Assembly: GCA_016218805.1 (NCBI GenBank) | Contig: JACRCW010000042.1 | Location: forward strand, 1 to 64,000 | Length of the DNA: 64,000 nt | Direction of reading: 5' to 3' | Source of the DNA: Deltaproteobacteria bacterium | GTDB lineage: Bacteria > Myxococcota > JACRCW01 | In this document: piece after piece, positions 1 through 64,000 of the stretch | Layout of the letters: every line of letters begins with the position of its first letter | Position numbering within the stretch: position 1 is the stretch's first letter | Made by a program: the position numbers and the translations under genes | The notes under the pieces: generated by a model | Databases searched by the model: none | Told to the model about the DNA's origin: nothing | Seen by the model: the letters and a program-made list of their open reading frames with translations, nothing else

Positions 1-474
1 CGTGCGGAGTTGCCGCGCCCTTCCGGTCGAGGCTACCGGCGCTGCGCCTCACGCAGACGCCAACTCCGCACGACCGTTTGTGTCACGTTTTCAGCCGCGT
101 GTGAGTCACGCGGCCGACCGCCGATCCGCATCACGTGGGCGTCGGGTCGGCAAACGGTGGCGGGGGGAGGGCTGGGGTGGGGGGACCGCCGTTGACCGTG
201 TGGCACACACCCGGGTTTCCCTTGGCACGCGCCCATGAGACATCCCGCCGCTGATCTTCGCACGGACAGGCACCCACAAAGCCCGGGCTCGGCAGAAGCC
301 TTGCCCTCCCAGCGTTGTCGTCGTTGATGGAGTCCCACCATCCGCCTGGCGAGCCCGCGGCAGCGCGTGGGTCGTGCGGGGATCGCGCCCGAGATTCGTC
401 GTCACTCCTGCTGGGGACACCGCGGTTGATGTCGTTACAACACGCGACTACGAGGTCCGCGGGAGCAGCCCATC

Positions 475-1830
475 ATGACGGATGCCATCACCAGCGCGTT
501 GAAAGGCACGCCGTACCTCGTCGAACCAGGGGTCGCGCAAGGCATCCACGGGCGGCTTGCGGCGTTGGATGAGCGCATCGGGCTCCTGCGGGCGCGGGGC
601 ACCCTCACGCCGGACACGCTGCGCCGGTACTACGGACAGACGCGCTTCCAGCAGGTGGCGGAGTCCAACGCCATTGAAGGCAGCACGTTGAGTCCAGGAG
701 AGACGGAGCTCGCCATTGTGAAGGGCGTGACGCTGATATCCGGGCATGATCCCAAGTATGTCCGGGATGCGCATGCGCTGGATTCCGCGCTGCGGAAGAT
801 CGTTGACATGGCGGGTCAGCCCGGTCCCACCTCGCGCTATGACACCCATGACCTTCACCAATTGATCATGGGTGGTGGAGCGGAGCAACGCTCGTTCCGG
901 CGTGTCCCGGTCCGGCTCACCGGTTCCGTGCATGTGCCGCCCCCGGACTTTGACGCCGTCGTCAGGCAGATGGACGAATGGGGGGCATGGTCCGGGGACC
1001 ATGCGGCCGCTCACTGGATGATACGCGCGGCGGTCCTCCATGCATGGTTTGTCCATATCCATCCCTTTGAGGACGGCAACGGTCGGACGGCGCGGGCCCT
1101 TGCAAATCTCGAAGTGATCCGGTCGGGAGCCCCGCCATTGATCATCAGGAAGGTGCAGGACAAGGACCGCTACCTGGATGCGCTATCGCGGAGCGACGCG
1201 GGGGATTTGGGGCCGTTCCTTGACCTGTTGTTGGAGCGGGAAGAGGCGGCGCTCGCCGGGTTGGAAGGCGCCGCGCGGGAGGTAGAGGGCTATGACGTCA
1301 ACGCCGAGCGAATTCGGCGGCATCAGGCGGCTCGCCTCCAGGTCTGGAACAGCGCGATCCAGTTGTTGCAGTCGATGATCGCGGAACAGTTCGGGCGCCT
1401 GACGGTTTCCTCAGGGGGCGACTTTGACGTTCGCCCGTACGCGCGGGAGCTCTCGCTGGATGAGTACCTGCAGCTCTGCACTGGGCACGCGGTTTCCAGG
1501 ACCTGGGCATTCGAGATTCGGGCGCGTGCGCCCGCACTGGGGGAACGGTCGTATCTGGCGTGGATGGGCTACCGCAGTACGCAGGTTCAGGGCCTGCACG
1601 ACAAGGTGGCAGGCCATGGGCCCAGCCTGCTGTGGTCCCGGCCAAACACCGGGGGGTTCCCTCCGTGGACGGCCGTCACCGAGACAGACGCCCTTGGCCT
1701 CCAGGAGTGCACCATTGAGGCGGGCAACGGTGACCGTTGGTACGTTCGTCGAGGCACCGAGTTGCGGGTCCTTTCCACGTATGACCTGGCGCGTACAATC
1801 GTCGACGGGGTTGTGGCTGCGCTCGCATGA
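475..1830 (+). CDS. Fic family protein (class II, AMPylase-type) with uncharacterised C-terminal domain
   Basis: Canonical Fic motif HPFEDGNGRTAR; N-terminal inhibitory motif SNAIEG ((S/T)xxxE(G/N)); GGGAG upstream of ATG; 451 aa. Confidence 0.93.
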   Translation: MTDAITSALKGTPYLVEPGVAQGIHGRLAALDERIGLLRARGTLTPDTLRRYYGQTRFQQVAESNAIEGSTLSPGETELAIVKGVTLISGHDPKYVRDAHALDSALRKIVDMAGQPGPTSRYDTHDLHQLIMGGGAEQRSFRRVPVRLTGSVHVPPPDFDAVVRQMDEWGAWSGDHAAAHWMIRAAVLHAWFVHIHPFEDGNGRTARALANLEVIRSGAPPLIIRKVQDKDRYLDALSRSDAGDLGPFLDLLLEREEAALAGLEGAAREVEGYDVNAERIRRHQAARLQVWNSAIQLLQSMIAEQFGRLTVSSGGDFDVRPYARELSLDEYLQLCTGHAVSRTWAFEIRARAPALGERSYLAWMGYRSTQVQGLHDKVAGHGPSLLWSRPNTGGFPPWTAVTETDALGLQECTIEAGNGDRWYVRRGTELRVLSTYDLARTIVDGVVAALA

Positions 1831-1921
1831 CCCGGTGATGCGGGCTCGGATGGTTCCGCGCTTGGTTCGTTGGTTTCTTTGGTTCGCACCCATTTCACCC
1901 GGCGCGCCCAACAACGTTTGC

Positions 1922-2968
1922 TCAGGCTCGGATCCGGCGCCCCGTCACCACCCACGCCAGCAGCGCGCCGCACAACGCCCCGGCCAGTCCGCCGTTGAGC
2001 GGGGAGCGTCCGTCCGTCTTCACCGGCAACTCCTCCAGGGCGGGCTCCACCACCTCCGCCAGCATGCGGTCGCGCTCCGCCCGCTGCGCCGCGGGCACCT
2101 TCCACAATGACAACCGGTCCCGCAGCGCCACCGCCAACGCGCGCTCCGGCGCCAGCACGCGCGTCCGCACCGTGTTGGTGAACGCGCGCAGCGCCTCTTC
2201 TGACCGCGACCATGCGTGCACAATCACCGTTGCGTTGAGCGGGATGGCATGCACTTCCACGTCCATCCCCGCGGTGAAAGGCGCGCTTTCCACGCGCCGC
2301 CCCGCGTCCCGCGTCCGCTCGTAACGGTCCGCGGACAGGGGCTCCCACGGGAGGCGCGGGCGCTGCACCACCCGCAGCACCAGGACCTGCTCGTGCCCGC
2401 GCCCGTAGGCAAACGCCGCGGCCACGCCCACCACCGCCCCGGCCAGCCCGCACACCGCCATCCACACCGCCGCCCTGCCCCGCCCCGGGGGGGGCACGCG
2501 CGCCAGCCCCAGCACCAGCAGTGCAATCCCCAGCAATGCGGCCGCCGCGGCGGCCAGCAGCAGCGCGCGCGGCGCTGGGGCGCGCACCACGCGTGGGGGG
2601 TCCAGCACGGCCAGCGGTTCCTGGAACGGCGGGAATCCCGCCACCGCGTCCAGGGGGCATTCCTCGTCCGGTGGGCACGGGGCGGGGGCGGGAAGCGGGT
2701 GGTCCAGCGGCGCGGGAAAGGCCGCCATGGGCAGGGCCACGCCACCGGGCGCCCGAACCTCCACGGCGCCGGGCGACAACAACGTGACCACGTGCGGCGC
2801 GGGAAAGGCGGCGCGCAGCTCCTCCACGGTGAACGCGGCGGTGTCACCCCGGTGGCCGGGAGACAGCAGCGCCACGGATTGCAGCGGGGTGCCCGCCCAT
2901 GTGGGCAGGAGCGCCCCGCCGGCCAGCAACACCGTGCCGGCCAGGACGGGGAGCCAGGGCCGGGACAA
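1922..2968 (-). CDS. Hypothetical membrane protein, C-terminal half weakly Wzz/YveK-like
   Basis: 348-aa ORF 3 bp downstream of the acyl-CoA ligase; about 4 hydrophobic segments; C-terminal P..LNGGLAGALCGALLAWVV helix. Confidence 0.6.
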   Translation of the reverse strand: MSRPWLPVLAGTVLLAGGALLPTWAGTPLQSVALLSPGHRGDTAAFTVEELRAAFPAPHVVTLLSPGAVEVRAPGGVALPMAAFPAPLDHPLPAPAPCPPDEECPLDAVAGFPPFQEPLAVLDPPRVVRAPAPRALLLAAAAAALLGIALLVLGLARVPPPGRGRAAVWMAVCGLAGAVVGVAAAFAYGRGHEQVLVLRVVQRPRLPWEPLSADRYERTRDAGRRVESAPFTAGMDVEVHAIPLNATVIVHAWSRSEEALRAFTNTVRTRVLAPERALAVALRDRLSLWKVPAAQRAERDRMLAEVVEPALEELPVKTDGRSPLNGGLAGALCGALLAWVVTGRRIRA

Positions 2969-2971
2969 GAC

Positions 2972-4789
2972 TCAGTCAGCGCCGGCGACGGCGCCCACGT
3001 AGAACGTGTCCAGCAGCGCCTTGTACTTCTTCTCCACCGCCTTGCGCTTGAGCTTCTGGGACGGGGTGAGGTCGCCGTCGGCCTCGTTGAGATCCTTCTC
3101 CAGCAGCGCAAACTTCTTCACGGTGGAATAGCTGGGGAGCTCCTTGTTGAGCGTGTCCACAAACCCCTGGAACAGCGCAATGACCTTGGGGTTCTTGCTC
3201 ATCTCCGCGTACGTCCCGGACACACCGTTGGTGCCGGCCCACTTGCGCAGGCTCTCCTCGTCAAACGCAATGAGCGCGCTGACAAAGTTCCGGTTGTCCC
3301 CGTGCACCACCAGCTGGCTGGCGTACGGGCACAGTGACTTGAAGCGCGACTCCAGCGCACCGGGGGCCACGTACTTGCCGCCGGAGGTCTTGATCAGGTC
3401 CTTCTTGCGATCGGTAATCTTCAGGCGGCCCATCTCGTCCAGCTCGCCAATGTCACCGGTGTGCAGCCAGCCGTCCTTGTCTAGCGTCTCCGCCGTCTCG
3501 GTGGGCAGGTTGTGGTAGCCGCGCATGATGCCGCGGCCGCGCATGAGGATCTCGCCGTCCTCGGCAATCTTCACTTCCAGGCCCTTGACCGGCAGCCCCA
3601 CCGTCCCAAACTTCACCGAATCCGGCCGGTTCACAAAGCTGAACGCGCTGGTTTCCGTGAGTCCGTAGCCTTCATAGATGGGGATGCCCGCGGCGTGGAA
3701 CCACTCGGCAATCTGCTTGGACAGCGGCGCGCTGCCGGACACAAACAGCTTGAGGTTCCCGCCAAACCGCGCGTGCAGCTTGGAGAACACCAGCTTGTGG
3801 GCAATGGAGTTCTGCAGGGCCAGCAGCGCGCCCGGCTCGCGCTTTTCCTGCTTGAGGCGGCTGACCTCGTGGCCCACGCCAAACGCCCACTGGAAGATGC
3901 TCCACTTGAGGCCGCCGGCCTCCTGCGTCTGCTGGATCACCTTGTTGTAGACCTTCTCAAAGATGCGCGGCACGGCCGGCACAAACGTGGGCTTCACCAC
4001 GCCCAGGTTCTCCACAATCTTGTCCACGCGCCCGTCCACGGCGGCGGACCAGCCCACGCGCAGCTGCCCGGCTTCCAGCACCTTGCCAAAGCTGTGCGCC
4101 AGCGGCAGCCACAGGTACTCCACGTCGTCAATGTGCAGCAGGTCCAGCGCCTCCATGCCCTCGGCCTCGTAGACCCAGCAGTCGTGCGTGAGCTCCACGC
4201 CCTTGGGCTTGCCGGTGGTGCCGGAGGTGTAGATCAGCGTGCACAGCTGGTCGGGCCGGACCGCCTTGGCAATCTCCTCCAGCTTGCCCGGGTTGGCCTT
4301 GCTCCAGGCGCGCCCGTCATCCAGGAACTGGGACCAGGACATCACCCAGCCGTCCTCCGTGCCCTTGCCGTCAATGACCACCACCTTCTTGACCGCGGGC
4401 ATCTCGGCGCGCTTGGACTGCAGCTTCTTCACCTGCCCGTCGTTCTCGGCAATCACCAGTACGGTGTTGGAATCCGTGATGATGTACGCGCACTCGTCCT
4501 CCTTGGAGGACGGGTAGATCGTCGTGGTGGCCAGGCCGGCGCAGGAGATCGCCAGATCGGCAATGATCCACTCGTAGCGCGTGCTGCACAGGATGCTGAC
4601 GCGCTGCTCGTCCGTGAGGCCCAGCGAACGCAACGCGCCCGCGGCCGCAAGCGTGAGTTCCCCGGTCTGTTTCCACGTCAGCGCCTTCCACGTGGCGCCG
4701 TCCGGGTACGTGAAGGCCTGCCGGTCCGGCGTGGCTTGGATGCGGTGCAGGAACATCTCGGCGACGGACTTGAAATTCGCTCCACTCAT
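2972..4789 (-). CDS. Long-chain fatty acid-CoA ligase (AMP-dependent synthetase, FadD15/FAA1-like)
   Basis: YTSGTTGKPKG P-loop, YEGYGLTET, GWLHTGDIG, DRKKDLIKTSGGKYVAP; start MSGANF with GGAGG RBS. Confidence 0.95.
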   Translation of the reverse strand: MSGANFKSVAEMFLHRIQATPDRQAFTYPDGATWKALTWKQTGELTLAAAGALRSLGLTDEQRVSILCSTRYEWIIADLAISCAGLATTTIYPSSKEDECAYIITDSNTVLVIAENDGQVKKLQSKRAEMPAVKKVVVIDGKGTEDGWVMSWSQFLDDGRAWSKANPGKLEEIAKAVRPDQLCTLIYTSGTTGKPKGVELTHDCWVYEAEGMEALDLLHIDDVEYLWLPLAHSFGKVLEAGQLRVGWSAAVDGRVDKIVENLGVVKPTFVPAVPRIFEKVYNKVIQQTQEAGGLKWSIFQWAFGVGHEVSRLKQEKREPGALLALQNSIAHKLVFSKLHARFGGNLKLFVSGSAPLSKQIAEWFHAAGIPIYEGYGLTETSAFSFVNRPDSVKFGTVGLPVKGLEVKIAEDGEILMRGRGIMRGYHNLPTETAETLDKDGWLHTGDIGELDEMGRLKITDRKKDLIKTSGGKYVAPGALESRFKSLCPYASQLVVHGDNRNFVSALIAFDEESLRKWAGTNGVSGTYAEMSKNPKVIALFQGFVDTLNKELPSYSTVKKFALLEKDLNEADGDLTPSQKLKRKAVEKKYKALLDTFYVGAVAGAD

Positions 4790-5094
4790 GGACCCACCTC
4801 CCTGCGGCTTGGCGGCCGACCCCGATCGGGGGTGCCCTCCATAGGACGGCGGGCACGGTCCCGACAACGCCTGCGCCTCACGGGGTGCGGCCGCGACGGG
4901 GCGTGCCCCCCGCTTCTCCCGCGAGCGCGGACACACACCATGGGCTGCCGACGACACCGTGACCGGACGGAGGCGGGTGGCGGGAGTCAGCCGCCATGGG
5001 TCATGCGCCGGGTAGAAGCCGGGGGGCTTGGTAAGGGGAGGACGCGGTCAAAAACCAGCCGTCCCCGGCGGGTGACACCCGTTTCCCCACAAAA

Positions 5095-5115
5095 GTGTCT
5101 CACTACATGAGACAC
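5095..5115. promoter_or_regulatory. Perfect palindrome GTGTCTCA-CTACA-TGAGACAC, candidate repressor operator
   Basis: 8-bp inverted repeat with 5-nt spacer in an AT-richer patch of the divergent intergenic region upstream of the acyl-CoA ligase. Confidence 0.4.
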
Positions 5116-5399
5116 CCCCCCCGTGCCGGATGGGGCTGGCCTGTGCGGGCGCGTTCGCATCTGTTGTCGGCGGGTGCAGCGCGGCACGTCCCATTGCCTC
5201 CCATTGCCCGCGGCAACGGAACCGGTCGACTCGTGGCGGGCGGCACCGGGGGCTCCCGCCGGCGCCGCGCTCCTCTTCCAAGCCCAACCCGACTCATGTC
5301 GCCGCGCGACCGATTCTCCGGGTTGTTGCCCACGACCCTGCTGCAGCACACCCGCCGCACGCGTTGCCGGGCGCACCCCGCCTGCTACGGTCACGCAGC

Positions 5400-5594
5400 A
5401 TGGGCAGCACCTGTGACATCTGCGGCGGCTCCGGCCGCACCACCCTGTGCCCGTCATGCGGGGGGGACGGCCTCATTGGCCTCCCGGACTGCTACGAACG
5501 CCGCTGCGACGACTGCGAGGGCAAGGGGCGCGTGGCGGAGCACGCCTGCCGTGCGTGCCAGCCACCGGCCGACGTGGCCGGCCGTCCGCGCTGA
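5400..5594 (+). CDS. Small DnaJ-type (CxxCxGxG) zinc-finger protein, 64 aa
   Basis: CDICGGSG, CPSCGGDG, CDDCEGKG and CRAC motifs. Confidence 0.75.
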   Translation: MGSTCDICGGSGRTTLCPSCGGDGLIGLPDCYERRCDDCEGKGRVAEHACRACQPPADVAGRPR

Positions 5595-5689
5595 CGCGCC
5601 GGGGTGTGGCATCGGTCGGATGACGCCGTGCGGAGCGTGAAGCCGCGTTGACCGCCCCACGTGGGACGCTGGTAGCGTGCCGCCCGTCC

Positions 5690-7534
5690 ATGGGTCCCCT
5701 GGCCATCCTGCTCTGCCTTGCCGCGGCCCCCACCGCGGAACGCCTGTTTTCTGAGCTGGACGTGGGCCTGCCAGGGCGCGGTGCCACGGCGGTGGCGCTG
5801 TCTCCGGTAGATGACCGGGTGCTGCTGGTGGCGGTGGACGGGATGCTGTTCCGCTCCGGAGACGGCGGCGAAACGTTTGACCTGGTGCTGCGCCCGGGGC
5901 GCCGCCAGGAGGCCGCGGGGTCTGACGCGCTGCTGGCGGCGGAGGACGCGGCGGATGAGTCGTTTGAAGACGGGACGGCATCCGCGGACGACGTCACCCC
6001 GGACGAATTCCAGCCGGACCTGGACCCGGACGAGGTGGACAGCGCGCTGCAGGGCCTGCAGGAGGATCTGCAGGAGCGCCTGGAGGCGGACCGGACCGCC
6101 ACGCCGGAGGGCGCGCTCCCGGAGGGTGACACCGCGGCGGCCACCGCGGAACCGCGCCTGCCAATTCCGCAGCAGCTGCCGGGCATCCGGCGCATCCGCT
6201 TCATTGGCCCGGACGTGGTCATGGTGGCCAGCCACCGCGGGCTGTTCCGCAGCGTGGACACGGGCAACACGTTTGAGCCGCTGGACCTCCCGCGTGACCC
6301 GCGCATCCGCAACGTGCGGGACGTGGCGGCGGCGCCGTTTGTCCCCACCTTCCTGGTGGCCGTGACGGCGGGGGGCACGCTGCAGTCCCGGGACGGCGGG
6401 GTGTCCTGGCTGCCCGCGCCGGGCACGGCGGGGCGGACCTCCGGGCTGTCGGTGGCGGTGGGCCCGGGCGAAAAGCCGGTGGTGGCGGTGGGCACGCCGC
6501 ACGGCCTGCTGCGCAGCACGGACATGGGGCTGACCTATGAGCCGGTGGCCCTCCCCGGAGAAGGCAGCAAAGCAGTGACGTCGCTGGCCATGGACGCGGA
6601 CGCGGAGCGGCTGTACGCGGTGACCCCCACGCTGCTGTTTGCCGGCGGTCTGTCCGCGCGGCTGCTGGCCCCGGTGGGCGCCACCTGGCGCAACGGGCTG
6701 GTGGTGGTCCACGCGGAGCCGGGCCGCGCCAATGAGCTGTGGGGCGGTGGCCGGCCGGGGGTGTTCACGTCATCAGACGGCGGCCGCTCCGCGGATGAGG
6801 TGGGCCCGGAGAGCATGGTCCGCGACGTGGTGGACATTGCCGTGGGGAGCCGGGACAAGGCGCTGGTGGCGGTGGCCACCGCGGCGGGCGCGCTGCTGTT
6901 TGTGAAGCTGGAGAAGGCGCGCACGGGCATCAAGCCGCTGGAGGCGTTCCAGTTGCTGGTGGGCCAGGAGCCCACCCCGGCGGAGGTGGCCGAATGGGCG
7001 GTGCAGCACCACCGCATGGACCACCGCTACACGGCGGCCATGCTGACCCGCTCCCGGCTGGCGTGGCTGGCCCCCGCGGTGCGGCTCACCGTGGTGCCGC
7101 CGGGCGTGGGCAACTACGGCACCACGGGCACGGGCACGCTGGCGGACGCCCGGCGCACGCAGTCCCAGCGCCAGATGCGTGACGAGGCGTACGTGTACGG
7201 CCTGCTGCAGTGGGACCTGCCCAACCTGGGCATGCGCCCGGAGGAGGTCCGGGTGTTCGCGGAGCACAAGCGGCTGGTGGACGCCCGGGAGCGCGTGTGG
7301 CGCAAGACGCTGCGCGTGTACGAGGAGCGCCGGCGCCTGCAGGCGGATATGATTGTGCGGTCCAGCCGCAACGCGGTGACGCTGGCGCGCAAGCGCCTCA
7401 AGCTGGAGCGGCTGACGTCGTTGCTGGACGCGCTCACCGGCGGGCGGTTCACGCTGGAGGCGCGGCGGCGCGGGGCGCCGGGGGACGGGGTGAGCATCAG
7501 CGCGCCGGCAGGCGCGGGGCATGGGAAGCACTGA
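5690..7534 (+). CDS. Exported BNR/Asp-box beta-propeller protein with acidic insert and C-terminal single TolC/OEP-like repeat
   Basis: Signal-like N-terminus (MGPLAILLCLAAA); Asp-box repeats RSGDGGETF, RSVDTGNTF, QSRDGGVSW, RSTDMGLTY, TSSDGGRS; C-terminal domain paralogous to that of the next gene. Confidence 0.8.
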   Translation: MGPLAILLCLAAAPTAERLFSELDVGLPGRGATAVALSPVDDRVLLVAVDGMLFRSGDGGETFDLVLRPGRRQEAAGSDALLAAEDAADESFEDGTASADDVTPDEFQPDLDPDEVDSALQGLQEDLQERLEADRTATPEGALPEGDTAAATAEPRLPIPQQLPGIRRIRFIGPDVVMVASHRGLFRSVDTGNTFEPLDLPRDPRIRNVRDVAAAPFVPTFLVAVTAGGTLQSRDGGVSWLPAPGTAGRTSGLSVAVGPGEKPVVAVGTPHGLLRSTDMGLTYEPVALPGEGSKAVTSLAMDADAERLYAVTPTLLFAGGLSARLLAPVGATWRNGLVVVHAEPGRANELWGGGRPGVFTSSDGGRSADEVGPESMVRDVVDIAVGSRDKALVAVATAAGALLFVKLEKARTGIKPLEAFQLLVGQEPTPAEVAEWAVQHHRMDHRYTAAMLTRSRLAWLAPAVRLTVVPPGVGNYGTTGTGTLADARRTQSQRQMRDEAYVYGLLQWDLPNLGMRPEEVRVFAEHKRLVDARERVWRKTLRVYEERRRLQADMIVRSSRNAVTLARKRLKLERLTSLLDALTGGRFTLEARRRGAPGDGVSISAPAGAGHGKH

Positions 7535-7559
7535 ACGGCAGGTGGAAGGAGGCGGTGGC

Positions 7560-8438
7560 ATGGGCAGGGTGACGGGACGGGCTGGCGCGGTGGCGGCGTT
7601 GTGGCTGGCGGCGGGACTGGTGCTGGCGGCGCCCATGGACGTGAACACGGCCCCGGCCGGGGACCTGGCCACGCTGGACGGCGTCACGGAGGAGCTGGCC
7701 AACAACATTGTGCGGGACCGCGAGGAGAACGGCGCGTTCACCGCCGCCGACGACCTGCGCCGCGTCCCCGGCATGACCGCGGACATCCTCAACCGCATCA
7801 AGGGGCGGCTGGCATTTGGCGCGGGCGGCCCGGCGGGGAACGGCGGCAAGAACAAGCAGGACGCGGAGGTGCAGCGCATCCTCAAGAAGTTTGCCCGCGA
7901 GCCCACCGTCCAGGAGACGCAGAACGCCGCCCTCAGCCACGCGCGCGCGGACCCGTCCATCATTGACAGCTGGCGCATCCGCTCCCGCGTGCGCGGCCTG
8001 GCGCCTGAGTTCCGCGTGGGCGCGGTCTACACGCCGCAGCGTGACTACCTGTGGTTCCGGCAGGCCGGCACGGTGGACTACCTGCCGCCGCTCTCCGACG
8101 AGCGCGGCACCACGCAGCGCGATTCGTGGCAGAACCAGGGGCAGGTGGCGGCCCAGATGACCTGGCAGCTGGACCGGCTCATCTTTGACCCGGAGGAGCC
8201 GCGCGTGAACCGCGAGGCCTGGCGCCTCTCCAAGCTGATGGACAGCGTCCTGGATGACGTCACCCGGCGCTATTTTGAACGCCGCCGCCTGCAGGTGGAA
8301 CTGGAGTTGTCCCCGCCCACGGACGTGCAGGACCGCATCCGCAAGGAAATCCGCCTGCAGGAGCTGACGGCGGACCTGGACGGCATGACGGGCGGCTTCT
8401 TCAGCGCTGAGCTCAAGCGGCGCGGGCAGGCACGCTGA
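7560..8438 (+). CDS. ComEA-like helix-hairpin-helix protein fused to a single TolC/OEP-like repeat
   Basis: Signal peptide; MDVNTA..DLATLDGVTEELANNIVRDREENGAFTAADDLRRVPGM matches the ComEA/HHH_3 pattern; GGAGG RBS before ATG 7560. Confidence 0.85.
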   Translation: MGRVTGRAGAVAALWLAAGLVLAAPMDVNTAPAGDLATLDGVTEELANNIVRDREENGAFTAADDLRRVPGMTADILNRIKGRLAFGAGGPAGNGGKNKQDAEVQRILKKFAREPTVQETQNAALSHARADPSIIDSWRIRSRVRGLAPEFRVGAVYTPQRDYLWFRQAGTVDYLPPLSDERGTTQRDSWQNQGQVAAQMTWQLDRLIFDPEEPRVNREAWRLSKLMDSVLDDVTRRYFERRRLQVELELSPPTDVQDRIRKEIRLQELTADLDGMTGGFFSAELKRRGQAR

Positions 8439-10459
8439 TGGACGGCCGCGGCTGCATGGGCGAAGCGGCTCCGATCCTGAGCCACGTCGTAGGGCGGGGG
8501 CTTGTCCCCCGCCCGGTTCACCCGAACGCAAGCGCTCAGCACACCCGCCCCACCTCCGCCTGGTTGGCAACGTCGGGCCAACGACATGGCGAAGGAGTCA
8601 TTGCGACTGGAGGGCCGTGGAACTCATCGGGCGGGGGACAAGCCCCCGCCCTACAACGATCTCCGCTTCCAGCCCCACGACGAACTACGTTTCAAGCCCA
8701 ACAGCGAACCACGTTTCAAGCGCAGCTCCCGGCCCCGCGGGTTCACATCCGCCCTGGATGGCTCCCGGTCGCATCAGCAGCGTGCGTGGGGCTGCTGCTG
8801 GCCGCCTGCACGCAGAAGCCGCTCGCCCCGCTCTTCACCGTGGTGGACGTGGAGCCGGCCGCGCGCGTCATTGGGACGGACGCCTCCTTCACGGTGCGCT
8901 TTTCTGAAGACGTGGACGGCCTGGGCGTCAACGCGGACACCGTGGTGCTGGTGGCCACCGAGCGCGTCAACACCTCCTTCCTGAGCGACCTGAACAACCC
9001 CCCGCTCAGCCAGGACCGCCGCGCGGCAGCCGTGCCGCTGGAGCTTGCCGTCTCCGGCGCCAGCGTGACCGCCCGCCCGCTGGCCGCGCTCCCGCCCGGC
9101 ACCGCCCTGAGCCTGCTGGTGTCCATGAAGGTGACCGGTTCCAGCGGGTCCCCCCTGGTGGATGCCACCGGCAAGGAGGCCCACCACCGGGTGGACTACG
9201 CCACCCGCGGCCCGCAGCCCCGCGTGCTCACCACCAGCCTGCCCTCCGGCAACCCGCCGCTGGTGCCGCCCAACCTGCGCGCGTTCACCCTCACCGTGGA
9301 CCTGCCGGTGGAGAACGTCTCGCTCACGGACGTGACGGTCACCGGCCAGCAGGGCGCCCAGGACGTGGCCATTGAGTCCATTGAAGTGCTGCTGGACGGC
9401 GTCACGGTGGATGTCACGCTGCGGGACGGCACCTGCGCGCCGCTGTGCCCCAACGCGGTCTACCTGCTGTCCGCGGCGGGCGGCCTGCGCGGGCGGGATG
9501 GGCAGGCGCTGACGCCGTTCTCGCTGGAGTTCCGGGCGCTGGCGGACGGGGACCATGACGGGCCCGCGCTGGTCCGCCTCCCGGTGCTGCAGCCCGCGGA
9601 GGACCAGGTGGCCATGGCGCTGGTCACCCGCGAACCCGCCCGCGGCCGCCTCCGGGTGGGACCGCCGGGCGGGCCGTACGCGCAGCAGTTCGTGGTGTTC
9701 CCCGCGGGCGGCTGCACCGGCTTCCAGGCCGCGCGCGAATGCCCCTATTCCGTCGTCGCCACCGGGCTGGACCTGGGGCTCACCTGGCAGGGCAACACCT
9801 ACGGCGGCCGGCTGGAGCTGACGGATGACTTTGGCAACACGTCCCTCTACGGCGAATTCACCCTCACCACCGTCCTGCTGCCGCGCCTGAAGGTCACCGA
9901 GGTCTACAACAACCCCCCCGGCGGCCCCACGGAGGAGAAGGCGCTGGAGTTTGTGGAGGTGGCCAACACCTCGGAGGCCACCACGTATGACCTGGCCACC
10001 ATGAGCCTGGCGGCCCAGGACCCCGCCACCGGCGTCATCACGGCGGACATGGACCTGGTGGCGTACGCGGGGGGCTCATCCCTGCTGCCGCCGGGGGAGC
10101 GCGCCGTGCTGGGCGGCCGGCTGTTGGACCCCGGTGCGCTGGGCGTGTCCGCCGGCACGGTGGTCATGCTGGACGCGGACACCTCCCGGGAGACCTTCCT
10201 GCGCGGGCTTTCCTCCGGCGCGGACTCCCGGAAGGTGCTGGCCCTGTACGCGGGTGGCGTGGGGACCGGGGCGCCGCGGGTGAGCTTCTACAGCGCCCCG
10301 GTGGACCTGTACGCGCCCGGCTCCACCTTCCCGGAAGGGGTGAGCGCGGAGCGCCTGGACCTGGTCACGGCGGATGCAGATGCCGCCTGGTGTCATTCGC
10401 CCGGTGGCCCCACGCCCGGCCGGGCCAACTCCGTGGAGGGGCTGCCGGCCTGCCCCTGA
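8438..10459 (+). CDS. Lipoprotein with Ig-like (Big_5-type) domains and C-terminal lamin-tail domain; true start uncertain
   Basis: Lipobox LLAAC; FTVRFSEDVD Ig-like pattern; LTD signature KVTEVYNNP..EFVEVAN..YDL and terminal PTPGRAN; ATG overlaps the upstream stop (TGATG). Confidence 0.8.
   Translation: MDGRGCMGEAAPILSHVVGRGLVPRPVHPNASAQHTRPTSAWLATSGQRHGEGVIATGGPWNSSGGGQAPALQRSPLPAPRRTTFQAQQRTTFQAQLPAPRVHIRPGWLPVASAACVGLLLAACTQKPLAPLFTVVDVEPAARVIGTDASFTVRFSEDVDGLGVNADTVVLVATERVNTSFLSDLNNPPLSQDRRAAAVPLELAVSGASVTARPLAALPPGTALSLLVSMKVTGSSGSPLVDATGKEAHHRVDYATRGPQPRVLTTSLPSGNPPLVPPNLRAFTLTVDLPVENVSLTDVTVTGQQGAQDVAIESIEVLLDGVTVDVTLRDGTCAPLCPNAVYLLSAAGGLRGRDGQALTPFSLEFRALADGDHDGPALVRLPVLQPAEDQVAMALVTREPARGRLRVGPPGGPYAQQFVVFPAGGCTGFQAARECPYSVVATGLDLGLTWQGNTYGGRLELTDDFGNTSLYGEFTLTTVLLPRLKVTEVYNNPPGGPTEEKALEFVEVANTSEATTYDLATMSLAAQDPATGVITADMDLVAYAGGSSLLPPGERAVLGGRLLDPGALGVSAGTVVMLDADTSRETFLRGLSSGADSRKVLALYAGGVGTGAPRVSFYSAPVDLYAPGSTFPEGVSAERLDLVTADADAAWCHSPGGPTPGRANSVEGLPACP
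8489..8654. repeat. REP doublet (REPIN-like), GTAG family
   Basis: GTAGGGCGGGGGCTTGTCCCCCGCCCG at 8489-8515 and its exact reverse complement at 8628-8654; each unit has a GTAG foot plus a hairpin. Confidence 0.85.
8657..8728. repeat. Three imperfect 24-bp tandem repeats
   Basis: CGATCTCCGCTTCCAGCCCCACGA / CGAACTACGTTTCAAGCCCAACAG / CGAACCACGTTTCAAGCGCAGCTC; gives the RTTFQAQ duplication in the ORF. Confidence 0.7.
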
Positions 10460-10596
10460 ACGGCGGTCAAGGCTCCGCTCCAGCGGCCGGACCACCCCGC
10501 AAGTCTACATTCCATGCAAGGGCACCGGCCCCTTTACATCCGTCGCCAGCCGTTGGAATGAGCCCCCCCTTTTTCGGGAAGGAGGACTGACTCCGC

Positions 10597-12456
10597 GTGG
10601 CCTCAGGCTCTGGCGCAAGACACATCGGCCCCCTGCTGTGTTGGGGCGTGGTGTTCGCCGACATCGGGACCAGCGTCTACTACGTCCCGGGCATCCTGTG
10701 GGGAGATGTGGGCCGGCCGGCGGCGGCGTTTGTGGCCATCACCGGGCTGTGTTTCATCCTGCTGGCCCGCAAATACGTGGAGATCACCGGCCGCTACGTG
10801 GATGGCGGCGGGGTGGTGAGCGCGGCCACGGAGGCCTTTGGACCCATGGTGGGCGCCCTGGGCGGGATGCTCATCACGGTGGACTACTTCCTGACGTCCT
10901 CCATTTCGGCGGTCAGCGGGTTTGAATACGTCTCCTCCATGACGGACCTGGGCGGCGCCAAGATCTGGCTCACCGCCCTGGCCATGGTCCTGCTGGGCGT
11001 CCTCAACGTCATTGGCCTGCGCGAAAGCGCGTTCTTCTCCACCTTCATGGCCGTGGCGGCGCTCTTTGCCACGCTGCTGACCGCGGCCGGGGCCGCCTGG
11101 GAGGCCCGCCCGGAGGACTGGCAGCGCATCCTCAGTGACCTGGGCAGCGTGCGCGGGCTGCCCCCGCTCAAGCTGCTGGAGGGCTTTGCCGGCGCCTGGC
11201 TGGCCTTCAGCGGCCTGGAGTCCATGAGCCAGCTGTCCCCTGCCCTGCGCTCCCCCAAGAACGTGGTGGCCGCCCGGGCCATGATCTTGGTGACCCTCAC
11301 CATCCTGGCCACCAGCCCCATCCTGACGGCGTTCTCCGTGGCGCTGCTGGACACCGCCCACACCAACCCGGACCAGTTCATTGCCGCCCTGGGGCACCAC
11401 GCCGGCGGCCACCCCCTGCAGGCCCTGGTGGTGATCACCGCCTCCGCGCTGCTGCTGTTCGCCTCCAACACAGCCATCATCGGCTGCTACCACGTGTTTG
11501 TGGCGGTCACGCGCGAGCGCTTCCTCCCCGCCACGCTGGCACGCGTGGGGCAGAAGTTTGGCACGCCGCACAACGCCATTGCGCTGGCCGTGGTGGTGCC
11601 GGTGACCATTGTCTTTGCCACGCAGGGGTCACTGACGCTGCTGGGGCACCTGTACGCGTTTGGGCTGCTGGGAGCCTTCACGCTGTCCAGCCTGTCCATG
11701 GACGTGGTGGCCTGGCGCGAAAAGCGCCGCGGGTTCGGGTTTGCGCTGGGTCTGCTCACCACGGCGCTGGTGGGCGCGGCGTGGGGCGCCAACCTGTTCT
11801 TCAAGGTGCAGTCCACGGTGTTTGGCGTCACGCTGGTGGGGATGGGGATGGCGCTGGCCTTCACCGTCCGCAAGGGCTGGGTCCACGGCGAAGTGAACCT
11901 GGTGCCATTCCTCACCGCCGAAGGCGCGGAGAGCGCCGCGGAGAGCCACCCCACCATGCGCAAGATCCTGACGCTGCAGGAGGCGCAGGACCTGCTGGCG
12001 GTCTACCCCTCCGGCGTGCTGGTCCCGGTGCGCGGGTTCCGCCCGGCGCTGCTGGACGCGGCGGTGGAGCTGGCCCGCAAGCGCGCGGACCAGGCGGTGC
12101 ACCTGCTGTTTGTGGACGAAGTACCCGGCCTGTTCTACCCGCCCAAGGTGGGTCCCTCCGCCGAGGGCATCCGCACCATGGCGCGCTGCAGCCAGTACGT
12201 GGAGCAGAAGGGCGTGGCCGCCGTCCCCGTGTGGCGGCTGAGCCATGACGCGTCCGCCTCCATTGCGTCCGCCGCCCGCAAGCTGGAGACCAAGGTGGTC
12301 ATGGTGGGCGCGTCCGAACGCAACGCGCTGTGGACGGTCCTGCGCGGCAGCGTCATCCGCGGCCTGCTGGAGAAGCTGGACAAGTCCGTGGAGCTGGTTG
12401 TCGCCGACACCGGCGGAAAATCCGGCGGCGGGGGAGCCGTGGCGCTGCCCCGCTGA
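10597..12456 (+). CDS. APC-family permease with C-terminal universal stress protein (USP) domain
   Basis: About 12 TM helices; ADIGTSVYY, GGGVVS and FSGLESMSQ motifs; C-terminal USP-like VVMVGAS..LRGSVIRGLL; GGAGG RBS before GTG. Confidence 0.88.
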   Translation: MASGSGARHIGPLLCWGVVFADIGTSVYYVPGILWGDVGRPAAAFVAITGLCFILLARKYVEITGRYVDGGGVVSAATEAFGPMVGALGGMLITVDYFLTSSISAVSGFEYVSSMTDLGGAKIWLTALAMVLLGVLNVIGLRESAFFSTFMAVAALFATLLTAAGAAWEARPEDWQRILSDLGSVRGLPPLKLLEGFAGAWLAFSGLESMSQLSPALRSPKNVVAARAMILVTLTILATSPILTAFSVALLDTAHTNPDQFIAALGHHAGGHPLQALVVITASALLLFASNTAIIGCYHVFVAVTRERFLPATLARVGQKFGTPHNAIALAVVVPVTIVFATQGSLTLLGHLYAFGLLGAFTLSSLSMDVVAWREKRRGFGFALGLLTTALVGAAWGANLFFKVQSTVFGVTLVGMGMALAFTVRKGWVHGEVNLVPFLTAEGAESAAESHPTMRKILTLQEAQDLLAVYPSGVLVPVRGFRPALLDAAVELARKRADQAVHLLFVDEVPGLFYPPKVGPSAEGIRTMARCSQYVEQKGVAAVPVWRLSHDASASIASAARKLETKVVMVGASERNALWTVLRGSVIRGLLEKLDKSVELVVADTGGKSGGGGAVALPR

Positions 12457-12555
12457 GGGCCCGTCCACCTCTTGTCCGGCCCACCCCTTGTGTGCCACTT
12501 GCTGCGCCCCTACCAGACCGGGCGCACCGCCCGCGACGACAAGGAGAACCGCCCC

Positions 12556-13080
12556 ATGTCGGACACCGGCACCCCGCCACCACCCGCTGCGCCATCGGCC
12601 ATTCCACCGGGCATCAAGGTGGAGCTGGACATCCACGGGATTCTCAAGTGCCTCCCGCACCGGGCGCCCTTTGTCATGGTGGACAAGGTCACCGGCGTCC
12701 GGGACATGAAGCTGTACGGCTACAAGAACATCACGGCCAATGAGCCCTACTTCATGGGTCACTTCCCGGAATTCCCCGTGTTCCCAGGCGTCCTGCAGAT
12801 TGAAGCGGTGGGCCAGCTGGGCTGCATCTTTGCGCTGCAGGCCGCGGGCGTGAAGCTGGGGGACAACTCCAGCCAGGTGTTCATGCTGGGCGTGGACGCG
12901 GTGCGCTTCCGCCGCATGGTCATCCCGGGGGACAAGCTGGACCTGTGCGCGTGGCTCATCAAGCGCCGCGGCCCCGTGTGGAAGATGGGCGGCCTGGCCA
13001 GCGTGAACGGCGAGACGGCCTGCGAATGCGAGGTGCTCGCCTGGGTGGGGAAGAAGGACCAGACGCCCAAGATGGGCTGA
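12556..13080 (+). CDS. fabZ: 3-hydroxyacyl-ACP dehydratase FabZ
   Basis: LPHRAPFVMVD, KNITANEPYFMGHFP..PVFPGVLQIEA; AAGGAG RBS; precedes lpxA. Confidence 0.96.
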   Translation: MSDTGTPPPPAAPSAIPPGIKVELDIHGILKCLPHRAPFVMVDKVTGVRDMKLYGYKNITANEPYFMGHFPEFPVFPGVLQIEAVGQLGCIFALQAAGVKLGDNSSQVFMLGVDAVRFRRMVIPGDKLDLCAWLIKRRGPVWKMGGLASVNGETACECEVLAWVGKKDQTPKMG

Positions 13081-13104
13081 CCTGCAGCAACCGGAGCACG
13101 CGCC

Positions 13105-13887
13105 ATGACTGAACCGCTCATCCATCCCACCGCCATCGTCGACAAAGCCGCGCAGCTGCACGGGACCGTCCGCGTGGGCCCGTATGCCGTCATTGGCCCC
13201 TCTGTGGTGGCAGAAGAGGGCGTGGTGGTGGGCCCGCACGCCGTCATCACCGGCAGCACCACGCTGCGCAAGGGCGCCCGCATCTTCCAGTTTGCCTCCA
13301 TTGGGGATGTGCCGCAGGACCTCAAGTTCAAGGGCGAGGACACGCGCGTCTTCATTGGGGAGGACACGCAGATCCGGGAGTTTGTCTCCATCCACAAGGG
13401 CACGGTCACCGGGCGCAAGGAGACGCGCGTGGGCGCGCGCTGCATGGTGATGTCCAACGCGCACATCGCGCATGACTGCATTGTGGAGGATGACGTCATC
13501 ATTGCCGGCGGCACCATGCTGGCGGGGCACGTCACCATTGGCACGCAGGTGATCATCTCCGGCCTGGTGGGCATCCACCAGTTTGTCCGCGTGGGGCGCA
13601 ACGCGTTCCTGGCCGGCGGCGCCATCGTCGTGGAGGACGTGATGCCGTTCTGCTTTGCCCAGGGGGACCGCGCGCGCCTGCGCGGGCTCAACCTGGAGGG
13701 GCTCAAGCGGCGCGGCTACTCCAAGGAGCGCATTGAGTCCGTCAAGCGCGCCTACAAGATCCTGTTCCGGGAGAAGCGGACGCTGGAGGACGCGGTGGCC
13801 ACGCTGACCAAGGTGGCCACCACGGATGACGCGCGCGCCATGCTGGAGTTTGCCCGCCGGGACAAGCGTTCACTCATGCGGCCGTGA
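13105..13887 (+). CDS. lpxA: Acyl-ACP--UDP-N-acetylglucosamine O-acyltransferase LpxA
   Basis: IHPTAIVD hexapeptide repeats, PQDLKFKGE, IREFVSIHKGT, HIAHDC, GLNLEGLKRRG. Confidence 0.97.
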   Translation: MTEPLIHPTAIVDKAAQLHGTVRVGPYAVIGPSVVAEEGVVVGPHAVITGSTTLRKGARIFQFASIGDVPQDLKFKGEDTRVFIGEDTQIREFVSIHKGTVTGRKETRVGARCMVMSNAHIAHDCIVEDDVIIAGGTMLAGHVTIGTQVIISGLVGIHQFVRVGRNAFLAGGAIVVEDVMPFCFAQGDRARLRGLNLEGLKRRGYSKERIESVKRAYKILFREKRTLEDAVATLTKVATTDDARAMLEFARRDKRSLMRP

Positions 13888-13894
13888 GCGGGCC

Positions 13895-15175
13895 ATGACC
13901 CGCACGCTGGACGAAACGCTCACCGAAATCCGCCAGTCCAACCTCACCCGCATCCGCCTGGGCCACTGTGACGTCCGCGGTGGCCTGCGCGTGGCCCTGG
14001 TGGCGCCGGACCTGTTCCGCCAGGTGGCGCAGCACGGCGCGGACGCGCTCCCGGGTGAACCGGCCGCCACCGCGGGTGACCGCCTCCACGTGGACCTGGC
14101 TACCTTCACCCGCGTGCCGGGCGAGCCGGGCACCGCGCTGGCCCTGTGCTGGCGCCGCGCCGCGGACGGGACCGGGCACCCCGGGTGTCCCCGCTCCACG
14201 CTGGCGCGCGTGGCCGGCCGCGCGCGTGAGGCCGGCTTCCTCCCCGTGCTGGCCACCGGCCTGGCTTTCCACGTCTTCCGGCTCCCCCTGGCGGAGGCCC
14301 GGGCCCGCCGCTGGCGTGACCTCCCGCCGCTGCACGGCGGCGGCGCCGCGGGCGCCTGGAGCGCCGCCGGTGAGGCGGAGACCTTTCTGCACGCCCTGCA
14401 CGAATCCGCCCGCGGCCTGGGCCTCCCGGTGGATTCGCTGGCCACCGGTGCGGCACCGGGCCGCCTGGAGGCCGCCCTGCGCCCCCAGCCGGTCCTGGAA
14501 GCCGCGGACCAGGCGCTGCTGTTCAAGGCCACCGTGCATGACGTGGCCGCGCGCCTGGGGCTGTGCGCCACGTTCATGGCCCGGCCGTCCACCGCCCTGC
14601 CCCGCGCGCACGCGCAACTGAACCTGGCGCTGTGGGACCTGTCCCAGACGGAGAACCTGTTCATGGGCCCGGGCAGCCGCCCCACGCCGCTGGCGGACGC
14701 CTTTGCCGCCGGGATTGCGGACTACCTGGGCGCCGCGGCGGCCTTCCTGCTGCCCACGTCCAACAGCTACGGCTGGACCGCCGCGGAGCTGGACGGGGCC
14801 GCGGTGGACTTTGCACTGCCGGCGCCCGGCGCGGCGGTGGGCGGGCACCACGGCGTGCGCGTGGCACCCGGGGCGTCTGACCTGGACCCCTACCTCGGCG
14901 CCGCCGCAGCGCTGGGGCTGGGACTGCACGGCGTGGAGCGCCGCTCGGAGGCCCCGCACGCCACCGCGCGGGACCACGCGTGGACGCGCCGCGCCATTGA
15001 CCTCCCCGCCACCTGGGATGAAGCGCTGGGCCGGCTGCGGCTGTCCCCCGTGGCGCGGCACGCGCTGGGCAACGCCACCGTGGAGGCCTACCTGGCCGCC
15101 TGCCGTGACGAGCTGGAGGCCCAGCGCCTGGAAGTCAGCGACGTGGAACTGGCACGCCTGTTTGACGCGGGGTGA
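13895..15175 (+). CDS. Glutamine synthetase-fold protein, catalytically degenerate
   Basis: GS-family landmarks CPRSTL, APGRLE, EAADQALLFKATVHDVA, ATFMARP, PTSNSY, DLDPYL, LPATWDEAL, ALG; metal and ATP ligands are substituted. Confidence 0.8.
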   Translation: MTRTLDETLTEIRQSNLTRIRLGHCDVRGGLRVALVAPDLFRQVAQHGADALPGEPAATAGDRLHVDLATFTRVPGEPGTALALCWRRAADGTGHPGCPRSTLARVAGRAREAGFLPVLATGLAFHVFRLPLAEARARRWRDLPPLHGGGAAGAWSAAGEAETFLHALHESARGLGLPVDSLATGAAPGRLEAALRPQPVLEAADQALLFKATVHDVAARLGLCATFMARPSTALPRAHAQLNLALWDLSQTENLFMGPGSRPTPLADAFAAGIADYLGAAAAFLLPTSNSYGWTAAELDGAAVDFALPAPGAAVGGHHGVRVAPGASDLDPYLGAAAALGLGLHGVERRSEAPHATARDHAWTRRAIDLPATWDEALGRLRLSPVARHALGNATVEAYLAACRDELEAQRLEVSDVELARLFDAG

Positions 15176-15176
15176 C

Positions 15177-15278
15177 CCGCCCGGGCGGCTCTGTGGGCCG
15201 CCCGGTGGGTGTCTTGTTGATTGTAGGAGGAAGGGGGATGCGGGGAGGCCGCCCGCCAACGGGCGACCTCCCCCCATC
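15177..15278. terminator. Two GC-rich hairpins between convergent genes, candidate bidirectional terminator
   Basis: CCGGGCGGC-N7-GCCGCCCGG near 15181-15205, and an imperfect stem GATG.GGGGAGG.CGCCCG...CGGGCG.CCTCCCC.CATC at 15237-15278. Confidence 0.45.
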
Positions 15279-15284
15279 ACTGCT

Positions 15285-18200
15285 TCAGGATGCCCGGCGA
15301 CGGCGGGCCACCAGCACCAGCAACGCCAGGCCGAGGAGGGCCGCAGGCGCGCGGGTCTCGGTGGCTTCGCAGCCGCAGCCGCCGCCACCCGGTTCCTCTT
15401 CGCCACCACCGCCGCCACCGCCGGAGCTGGGCGTCACCACGCCGCTGCTGGAGCCCGGCGTCACACCACCGGACGAACCCGCCGCGCCGCTGGACGCCAC
15501 GCCACCGGAGGACCCGGCCGCGCCGCTGGACGCCACGCCGCCGGACGAACCGGCCGCACCGCTGGAATCCGTGACGCCCGAGGACGCCACGCCACCGGAG
15601 GAACCGGCTGCACCGCTGGAATCCGTGACGCCCGAGGACGCCACGCCACCGGAGGACCCGGCCGCGCCGCTGGAGGCGGTGCCCCCGGACGACCCGCCGC
15701 CGCCACTGGAGGACGCCGCGCCGCCGGACGAGCCGGACGCGGTGCCGCCGCTGGAGCTGCTGGACGTGGAGTCGCAGGCATCGCCGATGTTGTTGCCATT
15801 GGCATCCTCCTGGCCCGCGTTGCTGACCAGGCGGCAGTTGTCGGCGCTGTCCAGCACACCGTCACCATCGCTGTCGTCATCCAGGAAGTCCGGCGTGCCA
15901 TCCGTGTCGGTGTCCACCGGCGCCGTGGCGGGGTCGGCATCACCGGCCTCCACGGAGTCGGCCACGGTGTCGCCGTCGCTGTCGTCGTCAATGTAGTCGG
16001 GCTTGCCGTCGTTGTCGGTGTCCACGGGCGCAGTCGCCAGGTCGGTATCGCCCGCTTCCTGGGCGTCCGTAATGGTGTCGCCGTCGGAATCCGTGTCCAG
16101 CGCGTCAATCGGGCCCGCGTTGTCCGTGTTGCGCGGGTTGGCCAGGTCACCCACTTCCTCGCCATCGCGGATGGTGTCGCCGTCGCTGTCGGGGTTGTTC
16201 GGGTCGGTCCCCAGGGTCGGTTCCAGGGCGTCCGGCACGCCGTCGGCGTCAGTATCCGTGGCCGTCACCGTGAGGGTGATGTCCCGGGTGGCCTGGGACG
16301 TGCCGTCGTCCGCCACCAGCGTGAGCGGCCAGGCGCGCGCCTCCGTCAACACCGGCGTCCAGGTGAACACGCCGGTGGTGCTGGAGAACGACGACGTCGT
16401 TGGGCGGCCCGTGACGCTGTAGCTGATGGACGGACCATCCACGTCCGTGGCTGCCACGGTGAAGGTGATGGGAGAACCCACCGCCACCGCCAGGTCCGCG
16501 GTGGGCGTGGGGGCCACCAGCACCGGCGTGTCATTCACCGGCGTCACGTCAATGGTCACCGTGGCCTGGTCAGTGGCTCCGGACGGGTCCGTCACGGAGA
16601 ACACCAAGCTGTCCGGCCCGGCGTATTCGGCGCTGGGCTGGTAGGTCAGGTTGGGCTCCGTCCCGCTGAGCGTGCCGTGCGTGGGCGCGGTGACCACCGC
16701 GTAGACCAGCACGTCACCGTCCACGTCCGTACCCGCCAGCGTGATGGCCTGCGTGGCGTCCTCCGCCAGCGTGACCGTGGCATCCACCGCCACGGGCGCG
16801 TCATTCACCGCGGTCACGGTGAGGTCCACCGTGACCGTGTTGGAGTCCACCGTCCCGTCATTGGCCGCGTAGGTGAACGAGTCCGCCCCGCTGTAGTCCT
16901 GCGACGGCTGGTAGGTGAACGACCCATCCGCCGCCAGCGTGAGCGTGCCGTGGGCCACGTCCGAGACGACGTGTGCCGTCAGCGCATCCAGGTCCGGGTC
17001 CAGGTCGTTGGCCAGCACGCCCAGCAGGGCGCTCACCGTCAGCAGCGTGTCCTCCGTGGCCGTGTAGGACTCGGTGGTCGCCACGGGCGCGTCGTTGATC
17101 GGGGTCACCGTCACCACAAACGTGTCCGAGCTGCGGGCCCCGTCCGGGTCCGTAGCGCTGACGGTGATGGTCACCGTGCCAAACGCATCCGCGCGCGGCT
17201 TCACCGTCAACGTGCGGTCCGCGCCCGTGCCGGCCAGCGTGAGATCCGCATCCAGCACCAGCGTGGTATCCCCGGACTCCGCTGTCACCGTGAGTTGGTC
17301 CGCCGCCGTCTCCAGGTCACCAATGGTGAACGTCAGGGCCTGGGACGTGGTGTCCTCGTCAATCGTGATGTCGGTGATGTCCGTGATCGTCGGCGCGTCA
17401 TTCACCGCGGTGACCGTCAGGGTGAAGGTCACCTGCGCGGTCAGGGCGCCATCAGAGACCGTCAGGGTGACCGTGCTGGTGCCGGACATGTTGGCCGCCG
17501 GGTGCAGGGTCAGCGTGCGGTCAAAGCCGGTGCCGCCAAACTCAATGCCGCTGTCCGGAAGCACCGCCTGGTCTGACGACACGCCGGTCAACACCAGCGT
17601 ATCCGCCGCCGTGTCCACGTCCAGCAGGGTCAACGTGATGGGGCCCAGCACCACGTCTTCGCTGGTGGTCTGGTCCGACACCGCCAGCAACGTGGGCGCA
17701 TCATTCACGGCCGCAATGACCACCTGGAAGGTGGTGGTGGCCGTGGCACCCAGTTCATCCGTGACGGTGAGCGTGATGGTCACCGTCCCGTTCTGGTTGG
17801 CCGCGGGCGTCACCAGGACGGTGCGGTTGGCGTCCGTCCCACCCAGCGCAATACCGCTGGTGGGCACCACCAGCGGGTCAGAGGAGTCCGCGGTCACCAC
17901 CAGGTTGGTCACCGGGGTCTCCGTGTCACCCACAGTGAACGTCAGCGCTGAGGTGGCGCCGTCCTCGTCAATGGCCTGGTCGGTCACCGCTGAGACAGAG
18001 GGCGAATCGTTCACGGAGGTCACGGTCAGGACAAACGTGTCCGTGCCCGTGCCGCCGTTGGCGTCCGCCACCGTCAGCGTGATGGTGGCCGTGCCGTTCT
18101 GGTTGGCCGCGGGAGTGACCGTCACCGTGCGGCTGGCTCCGCTGCCCCCAAGGGCGATGTTGCTGTCAGGAACCAGCGTGGTGTTGGAGGAGGAAGCCGT

Positions 18201-21200
18201 CACCACCAGGCTTGCGGACGCGGTCTCCACGTCATTGACCGTGAAGGCCATGGCCGCGGTGGCCGTGTCCTCATCCGTGGTCGCGTCTGCCACGTCGCTG
18301 ATCACCGGCAGGTCATTCACCGCGTTGACGGTGAGCACAAACGTGGTCACCGCCGTCCCGCCGTCCGTGTCCGCAACGGTCAGGGTGATGGTGGCCGTAC
18401 CGGAGGCGTTGGCCGCCGGGACCACCGTCACGCTGCGGACGTTGCCGGTGCCCGTGATGGCAATGTCCGTGTCCTGCACCAGTGCCTGGTTGTCTGAAGT
18501 ACCCGCCACCACCAACTGCGTGGCCGGGCTCTCCAGGTCGCCCACGGTGAACCCAACCGCCGCGGTGGGCACGTCTTCATCCGTGACCTGTGCGCTGATG
18601 GCGCTGATGGTCGGCAGGTCATTGACGGAGGTGACCGTCAGGACCACCGGAACGGTGGTGGTGCCACCGTTGGCGTCCACCACGGACACGGTCAGCGTGG
18701 TGGTGCCAAACGCGTCCGCCACCGGGACCACGGTGAGGGTCCGGCTGGCTCCCGCGCCGCCCAGGGTGATGGCCGCATCCGGGACCAGCACCTGGTTGGA
18801 TGAGACGGCGGACACGGTGAGCGTCCCCGCCGGCGTCTCCACGTCGCCAATGGTGAACGTGACGGGGCCCATGGTGGTGTCTTCGGGCACGGACTGGTTG
18901 CCCAGGCCGGCCACGGTGGGCAGGTCATTCACGGAGTTCACCGTCAGAACAAACGTGTCCGTGGCGGTACCCGTTGCCGTGTCCGTTACGGTGATGGTGA
19001 TGGTTGCCGTACCGGACAGGTTGGCTGCCGGGGTCACGGTCACGGTCCGCGCGGAACCGCTGCCGCCAAACACGATGTTGGCGTTGGGCACCAGCGTGGT
19101 GTCGGAGGAGGTGCCGGACATGACCAACTGGTTGGCCGGGGTCTCCACGTCGCCCACGGTGATGTCCAGCGCCGCCGTGGCCACGTCCTCGTCCACCACC
19201 TGGTCCGTCACGTCAGACACGGTGGGCAGGTCATTCACCGCAGTCACGGTCAGCACAAACGTGTCCGTGGCGGTCAGGCTGCCGGAGTCCGTCACCGTCA
19301 GGGTGATGGTGGTGGTGCCTGACGCGTTGGCCGTGGGAATGGCCACCAGCGTGCGGGTGGCGCCGCTGCCAGCCAGGATGAGCGACCCGTTGGGAACCAA
19401 CGCGGTGTTGGAGGACGTGGCGGTCAGGTTCAGGGCCGCCGCCGCATCTTCCGCATCACCCACGGTGATGTTGGTGTTGAGCGCGTTGTCCTCGGCCACC
19501 GTCTGGTTGGTGGTGTCCGAAATGGTTGGCGCATCATTCACCGGCGTGATGTTCACCACAAAGCTGTCCGTGCCCACCGCGCCCAGGGTGTCCGTGACAG
19601 AGATGGTGATGGTCACCGGGCCGTTCTGGTTGCCGGCTGGCGTGACCCGCACCGTGCAGGCCCCGGCCGCCGTGGGGCCGGTGAAGACAATGCTGGCGTT
19701 GGGCACCACGGTGGTGTTGGAAGACGTGCCGGACAGCACCAGCAGGTTCTCCGCGTCCATAAGGTCGTTCACAGTGAAGTTGAGCACCGCCGTCGCGCTG
19801 TCCTCGTTGATGGTCTGGTCAGGCACCGTGGTGACGAAGCTGGGGGGGAAGTTCACGATGGTGACGGTCAGGACGAACGTGTCCGTTGCCGTCAGCGCGG
19901 TGGTGTCCCGCACCGTGACCGTGATGGTGGTGTTGCCGGTCTGGCCCACCACCGGCGTCATCTGGATGGTGCGGTTGGCGCCGGCGCCGCCGAGCACGAT
20001 GTTGGCGTTGGGCAGCAGCGTGGTGTTGGAGGAAGTGGCCGTCACCGTCAGCGGGTTGGGCCCATCCTCCGCGTCACCGACGGTGAAGTTCAACGTCAGC
20101 GACGTGTCCTGGTTCATGGACGTGTTGGGGATGTTGCTGATGGTGGGCGCGTCCGCCACGGCGTTCACCTGGAGTGTGAAGCTGCGGGAGCCGGTGCCCC
20201 CGTTGGCGTCCGAGACGATGACCGTGATGAGCGCGGTACCCGACTGATTGAGCGCCGGCGTCACCGTGACGGTGCGGTTGGCGCCGGACCCGCCGAAGAC
20301 GATGTTGCTGACCGGCACCAACGTGGTGTTGTCCGACGTGGCCGCCAGGTTGAGGTTGGCGGCGGGCGTCTCCACGTCACCCACCGTGAACGCCAGTGCG
20401 CTGGTCGGCGTGTCCTCGTTAACAATCTGGTTGGCGATGGCGGTGATGGTGGGCAGGTCGTTCACGGAGTTCACGGTAACCAGATAGGACCGCGTGGCGG
20501 TTCCACCGTTGAGATCCGTCACCGTGACCGTGATGGTGGCCGTGCCGAACTGGTTCAGCGCCGGATTGACCCTCACGGCGCGCAGCGCGCCGCCGCCAGC
20601 AAACGTGATGTTGGCGTTGGGGATGAGCGTGGTGTTGGAGGACGTGCCGCTGAGGACCAGGCTGCCAACCGGGGTCTCCACGTCGCCAATGGTGAAGAGG
20701 TTGTTGGCGCTGACGCCGGAGTCTTCGTCGACGGTCTGGTCCGCGATCACCGTCATCGTCGGGAGGTCATTCACCCCGTTGATCTGGACCGTGAACGTGC
20801 GCGTGGCCGTCAGGCCGGTTGAGTCCGTGGCGGTGACGGTGATGGTCACCGGACCACCAAATTGGTTGGCCCCAGGAAGCACGGACACGCTGGCCGCGCC
20901 CGCCGCGGACGGCTGGACAAAGGTGATGTTGGCGTTGGGAATCAGGGTCGTATTGGAGGACGTCCCCGTCAGCACGATGGTGTTCAATGACCCGTCGGGG
21001 TCGCCCACCGTGATGGCAAGCGCGCCGGTGCTGGTGTCCTCGTTCACCGTCTGGTTGGCAATGGCCGTCATGGTGGGCGCGTCATTGACGGCATTGACGG
21101 TCACCGTGAAGGTGCGGCTGGCCGTCCCGCCGTTGGCGTCCGCCACGGTCACCGTGATGACCGCCGTGCCGTTCTGGTTGGCCGCTGGGGACACCCGGAC

Positions 21201-22940
21201 CCAGTCATCTCCGGTGGCGTTGGGGTTGGCGGTCCAGAAGAAGATGTTCCCGTTGGGAATGAGCGTGGTGTTGCTGGAGGTGGCGCTCAGCGTCAGCGCC
21301 GTGACGGCGGTCTCCACGTCCGTCACCGTGAAAGCAACCCAGCCGGAGAACGCAGTGTCCTCATTGATGGCCGGCGGGTTGGTCAGCGCCGTCATGGTGG
21401 GGAGGTCATTCACCGACACCACGGTGAGCACAAACGTGTCCGTGGCCGTCAGCCCACTGGGGTCCGTGACAGTCAGCGTGATGGTGGTGGTGCCAAACTG
21501 GTTGGCCGCCGGGGTGATGTTGACCGACCGGTTGTTGCCGAACCCGGAGAGCACGATGTTGCCGTTGGGCACCAGCGTGGTGTTGGAGGACGTGCCGGTC
21601 ACCGGCATGAACAACGTGGAGTTGTCCACGTCGCCAATGGTGAAGGCGATGGCGCCGGTGGCGGTGTCTTCGTTGGTGCTCTGGTCCGCCACGTTGGAGA
21701 TGGTGGGCGCGTCATTCACCGCGGTGACGGTCACGCTGAACGTGGTGGACGCGCTGGCGCCGTTGCCGTCCGTGCACGTCACGGTGATGGTCACCGGTCC
21801 GCCGTTCTGGTTGGTGGCGGGTGTGACCCGCACCCAGTCATCGCCGGTGGCGTTGGGGTTGGCCGTCCAGAAGGTGATGTTGGCCGGCAGGTTGGGGACG
21901 ATGGTGGTGTTGGAGGACGCGGTGCTGAGCGTGATGGACGTGGACGCCGTCTCCACGTCCGTGCAGTTGAAGCCGCGCCAGCCGGTGGTGGCGTCCTCGT
22001 TGATGGCGGGCGGGTTGGCCATGGGCACCGGGCTGATCACCGGGAAGTCATTCACCGAGTTCACGGTCAGGACAAATGTGTCCGTGGCCGTGGCGCCGCT
22101 GGCGTCCGTCACCGTGATGGTGATGGTGGTGGTGCCAAACTGGTTGGCCGCCGGCGTCAGGGTCACGGTGCGGTTGGCGCCTGCGCCGCCGAACACGATG
22201 TTGCCGTTGGGCACCAGCGTGGTGTCGGACGAGGTCCCGGTCACCACGAGCGAGCCGACCGCCGTCTCCGCGTCACCCACAGTGACGGCGATGGCCCCCG
22301 TGGCGGTGTCCTCGTTGGTGGACTGGTCCGCAATGTTGTTGATGGTGGGCGGCGTGTTGGTGGTGATGGTGATCCGCCAGCCCCCCGCCGTGCCGGTGTC
22401 CGCGCCGGCGTCATCCATGACGTACAGGCTCCACGTCCCGTTGGGCACAATCCCGGCAAACGTGGTGTTCAGCGACGGGAACTGCGTGCCGGCCGGTACG
22501 GGCGCGGGGGCAATGAACCCGTCACCCGCTCCGTAGTTGGCGGGGCGCCAGGTCCCGGCGGTGATGGCAGTGGCGTCCGGGAGGGCCAGGGCACCCGCGT
22601 CCGAGAACGTCACAGCGGCGTTGACGATGTCAATGGCGCCGCCGGCGTCCGACATGAGCAGGATGTTGGCCCCGCCCGGTCCCACCAGCAGGAGGTCAAT
22701 GTCATCCGGGTAAGTATGAGAAAGGTCGTTGATGGTGACGGTCACCCCCACCACCGTCCCGGGCATGCCCGCCGCGGTAATGTTGCTGGGATACGGCAGG
22801 CCCGATGTGTTGTCATTGATCAGGAACCCGCCCGCGGAATTGAAGGTGGCCACAGCAGCCCGCGCGGTGCCCTGCCCTGTCAGCAGGAACAACGCGCCGG
22901 CGCACATGGCCAGGAACCACTTCTTCATCGTCATCAACAT
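15285..22940 (-). CDS. Giant surface protein: P-domain-like N-terminus, ~20 Ig/cadherin-like (tandem-95) repeats, thrombospondin type-3 repeats, Ser/Gly linker, MYXO-CTERM
   Basis: Signal peptide MKKWFLAMC..ARA; HTYPDDIDLLLVGP..GTWSLYVMDD (proprotein-convertase P-domain-like); repeated VND[AL]PT..DQ..NED; DSDGDG/DNC repeats; GCGC-TM-RRRR tail; GGGGAG RBS. Confidence 0.92.
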   Translation of the reverse strand: MLMTMKKWFLAMCAGALFLLTGQGTARAAVATFNSAGGFLINDNTSGLPYPSNITAAGMPGTVVGVTVTINDLSHTYPDDIDLLLVGPGGANILLMSDAGGAIDIVNAAVTFSDAGALALPDATAITAGTWRPANYGAGDGFIAPAPVPAGTQFPSLNTTFAGIVPNGTWSLYVMDDAGADTGTAGGWRITITTNTPPTINNIADQSTNEDTATGAIAVTVGDAETAVGSLVVTGTSSDTTLVPNGNIVFGGAGANRTVTLTPAANQFGTTTITITVTDASGATATDTFVLTVNSVNDFPVISPVPMANPPAINEDATTGWRGFNCTDVETASTSITLSTASSNTTIVPNLPANITFWTANPNATGDDWVRVTPATNQNGGPVTITVTCTDGNGASASTTFSVTVTAVNDAPTISNVADQSTNEDTATGAIAFTIGDVDNSTLFMPVTGTSSNTTLVPNGNIVLSGFGNNRSVNITPAANQFGTTTITLTVTDPSGLTATDTFVLTVVSVNDLPTMTALTNPPAINEDTAFSGWVAFTVTDVETAVTALTLSATSSNTTLIPNGNIFFWTANPNATGDDWVRVSPAANQNGTAVITVTVADANGGTASRTFTVTVNAVNDAPTMTAIANQTVNEDTSTGALAITVGDPDGSLNTIVLTGTSSNTTLIPNANITFVQPSAAGAASVSVLPGANQFGGPVTITVTATDSTGLTATRTFTVQINGVNDLPTMTVIADQTVDEDSGVSANNLFTIGDVETPVGSLVLSGTSSNTTLIPNANITFAGGGALRAVRVNPALNQFGTATITVTVTDLNGGTATRSYLVTVNSVNDLPTITAIANQIVNEDTPTSALAFTVGDVETPAANLNLAATSDNTTLVPVSNIVFGGSGANRTVTVTPALNQSGTALITVIVSDANGGTGSRSFTLQVNAVADAPTISNIPNTSMNQDTSLTLNFTVGDAEDGPNPLTVTATSSNTTLLPNANIVLGGAGANRTIQMTPVVGQTGNTTITVTVRDTTALTATDTFVLTVTIVNFPPSFVTTVPDQTINEDSATAVLNFTVNDLMDAENLLVLSGTSSNTTVVPNASIVFTGPTAAGACTVRVTPAGNQNGPVTITISVTDTLGAVGTDSFVVNITPVNDAPTISDTTNQTVAEDNALNTNITVGDAEDAAAALNLTATSSNTALVPNGSLILAGSGATRTLVAIPTANASGTTTITLTVTDSGSLTATDTFVLTVTAVNDLPTVSDVTDQVVDEDVATAALDITVGDVETPANQLVMSGTSSDTTLVPNANIVFGGSGSARTVTVTPAANLSGTATITITVTDTATGTATDTFVLTVNSVNDLPTVAGLGNQSVPEDTTMGPVTFTIGDVETPAGTLTVSAVSSNQVLVPDAAITLGGAGASRTLTVVPVADAFGTTTLTVSVVDANGGTTTVPVVLTVTSVNDLPTISAISAQVTDEDVPTAAVGFTVGDLESPATQLVVAGTSDNQALVQDTDIAITGTGNVRSVTVVPAANASGTATITLTVADTDGGTAVTTFVLTVNAVNDLPVISDVADATTDEDTATAAMAFTVNDVETASASLVVTASSSNTTLVPDSNIALGGSGASRTVTVTPAANQNGTATITLTVADANGGTGTDTFVLTVTSVNDSPSVSAVTDQAIDEDGATSALTFTVGDTETPVTNLVVTADSSDPLVVPTSGIALGGTDANRTVLVTPAANQNGTVTITLTVTDELGATATTTFQVVIAAVNDAPTLLAVSDQTTSEDVVLGPITLTLLDVDTAADTLVLTGVSSDQAVLPDSGIEFGGTGFDRTLTLHPAANMSGTSTVTLTVSDGALTAQVTFTLTVTAVNDAPTITDITDITIDEDTTSQALTFTIGDLETAADQLTVTAESGDTTLVLDADLTLAGTGADRTLTVKPRADAFGTVTITVSATDPDGARSSDTFVVTVTPINDAPVATTESYTATEDTLLTVSALLGVLANDLDPDLDALTAHVVSDVAHGTLTLAADGSFTYQPSQDYSGADSFTYAANDGTVDSNTVTVDLTVTAVNDAPVAVDATVTLAEDATQAITLAGTDVDGDVLVYAVVTAPTHGTLSGTEPNLTYQPSAEYAGPDSLVFSVTDPSGATDQATVTIDVTPVNDTPVLVAPTPTADLAVAVGSPITFTVAATDVDGPSISYSVTGRPTTSSFSSTTGVFTWTPVLTEARAWPLTLVADDGTSQATRDITLTVTATDTDADGVPDALEPTLGTDPNNPDSDGDTIRDGEEVGDLANPRNTDNAGPIDALDTDSDGDTITDAQEAGDTDLATAPVDTDNDGKPDYIDDDSDGDTVADSVEAGDADPATAPVDTDTDGTPDFLDDDSDGDGVLDSADNCRLVSNAGQEDANGNNIGDACDSTSSSSSGGTASGSSGGAASSSGGGGSSGGTASSGAAGSSGGVASSGVTDSSGAAGSSGGVASSGVTDSSGAAGSSGGVASSGAAGSSGGVASSGAAGSSGGVTPGSSSGVVTPSSGGGGGGGEEEPGGGGCGCEATETRAPAALLGLALLVLVARRRRAS

Positions 22941-23221
22941 GTCAGTTCTCCCCGTAGAAAAATCGTGCCCCGCGCGCCCAGCGTCCGTGTTGTCGCGGAC
23001 TGTGACCCCAAGGGGGGCGGCTGGCGGCGCGGACCATGGCTCTTTTCCATGCCGGGGGGAAGCGGCCAATGACGCGCGTCACGCAGGTCAAACTTAGCTC
23101 ACGGAAGGTTCGCGGCGCAGCCAGCGCTTGCGTAGGGGTCAGCGTGTCCGTTGAAGCCCGCCCGGTGGTTGGCTACAGGCCGGCCCCCCGGTTCCCGCCG
23201 GGCCGTGGAGTCTGCCCGCTC

Positions 23222-23947
23222 ATGATCAATCTCGTTGTTGCGCTGGTGGCCGGCGCCCTGCTGGGCGGGGTGATGGGCATCTGGCTGACCCCGCTGGAGG
23301 CCATCCTCCCGGGGATGGTGTCCGCGGTGCTGGTGTACTTTGTCATTGCCCGGCGCACCGGTAACCGCATCAACAACATCATGTTGGCCGCCCAGAAGGA
23401 GCTGCAGGGCATGGCCACCCAGCAGAACCCGCAGGTGGCGCGCCAATACCTGGACCGCGCGGTGGCCATCATGGAGCGGGCCCGGCCGTACGCGCGCTGG
23501 CAGTTCTTTGTGGACAAGATGATCAACAGCCAGGTGGGGTCCCTGTATTACATCCAGGAGCAATACAAGAAGGCGCAGCCCCTGCTGGAGAACAGCGACC
23601 CGCGGCAGTGGATCCCGCGCGTGATGCTGGCGCTCATGCACTACCGCAACAAGGACTTCACCCGGATGGACCAGGTGTTTGAGGACGCAGCCAAGTACAA
23701 CAAGAAGCAGGGGCTGCTGTATTCGGCGTGGGCGTGGTGCCACTGGAAGAATGACAACACCGAGCGCGCGCTGCAGATCCTGTCCCGCGGTGACGGCGAG
23801 CTGGAAGGCAAGGACGACAAGCTCAAGCAGAACCTGCTCAACCTGCAGAACGGCAAGAAGATGAAGATGAAGGGCTACGGGAATGACTGGTACCAGTTCC
23901 TGCTGGAGAAACCGCAGGTGCAGCAGCAGCAGATCCGGTACCGGTGA
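23222..23947 (+). CDS. Membrane-anchored TPR-like protein
   Basis: Two N-terminal TM helices followed by helical repeats (GSLYY..YKKAQPLL, AWAWC..ALQIL); typical codon usage. Confidence 0.8.
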   Translation: MINLVVALVAGALLGGVMGIWLTPLEAILPGMVSAVLVYFVIARRTGNRINNIMLAAQKELQGMATQQNPQVARQYLDRAVAIMERARPYARWQFFVDKMINSQVGSLYYIQEQYKKAQPLLENSDPRQWIPRVMLALMHYRNKDFTRMDQVFEDAAKYNKKQGLLYSAWAWCHWKNDNTERALQILSRGDGELEGKDDKLKQNLLNLQNGKKMKMKGYGNDWYQFLLEKPQVQQQQIRYR

Positions 23948-23956
23948 AGGCCCGCC

Positions 23957-24991
23957 GTGGTGACCAGCAAGAAAGTCCTGATGCTCCACACCGGCGGCAC
24001 GCTGGGCATGAGCGGCCAGCGCCCGGAGCCGCTGCGGCCGGACACGTACACCCACCGCATGCTGGAGCACGTCCCGGAGCTGTCCCGGCTGGCCGCGCTG
24101 GACGTGGAGATCCTGTTCAACCTGGACAGCTCCAACGTCACCCCGCGCCACTGGGATGACATCGGCCGGCGCATCCACCAGCGCCATGATGACTATGACG
24201 GCTTCGTCGTCGTGCACGGCACGGACACCATGGCGTACACCGCCAGCGCGTGCGCGTTCCTGCTGGAGGGCCTGCGCAAGCCGGTGGTGTTCACCGGCAG
24301 CCAGCGGCCGCTGGGGCAGGTTCGCTCAGACGCGCGCTCCAACCTGGTGGGCGCCGTGGAGATGGCCACCCAGGACATCCCGGAAGTGACCGTGTTCTTT
24401 GACTCCAAGCTGCTGCGCGGCGTGCGCACGGTGAAGAGTGACGTGTGGGGCTACGCCGCCTTTGACAGCCCCAACTTCCCCCCGCTGGCTGAGGCCGGCG
24501 TGGACCTGCTCATCCGCCCGGACCGCGTGCGGCGCCCGGCGGGACCGCGGCGGCTGGCCGCGGGGTTCAGCGCACCGGTGGCGTGCCTGGAGGTGACCCC
24601 GGGCTTTGCGCCCGCGCTGGTGGAGGCCGCCGTGGACGCGGGGGCGCGCGGGCTGGTGCTGCGCGCGTTTGGAAGCGGCAACGTCCCTGACCAGGACGGA
24701 GCGGTTCCCCCTGCCATTGGACGCGTGGTACAGCGTGGCGTCCCCGTGGTGCTGGTGACGCAGGCGTGGCGGGGAGGCGCGGACCTCCACCTGTACGAAT
24801 GCGGCCAGCGCGCGTTGGATGCCGGCGCGGTGGACGGGGGTGACCTGACCACGCCGGCCGCGGTGGTGAAGCTGGCGTGGCTGTTGACTGCCGGCAGGGA
24901 CGTGGAGGGCGTGCGCGCGGCGTTTGCGCAGGACCTCCGCGGCGAAGGCGGGATGGCCGCACGGCGGCCCATGAAGGGAGCAACGGGATGA
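23957..24991 (+). CDS. ansA: L-asparaginase type I (cytoplasmic)
   Basis: HTGGTLGM, LDSSN, HGTDTMAYTAS, KPVVFTGSQRP, FDSPNFPPL, FGSGN. Confidence 0.93.
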   Translation: MVTSKKVLMLHTGGTLGMSGQRPEPLRPDTYTHRMLEHVPELSRLAALDVEILFNLDSSNVTPRHWDDIGRRIHQRHDDYDGFVVVHGTDTMAYTASACAFLLEGLRKPVVFTGSQRPLGQVRSDARSNLVGAVEMATQDIPEVTVFFDSKLLRGVRTVKSDVWGYAAFDSPNFPPLAEAGVDLLIRPDRVRRPAGPRRLAAGFSAPVACLEVTPGFAPALVEAAVDAGARGLVLRAFGSGNVPDQDGAVPPAIGRVVQRGVPVVLVTQAWRGGADLHLYECGQRALDAGAVDGGDLTTPAAVVKLAWLLTAGRDVEGVRAAFAQDLRGEGGMAARRPMKGATG

Positions 24992-25644
24992 GCACAACGG
25001 CGCGGCGGTGGGGTTTTGTCCTGGCAGGAGTGCTGACGGCGGGAGCGTGCGGCGGCACGTGCGGCGGTGAAACGCCCAACTGCAGCCTGGAGGGCGCCAC
25101 CACGCGGGACCCCCTCATCTGCCCGTCCACCAGCCCCATCCTGCTGTTGGCTGACCAGGTCAACGCACCGGAGAACTTTGCACTGACCGTGTTCAATGAG
25201 AGCCAGCGCGAAACGCTGACGATCAACGACGTGCGGTTTGAAGGCGCCAACACGGCGTTCTTCTCCGGCATCCAGCGCTCCGGCAATGACGTGGCGCCGG
25301 GAGATTCCGCCATCATTCAGTTCACCTGGCAGGTCCCCACGCTTTCCTCCACCGCCTGCACCGTGCCCGGCGACGCGTGGGGCCCGTCCGACCAGTGCCC
25401 GGAGAACGCGTGGTGCTTCAACAACCAGTGCGACCGCACCGCCAACCTGCACATCACCAGCAACGCCAAGAACTACCCGGACCTCAACATCATCGTCGCC
25501 ATCCGCTCGCGCACGGCGGGCGGTGGCACGTCGTCCTCGGGCGGCGTGGGCGTGTCCTCGTCGGCCGCGCCGGCCAGCAGCGCCGCCCCGGCGTCGTCGG
25601 CGGCGGGCGCCAGTTCCGCAGGCGGGCAGGCGTCCTCAGGCTGA
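24988..25644 (+). CDS. Hypothetical lipoprotein with Ig-like (ASH/choice-of-anchor D-like) domain
   Basis: Lipobox LTAGAC; TVFNES..LTINDV..VAPGDS..ANLHITSNA pattern; ATGA overlap with the asparaginase stop; Ser/Ala tail. Confidence 0.75.
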   Translation: MSTTARRWGFVLAGVLTAGACGGTCGGETPNCSLEGATTRDPLICPSTSPILLLADQVNAPENFALTVFNESQRETLTINDVRFEGANTAFFSGIQRSGNDVAPGDSAIIQFTWQVPTLSSTACTVPGDAWGPSDQCPENAWCFNNQCDRTANLHITSNAKNYPDLNIIVAIRSRTAGGGTSSSGGVGVSSSAAPASSAAPASSAAGASSAGGQASSG

Positions 25645-25946
25645 CCCGCGGCGGCCAAGACGGCACGCCACGCTTGTTCCGACACACGGCGAGGAAACTC
25701 GCCGCGCGCTGAAAACCACCGGACGGACAACCCGCGACGGGGAAGCGCGTTCCGGCGGGGCGTCAACGGCGGGATGCCCACCGCGCGTCCTGGGGAACCC
25801 GCGGGGTCCGCTGGCTCAAGGCTGGGTAGGGGGGCACGCCAAAGACGCCTGGCAGGGCGCAAGGGGGTGCCGGGTCGCCCAAGCGTATCGTAAACATTAC
25901 ACCCGCGCCTCCGTGGAGCCGGCCGGCCGGGTACGCCACCGCGGAA

Positions 25947-25967
25947 GTGTAACGATTGTCGTTACAC
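25947..25967. promoter_or_regulatory. Perfect palindrome GTGTAACGA-TTG-TCGTTACAC, operator-like
   Basis: 9-bp inverted repeat with 3-nt spacer, AT-rich relative to surroundings; a third TTACAC box lies at 25897-25902. Confidence 0.4.
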
Positions 25968-26322
25968 CTACTGGGGCACAGAGGTGCGTGGGGGCCAGCT
26001 TCCGGGATGCCGGGGTCCCGGACGCCCGCACCCCTTCCCAGCCCTCCCCGACTCGTGCCCCGCGCCCCACCCGCAGTGCCACACCACGGCGGGCCGTGGG
26101 CCGCGCGCCCTGCGTTCTCGCCCGTGACGAGACACCCGTCAGCGGTTCCCAGCGGACCGCGAGCTTCCTCGCCGCGGCGGGTGCGAACACCGTGCACGCG
26201 CGACGGGTGGCAATCCCTGCCAGAGGGGGGTGAGTCCAGCATCCACGACGCGCGGCCGGCTTGCCGCAGGCAAGCCATCTACGCCGCCCCCCCACTTGCC
26301 CACTTGGGGGCGGTCCTCGAGA

Positions 26323-26493
26323 GACCCCCTGGTGGAGGGGGTGAGACCCCCTGGTGGAGGGGGTGGGACCCACTGGTGGAGGGGGTTGGACCCCCTGGTG
26401 GAGGGGGTGGGACCCCCTGGTGGAGGGGGTGGGACCCCCTGGTGGAGGGGGTGGGACCACCTGGTGGAGGGGGTGGGACCCCCTGGTGGAGGG
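26323..26493. repeat. Tandem repeat, 22-bp unit GACCCCCTGGTGGAGGGGGTGG, about 7.8 copies
   Basis: Units start at 26323, 26345, 26367, 26389, 26411, 26433, 26455 and 26477; no spacers; each unit is a 7-bp hairpin. Confidence 0.95.
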
Positions 26494-26511
26494 CGTCCTG
26501 GCGCTTCCAGC

Positions 26512-29460
26512 TCAGGGGGCCACCACGTCCTCCACCCGCAACGCCCGGCGAGCCCGCTGGATGTCCACGTACTCCAGCGCCAGTGCCGCACCCCGCTGGT
26601 TGTTCTCCTCCAGCCAGTTCATGCGCGCGCCGTAGTACAGCACCTCGGGATGCGCCCGCCGCCACGGGAGGTCCTGCAGCAACGGCTCCACCGCCTGCTG
26701 CGCGCGCCAACGCCAGTTGGCGCGGTACAGCAGGTACGCGTACAGCAACCGGTAGGCGTGCCCCTGCTTCTCCAGGTCCGGGAACGTCTCAAACACCTCC
26801 AACGCCTTGCGGTCATGCCCCTCAATCATGGCAATGGCCGCCCGCTGGTAACGCGGGTCCTCCAGCGCCTGCTCGTCCTCCTGGATGACCTGGATCTCGT
26901 CATTGCCCGTCAGCACGTCCAGCGCCTCCAGCACGCGCGTCATGCGGTCCTCCACCCCGCCGCCCTTCCCCACCGCGTGCACCGCCAGCGCGCGCGCGTC
27001 ATCCACCAGCCCCGCGCGCAACATCGCCTCCGCCAGCACCACCGCCTGCTCGTCCGGCGGGCGCGGCCGCAGGCGCGCCACCTTGCTCAGCAGGGCTTTG
27101 CGGCGGCCGGCCACCTGGCGCATGAACGGCAGCTCCGGCTCCCGGTAGGCAAACGCCACCAGGTCCTGCGGCGCGTTGAGCTCCACGTACATGTTGTCAT
27201 CCGTGTTCTCCGAAAACCCCGCCGTGAACCGCTCCAGCGCCGCCCGGTCCAGCAGCACCAGCGGCAGCACGTCCAGCGGCCACCGGATGTCCGCGCGCTT
27301 GAGCTGCCAGCGCACCGGCGGCTGCTCCCAGCGCGCCGTGAGCAGGTCCTCGTCCAGCACCAGCGGCGCGTTGCTGCCCACCATGAACGTGTCATTGCTG
27401 TCCGCGTGCGCCACGAACACCAGCACGTGCGGGAACACCGTGGCGAACGTGCCCATCAGTGACTGGATGCGCTCGCTGGACAGCTCGTACAGCTGCACCC
27501 ACTGCAGGAACACGCCGTCCGCCGCCAGGCGCGAACGGGCAAGCAGCCAGAACTCACGCGTGAACAGGTTGGAGGCGCCGGTGATCCAGGGGTTGGATGG
27601 CTCGGAGATGATGATGTCGTACGGGGGGCCGGGCCGCTCCAGGTGGTGGCGCCCGTCATCAAACACGCCCACGTAGCGCGGGTCCTCCCACGGGCGGCGG
27701 TTGACCGCCGCAAACAGCTCGCCCGCCTCCACCACGGCGGGCTCCAGTTCCACCATCTCCAGCCGCGTGATGCCCGGGTGGGACAGCAGCGCATCCGCCG
27801 TCACGCCAGATCCGAAGCCGATGACACACGCGACGTGCGGCGCAGGGTGCAGCAGCACCGGCAGCAGGCCGGAGAGGACCTGGGTGTGCATGTCGCCCTC
27901 GCTGGAGGCGTCCGTCTTGCCGTTGACCTTGAGGCTGACGCGGCCTTCGTACTCCTCCACGGTGACGGTGGTAGCCAGGCCGTCACGGCGGAAGATGACG
28001 TTGGGCTCCGGCAGGGCGTCCTCCCACGCGGTGCGCGCCAGGTAGACGCGGAACGCGCCCACGCTCCACTGCCCCACGTCAAAACCCGGCCACAGCGCCA
28101 GCAGCGCGGCAGAGACCAGCGCGGCCAGCGCCCAACTGCGGCGGTGGGAGGCCAGCCACACGGCACCCGCACCGATGATGACGACGCTCAGCGACTGCGC
28201 CGCGTGGTCCACGCCCAGCGCGGGGGCCAGCAGGAACCCGGCGGAGGTGGCGCCCAGGATGGCCCCGCCGGTGTTGATGGCGTACGCGCGCCCGACGAGC
28301 GAACCGAAGTCCCCGCCGCGGGCGTTCACGCCGGCGGCGCGCAGTGCGCACGGCAGCACGGCGCCAAAGCCGATGGCGGCGGGCACCATGGTGAGCACCG
28401 CGCACAGCAGCATGGCGGCCCACATGCCCCACGGGGTGACGTCCGGATCCTTGGCCGCGGCGAACACCACCCACGGCAACCCATCAATCAGCCACGTCCC
28501 CGCAAACGCCGCCAGCCCCGTCCCCACCAGCACCAGCCCCAGCGCGGAGCGCGGGTGCCAGCCAGCGGCGGTGGGGGTGGAGGACAGCCGCGCGCCCAGC
28601 GCCAACCCTGTGAGGAACGCGGCCAGCATCAGGCTGAACGCGTGCACGGATGACCCGACGACCATGGACAGGCCGCGCGCCCACAGCACCTCCAGCGCCA
28701 TGGCCACCGCGCCGGACAGGCCGTACAGCCACAGCGCGGCGGGCGTGGCCGCCGCGGCGGGCGTCGTCGGCGCGGGCACCGGCGTGGGGCCGGGCGTTCC
28801 CGCGCGCCACCACAGGGTGAGCGCGAACAACCCCGCCAGCGTGTCCAGCCCCGCGGCCAGCGTGTTGGTGCCGTTCACGCCCAGCGCCGGGAACGCGCCG
28901 TAGGTGGCGCCCAGCGTGCCGGCCACCGCGCCCAGCGTGTTGGCGGCGTACAGGAAGCCCACGCGGCCGGCGCGGTCTTCGCCGTCATCCACGTCCGCGT
29001 CCACCAGCGCGGCCAGGCACGGCAGCGTGGCGCCCATCAGCGAGGTGGGAAACAGCAGCACCGCGCCCGCGGCCAGAAAGCGCACCGCCGCCATGGACCA
29101 CGGCCCGTCTCCCAGCCCCAGCACGCCGGACAGCGGCCCGGTGGAGGACAGCAGCCACGGCACGGCCAGCGCGTACCCGGCAATGAGCAACTCCATCACG
29201 CCATAGGCCAGCGCGGGGTGGAAGCGCCGGCGCACCACGGGGGCAAGCCACAGGCTGCCCGCCGCCAGTCCGCCCATGTACGCGGCCAGCACCGCGCTGG
29301 TGGCCACGGCGGACCCGCCGAACAACAGGTGCAGCCGCCGGTTCCACACCACCTCCAGCATCAGCGCGCCCGCACCGGAGACCAGGAACGCCAGGGCCAG
29401 GCCGGCGCGCTGCAGCGCGGCCATCCGTGCACCGGGCAGGCTGGCGGCGGAGGACACCAT
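26512..29460 (-). CDS. Fused multi-TM (MFS-like)/spermidine synthase family protein with helical C-terminal tail
   Basis: SGAGALMLEVVW repeat TM module; VIGFGSGVT SAM-binding motif, VELEPAVV, DDGRH, YDIIISEPSNPW..LFTREF. Confidence 0.92.
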   Translation of the reverse strand: MVSSAASLPGARMAALQRAGLALAFLVSGAGALMLEVVWNRRLHLLFGGSAVATSAVLAAYMGGLAAGSLWLAPVVRRRFHPALAYGVMELLIAGYALAVPWLLSSTGPLSGVLGLGDGPWSMAAVRFLAAGAVLLFPTSLMGATLPCLAALVDADVDDGEDRAGRVGFLYAANTLGAVAGTLGATYGAFPALGVNGTNTLAAGLDTLAGLFALTLWWRAGTPGPTPVPAPTTPAAAATPAALWLYGLSGAVAMALEVLWARGLSMVVGSSVHAFSLMLAAFLTGLALGARLSSTPTAAGWHPRSALGLVLVGTGLAAFAGTWLIDGLPWVVFAAAKDPDVTPWGMWAAMLLCAVLTMVPAAIGFGAVLPCALRAAGVNARGGDFGSLVGRAYAINTGGAILGATSAGFLLAPALGVDHAAQSLSVVIIGAGAVWLASHRRSWALAALVSAALLALWPGFDVGQWSVGAFRVYLARTAWEDALPEPNVIFRRDGLATTVTVEEYEGRVSLKVNGKTDASSEGDMHTQVLSGLLPVLLHPAPHVACVIGFGSGVTADALLSHPGITRLEMVELEPAVVEAGELFAAVNRRPWEDPRYVGVFDDGRHHLERPGPPYDIIISEPSNPWITGASNLFTREFWLLARSRLAADGVFLQWVQLYELSSERIQSLMGTFATVFPHVLVFVAHADSNDTFMVGSNAPLVLDEDLLTARWEQPPVRWQLKRADIRWPLDVLPLVLLDRAALERFTAGFSENTDDNMYVELNAPQDLVAFAYREPELPFMRQVAGRRKALLSKVARLRPRPPDEQAVVLAEAMLRAGLVDDARALAVHAVGKGGGVEDRMTRVLEALDVLTGNDEIQVIQEDEQALEDPRYQRAAIAMIEGHDRKALEVFETFPDLEKQGHAYRLLYAYLLYRANWRWRAQQAVEPLLQDLPWRRAHPEVLYYGARMNWLEENNQRGAALALEYVDIQRARRALRVEDVVAP

Positions 29461-29466
29461 GGGCGG

Positions 29467-30582
29467 TCAGAGGTTGAGGATCTGCAGCGCGGTGCGCAGT
29501 TCCCGGACCAGCATGTCCACTTCGCGCAGGTCTTCGTAGAGCTCCGGGGCGGGGCTGTCCGCGTACAGCACCATGCGCAGCTGGTCACCCTTGAAGACGG
29601 GCATCACCATCATTACCTGCGGGCGCGGCGGCCCCAGCGTCTCATGCATGAGCTGCCAGCCGGGGCCTTCCGGAATGGCGCCGTAATACGGGCGCTCCAC
29701 GCCGCGCGGCACCTCCAGTTCCATGAGCCCGTGGCGCACAAACCCGTGCGTGCCCACCACAAACGGCGGCCGCCCCAGCATGTCCAGCACCACCACGCGC
29801 GGGAAGAAGTTGCAAAGGAACGCCAGCACCACGTCCGCCATGGCGCGCACGCTGGTGGAGGTGAGGATCTCTTCGGCGGCCTGGCCCACGTCCGCAATGC
29901 GCCGCATGCCCGGGCGGATGGTGGTGACCGGAATCTGCGGCAGCGTGACCGCGCGCGGGATCACGCGGATGGCGGAGCCCACGGCGGGCATCACCGGCAT
30001 GGTGATGGCGCGTGGCGTCTTGTGGCGCACGTGCTGCAGCGGCGCATGGAAGCCCTGCGGGATGGTGACGGCGCGCGGCACGGCGGCGGCCAGGCGGGAG
30101 GCGCTCTGGGGGCGGCCAAAGCCCTGCGGCGGAGGCGGCGGCGCGGCGGGCGGGTAGATGCGCGCGCGCGCGGACTCCACGGCGGGCTCCGTGGCGACGT
30201 GCAGGACCACCCGCGCGCCCACGTGCTGCTGCATGGGGGCGTGGCCCAGCAGGCTGTATGGGTCATACAGGGCCACGGCCAGGCCGCCCTCCGGGAGCAT
30301 GGCAAAGGGCACCACGCGCCAGGGCTGCGCCACCTCCGCCGGCAGCACGCGGGACAGCATGCGCGGCGCGCTGATGACGTCACCGTCGTCCGCCAGGGGG
30401 AGCCCCACCGCGCGGGCAATGGCCTCCGCAATGGCCTCCGGCGTGAGCATGCCCAGCGTGACCAGCGTGTCCCCCAGCCAGCCGCCCGCGCGCGCCCACA
30501 CCGTGCGCGCGTGCGCCAGGCGCGTGGCGTCCAGGGCGCCCATGCGCATCAGGATGCTCTCAAGGTCCGGCGCGTTGGACAT
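29467..30582 (-). CDS. GspE/PilB N-terminal (MshEN/T2SSE_N) domain protein without ATPase
   Basis: LESILMRMG..LGDTLVTLGML..AIA, LPAEVAQPWRVVPF..LAVALYDP; GAF-like C-terminus (VMPVFKG..MVLYAD). Confidence 0.75.
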   Translation of the reverse strand: MSNAPDLESILMRMGALDATRLAHARTVWARAGGWLGDTLVTLGMLTPEAIAEAIARAVGLPLADDGDVISAPRMLSRVLPAEVAQPWRVVPFAMLPEGGLAVALYDPYSLLGHAPMQQHVGARVVLHVATEPAVESARARIYPPAAPPPPPQGFGRPQSASRLAAAVPRAVTIPQGFHAPLQHVRHKTPRAITMPVMPAVGSAIRVIPRAVTLPQIPVTTIRPGMRRIADVGQAAEEILTSTSVRAMADVVLAFLCNFFPRVVVLDMLGRPPFVVGTHGFVRHGLMELEVPRGVERPYYGAIPEGPGWQLMHETLGPPRPQVMMVMPVFKGDQLRMVLYADSPAPELYEDLREVDMLVRELRTALQILNL

Positions 30583-30594
30583 GGCGGCGCGGGC

Positions 30595-30933
30595 TCAGTG
30601 CGTCCGGTCCCCGCCGGGCGGGGCCACGTAACGCGCATCCGGCACGGCCGCGGCGGGCCCGGCGGGAACGGCCCGGTCATCCCGCAGCCGGTCGTGCGTG
30701 TCAGCGAGTTCCTGCGGCGTCAGCGCGCCGCGGTCCACCAGCGCGCGCGCCAGCACGCGCAGTGACTCGTCCTGCTGGCGGGCGCGCTCCCGGGTTTCCT
30801 CCAGCGCGGTGGCCAGGGCCGCCAGCTGTTCATCACACCGCCGCAGCCGCCCGTGGAGGTCCCACACCATGCCGCCCACGGCCGCCAGCCCCAGCACGAC
30901 GAGCACCACCACGACGGAAAGGATGACGTCCAC
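30595..30933 (-). CDS. Small membrane-anchored coiled-coil protein (start uncertain)
   Basis: One TM helix (VILSVVVVLVVLGLAAVG), then a coiled coil and LARALVDRGALTPQEL; co-oriented with the downstream gene. Confidence 0.6.
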   Translation of the reverse strand: MDVILSVVVVLVVLGLAAVGGMVWDLHGRLRRCDEQLAALATALEETRERARQQDESLRVLARALVDRGALTPQELADTHDRLRDDRAVPAGPAAAVPDARYVAPPGGDRTH

Positions 30934-31028
30934 GGCGGTGGCACCATGCAGGACGGACCACGGTCTTGGCAACCGGCCCGCGCGCCGCGGCGTTGAGCTG
31001 CGGCGCACCGGCTGGTAGCGCTGCGCGC

Positions 31029-31967
31029 ATGCCTCCCATCCCGCGCCCCGGCACCCACCCGCGCACGGTCACCACCACCACCGTGCGGGACACCCGCCCC
31101 GCCGTCACCAGCAGCACCGGCACCGCCAGCGTGGTGCGGGCACCGGATGGCCTGGAGATCAGCGCACCCGCGCCCCGCGGCCCGGTGTCCCTGTCCCGCG
31201 CGGAGGTGGTGGCCGCCGCGCGCCGCGCCGGCGTGCCGCAGCGCGTGCAGATTGGGCCCACTTGCGGTCTTTACGCGCTGGGCATGGTGATGGACGCGTG
31301 GCACGCGGCGGACCCGCGCCACCCCACGGTGGCCGTGCAGGACGCGGACTTCCACGGGATGGGCCGGAACCTCAACTACGCGCCCACCCGCAATGAGGGC
31401 ATGCTGGACTACGCACGGCAAGCCGGTTTCACCGCCGCGGGGGAGATGTTCACCGCCTCGCAGCTGGCGCAGGTGGCGTCACACTTCGGATACACGGCCA
31501 GCGTGCATGACCACTCCACGCTGGATGAGCTGTACCGTGTGCTGGACGGCGGCCACCCGGCCATTGTGGCCTTTGACGTGGACCACAACGGCAACCCAGG
31601 TGACTACGACGGGATGCGTGCCCACTACGCGGTGATTGAAGGGTACTTTGACGAGGGTGGCGAGCGCTTCCTGGTAGCGCGGCACGGGTGGGGCGTGGAG
31701 CAGGACCACGTGTGGCGCGCGGCGGACTTTGCCAGGTCCTGGCAGGCGCTGGAGTACACGGACTACTACGGCACGCCCGGTGACGGCGTGGTGCCCGCGC
31801 GTCCGGAGTTGGGGATGCCCGCCGCGGCGGAGCCGGGGCAGATGCACCTGCCCGACGTGGGCGGCGGCCGCGCCGGCATTGCGGAGAGCCTGGCGCTCAA
31901 GATTGTGGAGGTGGTTCCCAAGGGGGAGCAGCCCAAGGGCGGCACCGTTGTCACTGCACCGCGTTAG
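31029..31967 (+). CDS. C39-like cysteine protease, ACTMAP/C19orf54-like
   Basis: QIGPTCGLYAL (catalytic Cys), GFTAAGEMFT, AFDVDHNGNP..G.RAHYAVIEG (catalytic His). Confidence 0.8.
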   Translation: MPPIPRPGTHPRTVTTTTVRDTRPAVTSSTGTASVVRAPDGLEISAPAPRGPVSLSRAEVVAAARRAGVPQRVQIGPTCGLYALGMVMDAWHAADPRHPTVAVQDADFHGMGRNLNYAPTRNEGMLDYARQAGFTAAGEMFTASQLAQVASHFGYTASVHDHSTLDELYRVLDGGHPAIVAFDVDHNGNPGDYDGMRAHYAVIEGYFDEGGERFLVARHGWGVEQDHVWRAADFARSWQALEYTDYYGTPGDGVVPARPELGMPAAAEPGQMHLPDVGGGRAGIAESLALKIVEVVPKGEQPKGGTVVTAPR

Positions 31968-32943
31968 GCTCTCCGGTCTCCCGCGGGAGGCCTCCATCCG
32001 CTGGCGCACGCCGGCCGTGGCCACTTCCGGCGCGCGCTGTTCGGGCGTGGCGCGCTGGGGCGCGGGCCTGGTGTTCCGCGCGGAGGGTGCGGGCCTGGCG
32101 CCGGGCATCCACGTGGAGGAGAGCGGGCTCACGCGCGCGGTGCTGGCGGACAGCGCGGCTTGGCGGTGGGTCACGCCGCGGGTGACGGCGGGCGTGCTCA
32201 CCGCGGGCGGGCTGCCGCGTGATCGCGTGGGGGGGCACGTGGAGGCGGTGGCGTTCCGGGTGGAAGGCCGGGACCCGGTGGTGGTGCCCGGGCACGCGTG
32301 GGCGGTCCGTGACGACGGCAAAGCAGCCGTGGTGGCGGACGCGCGCGGGGCGCAGGTCCACCGCGTGTGGCTTCAGACGGGCGCCGTGGAACCGCTGTGC
32401 GCGCTGGCCGGTGAGGTGGACCCGCTGAGTCCGCCGTGGGTGGGCCTGGACGCCGCGGGAGTGGTGCTGCTGGCGCACGCGCCCACCGCGCGCGGCGAGG
32501 TCACGCTGGAATCCGTGACGCTGGAGAGCGGCGAGCGCCGCGTGCTGCACGGGCCGGTGCCGGGGCCCGCGTGGGTCACCGCCGCGGCAGCCGGCGCGCG
32601 GGTGGTGGTGTTTGAGATGCGGCTGGGGGATGCGCCTGTGTTCCGCATCCTGGCGGTGGACGGTGGGAGGCCGGCGCGCACGCTGGCCGAGCTGCCGCGC
32701 GCGCAGCCGTGGGGCGAACCGGTTCTCGTGGATGAGCAATGCCTGGTGGCCCCGCTGTCTCTGGCGTCCCATGCGGAGGCCACGCACGGTCCGGTGGAGC
32801 TGGTGGCGCTGCGGCTGGACGGCGGGACGCCGGTGCCGCTCACGCGTGAGGGCTCCATCCGCGGGACGCTGCGCAATCAGCGCGGCACGCTGGTGCTGGA
32901 AGGCGGCCGTCAGCTGGGCGAAGTGCTGCTCACGCGTCCCTGA
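31948..32943 (+). CDS. Hypothetical beta-strand-rich (propeller-like) protein; start uncertain
   Basis: Long GC3-rich ORF overlapping the protease stop; TTG start candidate; patterns such as AVRDDGKAAVV and LDGGTPVPLT. Confidence 0.55.
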   Translation: MSLHRVRLSGLPREASIRWRTPAVATSGARCSGVARWGAGLVFRAEGAGLAPGIHVEESGLTRAVLADSAAWRWVTPRVTAGVLTAGGLPRDRVGGHVEAVAFRVEGRDPVVVPGHAWAVRDDGKAAVVADARGAQVHRVWLQTGAVEPLCALAGEVDPLSPPWVGLDAAGVVLLAHAPTARGEVTLESVTLESGERRVLHGPVPGPAWVTAAAAGARVVVFEMRLGDAPVFRILAVDGGRPARTLAELPRAQPWGEPVLVDEQCLVAPLSLASHAEATHGPVELVALRLDGGTPVPLTREGSIRGTLRNQRGTLVLEGGRQLGEVLLTRP

Positions 32944-33880
32944 GCGTGCGGGCGATCTCCAGGCCCACGCGCCGCGCCTCAGCGACGTCACTGCCCGGCA
33001 GCGTCACCGCGCCCACCGCCGGGTGCCCGCCGCCGCCGTACTTCTCACACAGCCGGGAGATGTCATGCCGCCGCTTGTGCGGTGACCAGGGGTTGCTGCC
33101 CACGCTCACCTTGGCGCGCCGCGCCGACGCGGTGACCCCCACGCTGTAGGCCGCGTCCGGGAACAGGTAGTAGCCAATGAACTTGTTGAACCCGTCCATG
33201 TTCCACTCGGTCAGGTCAAAGTGGACCACTTCGCCCTCGCAGCGCGCGCGCTGGCGCACGCGCTTGACCGCTTCCAGGTGCTCCCGCTGGATGGGCTCAA
33301 ACCGCGCGCGCACGTCCGGTGCGGACGCCACAGCCAGTCCGCCGGCATCCAACCGCGGGATCAGCGAAGTGCAGAACGCGTCATCCGAGACTTCAATCAC
33401 CGTCATCAGCTGCAGCGCCGGTTCCAGCAGTTCCACGGCGACACCGGGGGACTCAAACCGCGCCGAGTCAATGATGTCCGCCCAGCGCACCAGCTCAGCC
33501 AGGTCCTCCCAGCGGATGCCGAACTTCTCCTGCGCCACCGCCGTGATGAGCTTGGTGCAGGAGGTACAGGCCGGGTCATAGAACTTGCGGCCGGAGCGGT
33601 CCGCATCAAAGTGCGCGCGGTCCTCCGCGTTGGCAAACGCGCTCTGGTGGTGATCAAACCACCAGGTAAGCGCGGGCGAGGTGGTGTACTTGAAGTCGAG
33701 GATCGCGTTCTCGTCGCCGTCCAATTCCGCGGTGCCGGGGACGTGGCCCTTCTGGTGGGCCAGTGCGCGGAATTCGATCTGCGCGTTCTTCTGGCCGATG
33801 GCGCGGTACAACCGGGTGAACAACACGGCGGACGTGCATCCGTCGAAACACCTGCCGTGGTAACCCACCCTCACCCTCAT
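32930..33880 (-). CDS. DHH family phosphoesterase
   Basis: YHGRCFDG, AILDF, WWFDHHQS, ADIIDSA, GGGHPAVG. Confidence 0.92.
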   Translation of the reverse strand: MRVRVGYHGRCFDGCTSAVLFTRLYRAIGQKNAQIEFRALAHQKGHVPGTAELDGDENAILDFKYTTSPALTWWFDHHQSAFANAEDRAHFDADRSGRKFYDPACTSCTKLITAVAQEKFGIRWEDLAELVRWADIIDSARFESPGVAVELLEPALQLMTVIEVSDDAFCTSLIPRLDAGGLAVASAPDVRARFEPIQREHLEAVKRVRQRARCEGEVVHFDLTEWNMDGFNKFIGYYLFPDAAYSVGVTASARRAKVSVGSNPWSPHKRRHDISRLCEKYGGGGHPAVGAVTLPGSDVAEARRVGLEIARTLRDA

Positions 33881-34043
33881 GACTGCCACCCGTTCCTTCG
33901 AGGGAGGGCGGGACGCTAGGGGATGCCGCCAACGGCGGCAACCCGCCGCGGGGTTGAAGCCGCCAACGCATGCGTTGCCGGCACCGTGCCGCACCCGGTT
34001 GCGCTGACGGACCTCAGACCGGGGTGGTAGTCCTCGGCGCCCC

Positions 34044-36674
34044 ATGGGCGAGAACGCGGCCAGCCAGGCACTCGTGAAGGTGCCGCAGACGGGCGACGCC
34101 ATCACGGCGCGCGGCGTTCCCGACCGGACGACGCTGCCGGTCAGCGCCTGTGCCGCGCGCTACCTGGATCCCATCCACTATGACCCCGTGGACGTGGAGC
34201 GCATCCGCGAACTGTCCCGCAAGGGCACGGTGGTCTACACGCACCGCTCCGCAAACTGGGTGGACATCCTGCTGCTGCAGCGGCAGCTGCCCAAGCATGA
34301 CCTGCCGCGCGCGGAGTTTGTGGCGGGTTTCAACACGCGCATGTTCCACCCCATCTGGACGTGGTTCCGCCGTGACCATGAGCCCGGCGCCCCCGCGGAC
34401 CCGGTGGCCCGCGAGGAGTGGCGCCTGTTCCGCACGCTCACTGAGCAGAAGAGCGCGCTGGTGTTTCTCAAGCACCCCTCCACGCTGGTGAACCCGCGCC
34501 CGGCGCAACAGGCGCACTACGCGCGCGCCATCATCCGCGCGCAGCGGGAGAGCAGCCGCCCCATCTTCCTGGTTCCGCAGGTCATCATCTGGATCCACCG
34601 CCCGGGGCACTTCCGGCCCACGCTGTCAGACGTGGTCTTTGGCACCTCTGACAGTCCCGGCGCCATGCGCGCACTGGGCATTGCGTGGCTGCTGTACCGC
34701 TGGGCCAAGATCCGCGTGGCGGAGGCGGTCAACGTCCAGGAGTTCCTGGAGCGTTTCAAGGAACTGTCTGACGACGCGCTGGCCCGCAAGCTGCGCTTCC
34801 TGCTCAACTTTGGCCTGGGGCGCGAGCAGCACATCCTCAACGGCCCGCCGCTCAAGACACACGCACGCATGCGCGAGGAAACGCTGCGCGACCCGCGGCT
34901 CAACAAGGCCATTGCGCAGATTTCCCAGGCGGAGAACCGGCCCGTGGCCGCGCTGCTGGACCGGGCGCGCAAGCAATACGACGAGATTGCCTCCAAGTTT
35001 GACGTGGACGCGATGAGCGTTCTGGATTGGCTGCTGCGCGTGGTGTGGAACCGCATCTACGACGGCGTGGAAGTGGACCCCGCGGACATCCGCAAGCTCA
35101 AGGAGACCGCCCGCCGCGGCCCGCTGGTGCTGCTGCCCTGCCACCGCAGCCACGTGGACTACCTGGTGCTGGGACAGGTGCTCTACTGGAACGGGATGAT
35201 GCCGCCGCTGGTGGCCGCGGGCCTCAACCTCTCCTTCTGGCCGCTGGGCCCCATGTTCCGCCGCGGCGGTGCGTACTTCATCCGGCGCACCTTCAAGGGT
35301 GACGCGCTGTACCCGCACATGGTGCGTACGTACATCAAACACATGCTGCGCGAAGGCTTCTACCAGGAGTTCTTCATTGAGGGCGGGCGCAGCCGCACGG
35401 GGAAGACGCTGCCACCCAAGCTGGGCATGCTGTCCATCGTCGTGGATGCGTTCCTGGAGGGCGTGCAGAAGGACGTGGCGGTCATCCCGGTGCACATTGG
35501 GTATGAGAAGATTGTGGAGAGCCGCTCCTACGCGCGCGAACTGGCCGGCGGCGCCAAGGAGAAGGAGTCCATCAAGGGGCTGCTCTCCGCCGGCAGCGTC
35601 CTGCGCCACAAGTACGGCCGCGTGTACGTCACCTTTGATGAGCCCATCATGATGCGGGAGTTCCTGGTTGACCGCGGACTGCAGCCGGAGGCGGAGAACG
35701 AACCGCTGCGGGTCAAGGCGGCAGTGCGGTCACTGGGCCACCGCGTGGTGTACGGCATCAACCGCAGCGCCGTGGTCACCCCCACCGCCGTGGCCGCGCT
35801 GGGCCTGCTGGGCCACGTGCGGCGCGGACTGCCGCACTCCGTGCTGCTGGGGTATTCGCAGCGGATCCTGGAGCACGTGCTGCTGGTCAGCGGGAACAAC
35901 GCGCGCATCTCCCCCGTCCTGCAACAGGACCTGGAAGCCGCCCTGCGCGAAGCCATGACCCGCCTGGCCGAGGAACGCCTGGTGGAAATCAGCAGCGCCA
36001 ACGGCGAGGTGTTCTACCGCCCCATCGACAGCCGCCGCGTGGCGCTGGATTACTACAAGAACAATATCGTCCATTTCTTTGTGCCGGATGCCATTGTGGC
36101 CGCGTCCCTGCGCAGCCTCCGCCCCGCCCCCGGCGAAGCCGTCCCGCTGGACCGCGTCAAGGAACGCGCCCGCCTGCTGTCACGCCTGCTCAAGATGGAG
36201 TTCCATTTCCGCAAGGGACCGTTTGATGCGCTGTTTGATGAGGCGCTCATGCGCTCCGTCAACAAAGGGTACCTGTCCGTGGCGGATGGGTGCGTGGCGC
36301 TGGGACGGGATCCGTTGAGTGATCAGCTCGCGCGGTTTGTCGCCAACCTGCTCACCAACTTCCTGGAGGGGTACGCCATTGCGTTTGAACACGTGCGCGC
36401 ACTGGTCACCCACTCCGTGGCCAAACGCGAGGTCATCTCCACCGTGCTGGACCGCTCCCGCGCGTCCTTCCTCGCTGGCGAAATGGTGCACGGGGAGAGC
36501 GTCAATAAGGCCGTTATCGAAAACGTCGTGGACCTGCTCATTGATCTTGGCGTGCTCAACACGTCCGGCGAGGGGTCCCAGACCACCGTGTCACCCGGCG
36601 ACAACTTTGCCACGCGGATGGCGGACCTGGTCCAGGAAAGTCACCTGTTCCTGGACCAGAGCCCGCGTGACTGA
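34044..36674 (+). CDS. plsB: Glycerol-3-phosphate acyltransferase PlsB-like
   Basis: CHRSHVDY (HxxxxD), AAGLNL, GAYFIRRTF, FFIEGGRSRTGK, IPVHIGYEKI. Confidence 0.9.
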   Translation: MGENAASQALVKVPQTGDAITARGVPDRTTLPVSACAARYLDPIHYDPVDVERIRELSRKGTVVYTHRSANWVDILLLQRQLPKHDLPRAEFVAGFNTRMFHPIWTWFRRDHEPGAPADPVAREEWRLFRTLTEQKSALVFLKHPSTLVNPRPAQQAHYARAIIRAQRESSRPIFLVPQVIIWIHRPGHFRPTLSDVVFGTSDSPGAMRALGIAWLLYRWAKIRVAEAVNVQEFLERFKELSDDALARKLRFLLNFGLGREQHILNGPPLKTHARMREETLRDPRLNKAIAQISQAENRPVAALLDRARKQYDEIASKFDVDAMSVLDWLLRVVWNRIYDGVEVDPADIRKLKETARRGPLVLLPCHRSHVDYLVLGQVLYWNGMMPPLVAAGLNLSFWPLGPMFRRGGAYFIRRTFKGDALYPHMVRTYIKHMLREGFYQEFFIEGGRSRTGKTLPPKLGMLSIVVDAFLEGVQKDVAVIPVHIGYEKIVESRSYARELAGGAKEKESIKGLLSAGSVLRHKYGRVYVTFDEPIMMREFLVDRGLQPEAENEPLRVKAAVRSLGHRVVYGINRSAVVTPTAVAALGLLGHVRRGLPHSVLLGYSQRILEHVLLVSGNNARISPVLQQDLEAALREAMTRLAEERLVEISSANGEVFYRPIDSRRVALDYYKNNIVHFFVPDAIVAASLRSLRPAPGEAVPLDRVKERARLLSRLLKMEFHFRKGPFDALFDEALMRSVNKGYLSVADGCVALGRDPLSDQLARFVANLLTNFLEGYAIAFEHVRALVTHSVAKREVISTVLDRSRASFLAGEMVHGESVNKAVIENVVDLLIDLGVLNTSGEGSQTTVSPGDNFATRMADLVQESHLFLDQSPRD

Positions 36675-36686
36675 ATCGGAGGTCCC

Positions 36687-39600
36687 ATGCAACGCGCACC
36701 CAGGGTTGACCCGCGGTACTCGCCGGCGGACACGCCCCCCCACCCGGCGACTGGCGTCGCCGACCTCCCCCCGCAAGCGGGGGGAGGTGTTGTTGCCGCA
36801 TTGCTCCTCCTGGCGCTGGCTGCCTGCCCCGCACCGAAAGACCCCCCAGCCGCACCCGCCGGGCCGCCCACCGGCCCCCTCGCCGTCCTCGCCATAGGAC
36901 CCCGCGGCGAAGTCACCGGCCCCGTCCAGGTGTTTGCCACCTTTGACAAGCCGGTGACACGGCTGGGCGAGATGGATGACGCGCGCGCCCACGAGTTTCT
37001 CCGCGTCACCCCGGAGAAACCCGGCCAGTACCGCTTCCTGGGTACCCAGACCGTCATCTTTGAATTCACCGGCGACGCGCCCCGCTCCAGCGAGTTCACC
37101 GCCGAAGTGCCCCTCACCGCCCGCTCCGTTGACGGATCCGGCCCCGCCCAGACCGCCCGCTCCCAGTTCACCACCCTGCGCCTGGCCGTTACCGACACCA
37201 GCCCGGGTAAGGGATACAAACAGGCACCGTCCCGCCCCGCCATCCTGCTCACGTTCAACCAACCGGTGGACCCCGCGGACGTCACGCGCCACACCTCGTT
37301 CCGCCTCCCCGCCCCGCACGCCCCCGTCACCGCCACCTGCACCCCCGCCCCGCGTGACGCCACACCCAACAGCCTCACGTGCACCGCCACCGCGGACATC
37401 GCACCGTCCACGGCCGTGGACCTGGTGGTCGCCGCGGCGCTCCACGGTGCGGAGGGCGCCCTGGGCATGGCCGCCGAGTTTGCCCTGCCCTTTGCCATCC
37501 ACGGCCCCCCCGGCGTGGAACGCGTCCTGTGTGATGACGGGTGCAAACCGGAGTACGGCGCCCGCATCAGTTTCCTCACGCCGGTGATCCCCAAGAAGGC
37601 CGCGCAGTTCCTCGTGGTGGAACCCGCCATAGACATGACGCGCTTCTCCGGCGACTACCCCTCCACCTCGCTGTACTTGGGACAGCTCAAGCCGTCTTCG
37701 GCCTACCAGGTCACCATCAGGGCGGGCCTGGTGGATGAGTTTGGCCAGGCCACGCAGGGGGACCAGTCCTTCCAGTTCACCACCGCCGCGGCCACGCCGC
37801 GCGCCACCGTGCCCCGCGGATTCCTCACCATGGAACCGGGCGCTCCCGTCCTGCGCGTGCACTCCACCAATGCGCACCGCGCCACGCTGCGCGCGTGGAA
37901 GCTCTCTGACGCGGAGGCACCCGTGCTTGCCCGCGCCTTTGACCGCGGCGGCGGGGACGTCAAACGCCGCCCGCATGACGCCGCTAAAGACATTGATTTG
38001 AAGTACGTACCCGACCAGCGAACGCTGACCGAGATCCCCCTGTCCGAGTGGCTCCCCGGCGGGCGCGGCCTGATGGCGTACAGCCTGGTCTTCAAGGAGG
38101 TGTTCTCCTGGCGCGATCACCCGCTGGCCGTGGACGGGTTCATCCAGGGCACCTCCATGGGCGTGTCCGTCAAGGCGTGGAACAACGGCGTGCTGGTGTG
38201 GGTCACCGGCCTGGCGGACGGGAAACCCGTGGCGGGCGCCACCGTCACCGTCACGGACCCAACCGGCTTGCGCCTGTGGAACGGGACCACGGATGAATCC
38301 GGGCTGGCGTACGCGGCCGGTATTGACGTGGCCCCGGCGCGTGAAGCGTGGGCGGTGGTGCGCCACGACGACGACGTGGCGCTGGGCAGCGCGGAGTTTG
38401 ATGACGGCCTGTCCGTGTGGGACCTGGGCGGCCAGGCGGCGTGGGGCGAGGACAACCAGTTGGTGGGCCTGGTGTTCACCGACCGCGGCGTGTACCGCCC
38501 GGGCGAACCGGTGCACGTGAAGGTCCTGGCGCGCACCCTCTCCGGCGGCGAGCTGGGCATCCCGCGTGAGACCAGCGCGAAGCTGGAGGTGATGGGCCCC
38601 ACCGGCGACAACGTCCTCACGCGCAACGTGAAGCTCTCCGCCCTGGGCACGGCGAACCTCACGTTCAACCTGGACAAGGGCTCCAAGCTGGGGAGCTACA
38701 ACCTGCACTTCGGTTATGGTGACGACGGACAGGGACTGTATGCCAGCGTGCTGGTGGAGGAGTTCAAGGCGCCGGATTTCAAGGTGGAGGTCCTGCCGGC
38801 GCGCCCGCAGATGATCATGGGCGAGTCCGTGCCCGTGACCGCGCGCGCGGCGTACCTGTTTGGTGCACCGCTGTCCGAGGCGGCCGTCAAGTACACCGTC
38901 ACGCTGTCCCCCAGCTATTTCCAGCCGCCCGGAGCGGAGGGCTACACGTTCAACGACGACACGCGCTGGCTGTCCGATGGGTACATCAGCGCGCAGCAGC
39001 TTGCGTCCGCCGAGGCGAAAGCCGGCAAGGACGGCACTCTCAGCATCAACGTGGAGGCCAAGGGCGAACCGCCGGGCGGACCGGGCAGCGCCTCCGTGGA
39101 GGTCACCGCCACCGACCCATCCGGCCAGGCCATCACGGGATCCACCAGCATCACGGTGCACCCCGGTGAGCACTACCTGGGGCTGCGCACGCGGGAGAGC
39201 CTGCTCAAGTCCGGCGAGGCGTTTCCCGTGGAGGTGGTGGCACTCAAGCCGGATGGCGCGCCCGCCACGGGCAGCGCCACGGTGGTGCTGAAGCGGCGCG
39301 AATACCGTTCCATGCGGCAGGCCGGCCTCGGCGAGGCGACCGAACCGCTGCAGGCGTTTGAGGACAAGGAGGTCGCCCGCTGCGAGGTGAGCGGGCTGGG
39401 GAAGGAGCCCAAGGCGTGTTCGCTCACGCCCACCGCGGCGGGCCTGTTCCTGCTCAGCGTGTCAGGTAAGGACTCCAAAGGACGGGAGTTGTTCGCGGCG
39501 CGGGTGGTCTGGGTGGCCGGGCCGGGCGAGGCACCGTGGGCGTCCGACGAGTCCTTGGCGGTGAAGCTGGTGCCGGATCGTAAGTCCTACAAGCCCGGTG

Positions 39601-42323
39601 ACGTGGCCAAGGTGCTGGTGCAGAACCCGTGGCCGGGTGCGCGCGCGCTGGTGACCCTGGAGCGCGGCGGCGTGTTGTCCCAGAAGGTGGTCACGTTGGA
39701 CGGCAGCGCCCCGGTGCTGGAGGTGCCGGTGGAGGAGAAGTACGTCCCCAACGTGTGGCTGGGCGTGGTGCTGGTGCGCGGCCGCACCGCGGCGCCGCAA
39801 CCCGGCAAGCCGGACCGTGACAAGCCGGCCGTGCGCGGCGGTTACGCGCTGATTCCCGTGGACACGGGCACGCGCCGGCTGGCGGTGGCGCTCAGCACGG
39901 ACGCCCCTGTGTATGGCCCGCGTGACGAGGTGAAAGCCACCGTGAAGGTGGCGGACCAGGCCGGTGCGCCGGCTGCCGCGGAGGTGGCGCTGTTTGTGGT
40001 GGACGAAAGCGTGCTGCAGCTCACCGGCTTCCGCACGCCGGACCCGGTGCCGCTGCTCTATGCGCAGCGCGGTATTTCGGTGCGCACCGGGGACAGCCGC
40101 GTTCACGTGGTGGACGCGCGGTCCTACGGCGAAAAGGGCGAGGAGGAGGGTGGCGGCGGCCTGGGCGCATTGCTGGGTGATGAGGCCGTGCGCGGCCGGT
40201 TCCTCACGTGCGCGTACTTCAATCCCGCCATCAAGGTGCCCGCATCCGGCGTGGCGGAGGTGAGCTTCAAACTCCCGGACAACCTCACCAGCTTCCGCCT
40301 CATGGCGCTGGCCATTGGCGAAGGCCACCGCGTAGGAAGTGCAGAAGGCAGCCTGCGCGTGCGCAAGCCGCTGATGCTGCGGGCGGCGCAGCCGCGGTTG
40401 CTGCGCGTGGGGGACGACGCGCAGGTGGGCGTGGTCATTGTCAATGCGTCAGACAGCGCCGGTCCGGTGGACCTTGCCGTGGAGAACCGCACGCCGGAAC
40501 TGGTGAAGCTGGGACCCGCCGCGGCCAGCGTGCAGACAGCCGCGGGTGCCAGCGTGCCGTTCCGCGTTCCCGTCACCGCGTTGAAGTCCGGGACCGCGGT
40601 GCTGCGGTTTGCGGGGAAGCTGGGCGCAACGGGTGATGGTCTTGAGCTGCGCTTCCCCGTGGCAGACCCGGTCCCGCTGCTCCACGACGGAACGTACGGC
40701 ACGGTGGAGGGCGGCAAGAAGGTGGACGTCCCGCTGGGCCTGCCCGCCGGTGCGCGCGACGACGTGGGCGGCCTCACCGTCACGCTGGCCACCACGCTGC
40801 TCACGCAGCTGTCCGGGTCCGCGCTGTTCCTGGCCACCTACCCGTACGACTGCGCGGAACAGACCGCGAGCAAGCTCCTGCCGTACGTGGAACTGGCATC
40901 ACTGCGGCAGGTGTTTGACCCGGCCGCGGCCACACCGGAGGCGCTGCAGGCAAAAGCGAATGCCGCGGTGCAGAAGCTGCTGGCGTTCCAGAACGACGAC
41001 GGCGGGACGGGCTACTGGGCCGGCCACACTTCCAACCCGTGGCTCACCGCGTGGTCCACGCTGGCGCTGGCCCGTGCGCAGGCCGCCGGCTTCAAGGTGC
41101 CCGCGCAGTCACTGCACCGCGCACAGGCGTACCTCAAGGACATGCTGGCCAAATGGCCCGCCGGTGTCCGTGATGCATGGGGCGATGAGGCGCTGGCGTT
41201 TGTGGTGGACGTACTGGCGACGTTGAAGGACCCGGTGCCGTCCTTTGCCAGCACGCTGTTTGACCGCCGCGCCGCCATGCCGTTGGAAGCACGCGCCATG
41301 CTGCTGCACGCCATGGCGCTCGCCGGCAATGCGCGCCAGGTGAAACCACTGGCGGATGACCTGCTGGCGCACGTGCACCAGTCCGCCAAGGGCGCCACGG
41401 TGCAGTCGTCGTCAACTGATCGGCGCTATTGGACCTCACCCACGCGCGAGCACGCGCTGGTGCTCCGCGCGCTGGTGGCCGCGGGCGCGGACCAGGCCGT
41501 GTTGGACAAGCTGGCGGTGGGGCTAGTGGCAGCGCAGCAACGCGGCACGTACCGGACCACGCAGGAGGCGTCCTGGGCCATGCTGGCACTGCGCGACTAC
41601 CAGGACGCGCTGCAGACAGCACCCATGAAGGCGGAGGTCACCGCGAGCGCGGGCACCACGGACGTCGTCAAGGCCGCGTTTGACAAGGTGTCGTTTGACA
41701 CGGTCGTCGGCACCGCGCCCGTTGCAGCGGTGAAGGCGGGGACGCTGTCCATCGGAGCGGAAGGCAGCGGTACCGTGCACTGGGGCGCCACCGTGTCCCA
41801 CGCGCCGTCCGCCATTCCTTCCGTTCCCGTTGAGCGCGGCCTGTTCATCCAGCGCGTGCTCAAGTGGAACGGACAACCGGTAAAGGACCGCGTGAAGGCC
41901 GGGCAGCTGCTGCACCTGGTGGTGGAGCTGAGCACCCCGGCGGACCGGCATGACGTCGTTGTGGACGTGCCGGTGCCCGCAGGGATGGAGCTGGTGAATG
42001 TCCGCTTTTCAACGTCCGAGACCGTGCCTCCCGTGGCCGGCGGCGAGCCGCGTGGTGACGAGGACTGCGAGAGCGAGGAGTGCGCCGAGGCGTGGCGGCC
42101 CGACCCGACACTGCAGGGACCGTTTGATCACGTGGAGCTGCGGGATGACCGGCTGCTCCTGTTTGCGTCCTCATTGCCGCGCGGGGTGCACCGGTACGTG
42201 GCGGGGGTTCGCAGCGTGACGCCGGGAACGTACCGGGTTCCGCCCGCCAAAGCGGAGGGAATGTACGAACCCGAAGTGGTGGGGCAGACTCCGGGGAGCA
42301 CTTTCACGGTGGAGGCGCCATGA
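36687..42323 (+). CDS. Bacterial alpha-2-macroglobulin family lipoprotein
   Basis: Lipobox LAAC; FTDRGVYRPGE, KLPDNLTSFR, thioester YPYDCAEQ, C-terminal PPAKAEGMYEPE. Confidence 0.95.
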   Translation: MQRAPRVDPRYSPADTPPHPATGVADLPPQAGGGVVAALLLLALAACPAPKDPPAAPAGPPTGPLAVLAIGPRGEVTGPVQVFATFDKPVTRLGEMDDARAHEFLRVTPEKPGQYRFLGTQTVIFEFTGDAPRSSEFTAEVPLTARSVDGSGPAQTARSQFTTLRLAVTDTSPGKGYKQAPSRPAILLTFNQPVDPADVTRHTSFRLPAPHAPVTATCTPAPRDATPNSLTCTATADIAPSTAVDLVVAAALHGAEGALGMAAEFALPFAIHGPPGVERVLCDDGCKPEYGARISFLTPVIPKKAAQFLVVEPAIDMTRFSGDYPSTSLYLGQLKPSSAYQVTIRAGLVDEFGQATQGDQSFQFTTAAATPRATVPRGFLTMEPGAPVLRVHSTNAHRATLRAWKLSDAEAPVLARAFDRGGGDVKRRPHDAAKDIDLKYVPDQRTLTEIPLSEWLPGGRGLMAYSLVFKEVFSWRDHPLAVDGFIQGTSMGVSVKAWNNGVLVWVTGLADGKPVAGATVTVTDPTGLRLWNGTTDESGLAYAAGIDVAPAREAWAVVRHDDDVALGSAEFDDGLSVWDLGGQAAWGEDNQLVGLVFTDRGVYRPGEPVHVKVLARTLSGGELGIPRETSAKLEVMGPTGDNVLTRNVKLSALGTANLTFNLDKGSKLGSYNLHFGYGDDGQGLYASVLVEEFKAPDFKVEVLPARPQMIMGESVPVTARAAYLFGAPLSEAAVKYTVTLSPSYFQPPGAEGYTFNDDTRWLSDGYISAQQLASAEAKAGKDGTLSINVEAKGEPPGGPGSASVEVTATDPSGQAITGSTSITVHPGEHYLGLRTRESLLKSGEAFPVEVVALKPDGAPATGSATVVLKRREYRSMRQAGLGEATEPLQAFEDKEVARCEVSGLGKEPKACSLTPTAAGLFLLSVSGKDSKGRELFAARVVWVAGPGEAPWASDESLAVKLVPDRKSYKPGDVAKVLVQNPWPGARALVTLERGGVLSQKVVTLDGSAPVLEVPVEEKYVPNVWLGVVLVRGRTAAPQPGKPDRDKPAVRGGYALIPVDTGTRRLAVALSTDAPVYGPRDEVKATVKVADQAGAPAAAEVALFVVDESVLQLTGFRTPDPVPLLYAQRGISVRTGDSRVHVVDARSYGEKGEEEGGGGLGALLGDEAVRGRFLTCAYFNPAIKVPASGVAEVSFKLPDNLTSFRLMALAIGEGHRVGSAEGSLRVRKPLMLRAAQPRLLRVGDDAQVGVVIVNASDSAGPVDLAVENRTPELVKLGPAAASVQTAAGASVPFRVPVTALKSGTAVLRFAGKLGATGDGLELRFPVADPVPLLHDGTYGTVEGGKKVDVPLGLPAGARDDVGGLTVTLATTLLTQLSGSALFLATYPYDCAEQTASKLLPYVELASLRQVFDPAAATPEALQAKANAAVQKLLAFQNDDGGTGYWAGHTSNPWLTAWSTLALARAQAAGFKVPAQSLHRAQAYLKDMLAKWPAGVRDAWGDEALAFVVDVLATLKDPVPSFASTLFDRRAAMPLEARAMLLHAMALAGNARQVKPLADDLLAHVHQSAKGATVQSSSTDRRYWTSPTREHALVLRALVAAGADQAVLDKLAVGLVAAQQRGTYRTTQEASWAMLALRDYQDALQTAPMKAEVTASAGTTDVVKAAFDKVSFDTVVGTAPVAAVKAGTLSIGAEGSGTVHWGATVSHAPSAIPSVPVERGLFIQRVLKWNGQPVKDRVKAGQLLHLVVELSTPADRHDVVVDVPVPAGMELVNVRFSTSETVPPVAGGEPRGDEDCESEECAEAWRPDPTLQGPFDHVELRDDRLLLFASSLPRGVHRYVAGVRSVTPGTYRVPPAKAEGMYEPEVVGQTPGSTFTVEAP
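36735..36790. repeat. Double-hairpin palindromic element (REP/RPE-like) inside the 5' end of the A2M ORF
   Basis: CCCCCCCACC-CGGCGA-CTGGCG-TCGCCG-ACCTCCCCCCGC-AA-GCGGGGGGAGGT; translates as PPHPATGVADLPPQAGGG. Confidence 0.65.
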
Positions 42324-43075
42324 CGGCACGGGTTGTACTCACGCGGGACGGCAACATTGCCCACGTTGCCATGGACGACGGACGGGGCAACGCGCTGGGA
42401 ACGCCCATGCTGGAAGCGCTGCTGGATGCGGCGACGCGCGCGGCGGACGCGGACGCGGTGTTGCTCACCGGGCGGCCCAAGGTCTTCTGCGGCGGGCTGG
42501 ACCTGGCGGAGGTGGTCCCCAACCACCGGTTTGCCATGGAGCGGTTCCTGGGGCTGTTCCACGCAGCGTGCCGCGCGTGGCTGGCGTTGGAGCGTCCCGT
42601 TGTCATGGCCGCGGCGGGCGGCGCGGTGGCAGGCGGCGCGGTGCTGCTGGCGTGCGGGGACCGCCGGCTGGGTGCGCGTGACAACGGCGTGGTGGGCGTC
42701 AACGAAGTGCGCCTGGGCATCCCCTTCCCCGCCAGCGCGCTGGAATGCGTCCGCGCCGCGCTGTCGTCGTCACAGGCGCACCGCGCGCTGCTGTTTGGCG
42801 AGCTGGTGGGCCGGGAGGAGGCGCTGGCCATGGGCTGGTTCCACGCGCTGCACCCGCCCGACGAGTTGTTGCCCCGCGCGTGGGACGCGGTCCGCGACGC
42901 TGCCACCATCCCGGCCACGGCCACGGCCGCTGTGAAACGCGCGTTGCGGCGCGACCACCTGGAGCGGATGGACGCGTTGGGTCCGTCCTCAAATGCGGCC
43001 TTTGCCGCGGCGTGGACCGGCCCCGAGGCGCAGGCACGCCTCAACAAGGTGCTGGCCTCCATCAAGCGCAAGTGA
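42320..43075 (+). CDS. Enoyl-CoA hydratase/isomerase family protein
   Basis: GNALG, FCGGLDL, GGAVAGG, GVNEVRLGI; ATGA overlap with the A2M stop. Confidence 0.92.
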   Translation: MTARVVLTRDGNIAHVAMDDGRGNALGTPMLEALLDAATRAADADAVLLTGRPKVFCGGLDLAEVVPNHRFAMERFLGLFHAACRAWLALERPVVMAAAGGAVAGGAVLLACGDRRLGARDNGVVGVNEVRLGIPFPASALECVRAALSSSQAHRALLFGELVGREEALAMGWFHALHPPDELLPRAWDAVRDAATIPATATAAVKRALRRDHLERMDALGPSSNAAFAAAWTGPEAQARLNKVLASIKRK

Positions 43076-43578
43076 GCTTTTGCGCAAGCAGTGCGCGCCC
43101 GGCCGCGTGCCCGCGCCCCACGCGCCCGGACATCCCGCTGCGGCCGCGGGCCTGCTCCACGTCCTGCCTCCCACGATAAAGTCAGTATTCAAACGACGGC
43201 TTCCGGAAGAACGCCTTCCACCGGAACGCCTTGCGCTTTTGCGCTGCAAACGGGTTTCTTCCGCGATCTGCCGCGCGCTCTAGCTGGACAATTGACCCAG
43301 AAGGTGCAACTGGCCGTGCGCTGCCAACGGACGGGAGGGGACATGGCAACAGAGAGCCGACGCGCGGTGGTGTGTGCCCGCGGACCACGGGCGGTCAACA
43401 CCGCGGACACCCGCGCCGTACCCCGTTTGTGTGGCGCGCGTGCAGGGCCCGCACTGGCCGCCGCCCGCCGGTTGTCGGGCTGAACATCTCTCGAAGTCGC
43501 CGGGACACTCGATCCATCGAAGTCAATGCCCTGCCATGAGGCACGGCGCGTCACCCCACTCTGCTGCTGGAGAAGACC

Positions 43579-50526
<6,948 letters not shown>

Positions 50527-50534
50527 GAGCCGCG

Positions 50535-51374
50535 ATGACGGGGCTGAGCCGCACCAACCAAGACCTCCAGGACATTGAGCAGCAGCTGCTGCTTGAAGCC
50601 ATCTTCAGGCGGTACGGTTTTGACTTCCGGGAATACTCCACGGCGTCGATTCACCGTCGCATCCTCGGCCGCGTGGCGGCGGAGAAGCTGAGGAGCATCT
50701 CCGGACTGCAGGAAAGGCTGCTCCATGATCCGGAGTGCATGGAGCGCCTGCTGCTGGCGCTCACCGTCCACGTGACGTCGATGTTTCGCGATCCGGCCTT
50801 CTACGTTGCGTTCCGTCAGAAGGTGGTGCCGTTGCTCAAGACCTATCCGTTTGTCCGCATCTGGCACGCCGGCTGTTCAACGGGCGAGGAGGTCTACTCC
50901 ATGGCCATGCTGGTGCGGGAGGAAGGCCTGGCGGAACGTTGCCGCATCTACGCCACGGACCTCTCTGAGGCCGTGCTCAAGCAGGCCAAGGCGGGCGTGT
51001 TCCCGCTCGCGGCGATGAAGGAATACACCGAGAACTACCACCAGGCGGGAGGCACCGCGTCGTTCTCGGAGTACTACACGGCCAGGTTTGACCACGTTGT
51101 GATGCGGTCATTCTTGAAGGAGAACATTGTGTTTGCGGAGCACAACCTGGTCACGGACAGCTCCTTCAATGAGTTCAATGTGATCCTGTGCCGGAACGTG
51201 CTCATCTACTTCAACAAGACGCTCCAGAAGCGCGTCCACGGTCTGCTCTACACCAGCCTGGCGCGATTCGGCGTGCTGGCGCTGGGCCGCAAGGAGTCCC
51301 TCCGCTTCACCTCCCATGAAAACCGCTACGAAGTCCTTGACGGCGCCGAGCGGTTGTACCGGAGGGTTGCTTGA
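50535..51374 (+). CDS. cheR: CheR-family protein-glutamate O-methyltransferase
   Basis: VTSMFRDP, RIWHAGCSTGEEVYS, IYATD, ILCRNVLIYF. Confidence 0.93.
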   Translation: MTGLSRTNQDLQDIEQQLLLEAIFRRYGFDFREYSTASIHRRILGRVAAEKLRSISGLQERLLHDPECMERLLLALTVHVTSMFRDPAFYVAFRQKVVPLLKTYPFVRIWHAGCSTGEEVYSMAMLVREEGLAERCRIYATDLSEAVLKQAKAGVFPLAAMKEYTENYHQAGGTASFSEYYTARFDHVVMRSFLKENIVFAEHNLVTDSSFNEFNVILCRNVLIYFNKTLQKRVHGLLYTSLARFGVLALGRKESLRFTSHENRYEVLDGAERLYRRVA

Positions 51375-51375
51375 A

Positions 51376-51963
51376 ATGACGCCCTCCCTCGTCGTGGTGG
51401 GTGCCTCGTTGGGCGGTCTGAACGCGCTGCGGGCCATCATGGGTGGGTTGCCCCGGGATTTCCCGCTGCCCATTGTGGTGGTCCAGCACCGGAGCAGGGA
51501 TGGCGATGGTACGCTGACGCAGTTCCTGCAGGGCAGTTCCGCGCTGCCGGTGTGTGAACCTGACGACAAGGAGCCACTCAGCCCTGGCCGGATCTACATG
51601 GCGCCGGCGGACTACCACCTGCTGGTGGAATCCGGGAACCTGGCCTGTTCCACGGATGCGCCCGTCAACTTTTCCCGCCCCTCCATTGATGTGCTCTTTG
51701 ATTCGGCCGCTGAGGCCTACGGCAGCGGCGTGGTCGGAGTGATCCTGTCGGGGTCCAACGCGGACGGTGCCGCGGGAGCCGCCAGGATTGCGCACCGTGG
51801 CGGGATCGTCATTGTGGAGGATCCCAGCTTTGCGGAAGCGGCCGCCATGCCGGCAGCAGCCCTGGCCGCGGCGCCGCGTAGCCACGTTGCGCGGCTTGCC
51901 GAGATTGCACCGTTGCTGATGCGTGTCTGTTGCGACCGCGAAAGGACGCAGGACCATGGGTAG
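51376..51963 (+). CDS. cheB: CheB methylesterase (catalytic domain only)
   Basis: GASLGG, VVQH, RPSIDVLF, ILSGSNADG, MP; no receiver domain. Confidence 0.92.
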   Translation: MTPSLVVVGASLGGLNALRAIMGGLPRDFPLPIVVVQHRSRDGDGTLTQFLQGSSALPVCEPDDKEPLSPGRIYMAPADYHLLVESGNLACSTDAPVNFSRPSIDVLFDSAAEAYGSGVVGVILSGSNADGAAGAARIAHRGGIVIVEDPSFAEAAAMPAAALAAAPRSHVARLAEIAPLLMRVCCDRERTQDHG

Positions 51964-53683
51964 CAAGATCCGAGCAGAGCCCCAGGGGAGGATCCTGATT
52001 GTAGACGACCAGCGGGACAGTCTGGTGGCCATCCATGGTGCGCTGGAGCCCCTTGGGCTGGATGTGGTCCGGGCACAATCCGGCAGAGAGGCGCTCCGGA
52101 CCCTGCTCAGCCAGGACTTCAACCTGATCCTGCTGGACGTAGGGATGCCGGAGATGGACGGCTTTGAGACCGCGACGCTCATCCGCGAGAGCGAGCGGCA
52201 TCGCCGTACGCCCATTGTCTTTCTTACCGGCCTGCGGTCAATGGAAAACGTCAAGCGTGGCTATGCCGCGGGCGCCGCGGACTACATTGAAAAGCCGGTT
52301 GAGGCGGAAACACTCCGATCCAAAGTAGCCGCATTGGTCCACCTGTTCCGGGACTCGGTGGCCATGCCGGATGATCCGGTGGCCAACATTCTCGTGGTGG
52401 ATGACACGCCGGCCAACCTGGCAGCCATTGATGGCGCGCTGTCCACCCTGCGCGAGAACATTGTAACCGCGGGTTCCGGCGAAGAGGCGCTCGCGCTGCT
52501 GAGCGAGCAGGAGTTTTCGGTGTTGCTGCTGGACGTCATACTCCCGGGCATCGACGGGATCGAGACGGCGGCGGTGATTCGGCGCAACCCACGCACGCGG
52601 GACCTGCCCATCATTGTGATGAGCTCCCTTGCCCAGGCGCCCGAGTACATTGCGCGGGGTTATGCCGTGGGGGCGGTTGACTACCTGTTCCCACCGGTGG
52701 AGCCCAGCGTGCTGCGGGCCAAGGTGGCGGTGTTTGTTGACCTCTTCAAGAAGCGCGAGCGGCTGAGACGCCACGAAGAACAAATCCGGCGTTTTGAGCG
52801 CGCCGAGAGCGCCCGGCAGGTGGCGGAGGAGCGGCAGGCGCGGGAGGTTGAGGCCGTCAAGGTCCGCGCGGCCGAAGAGTTGGCCGCCACACGGGCGGCG
52901 CTGATCGCGGAGCTTAACCGAAAGAACGACGAACTCACGGGACTCAACCACGAACTGGACGCATTCACCTACGCCGCGTCCCATGACCTGCGTGCGCCAC
53001 TGCGGGCCGTGGACGGCTTCAGCCGCGCGCTTCTGGAGGACTGCGCGGATGAGCTGAGCGGCAAGGGCCAGGAACACCTCCGGAGCATCTGTGAGTCATC
53101 ACAGCAGATGGGTCGGCTCATTGAAGCCCTGCTGGGACTGTCGCGCGTGTCCAGGACCGACCTGCAGCCTGAAACCGTTGACGTCAGCAAGCTTGGCACC
53201 GAGGTCCTGGAGCGGCTTGCCAAGGCAGCACCAGATCGGAAGGTGGAGGTGGTCGTTGACGGCGGCATGACTGCGACGGGTGACCGGCGTCTCATTGAGG
53301 TCATGCTGGAGAACCTGCTTGGCAATGCGTGGAAGTTTACCGCCAGGAAGCCCAACGGCAGGATTGAGCTGGTGCGCGACACCCACGAGGACCGGCCGGT
53401 GTTTGTGGTGCGGGACAACGGCGCCGGGTTTGACGCCAGGTACGCAAGCAAGCTCTTCCAGCCGTTTCAGCGGCTCCACACGCAGACGGACTTTCCGGGG
53501 ACCGGGATAGGCCTGGCTACCGTGCACCGCATTGTGCGGCGGCATGGCGGCCGGATTTGGGCCAAGGGAGCGGTGGACCAGGGCGCGGCGTTCTATTTCA
53601 CGCTGGCGGATCCGGTGGCGGATGCCGCAACCCCGGCGGCACTCCACGCTGATGTCGGCGGGCCGCCGCCCGGGGGGCGGTGA
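51956..53683 (+). CDS. REC-REC-HisKA-HATPase hybrid sensor kinase
   Basis: Two receiver domains (ILIVDD/LLDV); SHDLRAPLR, NAWKFT, DNGAGF, GTGIGL. Confidence 0.93.
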   Translation: MGSKIRAEPQGRILIVDDQRDSLVAIHGALEPLGLDVVRAQSGREALRTLLSQDFNLILLDVGMPEMDGFETATLIRESERHRRTPIVFLTGLRSMENVKRGYAAGAADYIEKPVEAETLRSKVAALVHLFRDSVAMPDDPVANILVVDDTPANLAAIDGALSTLRENIVTAGSGEEALALLSEQEFSVLLLDVILPGIDGIETAAVIRRNPRTRDLPIIVMSSLAQAPEYIARGYAVGAVDYLFPPVEPSVLRAKVAVFVDLFKKRERLRRHEEQIRRFERAESARQVAEERQAREVEAVKVRAAEELAATRAALIAELNRKNDELTGLNHELDAFTYAASHDLRAPLRAVDGFSRALLEDCADELSGKGQEHLRSICESSQQMGRLIEALLGLSRVSRTDLQPETVDVSKLGTEVLERLAKAAPDRKVEVVVDGGMTATGDRRLIEVMLENLLGNAWKFTARKPNGRIELVRDTHEDRPVFVVRDNGAGFDARYASKLFQPFQRLHTQTDFPGTGIGLATVHRIVRRHGGRIWAKGAVDQGAAFYFTLADPVADAATPAALHADVGGPPPGGR

Positions 53684-55665
53684 TGGGAACTGCTTTTCGC
53701 GTGCTGGTCGTTGATGACTCTGACAGGGACACGGTCCTGCTGTTACGGGAGATTGGCCGTGGCGGATATGACGTGTCGCACGCGCGCGTGGATAGCGAGG
53801 CGGCGATGGCGGCCGCGCTGGACCGCCAGGCCTGGGATGTCATCATCTGTGACTACTCAATGCCGGGATTTGACACGCTGGCGGCCCTGGCGCTGGTGCA
53901 CGGCCGCAACCTGGACGTGCCGTTCATTGTGGTGTCCGGCACCATCAGCGACGATGCTGCCGTGGAATGCATGAAGGCGGGCGCGCACGACTTCATGCGC
54001 AAGGGCAACCTGGCCCGTCTCCGACCCGCCATCCAACGCGAGTTGCGCGACATGGCGGTCCGTGCCGAGTTCAAGCGCGCGGAGGAAGCGCTGCGGCGAG
54101 AAAGCCAGCGGAATACGGTGTTCCTGCGCAACGCGAGCGACGGCGTACACATCCTTGACGCCGCGGGAAACGTGGTGGAGGTCAGCGATTCGTTCTGTAC
54201 CATGCTCGGGTACACGCGCGATGAGCTGGTTGGCGCCAACCTGACGCTGTGGGACGCGCGGTGGTCACCGCTGGAGTTGGCGCAGGTGGTTGCCGAGCAA
54301 TTGGCCGACAATGAGCCCTCGGCATTTGAGACTCGGCACCGGCGCCGGGACGGAAGTGTCTTCGATGTTGAAGTCTCCGGCCGGGCGCTTGATTTGGATG
54401 GGCATCGGGTGTTGTTCAACTCCGCGCGGGACATCACCGCGCGCAAGCAGGCCGACGCGGCGCGCCTGGAGCTGGAAGAACAACTCCGGCTGTCGCAGAG
54501 AATGGAGGCCATTGGTGGTCTGGCCGGTGGCGTGGCGCACGACTTCAACAACCTGCTCGCCGTGATCCTCAGCTACACGGGGTTTGCGCTGGAAGATGTC
54601 CGGAAGCACAACCTTGCCACGGACGATCTCCTGGAGGTGCAGCGCGCCGCCAACCGCGCAGCGGGGCTCACCCGCCAGTTGCTTGCATTCAGCCGCAAAC
54701 AGATTCTGCAGCCGGTGCCGCTGAGCGTGAGCGAGGTGGCCGCGGGGCTGGAGAACATGCTGCGCCGCATTGTGGGCGAGGACGTTGAGCTGGTCCAAAG
54801 CCTGGCGCCCGACGTTGGCCTGACGTTGGCAGACCCCGGTCAGATTGAGCAGGTGATCATGAACCTGGTGGTCAATGCCCGGGACGCCATGCCCAACGGC
54901 GGAAGACTCACCATTGAGACCGCCAACGTGGAAATCACCGCGGAGGACGCGGCGCGCCGGGTAGCGGTACAGCCCGGCGCGTATGTGCAAGTGGTCGTGT
55001 CGGACACGGGCTGCGGCATGGGCGAGGAAACGCAGGCGCGCATCTTTGACCCGTTCTTCACCACCAAGGAGAAGGGCAAGGGGACCGGCCTGGGTCTGTC
55101 CACGGTGTACGGGATCGTCAAGCAGAGCGGCGGCGCCATCTGGGTCCACAGCGAACTGGGCCGGGGGAGCACCTTCACGGTCAGCCTGCCGCGGGACCCG
55201 TCCGCCACGGCGGCCGCGCCCATCCGGCCCTCCATGGTCACGGCGCGGTGCGCCGGAACCGAGACCATCCTGCTGGTGGAGGACGAGGAAGCGCTGCGGA
55301 AGGTTGCGCTGCGGGCCCTGGCCACCGCCGGCTACAAGGTGTTGTCCGCGGCGGACGGCAGCGAAGCGCTCCAACGCAGCGCGCAGCACGCGGGTGACAT
55401 CCACCTCCTCCTGACTGACGTGGTCATGCCGCGCATGAGCGGCCGGGAGCTGGCGCAGGTGCTCCTGCAGCAGCGCCCCACGGTGAAGGTGCTGTACATG
55501 TCCGGGTACACCGACAACGCGATTGTCCACCACGGCGTCCTGGACGCGGGGACGCGGTTGCTGGCCAAGCCGTTCACCGCGGGCGAACTGGCGTACCGGG
55601 TCCGGGAGACACTGGACGATGGCACGGCCAACGTGGCCGCCGTCCCCGACGAGGGTGGTCCCTGA
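53680..55665 (+). CDS. REC-PAS-HisKA-HATPase-REC hybrid kinase (CckA-type)
   Basis: GVAHDFNNLL, NARDAM, DTGCG, FFTTK..GTGLGL; PAS motif HRRRDG; GTGA overlap with the upstream stop. Confidence 0.93.
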   Translation: MMGTAFRVLVVDDSDRDTVLLLREIGRGGYDVSHARVDSEAAMAAALDRQAWDVIICDYSMPGFDTLAALALVHGRNLDVPFIVVSGTISDDAAVECMKAGAHDFMRKGNLARLRPAIQRELRDMAVRAEFKRAEEALRRESQRNTVFLRNASDGVHILDAAGNVVEVSDSFCTMLGYTRDELVGANLTLWDARWSPLELAQVVAEQLADNEPSAFETRHRRRDGSVFDVEVSGRALDLDGHRVLFNSARDITARKQADAARLELEEQLRLSQRMEAIGGLAGGVAHDFNNLLAVILSYTGFALEDVRKHNLATDDLLEVQRAANRAAGLTRQLLAFSRKQILQPVPLSVSEVAAGLENMLRRIVGEDVELVQSLAPDVGLTLADPGQIEQVIMNLVVNARDAMPNGGRLTIETANVEITAEDAARRVAVQPGAYVQVVVSDTGCGMGEETQARIFDPFFTTKEKGKGTGLGLSTVYGIVKQSGGAIWVHSELGRGSTFTVSLPRDPSATAAAPIRPSMVTARCAGTETILLVEDEEALRKVALRALATAGYKVLSAADGSEALQRSAQHAGDIHLLLTDVVMPRMSGRELAQVLLQQRPTVKVLYMSGYTDNAIVHHGVLDAGTRLLAKPFTAGELAYRVRETLDDGTANVAAVPDEGGP

Positions 55666-55770
55666 GCGTCCGCGCACCGGTGCATGCGCCGCCGCGGGGT
55701 GCCATGTGACCGCCGGCATTCCCCCGGTCTGGCCGCCTGCATTGGTTGTTCTTACGCGCCGCACGTGGCG

Positions 55771-56691
<921 letters not shown>

Positions 56692-56694
56692 GGG

Positions 56695-57924
56695 TCACTT
56701 GCCCGCGGGCTTCTCCTTCTCAATGAACGCCGCCACCGCCTTGTCCAGCTTCTCAAACGCCTCCTTCATCAGGTCTTCGCCCACGACGAGCGGCGGGGCC
56801 AGGCGCATGACGTGGCCGTGGATGATGTTCACCAGCACGCCGTGTTCACGCGCATAGTTGACCAGCTTGGCGCCGTCCCACTTGAGCTCCACGCCCAGCC
56901 ACATGCCACGGCCGCGGACTTCGCCCATGAACGCGGCGTGCTTCTTGGCCAGGTCCTCCAGGTGGCGGCGGAGCAGACCCGCGCGGTCCCGCACGCCGGG
57001 CAGGAAGGACGGTTCCAGCAGCACGTCCATCACCGCGTTGCCCGCGGCGCAGGCCACCGGGTTGCCGCCAAACGTGCTGGCGTGCGTCCCCGGCTGCAAC
57101 GCCTTGGAGATGTCCTCCGTCGTCAGCATGGCACCAATGGGCACCCCGTTCCCCAGTCCCTTGGCAATGGTGATGATGTCCGGGACCATGTCCTCCTGCT
57201 GGTAGGCGAACAGCGTGCCCGTGCGCCCTATGCCGGATTGGATCTCATCCAGGATGAGCAGGCAGCCCACCTCGCGCGTGAGCTGGCGGACCTGCTTGAG
57301 GTACCCGGGCGACGGGACGATGAGGCCGCCCTCGCCCTGGATGGGTTCCAGCAGCACCGCCGCGGTGCGCGGCCCCACGTGCCGGGCCAGCGCTTCAATG
57401 TCATTGAAGGGCACGTAGCGGAAGCCGGGGACCAACGGTTCAAACCCCGCGCGGTACTTCTCCTGGCCCGTGGCCGTGACGGTGGCAAACGTGCGCCCGT
57501 GGAAGCTGTTGTGCGCGGTGACAAACTCAAAGCGGCCCTCGCCGCGGTCATGGAAGTACTTCCGGGCCGCCTTCAGCGCGGCCTCGTTGGCCTCCGCGCC
57601 GCTGTTGGCAAAGAACACCCGCTCGGCAAAGCTGTTGGCGCAGAGCTTTTCCGCGAGTTCAATGGCCGGCGTGGTGGCGTACAGGTTGGACGCGTGGATG
57701 AGCTTGCGCGCCTGCTTCTCAATGGCCTCCACCACGCGGGGGTGCGCGTGGCCCAGGCCGGTGACCGCAAGCCCGCCAAGCAGGTCAATGTAGCGGTTGC
57801 CGTCAACGTCCCAGACCAGCGCGCCGTCACCGTGGTCCAGGACCACGGGCTGGGGGTTGATGCAGTGCAGCAGGCGCTTGCGGCCGCGCGCCAGGATATC
57901 CGCCGTGGATGCGAGGGTGCTCAT
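56695..57924 (-). CDS. argD: Acetylornithine aminotransferase (class III PLP)
   Basis: NSGAEANE, SFHGRT, EPIQGEGG, DEIQSGIGRTG, AKGLG, HASTFGGNP; adjacent to argF. Confidence 0.93.
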   Translation of the reverse strand: MSTLASTADILARGRKRLLHCINPQPVVLDHGDGALVWDVDGNRYIDLLGGLAVTGLGHAHPRVVEAIEKQARKLIHASNLYATTPAIELAEKLCANSFAERVFFANSGAEANEAALKAARKYFHDRGEGRFEFVTAHNSFHGRTFATVTATGQEKYRAGFEPLVPGFRYVPFNDIEALARHVGPRTAAVLLEPIQGEGGLIVPSPGYLKQVRQLTREVGCLLILDEIQSGIGRTGTLFAYQQEDMVPDIITIAKGLGNGVPIGAMLTTEDISKALQPGTHASTFGGNPVACAAGNAVMDVLLEPSFLPGVRDRAGLLRRHLEDLAKKHAAFMGEVRGRGMWLGVELKWDGAKLVNYAREHGVLVNIIHGHVMRLAPPLVVGEDLMKEAFEKLDKAVAAFIEKEKPAGK

Positions 57925-57983
57925 GGACGGGAACTTCCGACGACGCCGTGGTGAAGTCAACGACGTGGCGGGCCGCCCGTGTG

Positions 57984-58517
57984 TCAGTTGGTCTGCCCGG
58001 GCAGGAACCCCTGGCAGTTGCGGGCGCGGCAGGAGGTGTCGGTCGCGGTGAAGTTGCACTGCATATCGGTGATCTGGACGCGCGCGCAGATGTCGTCACA
58101 CGTCTGGGACGCAAAGGTCTGGTCGCACAGGTCCTCGTCGGGGAGGCAGGTGTATTGCGAGGTGCACGTGTGGCAGCAGGTGGTGGTCTGGTTGTTGACG
58201 GTGATGTTGTGCGCGCAGTTGCACGTCTTTGCGCAGTCCTCGCTCCGGCCGCACTTCTTGCTCCCGCACAGGCCCTTGGAGCTGTATTTCTCGCAGAAGT
58301 CCTCAGGCACCTGGCAGATGGGCGTCTCTTCCAGCTCACAGAACGTGTTCACGCATTCCAGGCCAACGATGCAGTTCTTGCCATCCGGGCACGGGCAGCT
58401 CTTGACGCAGTCTGCGTTGGAGGCGCAGCGGCTGACACATCCCGTCTGGGTGAACAGGGCCAGCAGGGGGATGGCCACGGCCAGGGCCCCGATCCACGAG
58501 CGAAGCGAGCGCATCAT
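57984..58517 (-). CDS. Cys-rich lipoprotein (25 Cys in about 155 mature aa)
   Basis: Signal peptide ending QTGC; GGAG RBS; internal repeat CASNADCVKSCPC / CGRSEDCAKTCNC. Confidence 0.8.
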   Translation of the reverse strand: MMRSLRSWIGALAVAIPLLALFTQTGCVSRCASNADCVKSCPCPDGKNCIVGLECVNTFCELEETPICQVPEDFCEKYSSKGLCGSKKCGRSEDCAKTCNCAHNITVNNQTTTCCHTCTSQYTCLPDEDLCDQTFASQTCDDICARVQITDMQCNFTATDTSCRARNCQGFLPGQTN

Positions 58518-58571
58518 GCCGTCTCCATACCAGAGGCCGCCGGTGCGGCCCAAGCAGCGCGGGGTGTGAGG

Positions 58572-60104
58572 TCAGTCCCCGGCCGCGGCCCGCTCCAGGA
58601 TGCTCCCGCCGCGCACCAGTTCATCCATGGCGCCCAGGTCCGTCATCAGCAGGCGGTCCTCATCCAGGTGCGGCACGCGCGTGCGCACCAGCGCGTGCAC
58701 CCGCGCCACGCCGCGGCCCGGCTTGAGCGGCGCGCGCATGTCCAGCGCCTGCGCGGCCACCATCAGCTCAATGCCCAGCACGCGCCGCACGTTCTCCACC
58801 ACCTGCACCGCCTTGAGCGCGCTGGTCATGCCCATGGAAACGTGGTCCTCGCGGTTGGCTGAGGACGGGATGGAATCCACGCTGGCGGGGTGGCACAGGA
58901 CTTTGTTCTCGTTGATGAGCGCGGCGGCGGTGACCTGGCAGATCATGAAGCCGCTGTTGATGCCGCTGTTCTTGACCAGGAATGCGGGCAATCCGGACAG
59001 CGCGGGGTTGACCAGTTGTTCAATGCGGCGCTCGCTGATGTTGGCCAGTTCCGCCACGGCAATGGCCAGGAAGTCCAGCGCCAGCGCCAGGGGCTGCCCG
59101 TGGAAGTTGCCGCCGGAGATGACGTCGCGGTCCTCTTCAAACACCAGCGGGTTGTCCGTGGCGGAGTTGACCTCCACTTCCAGCGTGCGGCGCACGTGCG
59201 CCAGCGCGTCACGCGTGGCGCCGTGGACCTGCGGAATGCACCGCAGCGAATACGGGTCCTGCACCTTGTGACAGTCCGCGTGCGCCGGTGCGATCTCGCT
59301 GCCCTGCAGCAAGGCACGGACGTGCTCCGCCACGCGCGCCTGGCCCGGGTGCGGGCGCACGGCCTGGATGCGCGGGTCAAACGGGCGGTGGCTGCCCATC
59401 AGTCCCTCAACGGTGGTCGCCCCGGAGATATCCGCGAGTTCGCACAAGCGCTCCGCGTCCAGCAGGGTCAGCGTGCCCACGGCGCCCATGGCCTGCGTGC
59501 CGTTGACCAGCGCCAGGCCCTCCTTGGCCTGCAACACCAGCGGCTGCAGCCCGGCCTTCTCCAGCGCGGCGCGGGCGGTGATCGTCGTGACCATGCCGGG
59601 AGCCTGCTCCACCAGCGCGTTGCCCTCGCCCAGCAGCAGCAGCGTGGCGTGCGCCAACGGCGCCAGGTCACCGGACGCGCCCACGCTGCCGCGCGCGGGC
59701 ACGTACGGGGCAATGCCCGCATCCAGCAGCTTGCAGATGGCGTCCGCGACAAGGGGACGCACGCCCGCGCGGCCGGTGCACAGCACATTGAGACGCAGCA
59801 CCATCATGGCGCGCGCGGCGTCAAACGGCAGCGGCGCGCCGACGCCGACGGCGTGGGAGAGGATCAGGTGGCGCTGCAGCGTGAGCAGCTCGCTTGTAGG
59901 GATGGAGACTTCCGCCAGCGCACCAAAGCCGGTGTTGATGCCGTACGCAGGCTTCCCGCTGGTGGCAATGGACTCCACGTACGCGCGGCTGCGGGCCATG
60001 CGCTCACGCGCGGCGGGGTGCACTTCCACGCGCCGGCCGCGGCGGGCCACGTCTTCAATGTCAGAAAGCCGGAGTCCTTCACCGGCAACAAGCAACGTCT
60101 CCAT
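58572..60104 (-). CDS. hutH: Histidine ammonia-lyase
   Basis: [20 protein letters not shown] (MIO), [33 protein letters not shown]. Confidence 0.95.
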
Positions 60105-60164
60105 CACGGCACCTCCGCCCGACAGGGCTGCCGGGCGGCGGCTCCTTAGCACGCCGGTACGGGC

Positions 60165-60866
60165 ATGCGCGTTGCACACGTGGGACGCGTGCTCGGCATA
60201 GCGCTCTCCGCGGTGTTGTGGGTCGGTGCCGCCGGGCCGCGCCCGCCACCGGACCCCGCGGCGCACCCGGCCAGCATGGCGCCTGAGTGGGAAGTGATCG
60301 TCGTGGCGGTCCGCGGAGCTGCGGGTGGAGTCCTGGCCATTCCCGCGGGCGCGGTGGCCGGCGTGTTGTGCTCAACGATCCTGGTGTTGCCGTTTGTCGC
60401 CGTCGCCACACTGCCTGTGCCGCCGCTGATATCAACCGCGATCCTGGTCAGCGTGCTGCTGATGCCCGCGCTGTGCGCGGTGGCCGGAGGGTTTGCGGGC
60501 TACGCGGTGGCACGCGCTGTGCTCGGCGTGTTGACGCCGCGTTTCACACCGCCGCGGACGCTGCGGGAGTTCGTGCGTGCCATCTCGTTCGTCGGAACGG
60601 ATGCCGCCTGTCACGGGCCGCTTCTGCTGCTGGTGGGCCCGGCGGTCTTGGTTGCCGTCGGCGGCGTCGTTGGAGCGCGGCTCGCCTACCTATTCACGGG
60701 CACCGGCATTCCCTCCAGCGGGCACACGGAATCCTTCTTCGTCCTCGTGAGCGCCGCCGCCGCCGGCGTGGTCGCGCTGTGGCTGGTGGCGCCCTTCGCC
60801 GGAGTCGCCGGGGCCACCGCGCCGTGGGTCTCCGCGCTGATCGCGGAAAGGACGGTCTCGCCGTGA
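60165..60866 (+). CDS. Hypothetical multi-pass membrane protein
   Basis: Signal-like N-terminus, Pro-rich linker, 4-5 hydrophobic helices; coupled to the next gene. Confidence 0.6.
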
Positions 60867-61690
60867 TGTGGGCAATCCCCGCTCTTCTCCTCGCGCTTGG
60901 GGCTGCCGAGCCGGACGCGCCACCGCAGGACGCCACCCCCATCACGGCGCCGGAGACGGCGCCGCACCGGGATGCAGACCATCCCCTGTGGTCCCGTTCC
61001 CTGCGCATGCTCCCGCAGCTCGCCGCCGCCGCAGGCCTCACTGCGCTGTGGTTTGTCGTCGCGCCGGCGGTGCTCCTCGGCGGTCTGGCGGGCCTGGCGT
61101 TGGGGGGCGGCCTGTTGCTCGGCCCAACCTTCCTCCTCACCTACGCGTACCTGCTCTTCTACGGCGTGTACTACTTCAGCGGGCCCGTCGCCGCCGTGCA
61201 CGTGCTGGCCTACGTGGCGGCGCAGACGCTGCTGGGATGGCTTGCGGGCACGGACCGCCGAGGCCTGGGCCTCTTGCGGCTGCCCGTACGGGCAGCTTCC
61301 GTAGGCGCCGCGGGAATTGCCGTTGGGGCGGTGTCGCTGGTGGAGGCCGCCGCGCTTGGCGTGGTGCTGACGGCCGTGGCCGGTGCGTCCCTGCTCATCA
61401 TGCCGCGCGTCTGGCTGGTTTGGTACCCGCAGTCGGAAGCTGGCAATCCCGACGACGGTGGGCGCCTCCCCCGCGCCTGGCTCGCCGCGACATGCAACGT
61501 GCTGGCCTGCGCGGTGCCCTGCACCGCAACGTTCCTGCCACCGCTGCTGGCGCACAACGCGCTGCTGGCACACCCGCCAGCCATGCTCGGCGCCGTCGCG
61601 GCGGAGGACTTTGTGATTGCCCAGTTCCCGCGGACCGCTAAACGCAAGCGGGTGCATCCACGCCTGGATGACGACGAGGAGGACCGATGA
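60866..61690 (+). CDS. Hypothetical multi-pass membrane protein
   Basis: TGATG coupling; [14 protein letters not shown], Pro-rich linker, several TM helices. Confidence 0.62.
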   Translation: MWAIPALLLALGAAEPDAPPQDATPITAPETAPHRDADHPLWSRSLRMLPQLAAAAGLTALWFVVAPAVLLGGLAGLALGGGLLLGPTFLLTYAYLLFYGVYYFSGPVAAVHVLAYVAAQTLLGWLAGTDRRGLGLLRLPVRAASVGAAGIAVGAVSLVEAAALGVVLTAVAGASLLIMPRVWLVWYPQSEAGNPDDGGRLPRAWLAATCNVLACAVPCTATFLPPLLAHNALLAHPPAMLGAVAAEDFVIAQFPRTAKRKRVHPRLDDDEEDR

Positions 61691-61899
61691 ACACCCTGCG
61701 GTGCGCGCTGATGCTCCTGAGCCTGGGCCCGCTGGCCGGCTGCGTGGCGGGCACGCCCGACCCGTGCATGAACCTGTGCTGCACCGGGTGCGCCTGTTGT
61801 GACTCCGCGGAACTGACGCTGGAGCGGGTGCAGCCCTACTGTGCGCGCCCGGGCGAAAAGTGCCCGCCGGGTGACGCGGGTGTCTCCGACGTCCGTTGA
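61687..61899 (+). CDS. Small Cys-rich lipoprotein, 70 aa
   Basis: ATGA overlap, GGAGG RBS, lipobox LAGC, CMNLCCTGCACC..YC..KC. Confidence 0.7.
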   Translation: MNTLRCALMLLSLGPLAGCVAGTPDPCMNLCCTGCACCDSAELTLERVQPYCARPGEKCPPGDAGVSDVR

Positions 61900-62693
61900 G
61901 CCCGCCGCAGCATCCACCACCGCACGCCCACGAGCACCGGGAACAGCAGCAACGACAACACCTGTGACGTCGACACGCGCCCGCCGAACCACGTCCCGCG
62001 TTCGGCATCACCCCGCACCAGTTCCAGCAGCGGCCGCGCCACGGTGTACGCAAGGGCCACGGCGATGAACACCTCGCCGGGGAAGCGGCGCTGGCGCCAT
62101 GCGAGCGGGACGTACAGCAACGCCACGGCCCAGAAGGCCGCCTCGTAGAGCTGCACCGGGTGCACCGGCACGCCGGCGGACGGGTGTCCCTCCGGGAAGA
62201 TGACGGCGGTGGGCCACGTGGTGGGTGTGCCGTGACAGCAGCCCGCTAGGAAACACCCGGCCCGCCCGATGATCATCCCCAGCGCCATCCCAGGCGCCGT
62301 GCAGTCAAACCCCGCGCCGATCCGGTCCAGCCGCCGGAGCCGTGCAAAGGCCAGCATGTTGACGACGACAAGGACGCAGCCGCCGTAGAAGACGAAACCG
62401 GGCTCGGTGATTCTTGCCCAATGCCAGGGGTCAGCCCGCAGCAGTTCCACGGCGGAGTGCACCACCACCCCGCCCAGCACGTGGCCGTCCGCTTCCAGCA
62501 GCGTGTGGAACAGCTTGGCGCCTAGCAGGCCGCTGGCAACAAAGACCAGGCTGCCGTCCAGCAGGTCCCGCGTGCGCCGGCCGTCATGCCGGCCCAGTGT
62601 CACCGCCAGTCCCAGGCCCGCGGCGTACCCGGCCATGTGGAACAGCGCATAGGTGGACAGGATCAGCGGCCCAAGCCGCACCAGCGGATGCAT
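61836..62693 (-). CDS. lgt: Prolipoprotein diacylglyceryl transferase family (GCCxG subtype)
   Basis: MHP..LGP, GAKL, GFVFYGG, GRAGCFLAGCCHG, HPVQLYE, RPLLELVRGD. Confidence 0.88.
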   Translation of the reverse strand: MHPLVRLGPLILSTYALFHMAGYAAGLGLAVTLGRHDGRRTRDLLDGSLVFVASGLLGAKLFHTLLEADGHVLGGVVVHSAVELLRADPWHWARITEPGFVFYGGCVLVVVNMLAFARLRRLDRIGAGFDCTAPGMALGMIIGRAGCFLAGCCHGTPTTWPTAVIFPEGHPSAGVPVHPVQLYEAAFWAVALLYVPLAWRQRRFPGEVFIAVALAYTVARPLLELVRGDAERGTWFGGRVSTSQVLSLLLFPVLVGVRWWMLRRAQRTSETPASPGGHFSPGRAQ

Positions 62694-62697
62694 GGGA

Positions 62698-64000
62698 TCA
62701 CATGGGTCCGCACGCGGTGCGGCGCGCGCGCCGTCCCAACGCCAGCGCCGCCCACACGCCCAGGACCAGCGCCAGGCCCACCCACGGGGGCTGCCGCGGC
62801 GGCGAACATTCGCAGCCTGACGCGCCACTGCCCCCGCTGCCCCCCGTCGTCGGCCCCAGGGACGCCATGGAGCCATCGCCGCCCATGCGCCCTTCGTCGG
62901 TGCGCGTCCCCTGCACGGGTTCCACGGCAACACCGGCGGGGTCACGCGCCGGCCGCGCAATGTTGTACTGGGCGTACATCCCCGGGAACTCCAGGGCGAG
63001 CAGCGCGGAGTAGCGGGTCACAATCCCGTAGGTGCGCGCCAGCACCACGGCGGCCTCCAGGCGCGCCGGCGTCTCGCCCAGGACGTCCACCTCGCGTTCC
63101 AGTTCATCCGCCCAGGACTTGGCCATCAGCGCCGGCACCGCCAGGTGCGCACCGGAGGCCCCGCCCGCCAGCAGGCGCGCGCTGTCCACATGCTCCACGG
63201 CATGCCCATCCCGGTCCGTCCCGTTCAACCGCAATTCCAGCGTTTCACCAGCCGCGGACCGGATCCCCAGGGTCAGAACGCTGCCGGGCAGAATCCGCGG
63301 GATTCCCAGATCCATGGTGGACCCGGCGGCATCATCCACGGCAAGCCGCGCGTTCCCCACGCCGTCACGCCGGACCTGCTGGAACATGGCGAGGAATTGC
63401 CCCGGAATGGCGCCGTCCTCCAGCGCAAACGTGGAAATACCGGCAAAACGCTCAGTCAACGCACTGATGAGACGCTGGTTGAGGTCCGCGCCAATCCCAA
63501 GCGCAAACAGGCGTGCCGGACGCCCGGCGCGCGCCTGCGCCTCCTCCAGCGCGTTGATGAGGTCCCCGCTGGATTGCGGCCCCGCGTTGGGGTTGCCATC
63601 CGTGACCAGCACCAGGTCAATGGGACGGCCGGAGTTCTCCGTCGCTGCAATGTCCATGGCGCGGTCCAGGCCGGCGCCCAGGTTGGTGCCCCCCAGCGCG
63701 CGCAGTCCGTTCAGGAACTGCTTGCCCTCGTCGCGCTCGGCCGCGTCATACATCCGTCCCAGCGGCGCGCCCGGGAGCGCCGAGGTGTCCACGCAACCAC
63801 CCAGCCCCACCTGCGGAGCGCCTGCCGCCGCCGTGGCGTCAGAAAACGCCACCACACTAAACCGCTCGCCGTCCTCCAGGTTGTCCAGCGCGCGCCCAAT
63901 CACGTCCACGGATTGCGCGAGTTTGTTCCCGGACATGGACCCGGACACGTCCAGGATGAACACCACCTCGCGTTTCTCCAACTGCTCCGGGCCCAGGTCC
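62698..64000 (-). CDS. vWA-domain (VIT/vWA-like) protein with MYXO-CTERM tail; 5' end outside the window
   Basis: MIDAS DVSGSM, GGTNL, LVTDG, FALGIG, IVTRYSALLAL; GCEC-TM-RRARR tail; frame is open at the window edge. Confidence 0.85.
   Translation of the reverse strand, partial: DLGPEQLEKREVVFILDVSGSMSGNKLAQSVDVIGRALDNLEDGERFSVVAFSDATAAAGAPQVGLGGCVDTSALPGAPLGRMYDAAERDEGKQFLNGLRALGGTNLGAGLDRAMDIAATENSGRPIDLVLVTDGNPNAGPQSSGDLINALEEAQARAGRPARLFALGIGADLNQRLISALTERFAGISTFALEDGAIPGQFLAMFQQVRRDGVGNARLAVDDAAGSTMDLGIPRILPGSVLTLGIRSAAGETLELRLNGTDRDGHAVEHVDSARLLAGGASGAHLAVPALMAKSWADELEREVDVLGETPARLEAAVVLARTYGIVTRYSALLALEFPGMYAQYNIARPARDPAGVAVEPVQGTRTDEGRMGGDGSMASLGPTTGGSGGSGASGCECSPPRQPPWVGLALVLGVWAALALGRRARRTACGPM

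Follow-up and report, generated by a model that had tools for sequence, protein, structure and literature searches.

An ACTMAP-like cysteine peptidase gene paired with a β-propeller gene in an uncultured groundwater myxobacterium

We analyzed a window of 64,000 nucleotides (GenBank contig JACRCW010000042.1, positions 1 to 64,000, assembly GCA_016218805.1) from the 92%-complete MAG of an uncultured groundwater myxobacterium. The forward-strand gene at positions 31029..31967 encodes a 312-residue protein that, judged from its sequence, almost certainly belongs to the ACTMAP-like family (PF21646), and it is followed by an overlapping gene for a predicted β-propeller protein. In the excerpted literature, animal ACTMAP (C19orf54/UPF0692) is the actin maturation protease of Haahr et al. 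2022, Science (via PMC13367750, PMC11735805, PMC13557074), and the excerpts of a 2025 review describe ACTMAP/NAA80 actin maturation as restricted to animals (PMC11735805). A full-text literature search returned no description of prokaryotic ACTMAP-family members; in Pfam, bacterial members are already within reach of the model PF21646. The window peptidase falls in a coherent branch of the family that is mostly myxobacterial, keeps its catalytic machinery intact and reaches up to 44% identity to protist enzymes. New here are the propeller partner, which is fixed in one clade of this branch, and the observation that protist proteins, not animal ACTMAP, are the closest eukaryotic relatives.

The peptidase gene is a stop-free open reading frame of 312 codons closed by a TAG stop codon. 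A longer version could start at TTG 30966, and we favour ATG 31029 because 'MP[VIL]...' opens most of the homologues listed. The AF2 model of the protein reached a pLDDT of 91.7 and a pTM of 0.83, with residues 1–30 at a mean pLDDT of 50–58, bearing out the disordered Pro/Thr-rich amino terminus described in the first-pass annotation. Based on the pLDDT and a hydrophobicity scan, this Pro/Thr/Ser-rich tail comprises residues 1–33 (31029..31127, + strand) and lacks a signal peptide, as had also been noted: the most hydrophobic 12-residue stretch within the first 45 residues scored 0.94 on the Kyte–Doolittle scale, compared with at least 2.2 for each of the three Sec-like amino termini among 115 relatives, of which the window peptidase is not one. 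As its amino terminus is not hydrophobic, the peptidase is expected to be cytoplasmic. The tail is followed by the clade-specific motif APDG(M/L)E(I)xAP (residues 38–47; 31140..31169, + strand), which recurs in the amino termini of most of 40 relatives listed and is modelled as a β-hairpin, with strands at residues 35–37 and 43–45, preceding the catalytic domain. The Pfam ACTMAP-like_C core, delineated by the profile match, spans residues 70–206 (31236..31646, + strand), and a whole-genome scan identified it as the only PF21646 copy in the genome. Beyond the Pfam model, residues 253–312 (31785..31964, + strand) form a carboxy-terminal extension common to the protist relatives and modelled at pLDDT >90; an HMM of this extension matched the proteins P0131 (2.2e-6), P0138 (2.2e-5) and, from Pedinella, P0405 (2.4e-5), and gave no match to animal ACTMAPs at E<1. 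An NCBIfam search with the peptidase yielded no meaningful match, and PADLOC returned none for the peptidase, its partner or three neighbours.

Profile searches discriminated clearly between the candidate families. PF21646 scored 70.4 bits on the peptidase (E=2.3e-19, cut-off 27), exceeding by 41 bits the generic Peptidase_C39_2 profile (PF13529; 29.4 bits, threshold 24), and BtrH_N scored 14.1 bits. PF03412 (Peptidase C39) was missing among the Pfam matches at E≤10, and an ABC transporter is neither fused to this stand-alone protein nor present among its listed neighbour genes. Using phmmer against 1.84 billion representatives, named eukaryotic ACTMAPs were matched directly with E-values from 8e-11 to 9e-6. 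A PDB sequence search with the peptidase gave nothing below E=0.4, and no solved structures of the ACTMAP-like family turned up in PDB searches.

The first-pass annotation had quoted a series of motifs from the sequence, namely QIGPTCGLYAL (residues 74–84; 31248–31280), ARQAGFTAAGEMFT (residues 129–142; 31413–31454), GHPAIVAFDVDHNGNP (residues 175–190; 31551–31598), GMRAHYAVIEG (residues 195–205; 31611–31643) and ADFARSWQAL (residues 232–241; 31722–31751), each on the + strand. All of them are present in the reading frame, and a MAFFT alignment that combined the peptidase and seven named ACTMAP-family proteins of eukaryotes placed them in the order given in that annotation (Aplysia, Capsaspora, a chytrid, a beetle, Anolis, pig and orangutan). 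The invariant columns of this alignment are Q74, G76, P77, C79, G80, A83 and M86, followed by A129, G138, D183, P190, A198, H199 and G205. Cys79 (codon 31263..31265, + strand), the predicted nucleophile within the motif QxGPxCG, aligns with Cys132 of orangutan ACTMAP, and the excerpted text of PMC13367750 gives C132 as the catalytic nucleophile of human ACTMAP. His199 (codon 31623..31625, + strand), the predicted general base within the motif AH(Y/W), and Cys79 are both unchanged in all 139 relatives aligned, and Gln74 is likely the oxyanion-hole residue. The gene encodes an intact cysteine peptidase of papain fold that is probably active. Furthermore, three signature motifs common to the peptidase clade and the eukaryotic ACTMAPs have no counterpart in 18 C39_2 peptidases from this phylum: AH[WYF] occurs in all 16 rows of the window clade and all 26 rows of named eukaryotic proteins, GE[ML][FYW] in 15/16 and 23/26, respectively, and each pattern in 0/18 C39_2 outgroup rows.

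A rooted, careful maximum-likelihood tree separated 62 family rows from eight C39_2 outgroup rows, taken from the peptidase's own phylum, with a split support of 95/89. The profile comparison and this phylogeny, which the first-pass annotation had put forward as checks, together with the phmmer matches and shared motifs sustain its claim of ACTMAP-family homology; the peptidase has a specific affinity for the ACTMAP-like family and does not simply cluster with generic C39-like peptidases. Within the tree, a set of 56 rows (96/87) unites the window clade with all eukaryotic rows, and after outgroup rooting the eukaryotic ACTMAPs are nested among sequences that, where the origin is known, come from bacterial assemblies. 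The suggested relevance for the origin of the family is hence a fair one as far as the eukaryotic ACTMAPs fall inside a largely myxobacterial radiation, and is restrained by an unresolved tree backbone. Monophyly of the eukaryotic sequences was not rejected by an AU test (p=0.282), which leaves no ground for claiming multiple transfers. The nearest eukaryotic relatives, protist proteins sharing 44% identity with the peptidase, include P0131 (44%, E=1.5e-37), which is probably a protist protein, and P0138 (44%). P0131 carries a PQQ-like propeller amino-terminal to its ACTMAP-like domain; a Rosetta-stone link between the bacterial partner and P0131 or the Pedinella protein P0405 was rejected, as neither protein gave a match to the partner family in BLASTP or hhalign.

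The partner gene lies directly downstream at 31948..32943 (+ strand), sharing 20 nt with the end of the peptidase gene, and encodes 331 residues without a signal peptide if translated from a TTG codon; the database annotation begins it at GTG 32017. Its AF2 model (pLDDT 90.1, pTM 0.88) is all-β, with S9 peptidase, DPPIV_N and PD40 propellers as the best structural matches (TM 0.72–0.75) and Foldseek rows that include 4ax4, 9s6b and 3o4i. The protein matched no Pfam family at E≤1, and a word-index search returned its own record alone. A homologue was found directly downstream of the peptidase in 10 of the 21 loci inspected. In a phylum sample of 401 genomes scanned for the partner and for PF21646, the latter was patchily distributed (32/401 genomes) and the partner occurred in 14 genomes, as well as in G026 by local search, in each case on the same contig as the PF21646 match and adjoining it. 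It accompanies 15 of the 19 PF21646-positive genomes outside one bacterial family (f11) and none of the 13 within it. Apart from one orphan paralogue elsewhere in the own genome, all partner homologues seen adjoin members of this peptidase clade; in G060, G067, G075 and G111, which carry close relatives of the peptidase, no neighbouring partner was found. Across the same loci the partner is 21–37% identical as compared to 53–66% for the peptidase, indicating that it evolves much faster, and in four loci it is shortened to about 230 residues. The only residues that form invariant columns in it are P, D, G and L, whereas Ser, His and Cys are nowhere conserved, and it therefore looks like a binding module, not an enzyme. 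The first ~12 residues (M-x-H-R-L-x4-L-P) are kept even in short forms devoid of the next ~100 residues. Complex prediction combining the partner with peptidase residues 30–312, which left out the conserved amino-terminal 'MP..' tail (1–29), returned the verdict 'no answer' at a score of 0.05.

Besides the propeller gene, the neighbours encode a spermidine-synthase-like protein, MshEN, a small TM protein, PlsB and alpha-2-macroglobulin, none of them conserved beside the peptidase in the 20 loci compared, and in the Archangiaceae/Myxococcaceae-type clade the genes downstream of the peptidase vary by locus. The peptidase clade lacking the partner occurs in relatives of Archangium and Polyangium. 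A promoter and terminator scan of positions 30500–33300 found none, and the sequencing runs listed are four DNA runs from one groundwater study with no RNA run among them. Eukaryote-type actin is absent from the own 92%-complete genome, where both PF00022 matches are MreB (MreB_Mbl, 464 and 468 bits), and the substrate in this organism cannot be eukaryote-type actin. The MreB amino termini look ordinary and thus give no hint of MreB as a substrate. ACTMAP binds PFN1/2 according to excerpts of PMC13367750 and PMC11735805; a profilin search found no match in the own genome, and its control search likewise matched nowhere.

We tentatively prefer a reading in which the peptidase is an intracellular processing protease working with the propeller. 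This reading agrees with the endogenous amino-terminal processing role suggested in the first-pass annotation. Devoid of a signal peptide, it would remain in the cytoplasm, translated from a two-gene operon along with a cytoplasmic S9/PD40-type propeller, and the two proteins would jointly trim a small number of specific proteins, perhaps just one, at one end. Reasoning by analogy from ACTMAP, we expect the removed residue most likely to be a blocked amino-terminal one, and the propeller may act as a gate or adaptor for the substrate, a role that propellers have in S9 peptidases. We infer both the physical association of the two proteins and the amino-terminal trimming chemistry, the latter from the analogy. 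Against this processing scheme, no substrate has been identified and no sign of amino-terminal specificity was seen. A more far-reaching version, in which the pair would be a propeller-gated cysteine aminopeptidase that frees a dedicated substrate of its formyl- or acetyl-blocked initiator residue and its lineage the prokaryotic source of the eukaryotic actin maturation protease, appears improbable.

The main rival, which we consider doubtful but worth serious attention, holds that the peptidase is potentially harmful, either a toxin delivered to other cells or a protease to be held silent in its producer, and the propeller its cognate cytoplasmic inhibitor or immunity protein, following the logic of T6SS/CDI effector–immunity pairs or staphopain–staphostatin operons. 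The fast evolution of the partner, its shortened forms and the four partner-less relatives make up a pattern seen more typically with inhibitors or immunity proteins than with obligatory subunits, and its signal-less, overlapping downstream position, the orphan paralogue in the same genome and the patchy distribution across the phylum point the same way. Furthermore, the metagenomic proteins P0153 and P0156 are VgrG-fused relatives with the same peptidase domain at their carboxy terminus (40–42% identity), and a metagenome scan with P0156 gave 66 VgrG loci, of which only L180 and L181, the identical sequence twice, contain an ACTMAP-like ORF; an unknown ORF of 180 aa comes after it, within a vgrG-PAAR-DUF4123 island. 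However, this T6SS-linked relative lacks a downstream propeller, the partner HMM had no match in the 66 VgrG loci, and P0156 branches outside the crown group holding the window clade. VipB, VgrG and Hcp had no matches in the own genome, although in a 92%-complete MAG this does not prove the absence of a secretion system, and VipB was found in only one of ten other genomes carrying the pair. At the window locus, VgrG, PAAR, Hcp or an adaptor is neither fused nor adjacent to the peptidase, the window clade is devoid of signal peptides, PAAR, Rhs, VgrG or other trafficking domains, and the peptidase, conserved at the identities given above across several families of the phylum, is not polymorphic.

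The same lack of a signal peptide, secretion-system linkage and trafficking domain speaks against an enzyme delivered into amoebae, fungi or other eukaryotes that would trim actin amino termini via a recognition shared with protist and animal ACTMAPs. Such a role would agree with the 44% identity to protist ACTMAP-like domains, carboxy-terminal extension included, and with a genome holding no actin beyond MreB, since an actin-directed enzyme would then have to work outside the cell; yet one would not expect such an effector to come with a cytoplasmic partner so tightly coupled to it, the alignment with the seven eukaryotic proteins revealed no polyproline run like that of animal ACTMAP amino termini, and we regard this effector role, which the first-pass annotation had also raised, as quite unlikely and without positive support in this clade. 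Still less likely is that the propeller itself is the substrate, with the peptidase maturing the amino terminus of its co-translated neighbour. The conservation of the first partner residues even in short forms would fit, but in the model these residues run directly into the first β-strand (14–20, pLDDT >90), which could close the propeller, so that their conservation is explicable without cleavage, and the partner amino terminus is basic, unlike the acidic ACTMAP substrates. Finally, NCBI names close homologues 'C39 family peptidase', PF13529 scores above its threshold, and the best solved structural match of the peptidase is a C39-like peptidase, which would be expected of a generic C39-like enzyme resembling ACTMAP at the clan level only. 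We rejected this reading as scarcely credible, as it is contradicted by the profile scores, the direct phmmer matches to named ACTMAPs, the shared signature motifs and the tree.

The myxobacterial branch offers a tractable bacterial model for substrate recognition and chemistry in a poorly understood protease family, and it raises the testable question of whether the eukaryotic actin-maturation protease came from Myxococcota-like bacteria. A further lead is that the family is elsewhere used as a warhead of the T6SS.

Compared with animal ACTMAP, which takes N-acetyl-Met/Cys off actin, the window peptidase belongs to the same Pfam family, with aligned catalytic Cys (C132) and His, the motifs QxGPxCG, GEMF, D-x-D...P and AH(W/Y), and a predicted cytosolic location with a disordered, proline-containing amino terminus. 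In contrast to animal ACTMAP, with which it shares only 22–27% identity, its amino terminus is Pro/Thr-rich without a polyproline run, its organism is without eukaryote-type actin and its gene is coupled to a propeller gene. The protist relatives comprise GNAT(NAA80-like)–ACTMAP fusions (Diplonema P0211/P0402; metagenomic P0145), the Picozoa ACTMAP-like protein P0172, the long Pedinella-type proteins P0138/P0405, and P0131. Protist ACTMAP-like proteins share the carboxy-terminal extension and the crown group in the tree, whereas they are multidomain proteins and do not resemble the bacterial propeller in their amino-terminal regions. Peptidase_C39_2 proteins of the same phylum lack the ACTMAP motifs (18 proteins) and fall on the other side of the tree, and 3ERV, a putative C39-like peptidase of Bacillus anthracis, differs with an identity of 17%. 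Unlike the VgrG spikes P0153/P0156, the window peptidase stands alone in a genome in which no T6SS core genes were found. The predicted fold of the partner is nearest to the propeller domains of S9 serine peptidases (prolyl oligopeptidase, DPP-IV, acylaminoacyl peptidase), in which the propeller gates the catalytic domain; in the window, in contrast, the propeller is a separate polypeptide, its putative association with the peptidase is read from gene order only, and catalysis falls to a papain-fold cysteine peptidase in place of an α/β-hydrolase. The gene arrangement itself resembles the staphopain–staphostatin operons, presumably represented by PDB 1pxv in the structure-search listing. In both systems, the gene for a signal-less all-β protein comes directly after that of a papain-fold protease. 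They differ in that staphopains carry pro-regions and are secreted, and in that the staphostatins are small β-barrels, not propellers.

The first-pass annotation had taken the window protein for a bacterial homologue of the animal actin maturation protease (ACTMAP, C19orf54), a proposal to be checked by profile comparison and phylogeny and to be dropped if the protein clustered with generic C39-like peptidases. Its gene is an uninterrupted ORF of 312 codons with a TAG stop (31029–31967, + strand); a possible alternative start, TTG, lies 63 nt upstream, and the ATG at 31029 is favoured because 'MP[VIL]' also opens most of the 40 relatives listed. All motifs quoted in that annotation were recovered, at residues 74–84, 129–142, 175–190, 195–205 and 232–241. 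Using hmmscan against Pfam, residues 70–206 matched ACTMAP-like_C (PF21646) with E=2.3e-19 and 70.4 bits (cut-off 27 bits), whereas the generic Peptidase_C39_2 (PF13529) reached just 29.4 bits; neither NCBIfam nor, by sequence, the PDB yielded a match. No solved structure of the ACTMAP family turned up in any search made. The AF2 model computed from a 139-sequence alignment (A2) had a pLDDT of 91.7 and a pTM of 0.83, with poor order confined to residues 1–30.

An exhaustive phmmer search of 1.84 billion representatives returned 254 proteins at E<=1e-3, 81 at E<=1e-10 and 19 at E<=1e-30. Seven of the ten weaker matches looked up carry eukaryotic names, namely two beetle 'actin maturation protease' entries, Haemonchus, a rotifer, an Aplysia 'C19orf54 homolog', Capsaspora and a chytrid, and a reverse word-index search with the Aplysia protein retrieved vertebrate orthologues. 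Aligning five bacterial sequences, including the window protein, with seven eukaryotic ones (A1) left Q74, G76, P77, C79, G80, A83, M86, A129, G138, D183, P190, A198, H199 and G205 invariant. Cys79 aligns with residue 132 of orangutan ACTMAP, the Cys of 'GPQCG', and the accessible text of one paper reports residue 132 as the catalytic nucleophile of human ACTMAP (PMC13367750); Cys79 and His199 are kept in 139/139 sequences of A2. Three signature motifs set the family apart from 18 C39_2 domains from genomes of the same phylum, all of which lack them: QxG.xCG (15/16 in the window clade, 25/26 named eukaryotes), GE[ML][FYW] (15/16 and 23/26) and AH[WYF] (16/16 and 26/26). These comparisons show the window protein to be a member of the ACTMAP-like family with an intact active site. 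The NCBI names given to its close homologues are 'hypothetical' or 'C39 family peptidase'.

A quick tree was built from 149 rows, comprising 16 of the 120 listed close homologues, 86 representatives with a match over most of the domain, 26 named eukaryotes, three non-myxobacterial bacteria and 18 outgroup rows, from which 70 rows were picked for a careful tree. The latter separates 62 family rows from eight outgroup rows (support 95/89) and places the window protein, within a myxobacterial clade (96/92), together with the eukaryotic ACTMAPs in a 56-row set (96/87) apart from the C39_2 rows, so that the proposed specific affinity for ACTMAP held up. This set includes a single opisthokont ACTMAP clade (100/89) and, beside it, a Diplonema fusion protein (94/88); its backbone is a polytomy, and a VgrG-fused protein (P0156) and a few other rows fall outside it with weaker support. 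No specific sister relation links the window clade to animal ACTMAP, and the eukaryotic proteins closest to it come from protists: in phmmer, P0131 (E=1.5e-37) and P0138 are both 44% identical to the window protein, and P0138 falls into one 90% cluster with a protein from Pedinella. The window clade also has a C-terminal extension in common with P0131, P0138 and the Pedinella protein P0405, which an HMM of residues 252–312 matches at 2e-6 to 2e-5; the same HMM found no animal ACTMAP at E<1. In the free tree, three protist groups, represented by P0172 (Picozoa), P0211 (Diplonema) and P0138, stay apart from the opisthokonts; five further rows are labelled protist by clade membership only. A single eukaryotic clade, defined after the first tree had been seen, was not rejected by the AU test (p=0.282).

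PF21646 was present in 32/401 sampled genomes of the phylum (22/316 of high quality) and in 0/14 control genomes, with one copy in the own genome. A pattern scan with one genome per species gave 45 loci, every one from a MAG, whose record titles name Myxococcota, Myxococcales, Archangiaceae, Myxococcaceae or Polyangium (29), 'Deltaproteobacteria' (8), 'Pseudomonadota bacterium' (2), 'bacterium' (1), Terriglobia (1) and Akkermansia (4). The genes from the Akkermansia (L106, L108–L110) and Terriglobia (L105) MAGs, which lie outside Myxococcota, are divergent (26–31% identical to the window protein), those of Akkermansia sitting on a very long branch. Locus DNA was detected in groundwater metagenomes, all of one study. 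The G+C content of the peptidase region (72–74%) is that of its surroundings, and eukaryotic contamination was ruled out as its source because the genes around it on the contig are of ordinary bacterial kinds.

Among other genes of the window, a PlsB-type glycerol-3-phosphate acyltransferase (34044–36674, +) directly precedes an 1878-residue alpha-2-macroglobulin with MG2, bait-region, TED and bMG10 domains (36687–42323, +), a broad protease trap that is not conserved beside the peptidase in other genomes. Further features are a 2315-residue hybrid histidine kinase (43579–50526, +) carrying tandem HAMP domains (13–14), one GAF domain, HisKA/HATPase and three receiver stretches, and a 2594-residue protein (15285–23069, −), probably a giant adhesin of the cell surface, that combines 13 Big_9 stretches with repeats of the cadherin-like and thrombospondin type 3 kinds.

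The peptidase gene is directly followed on the same strand by a conserved gene for a propeller partner (31948–32943). Its homologues open with 'M-x-H-R-L-x4-L-P' and we therefore place its start at TTG 31948, so that the two genes overlap by 20 nt; in the database the partner gene begins at GTG 32017. A partner homologue lay directly downstream of the peptidase gene in 10/21 loci inspected. Whole-genome searches of the 401 genomes found it in 11 with the partner and 12 with a paralogue as query (14 in union), and local phmmer added a further homologue in G026. It thus occurs in 15/19 PF21646-positive genomes outside one family of the phylum (f11) and in 0/13 within it, always on the same contig and beside the PF21646 match. 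The sole exception is a paralogue in the own genome (contig C145, 36009–36965, −; 1468–2541, −, of locus L064), far from any ACTMAP-like gene, with 33% identity to the window partner and 46% to that of G011. The gene immediately upstream of it is of the DJ-1/PfpI family (L064 2433–2948, −; 171.6 bits), so that each of the two paralogous propellers of this genome follows a gene for a cysteine-nucleophile hydrolase.

No Pfam family was found for the partner, apart from a faint PD40 match in one homologue, and its alignment has no hydrophobic N-terminus. The model is a confident all-beta propeller (pLDDT 90.1, pTM 0.88) with generic propellers as Foldseek matches and S9-peptidase, DPPIV_N and PD40 propellers as top Atlas matches (TM 0.72–0.75). 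Only Pro, Asp, Gly and Leu occupy the partner's invariant columns, which gives it the look of a binding module. Across the same loci, partner identity is 21–37% versus 53–66% for the peptidase, and four loci have a ~230-residue form in which some 100 residues that follow the N-terminal strand are missing. The peptidase N-terminus (31029–31220) has a layout common to close relatives: after 'MP[VIL]' and a short stretch that may be amphipathic comes a linker rich in Ser, Thr, Ala and Pro, whose length varies, and then a conserved 'APDGME(I)NAP' hairpin. Tail and hairpin may serve to dock the partner, or they may form a pro-segment.

We tentatively favour, at somewhat less than even chances, a processing protease that would act inside the cell together with the propeller, since the peptidase is conserved, non-polymorphic and devoid of an export signal or secretion-system link, and since the partner is similar to the domain that gates S9 peptidases. 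The absence of a signal peptide noted at first pass was borne out: from 120 close relatives listed, five without the Cys motif were dropped, and of the 115 examined three have a Sec-like N-terminus, which is absent from the window protein and from 111 others. VipB/TssC, VgrG and Hcp gave no match in the own genome (92% complete), and VipB was found in 1/10 other genomes with the pair. That the partner evolves fast, is truncated or lost in places and has an orphan paralogue speaks instead for a dedicated inhibitor or immunity protein of the protease, the main rival, which we consider possible yet rather doubtful. The T6SS-borne family members point the same way.

Judged by gene context, the ACTMAP-like domain is also used as a T6SS warhead outside the window clade, because the metagenomic P0153 (847 aa) and P0156 (908 aa) are 'evolved' VgrG spikes with a C-terminal ACTMAP-like/C39_2 domain, and on a metagenomic contig (L180) a 5'-truncated ACTMAP-like ORF (1–798, +) precedes a 180-residue ORF and an island of vgrG (1460–3844), PAAR (3866–4246), DUF4123 (4248–5111) and effector genes. 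The 180-residue ORF may be an immunity gene; the partner HMM has no match on this contig. An anti-eukaryote effector trimming actin appears unlikely for the window protein, and that the propeller itself is the substrate is very improbable. Endogenous eukaryote-type actin is excluded as substrate within the assembled 92% of the genome, since its only two PF00022 matches are MreB genes; both have ordinary N-termini. Profilin searches had no match here or in any control genome.

The family assignment is not new, as the Pfam model already takes in these bacterial proteins. What appears new is that the propeller is a fixed partner and that the family is concentrated in myxobacteria. We found no description of prokaryotic ACTMAP members in the literature searched, a scope that does not extend to Haahr 2022, and a review, in its accessible text, describes the pathway as exclusive to animals (PMC11735805). 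In Diplonema papillatum (P0211/P0402) and in the metagenomic P0145 (990 aa, with two ACTMAP-like stretches), a GNAT acetyltransferase is fused to the ACTMAP-like domain, a parallel to NAA80 and ACTMAP, which are separate enzymes in animals.
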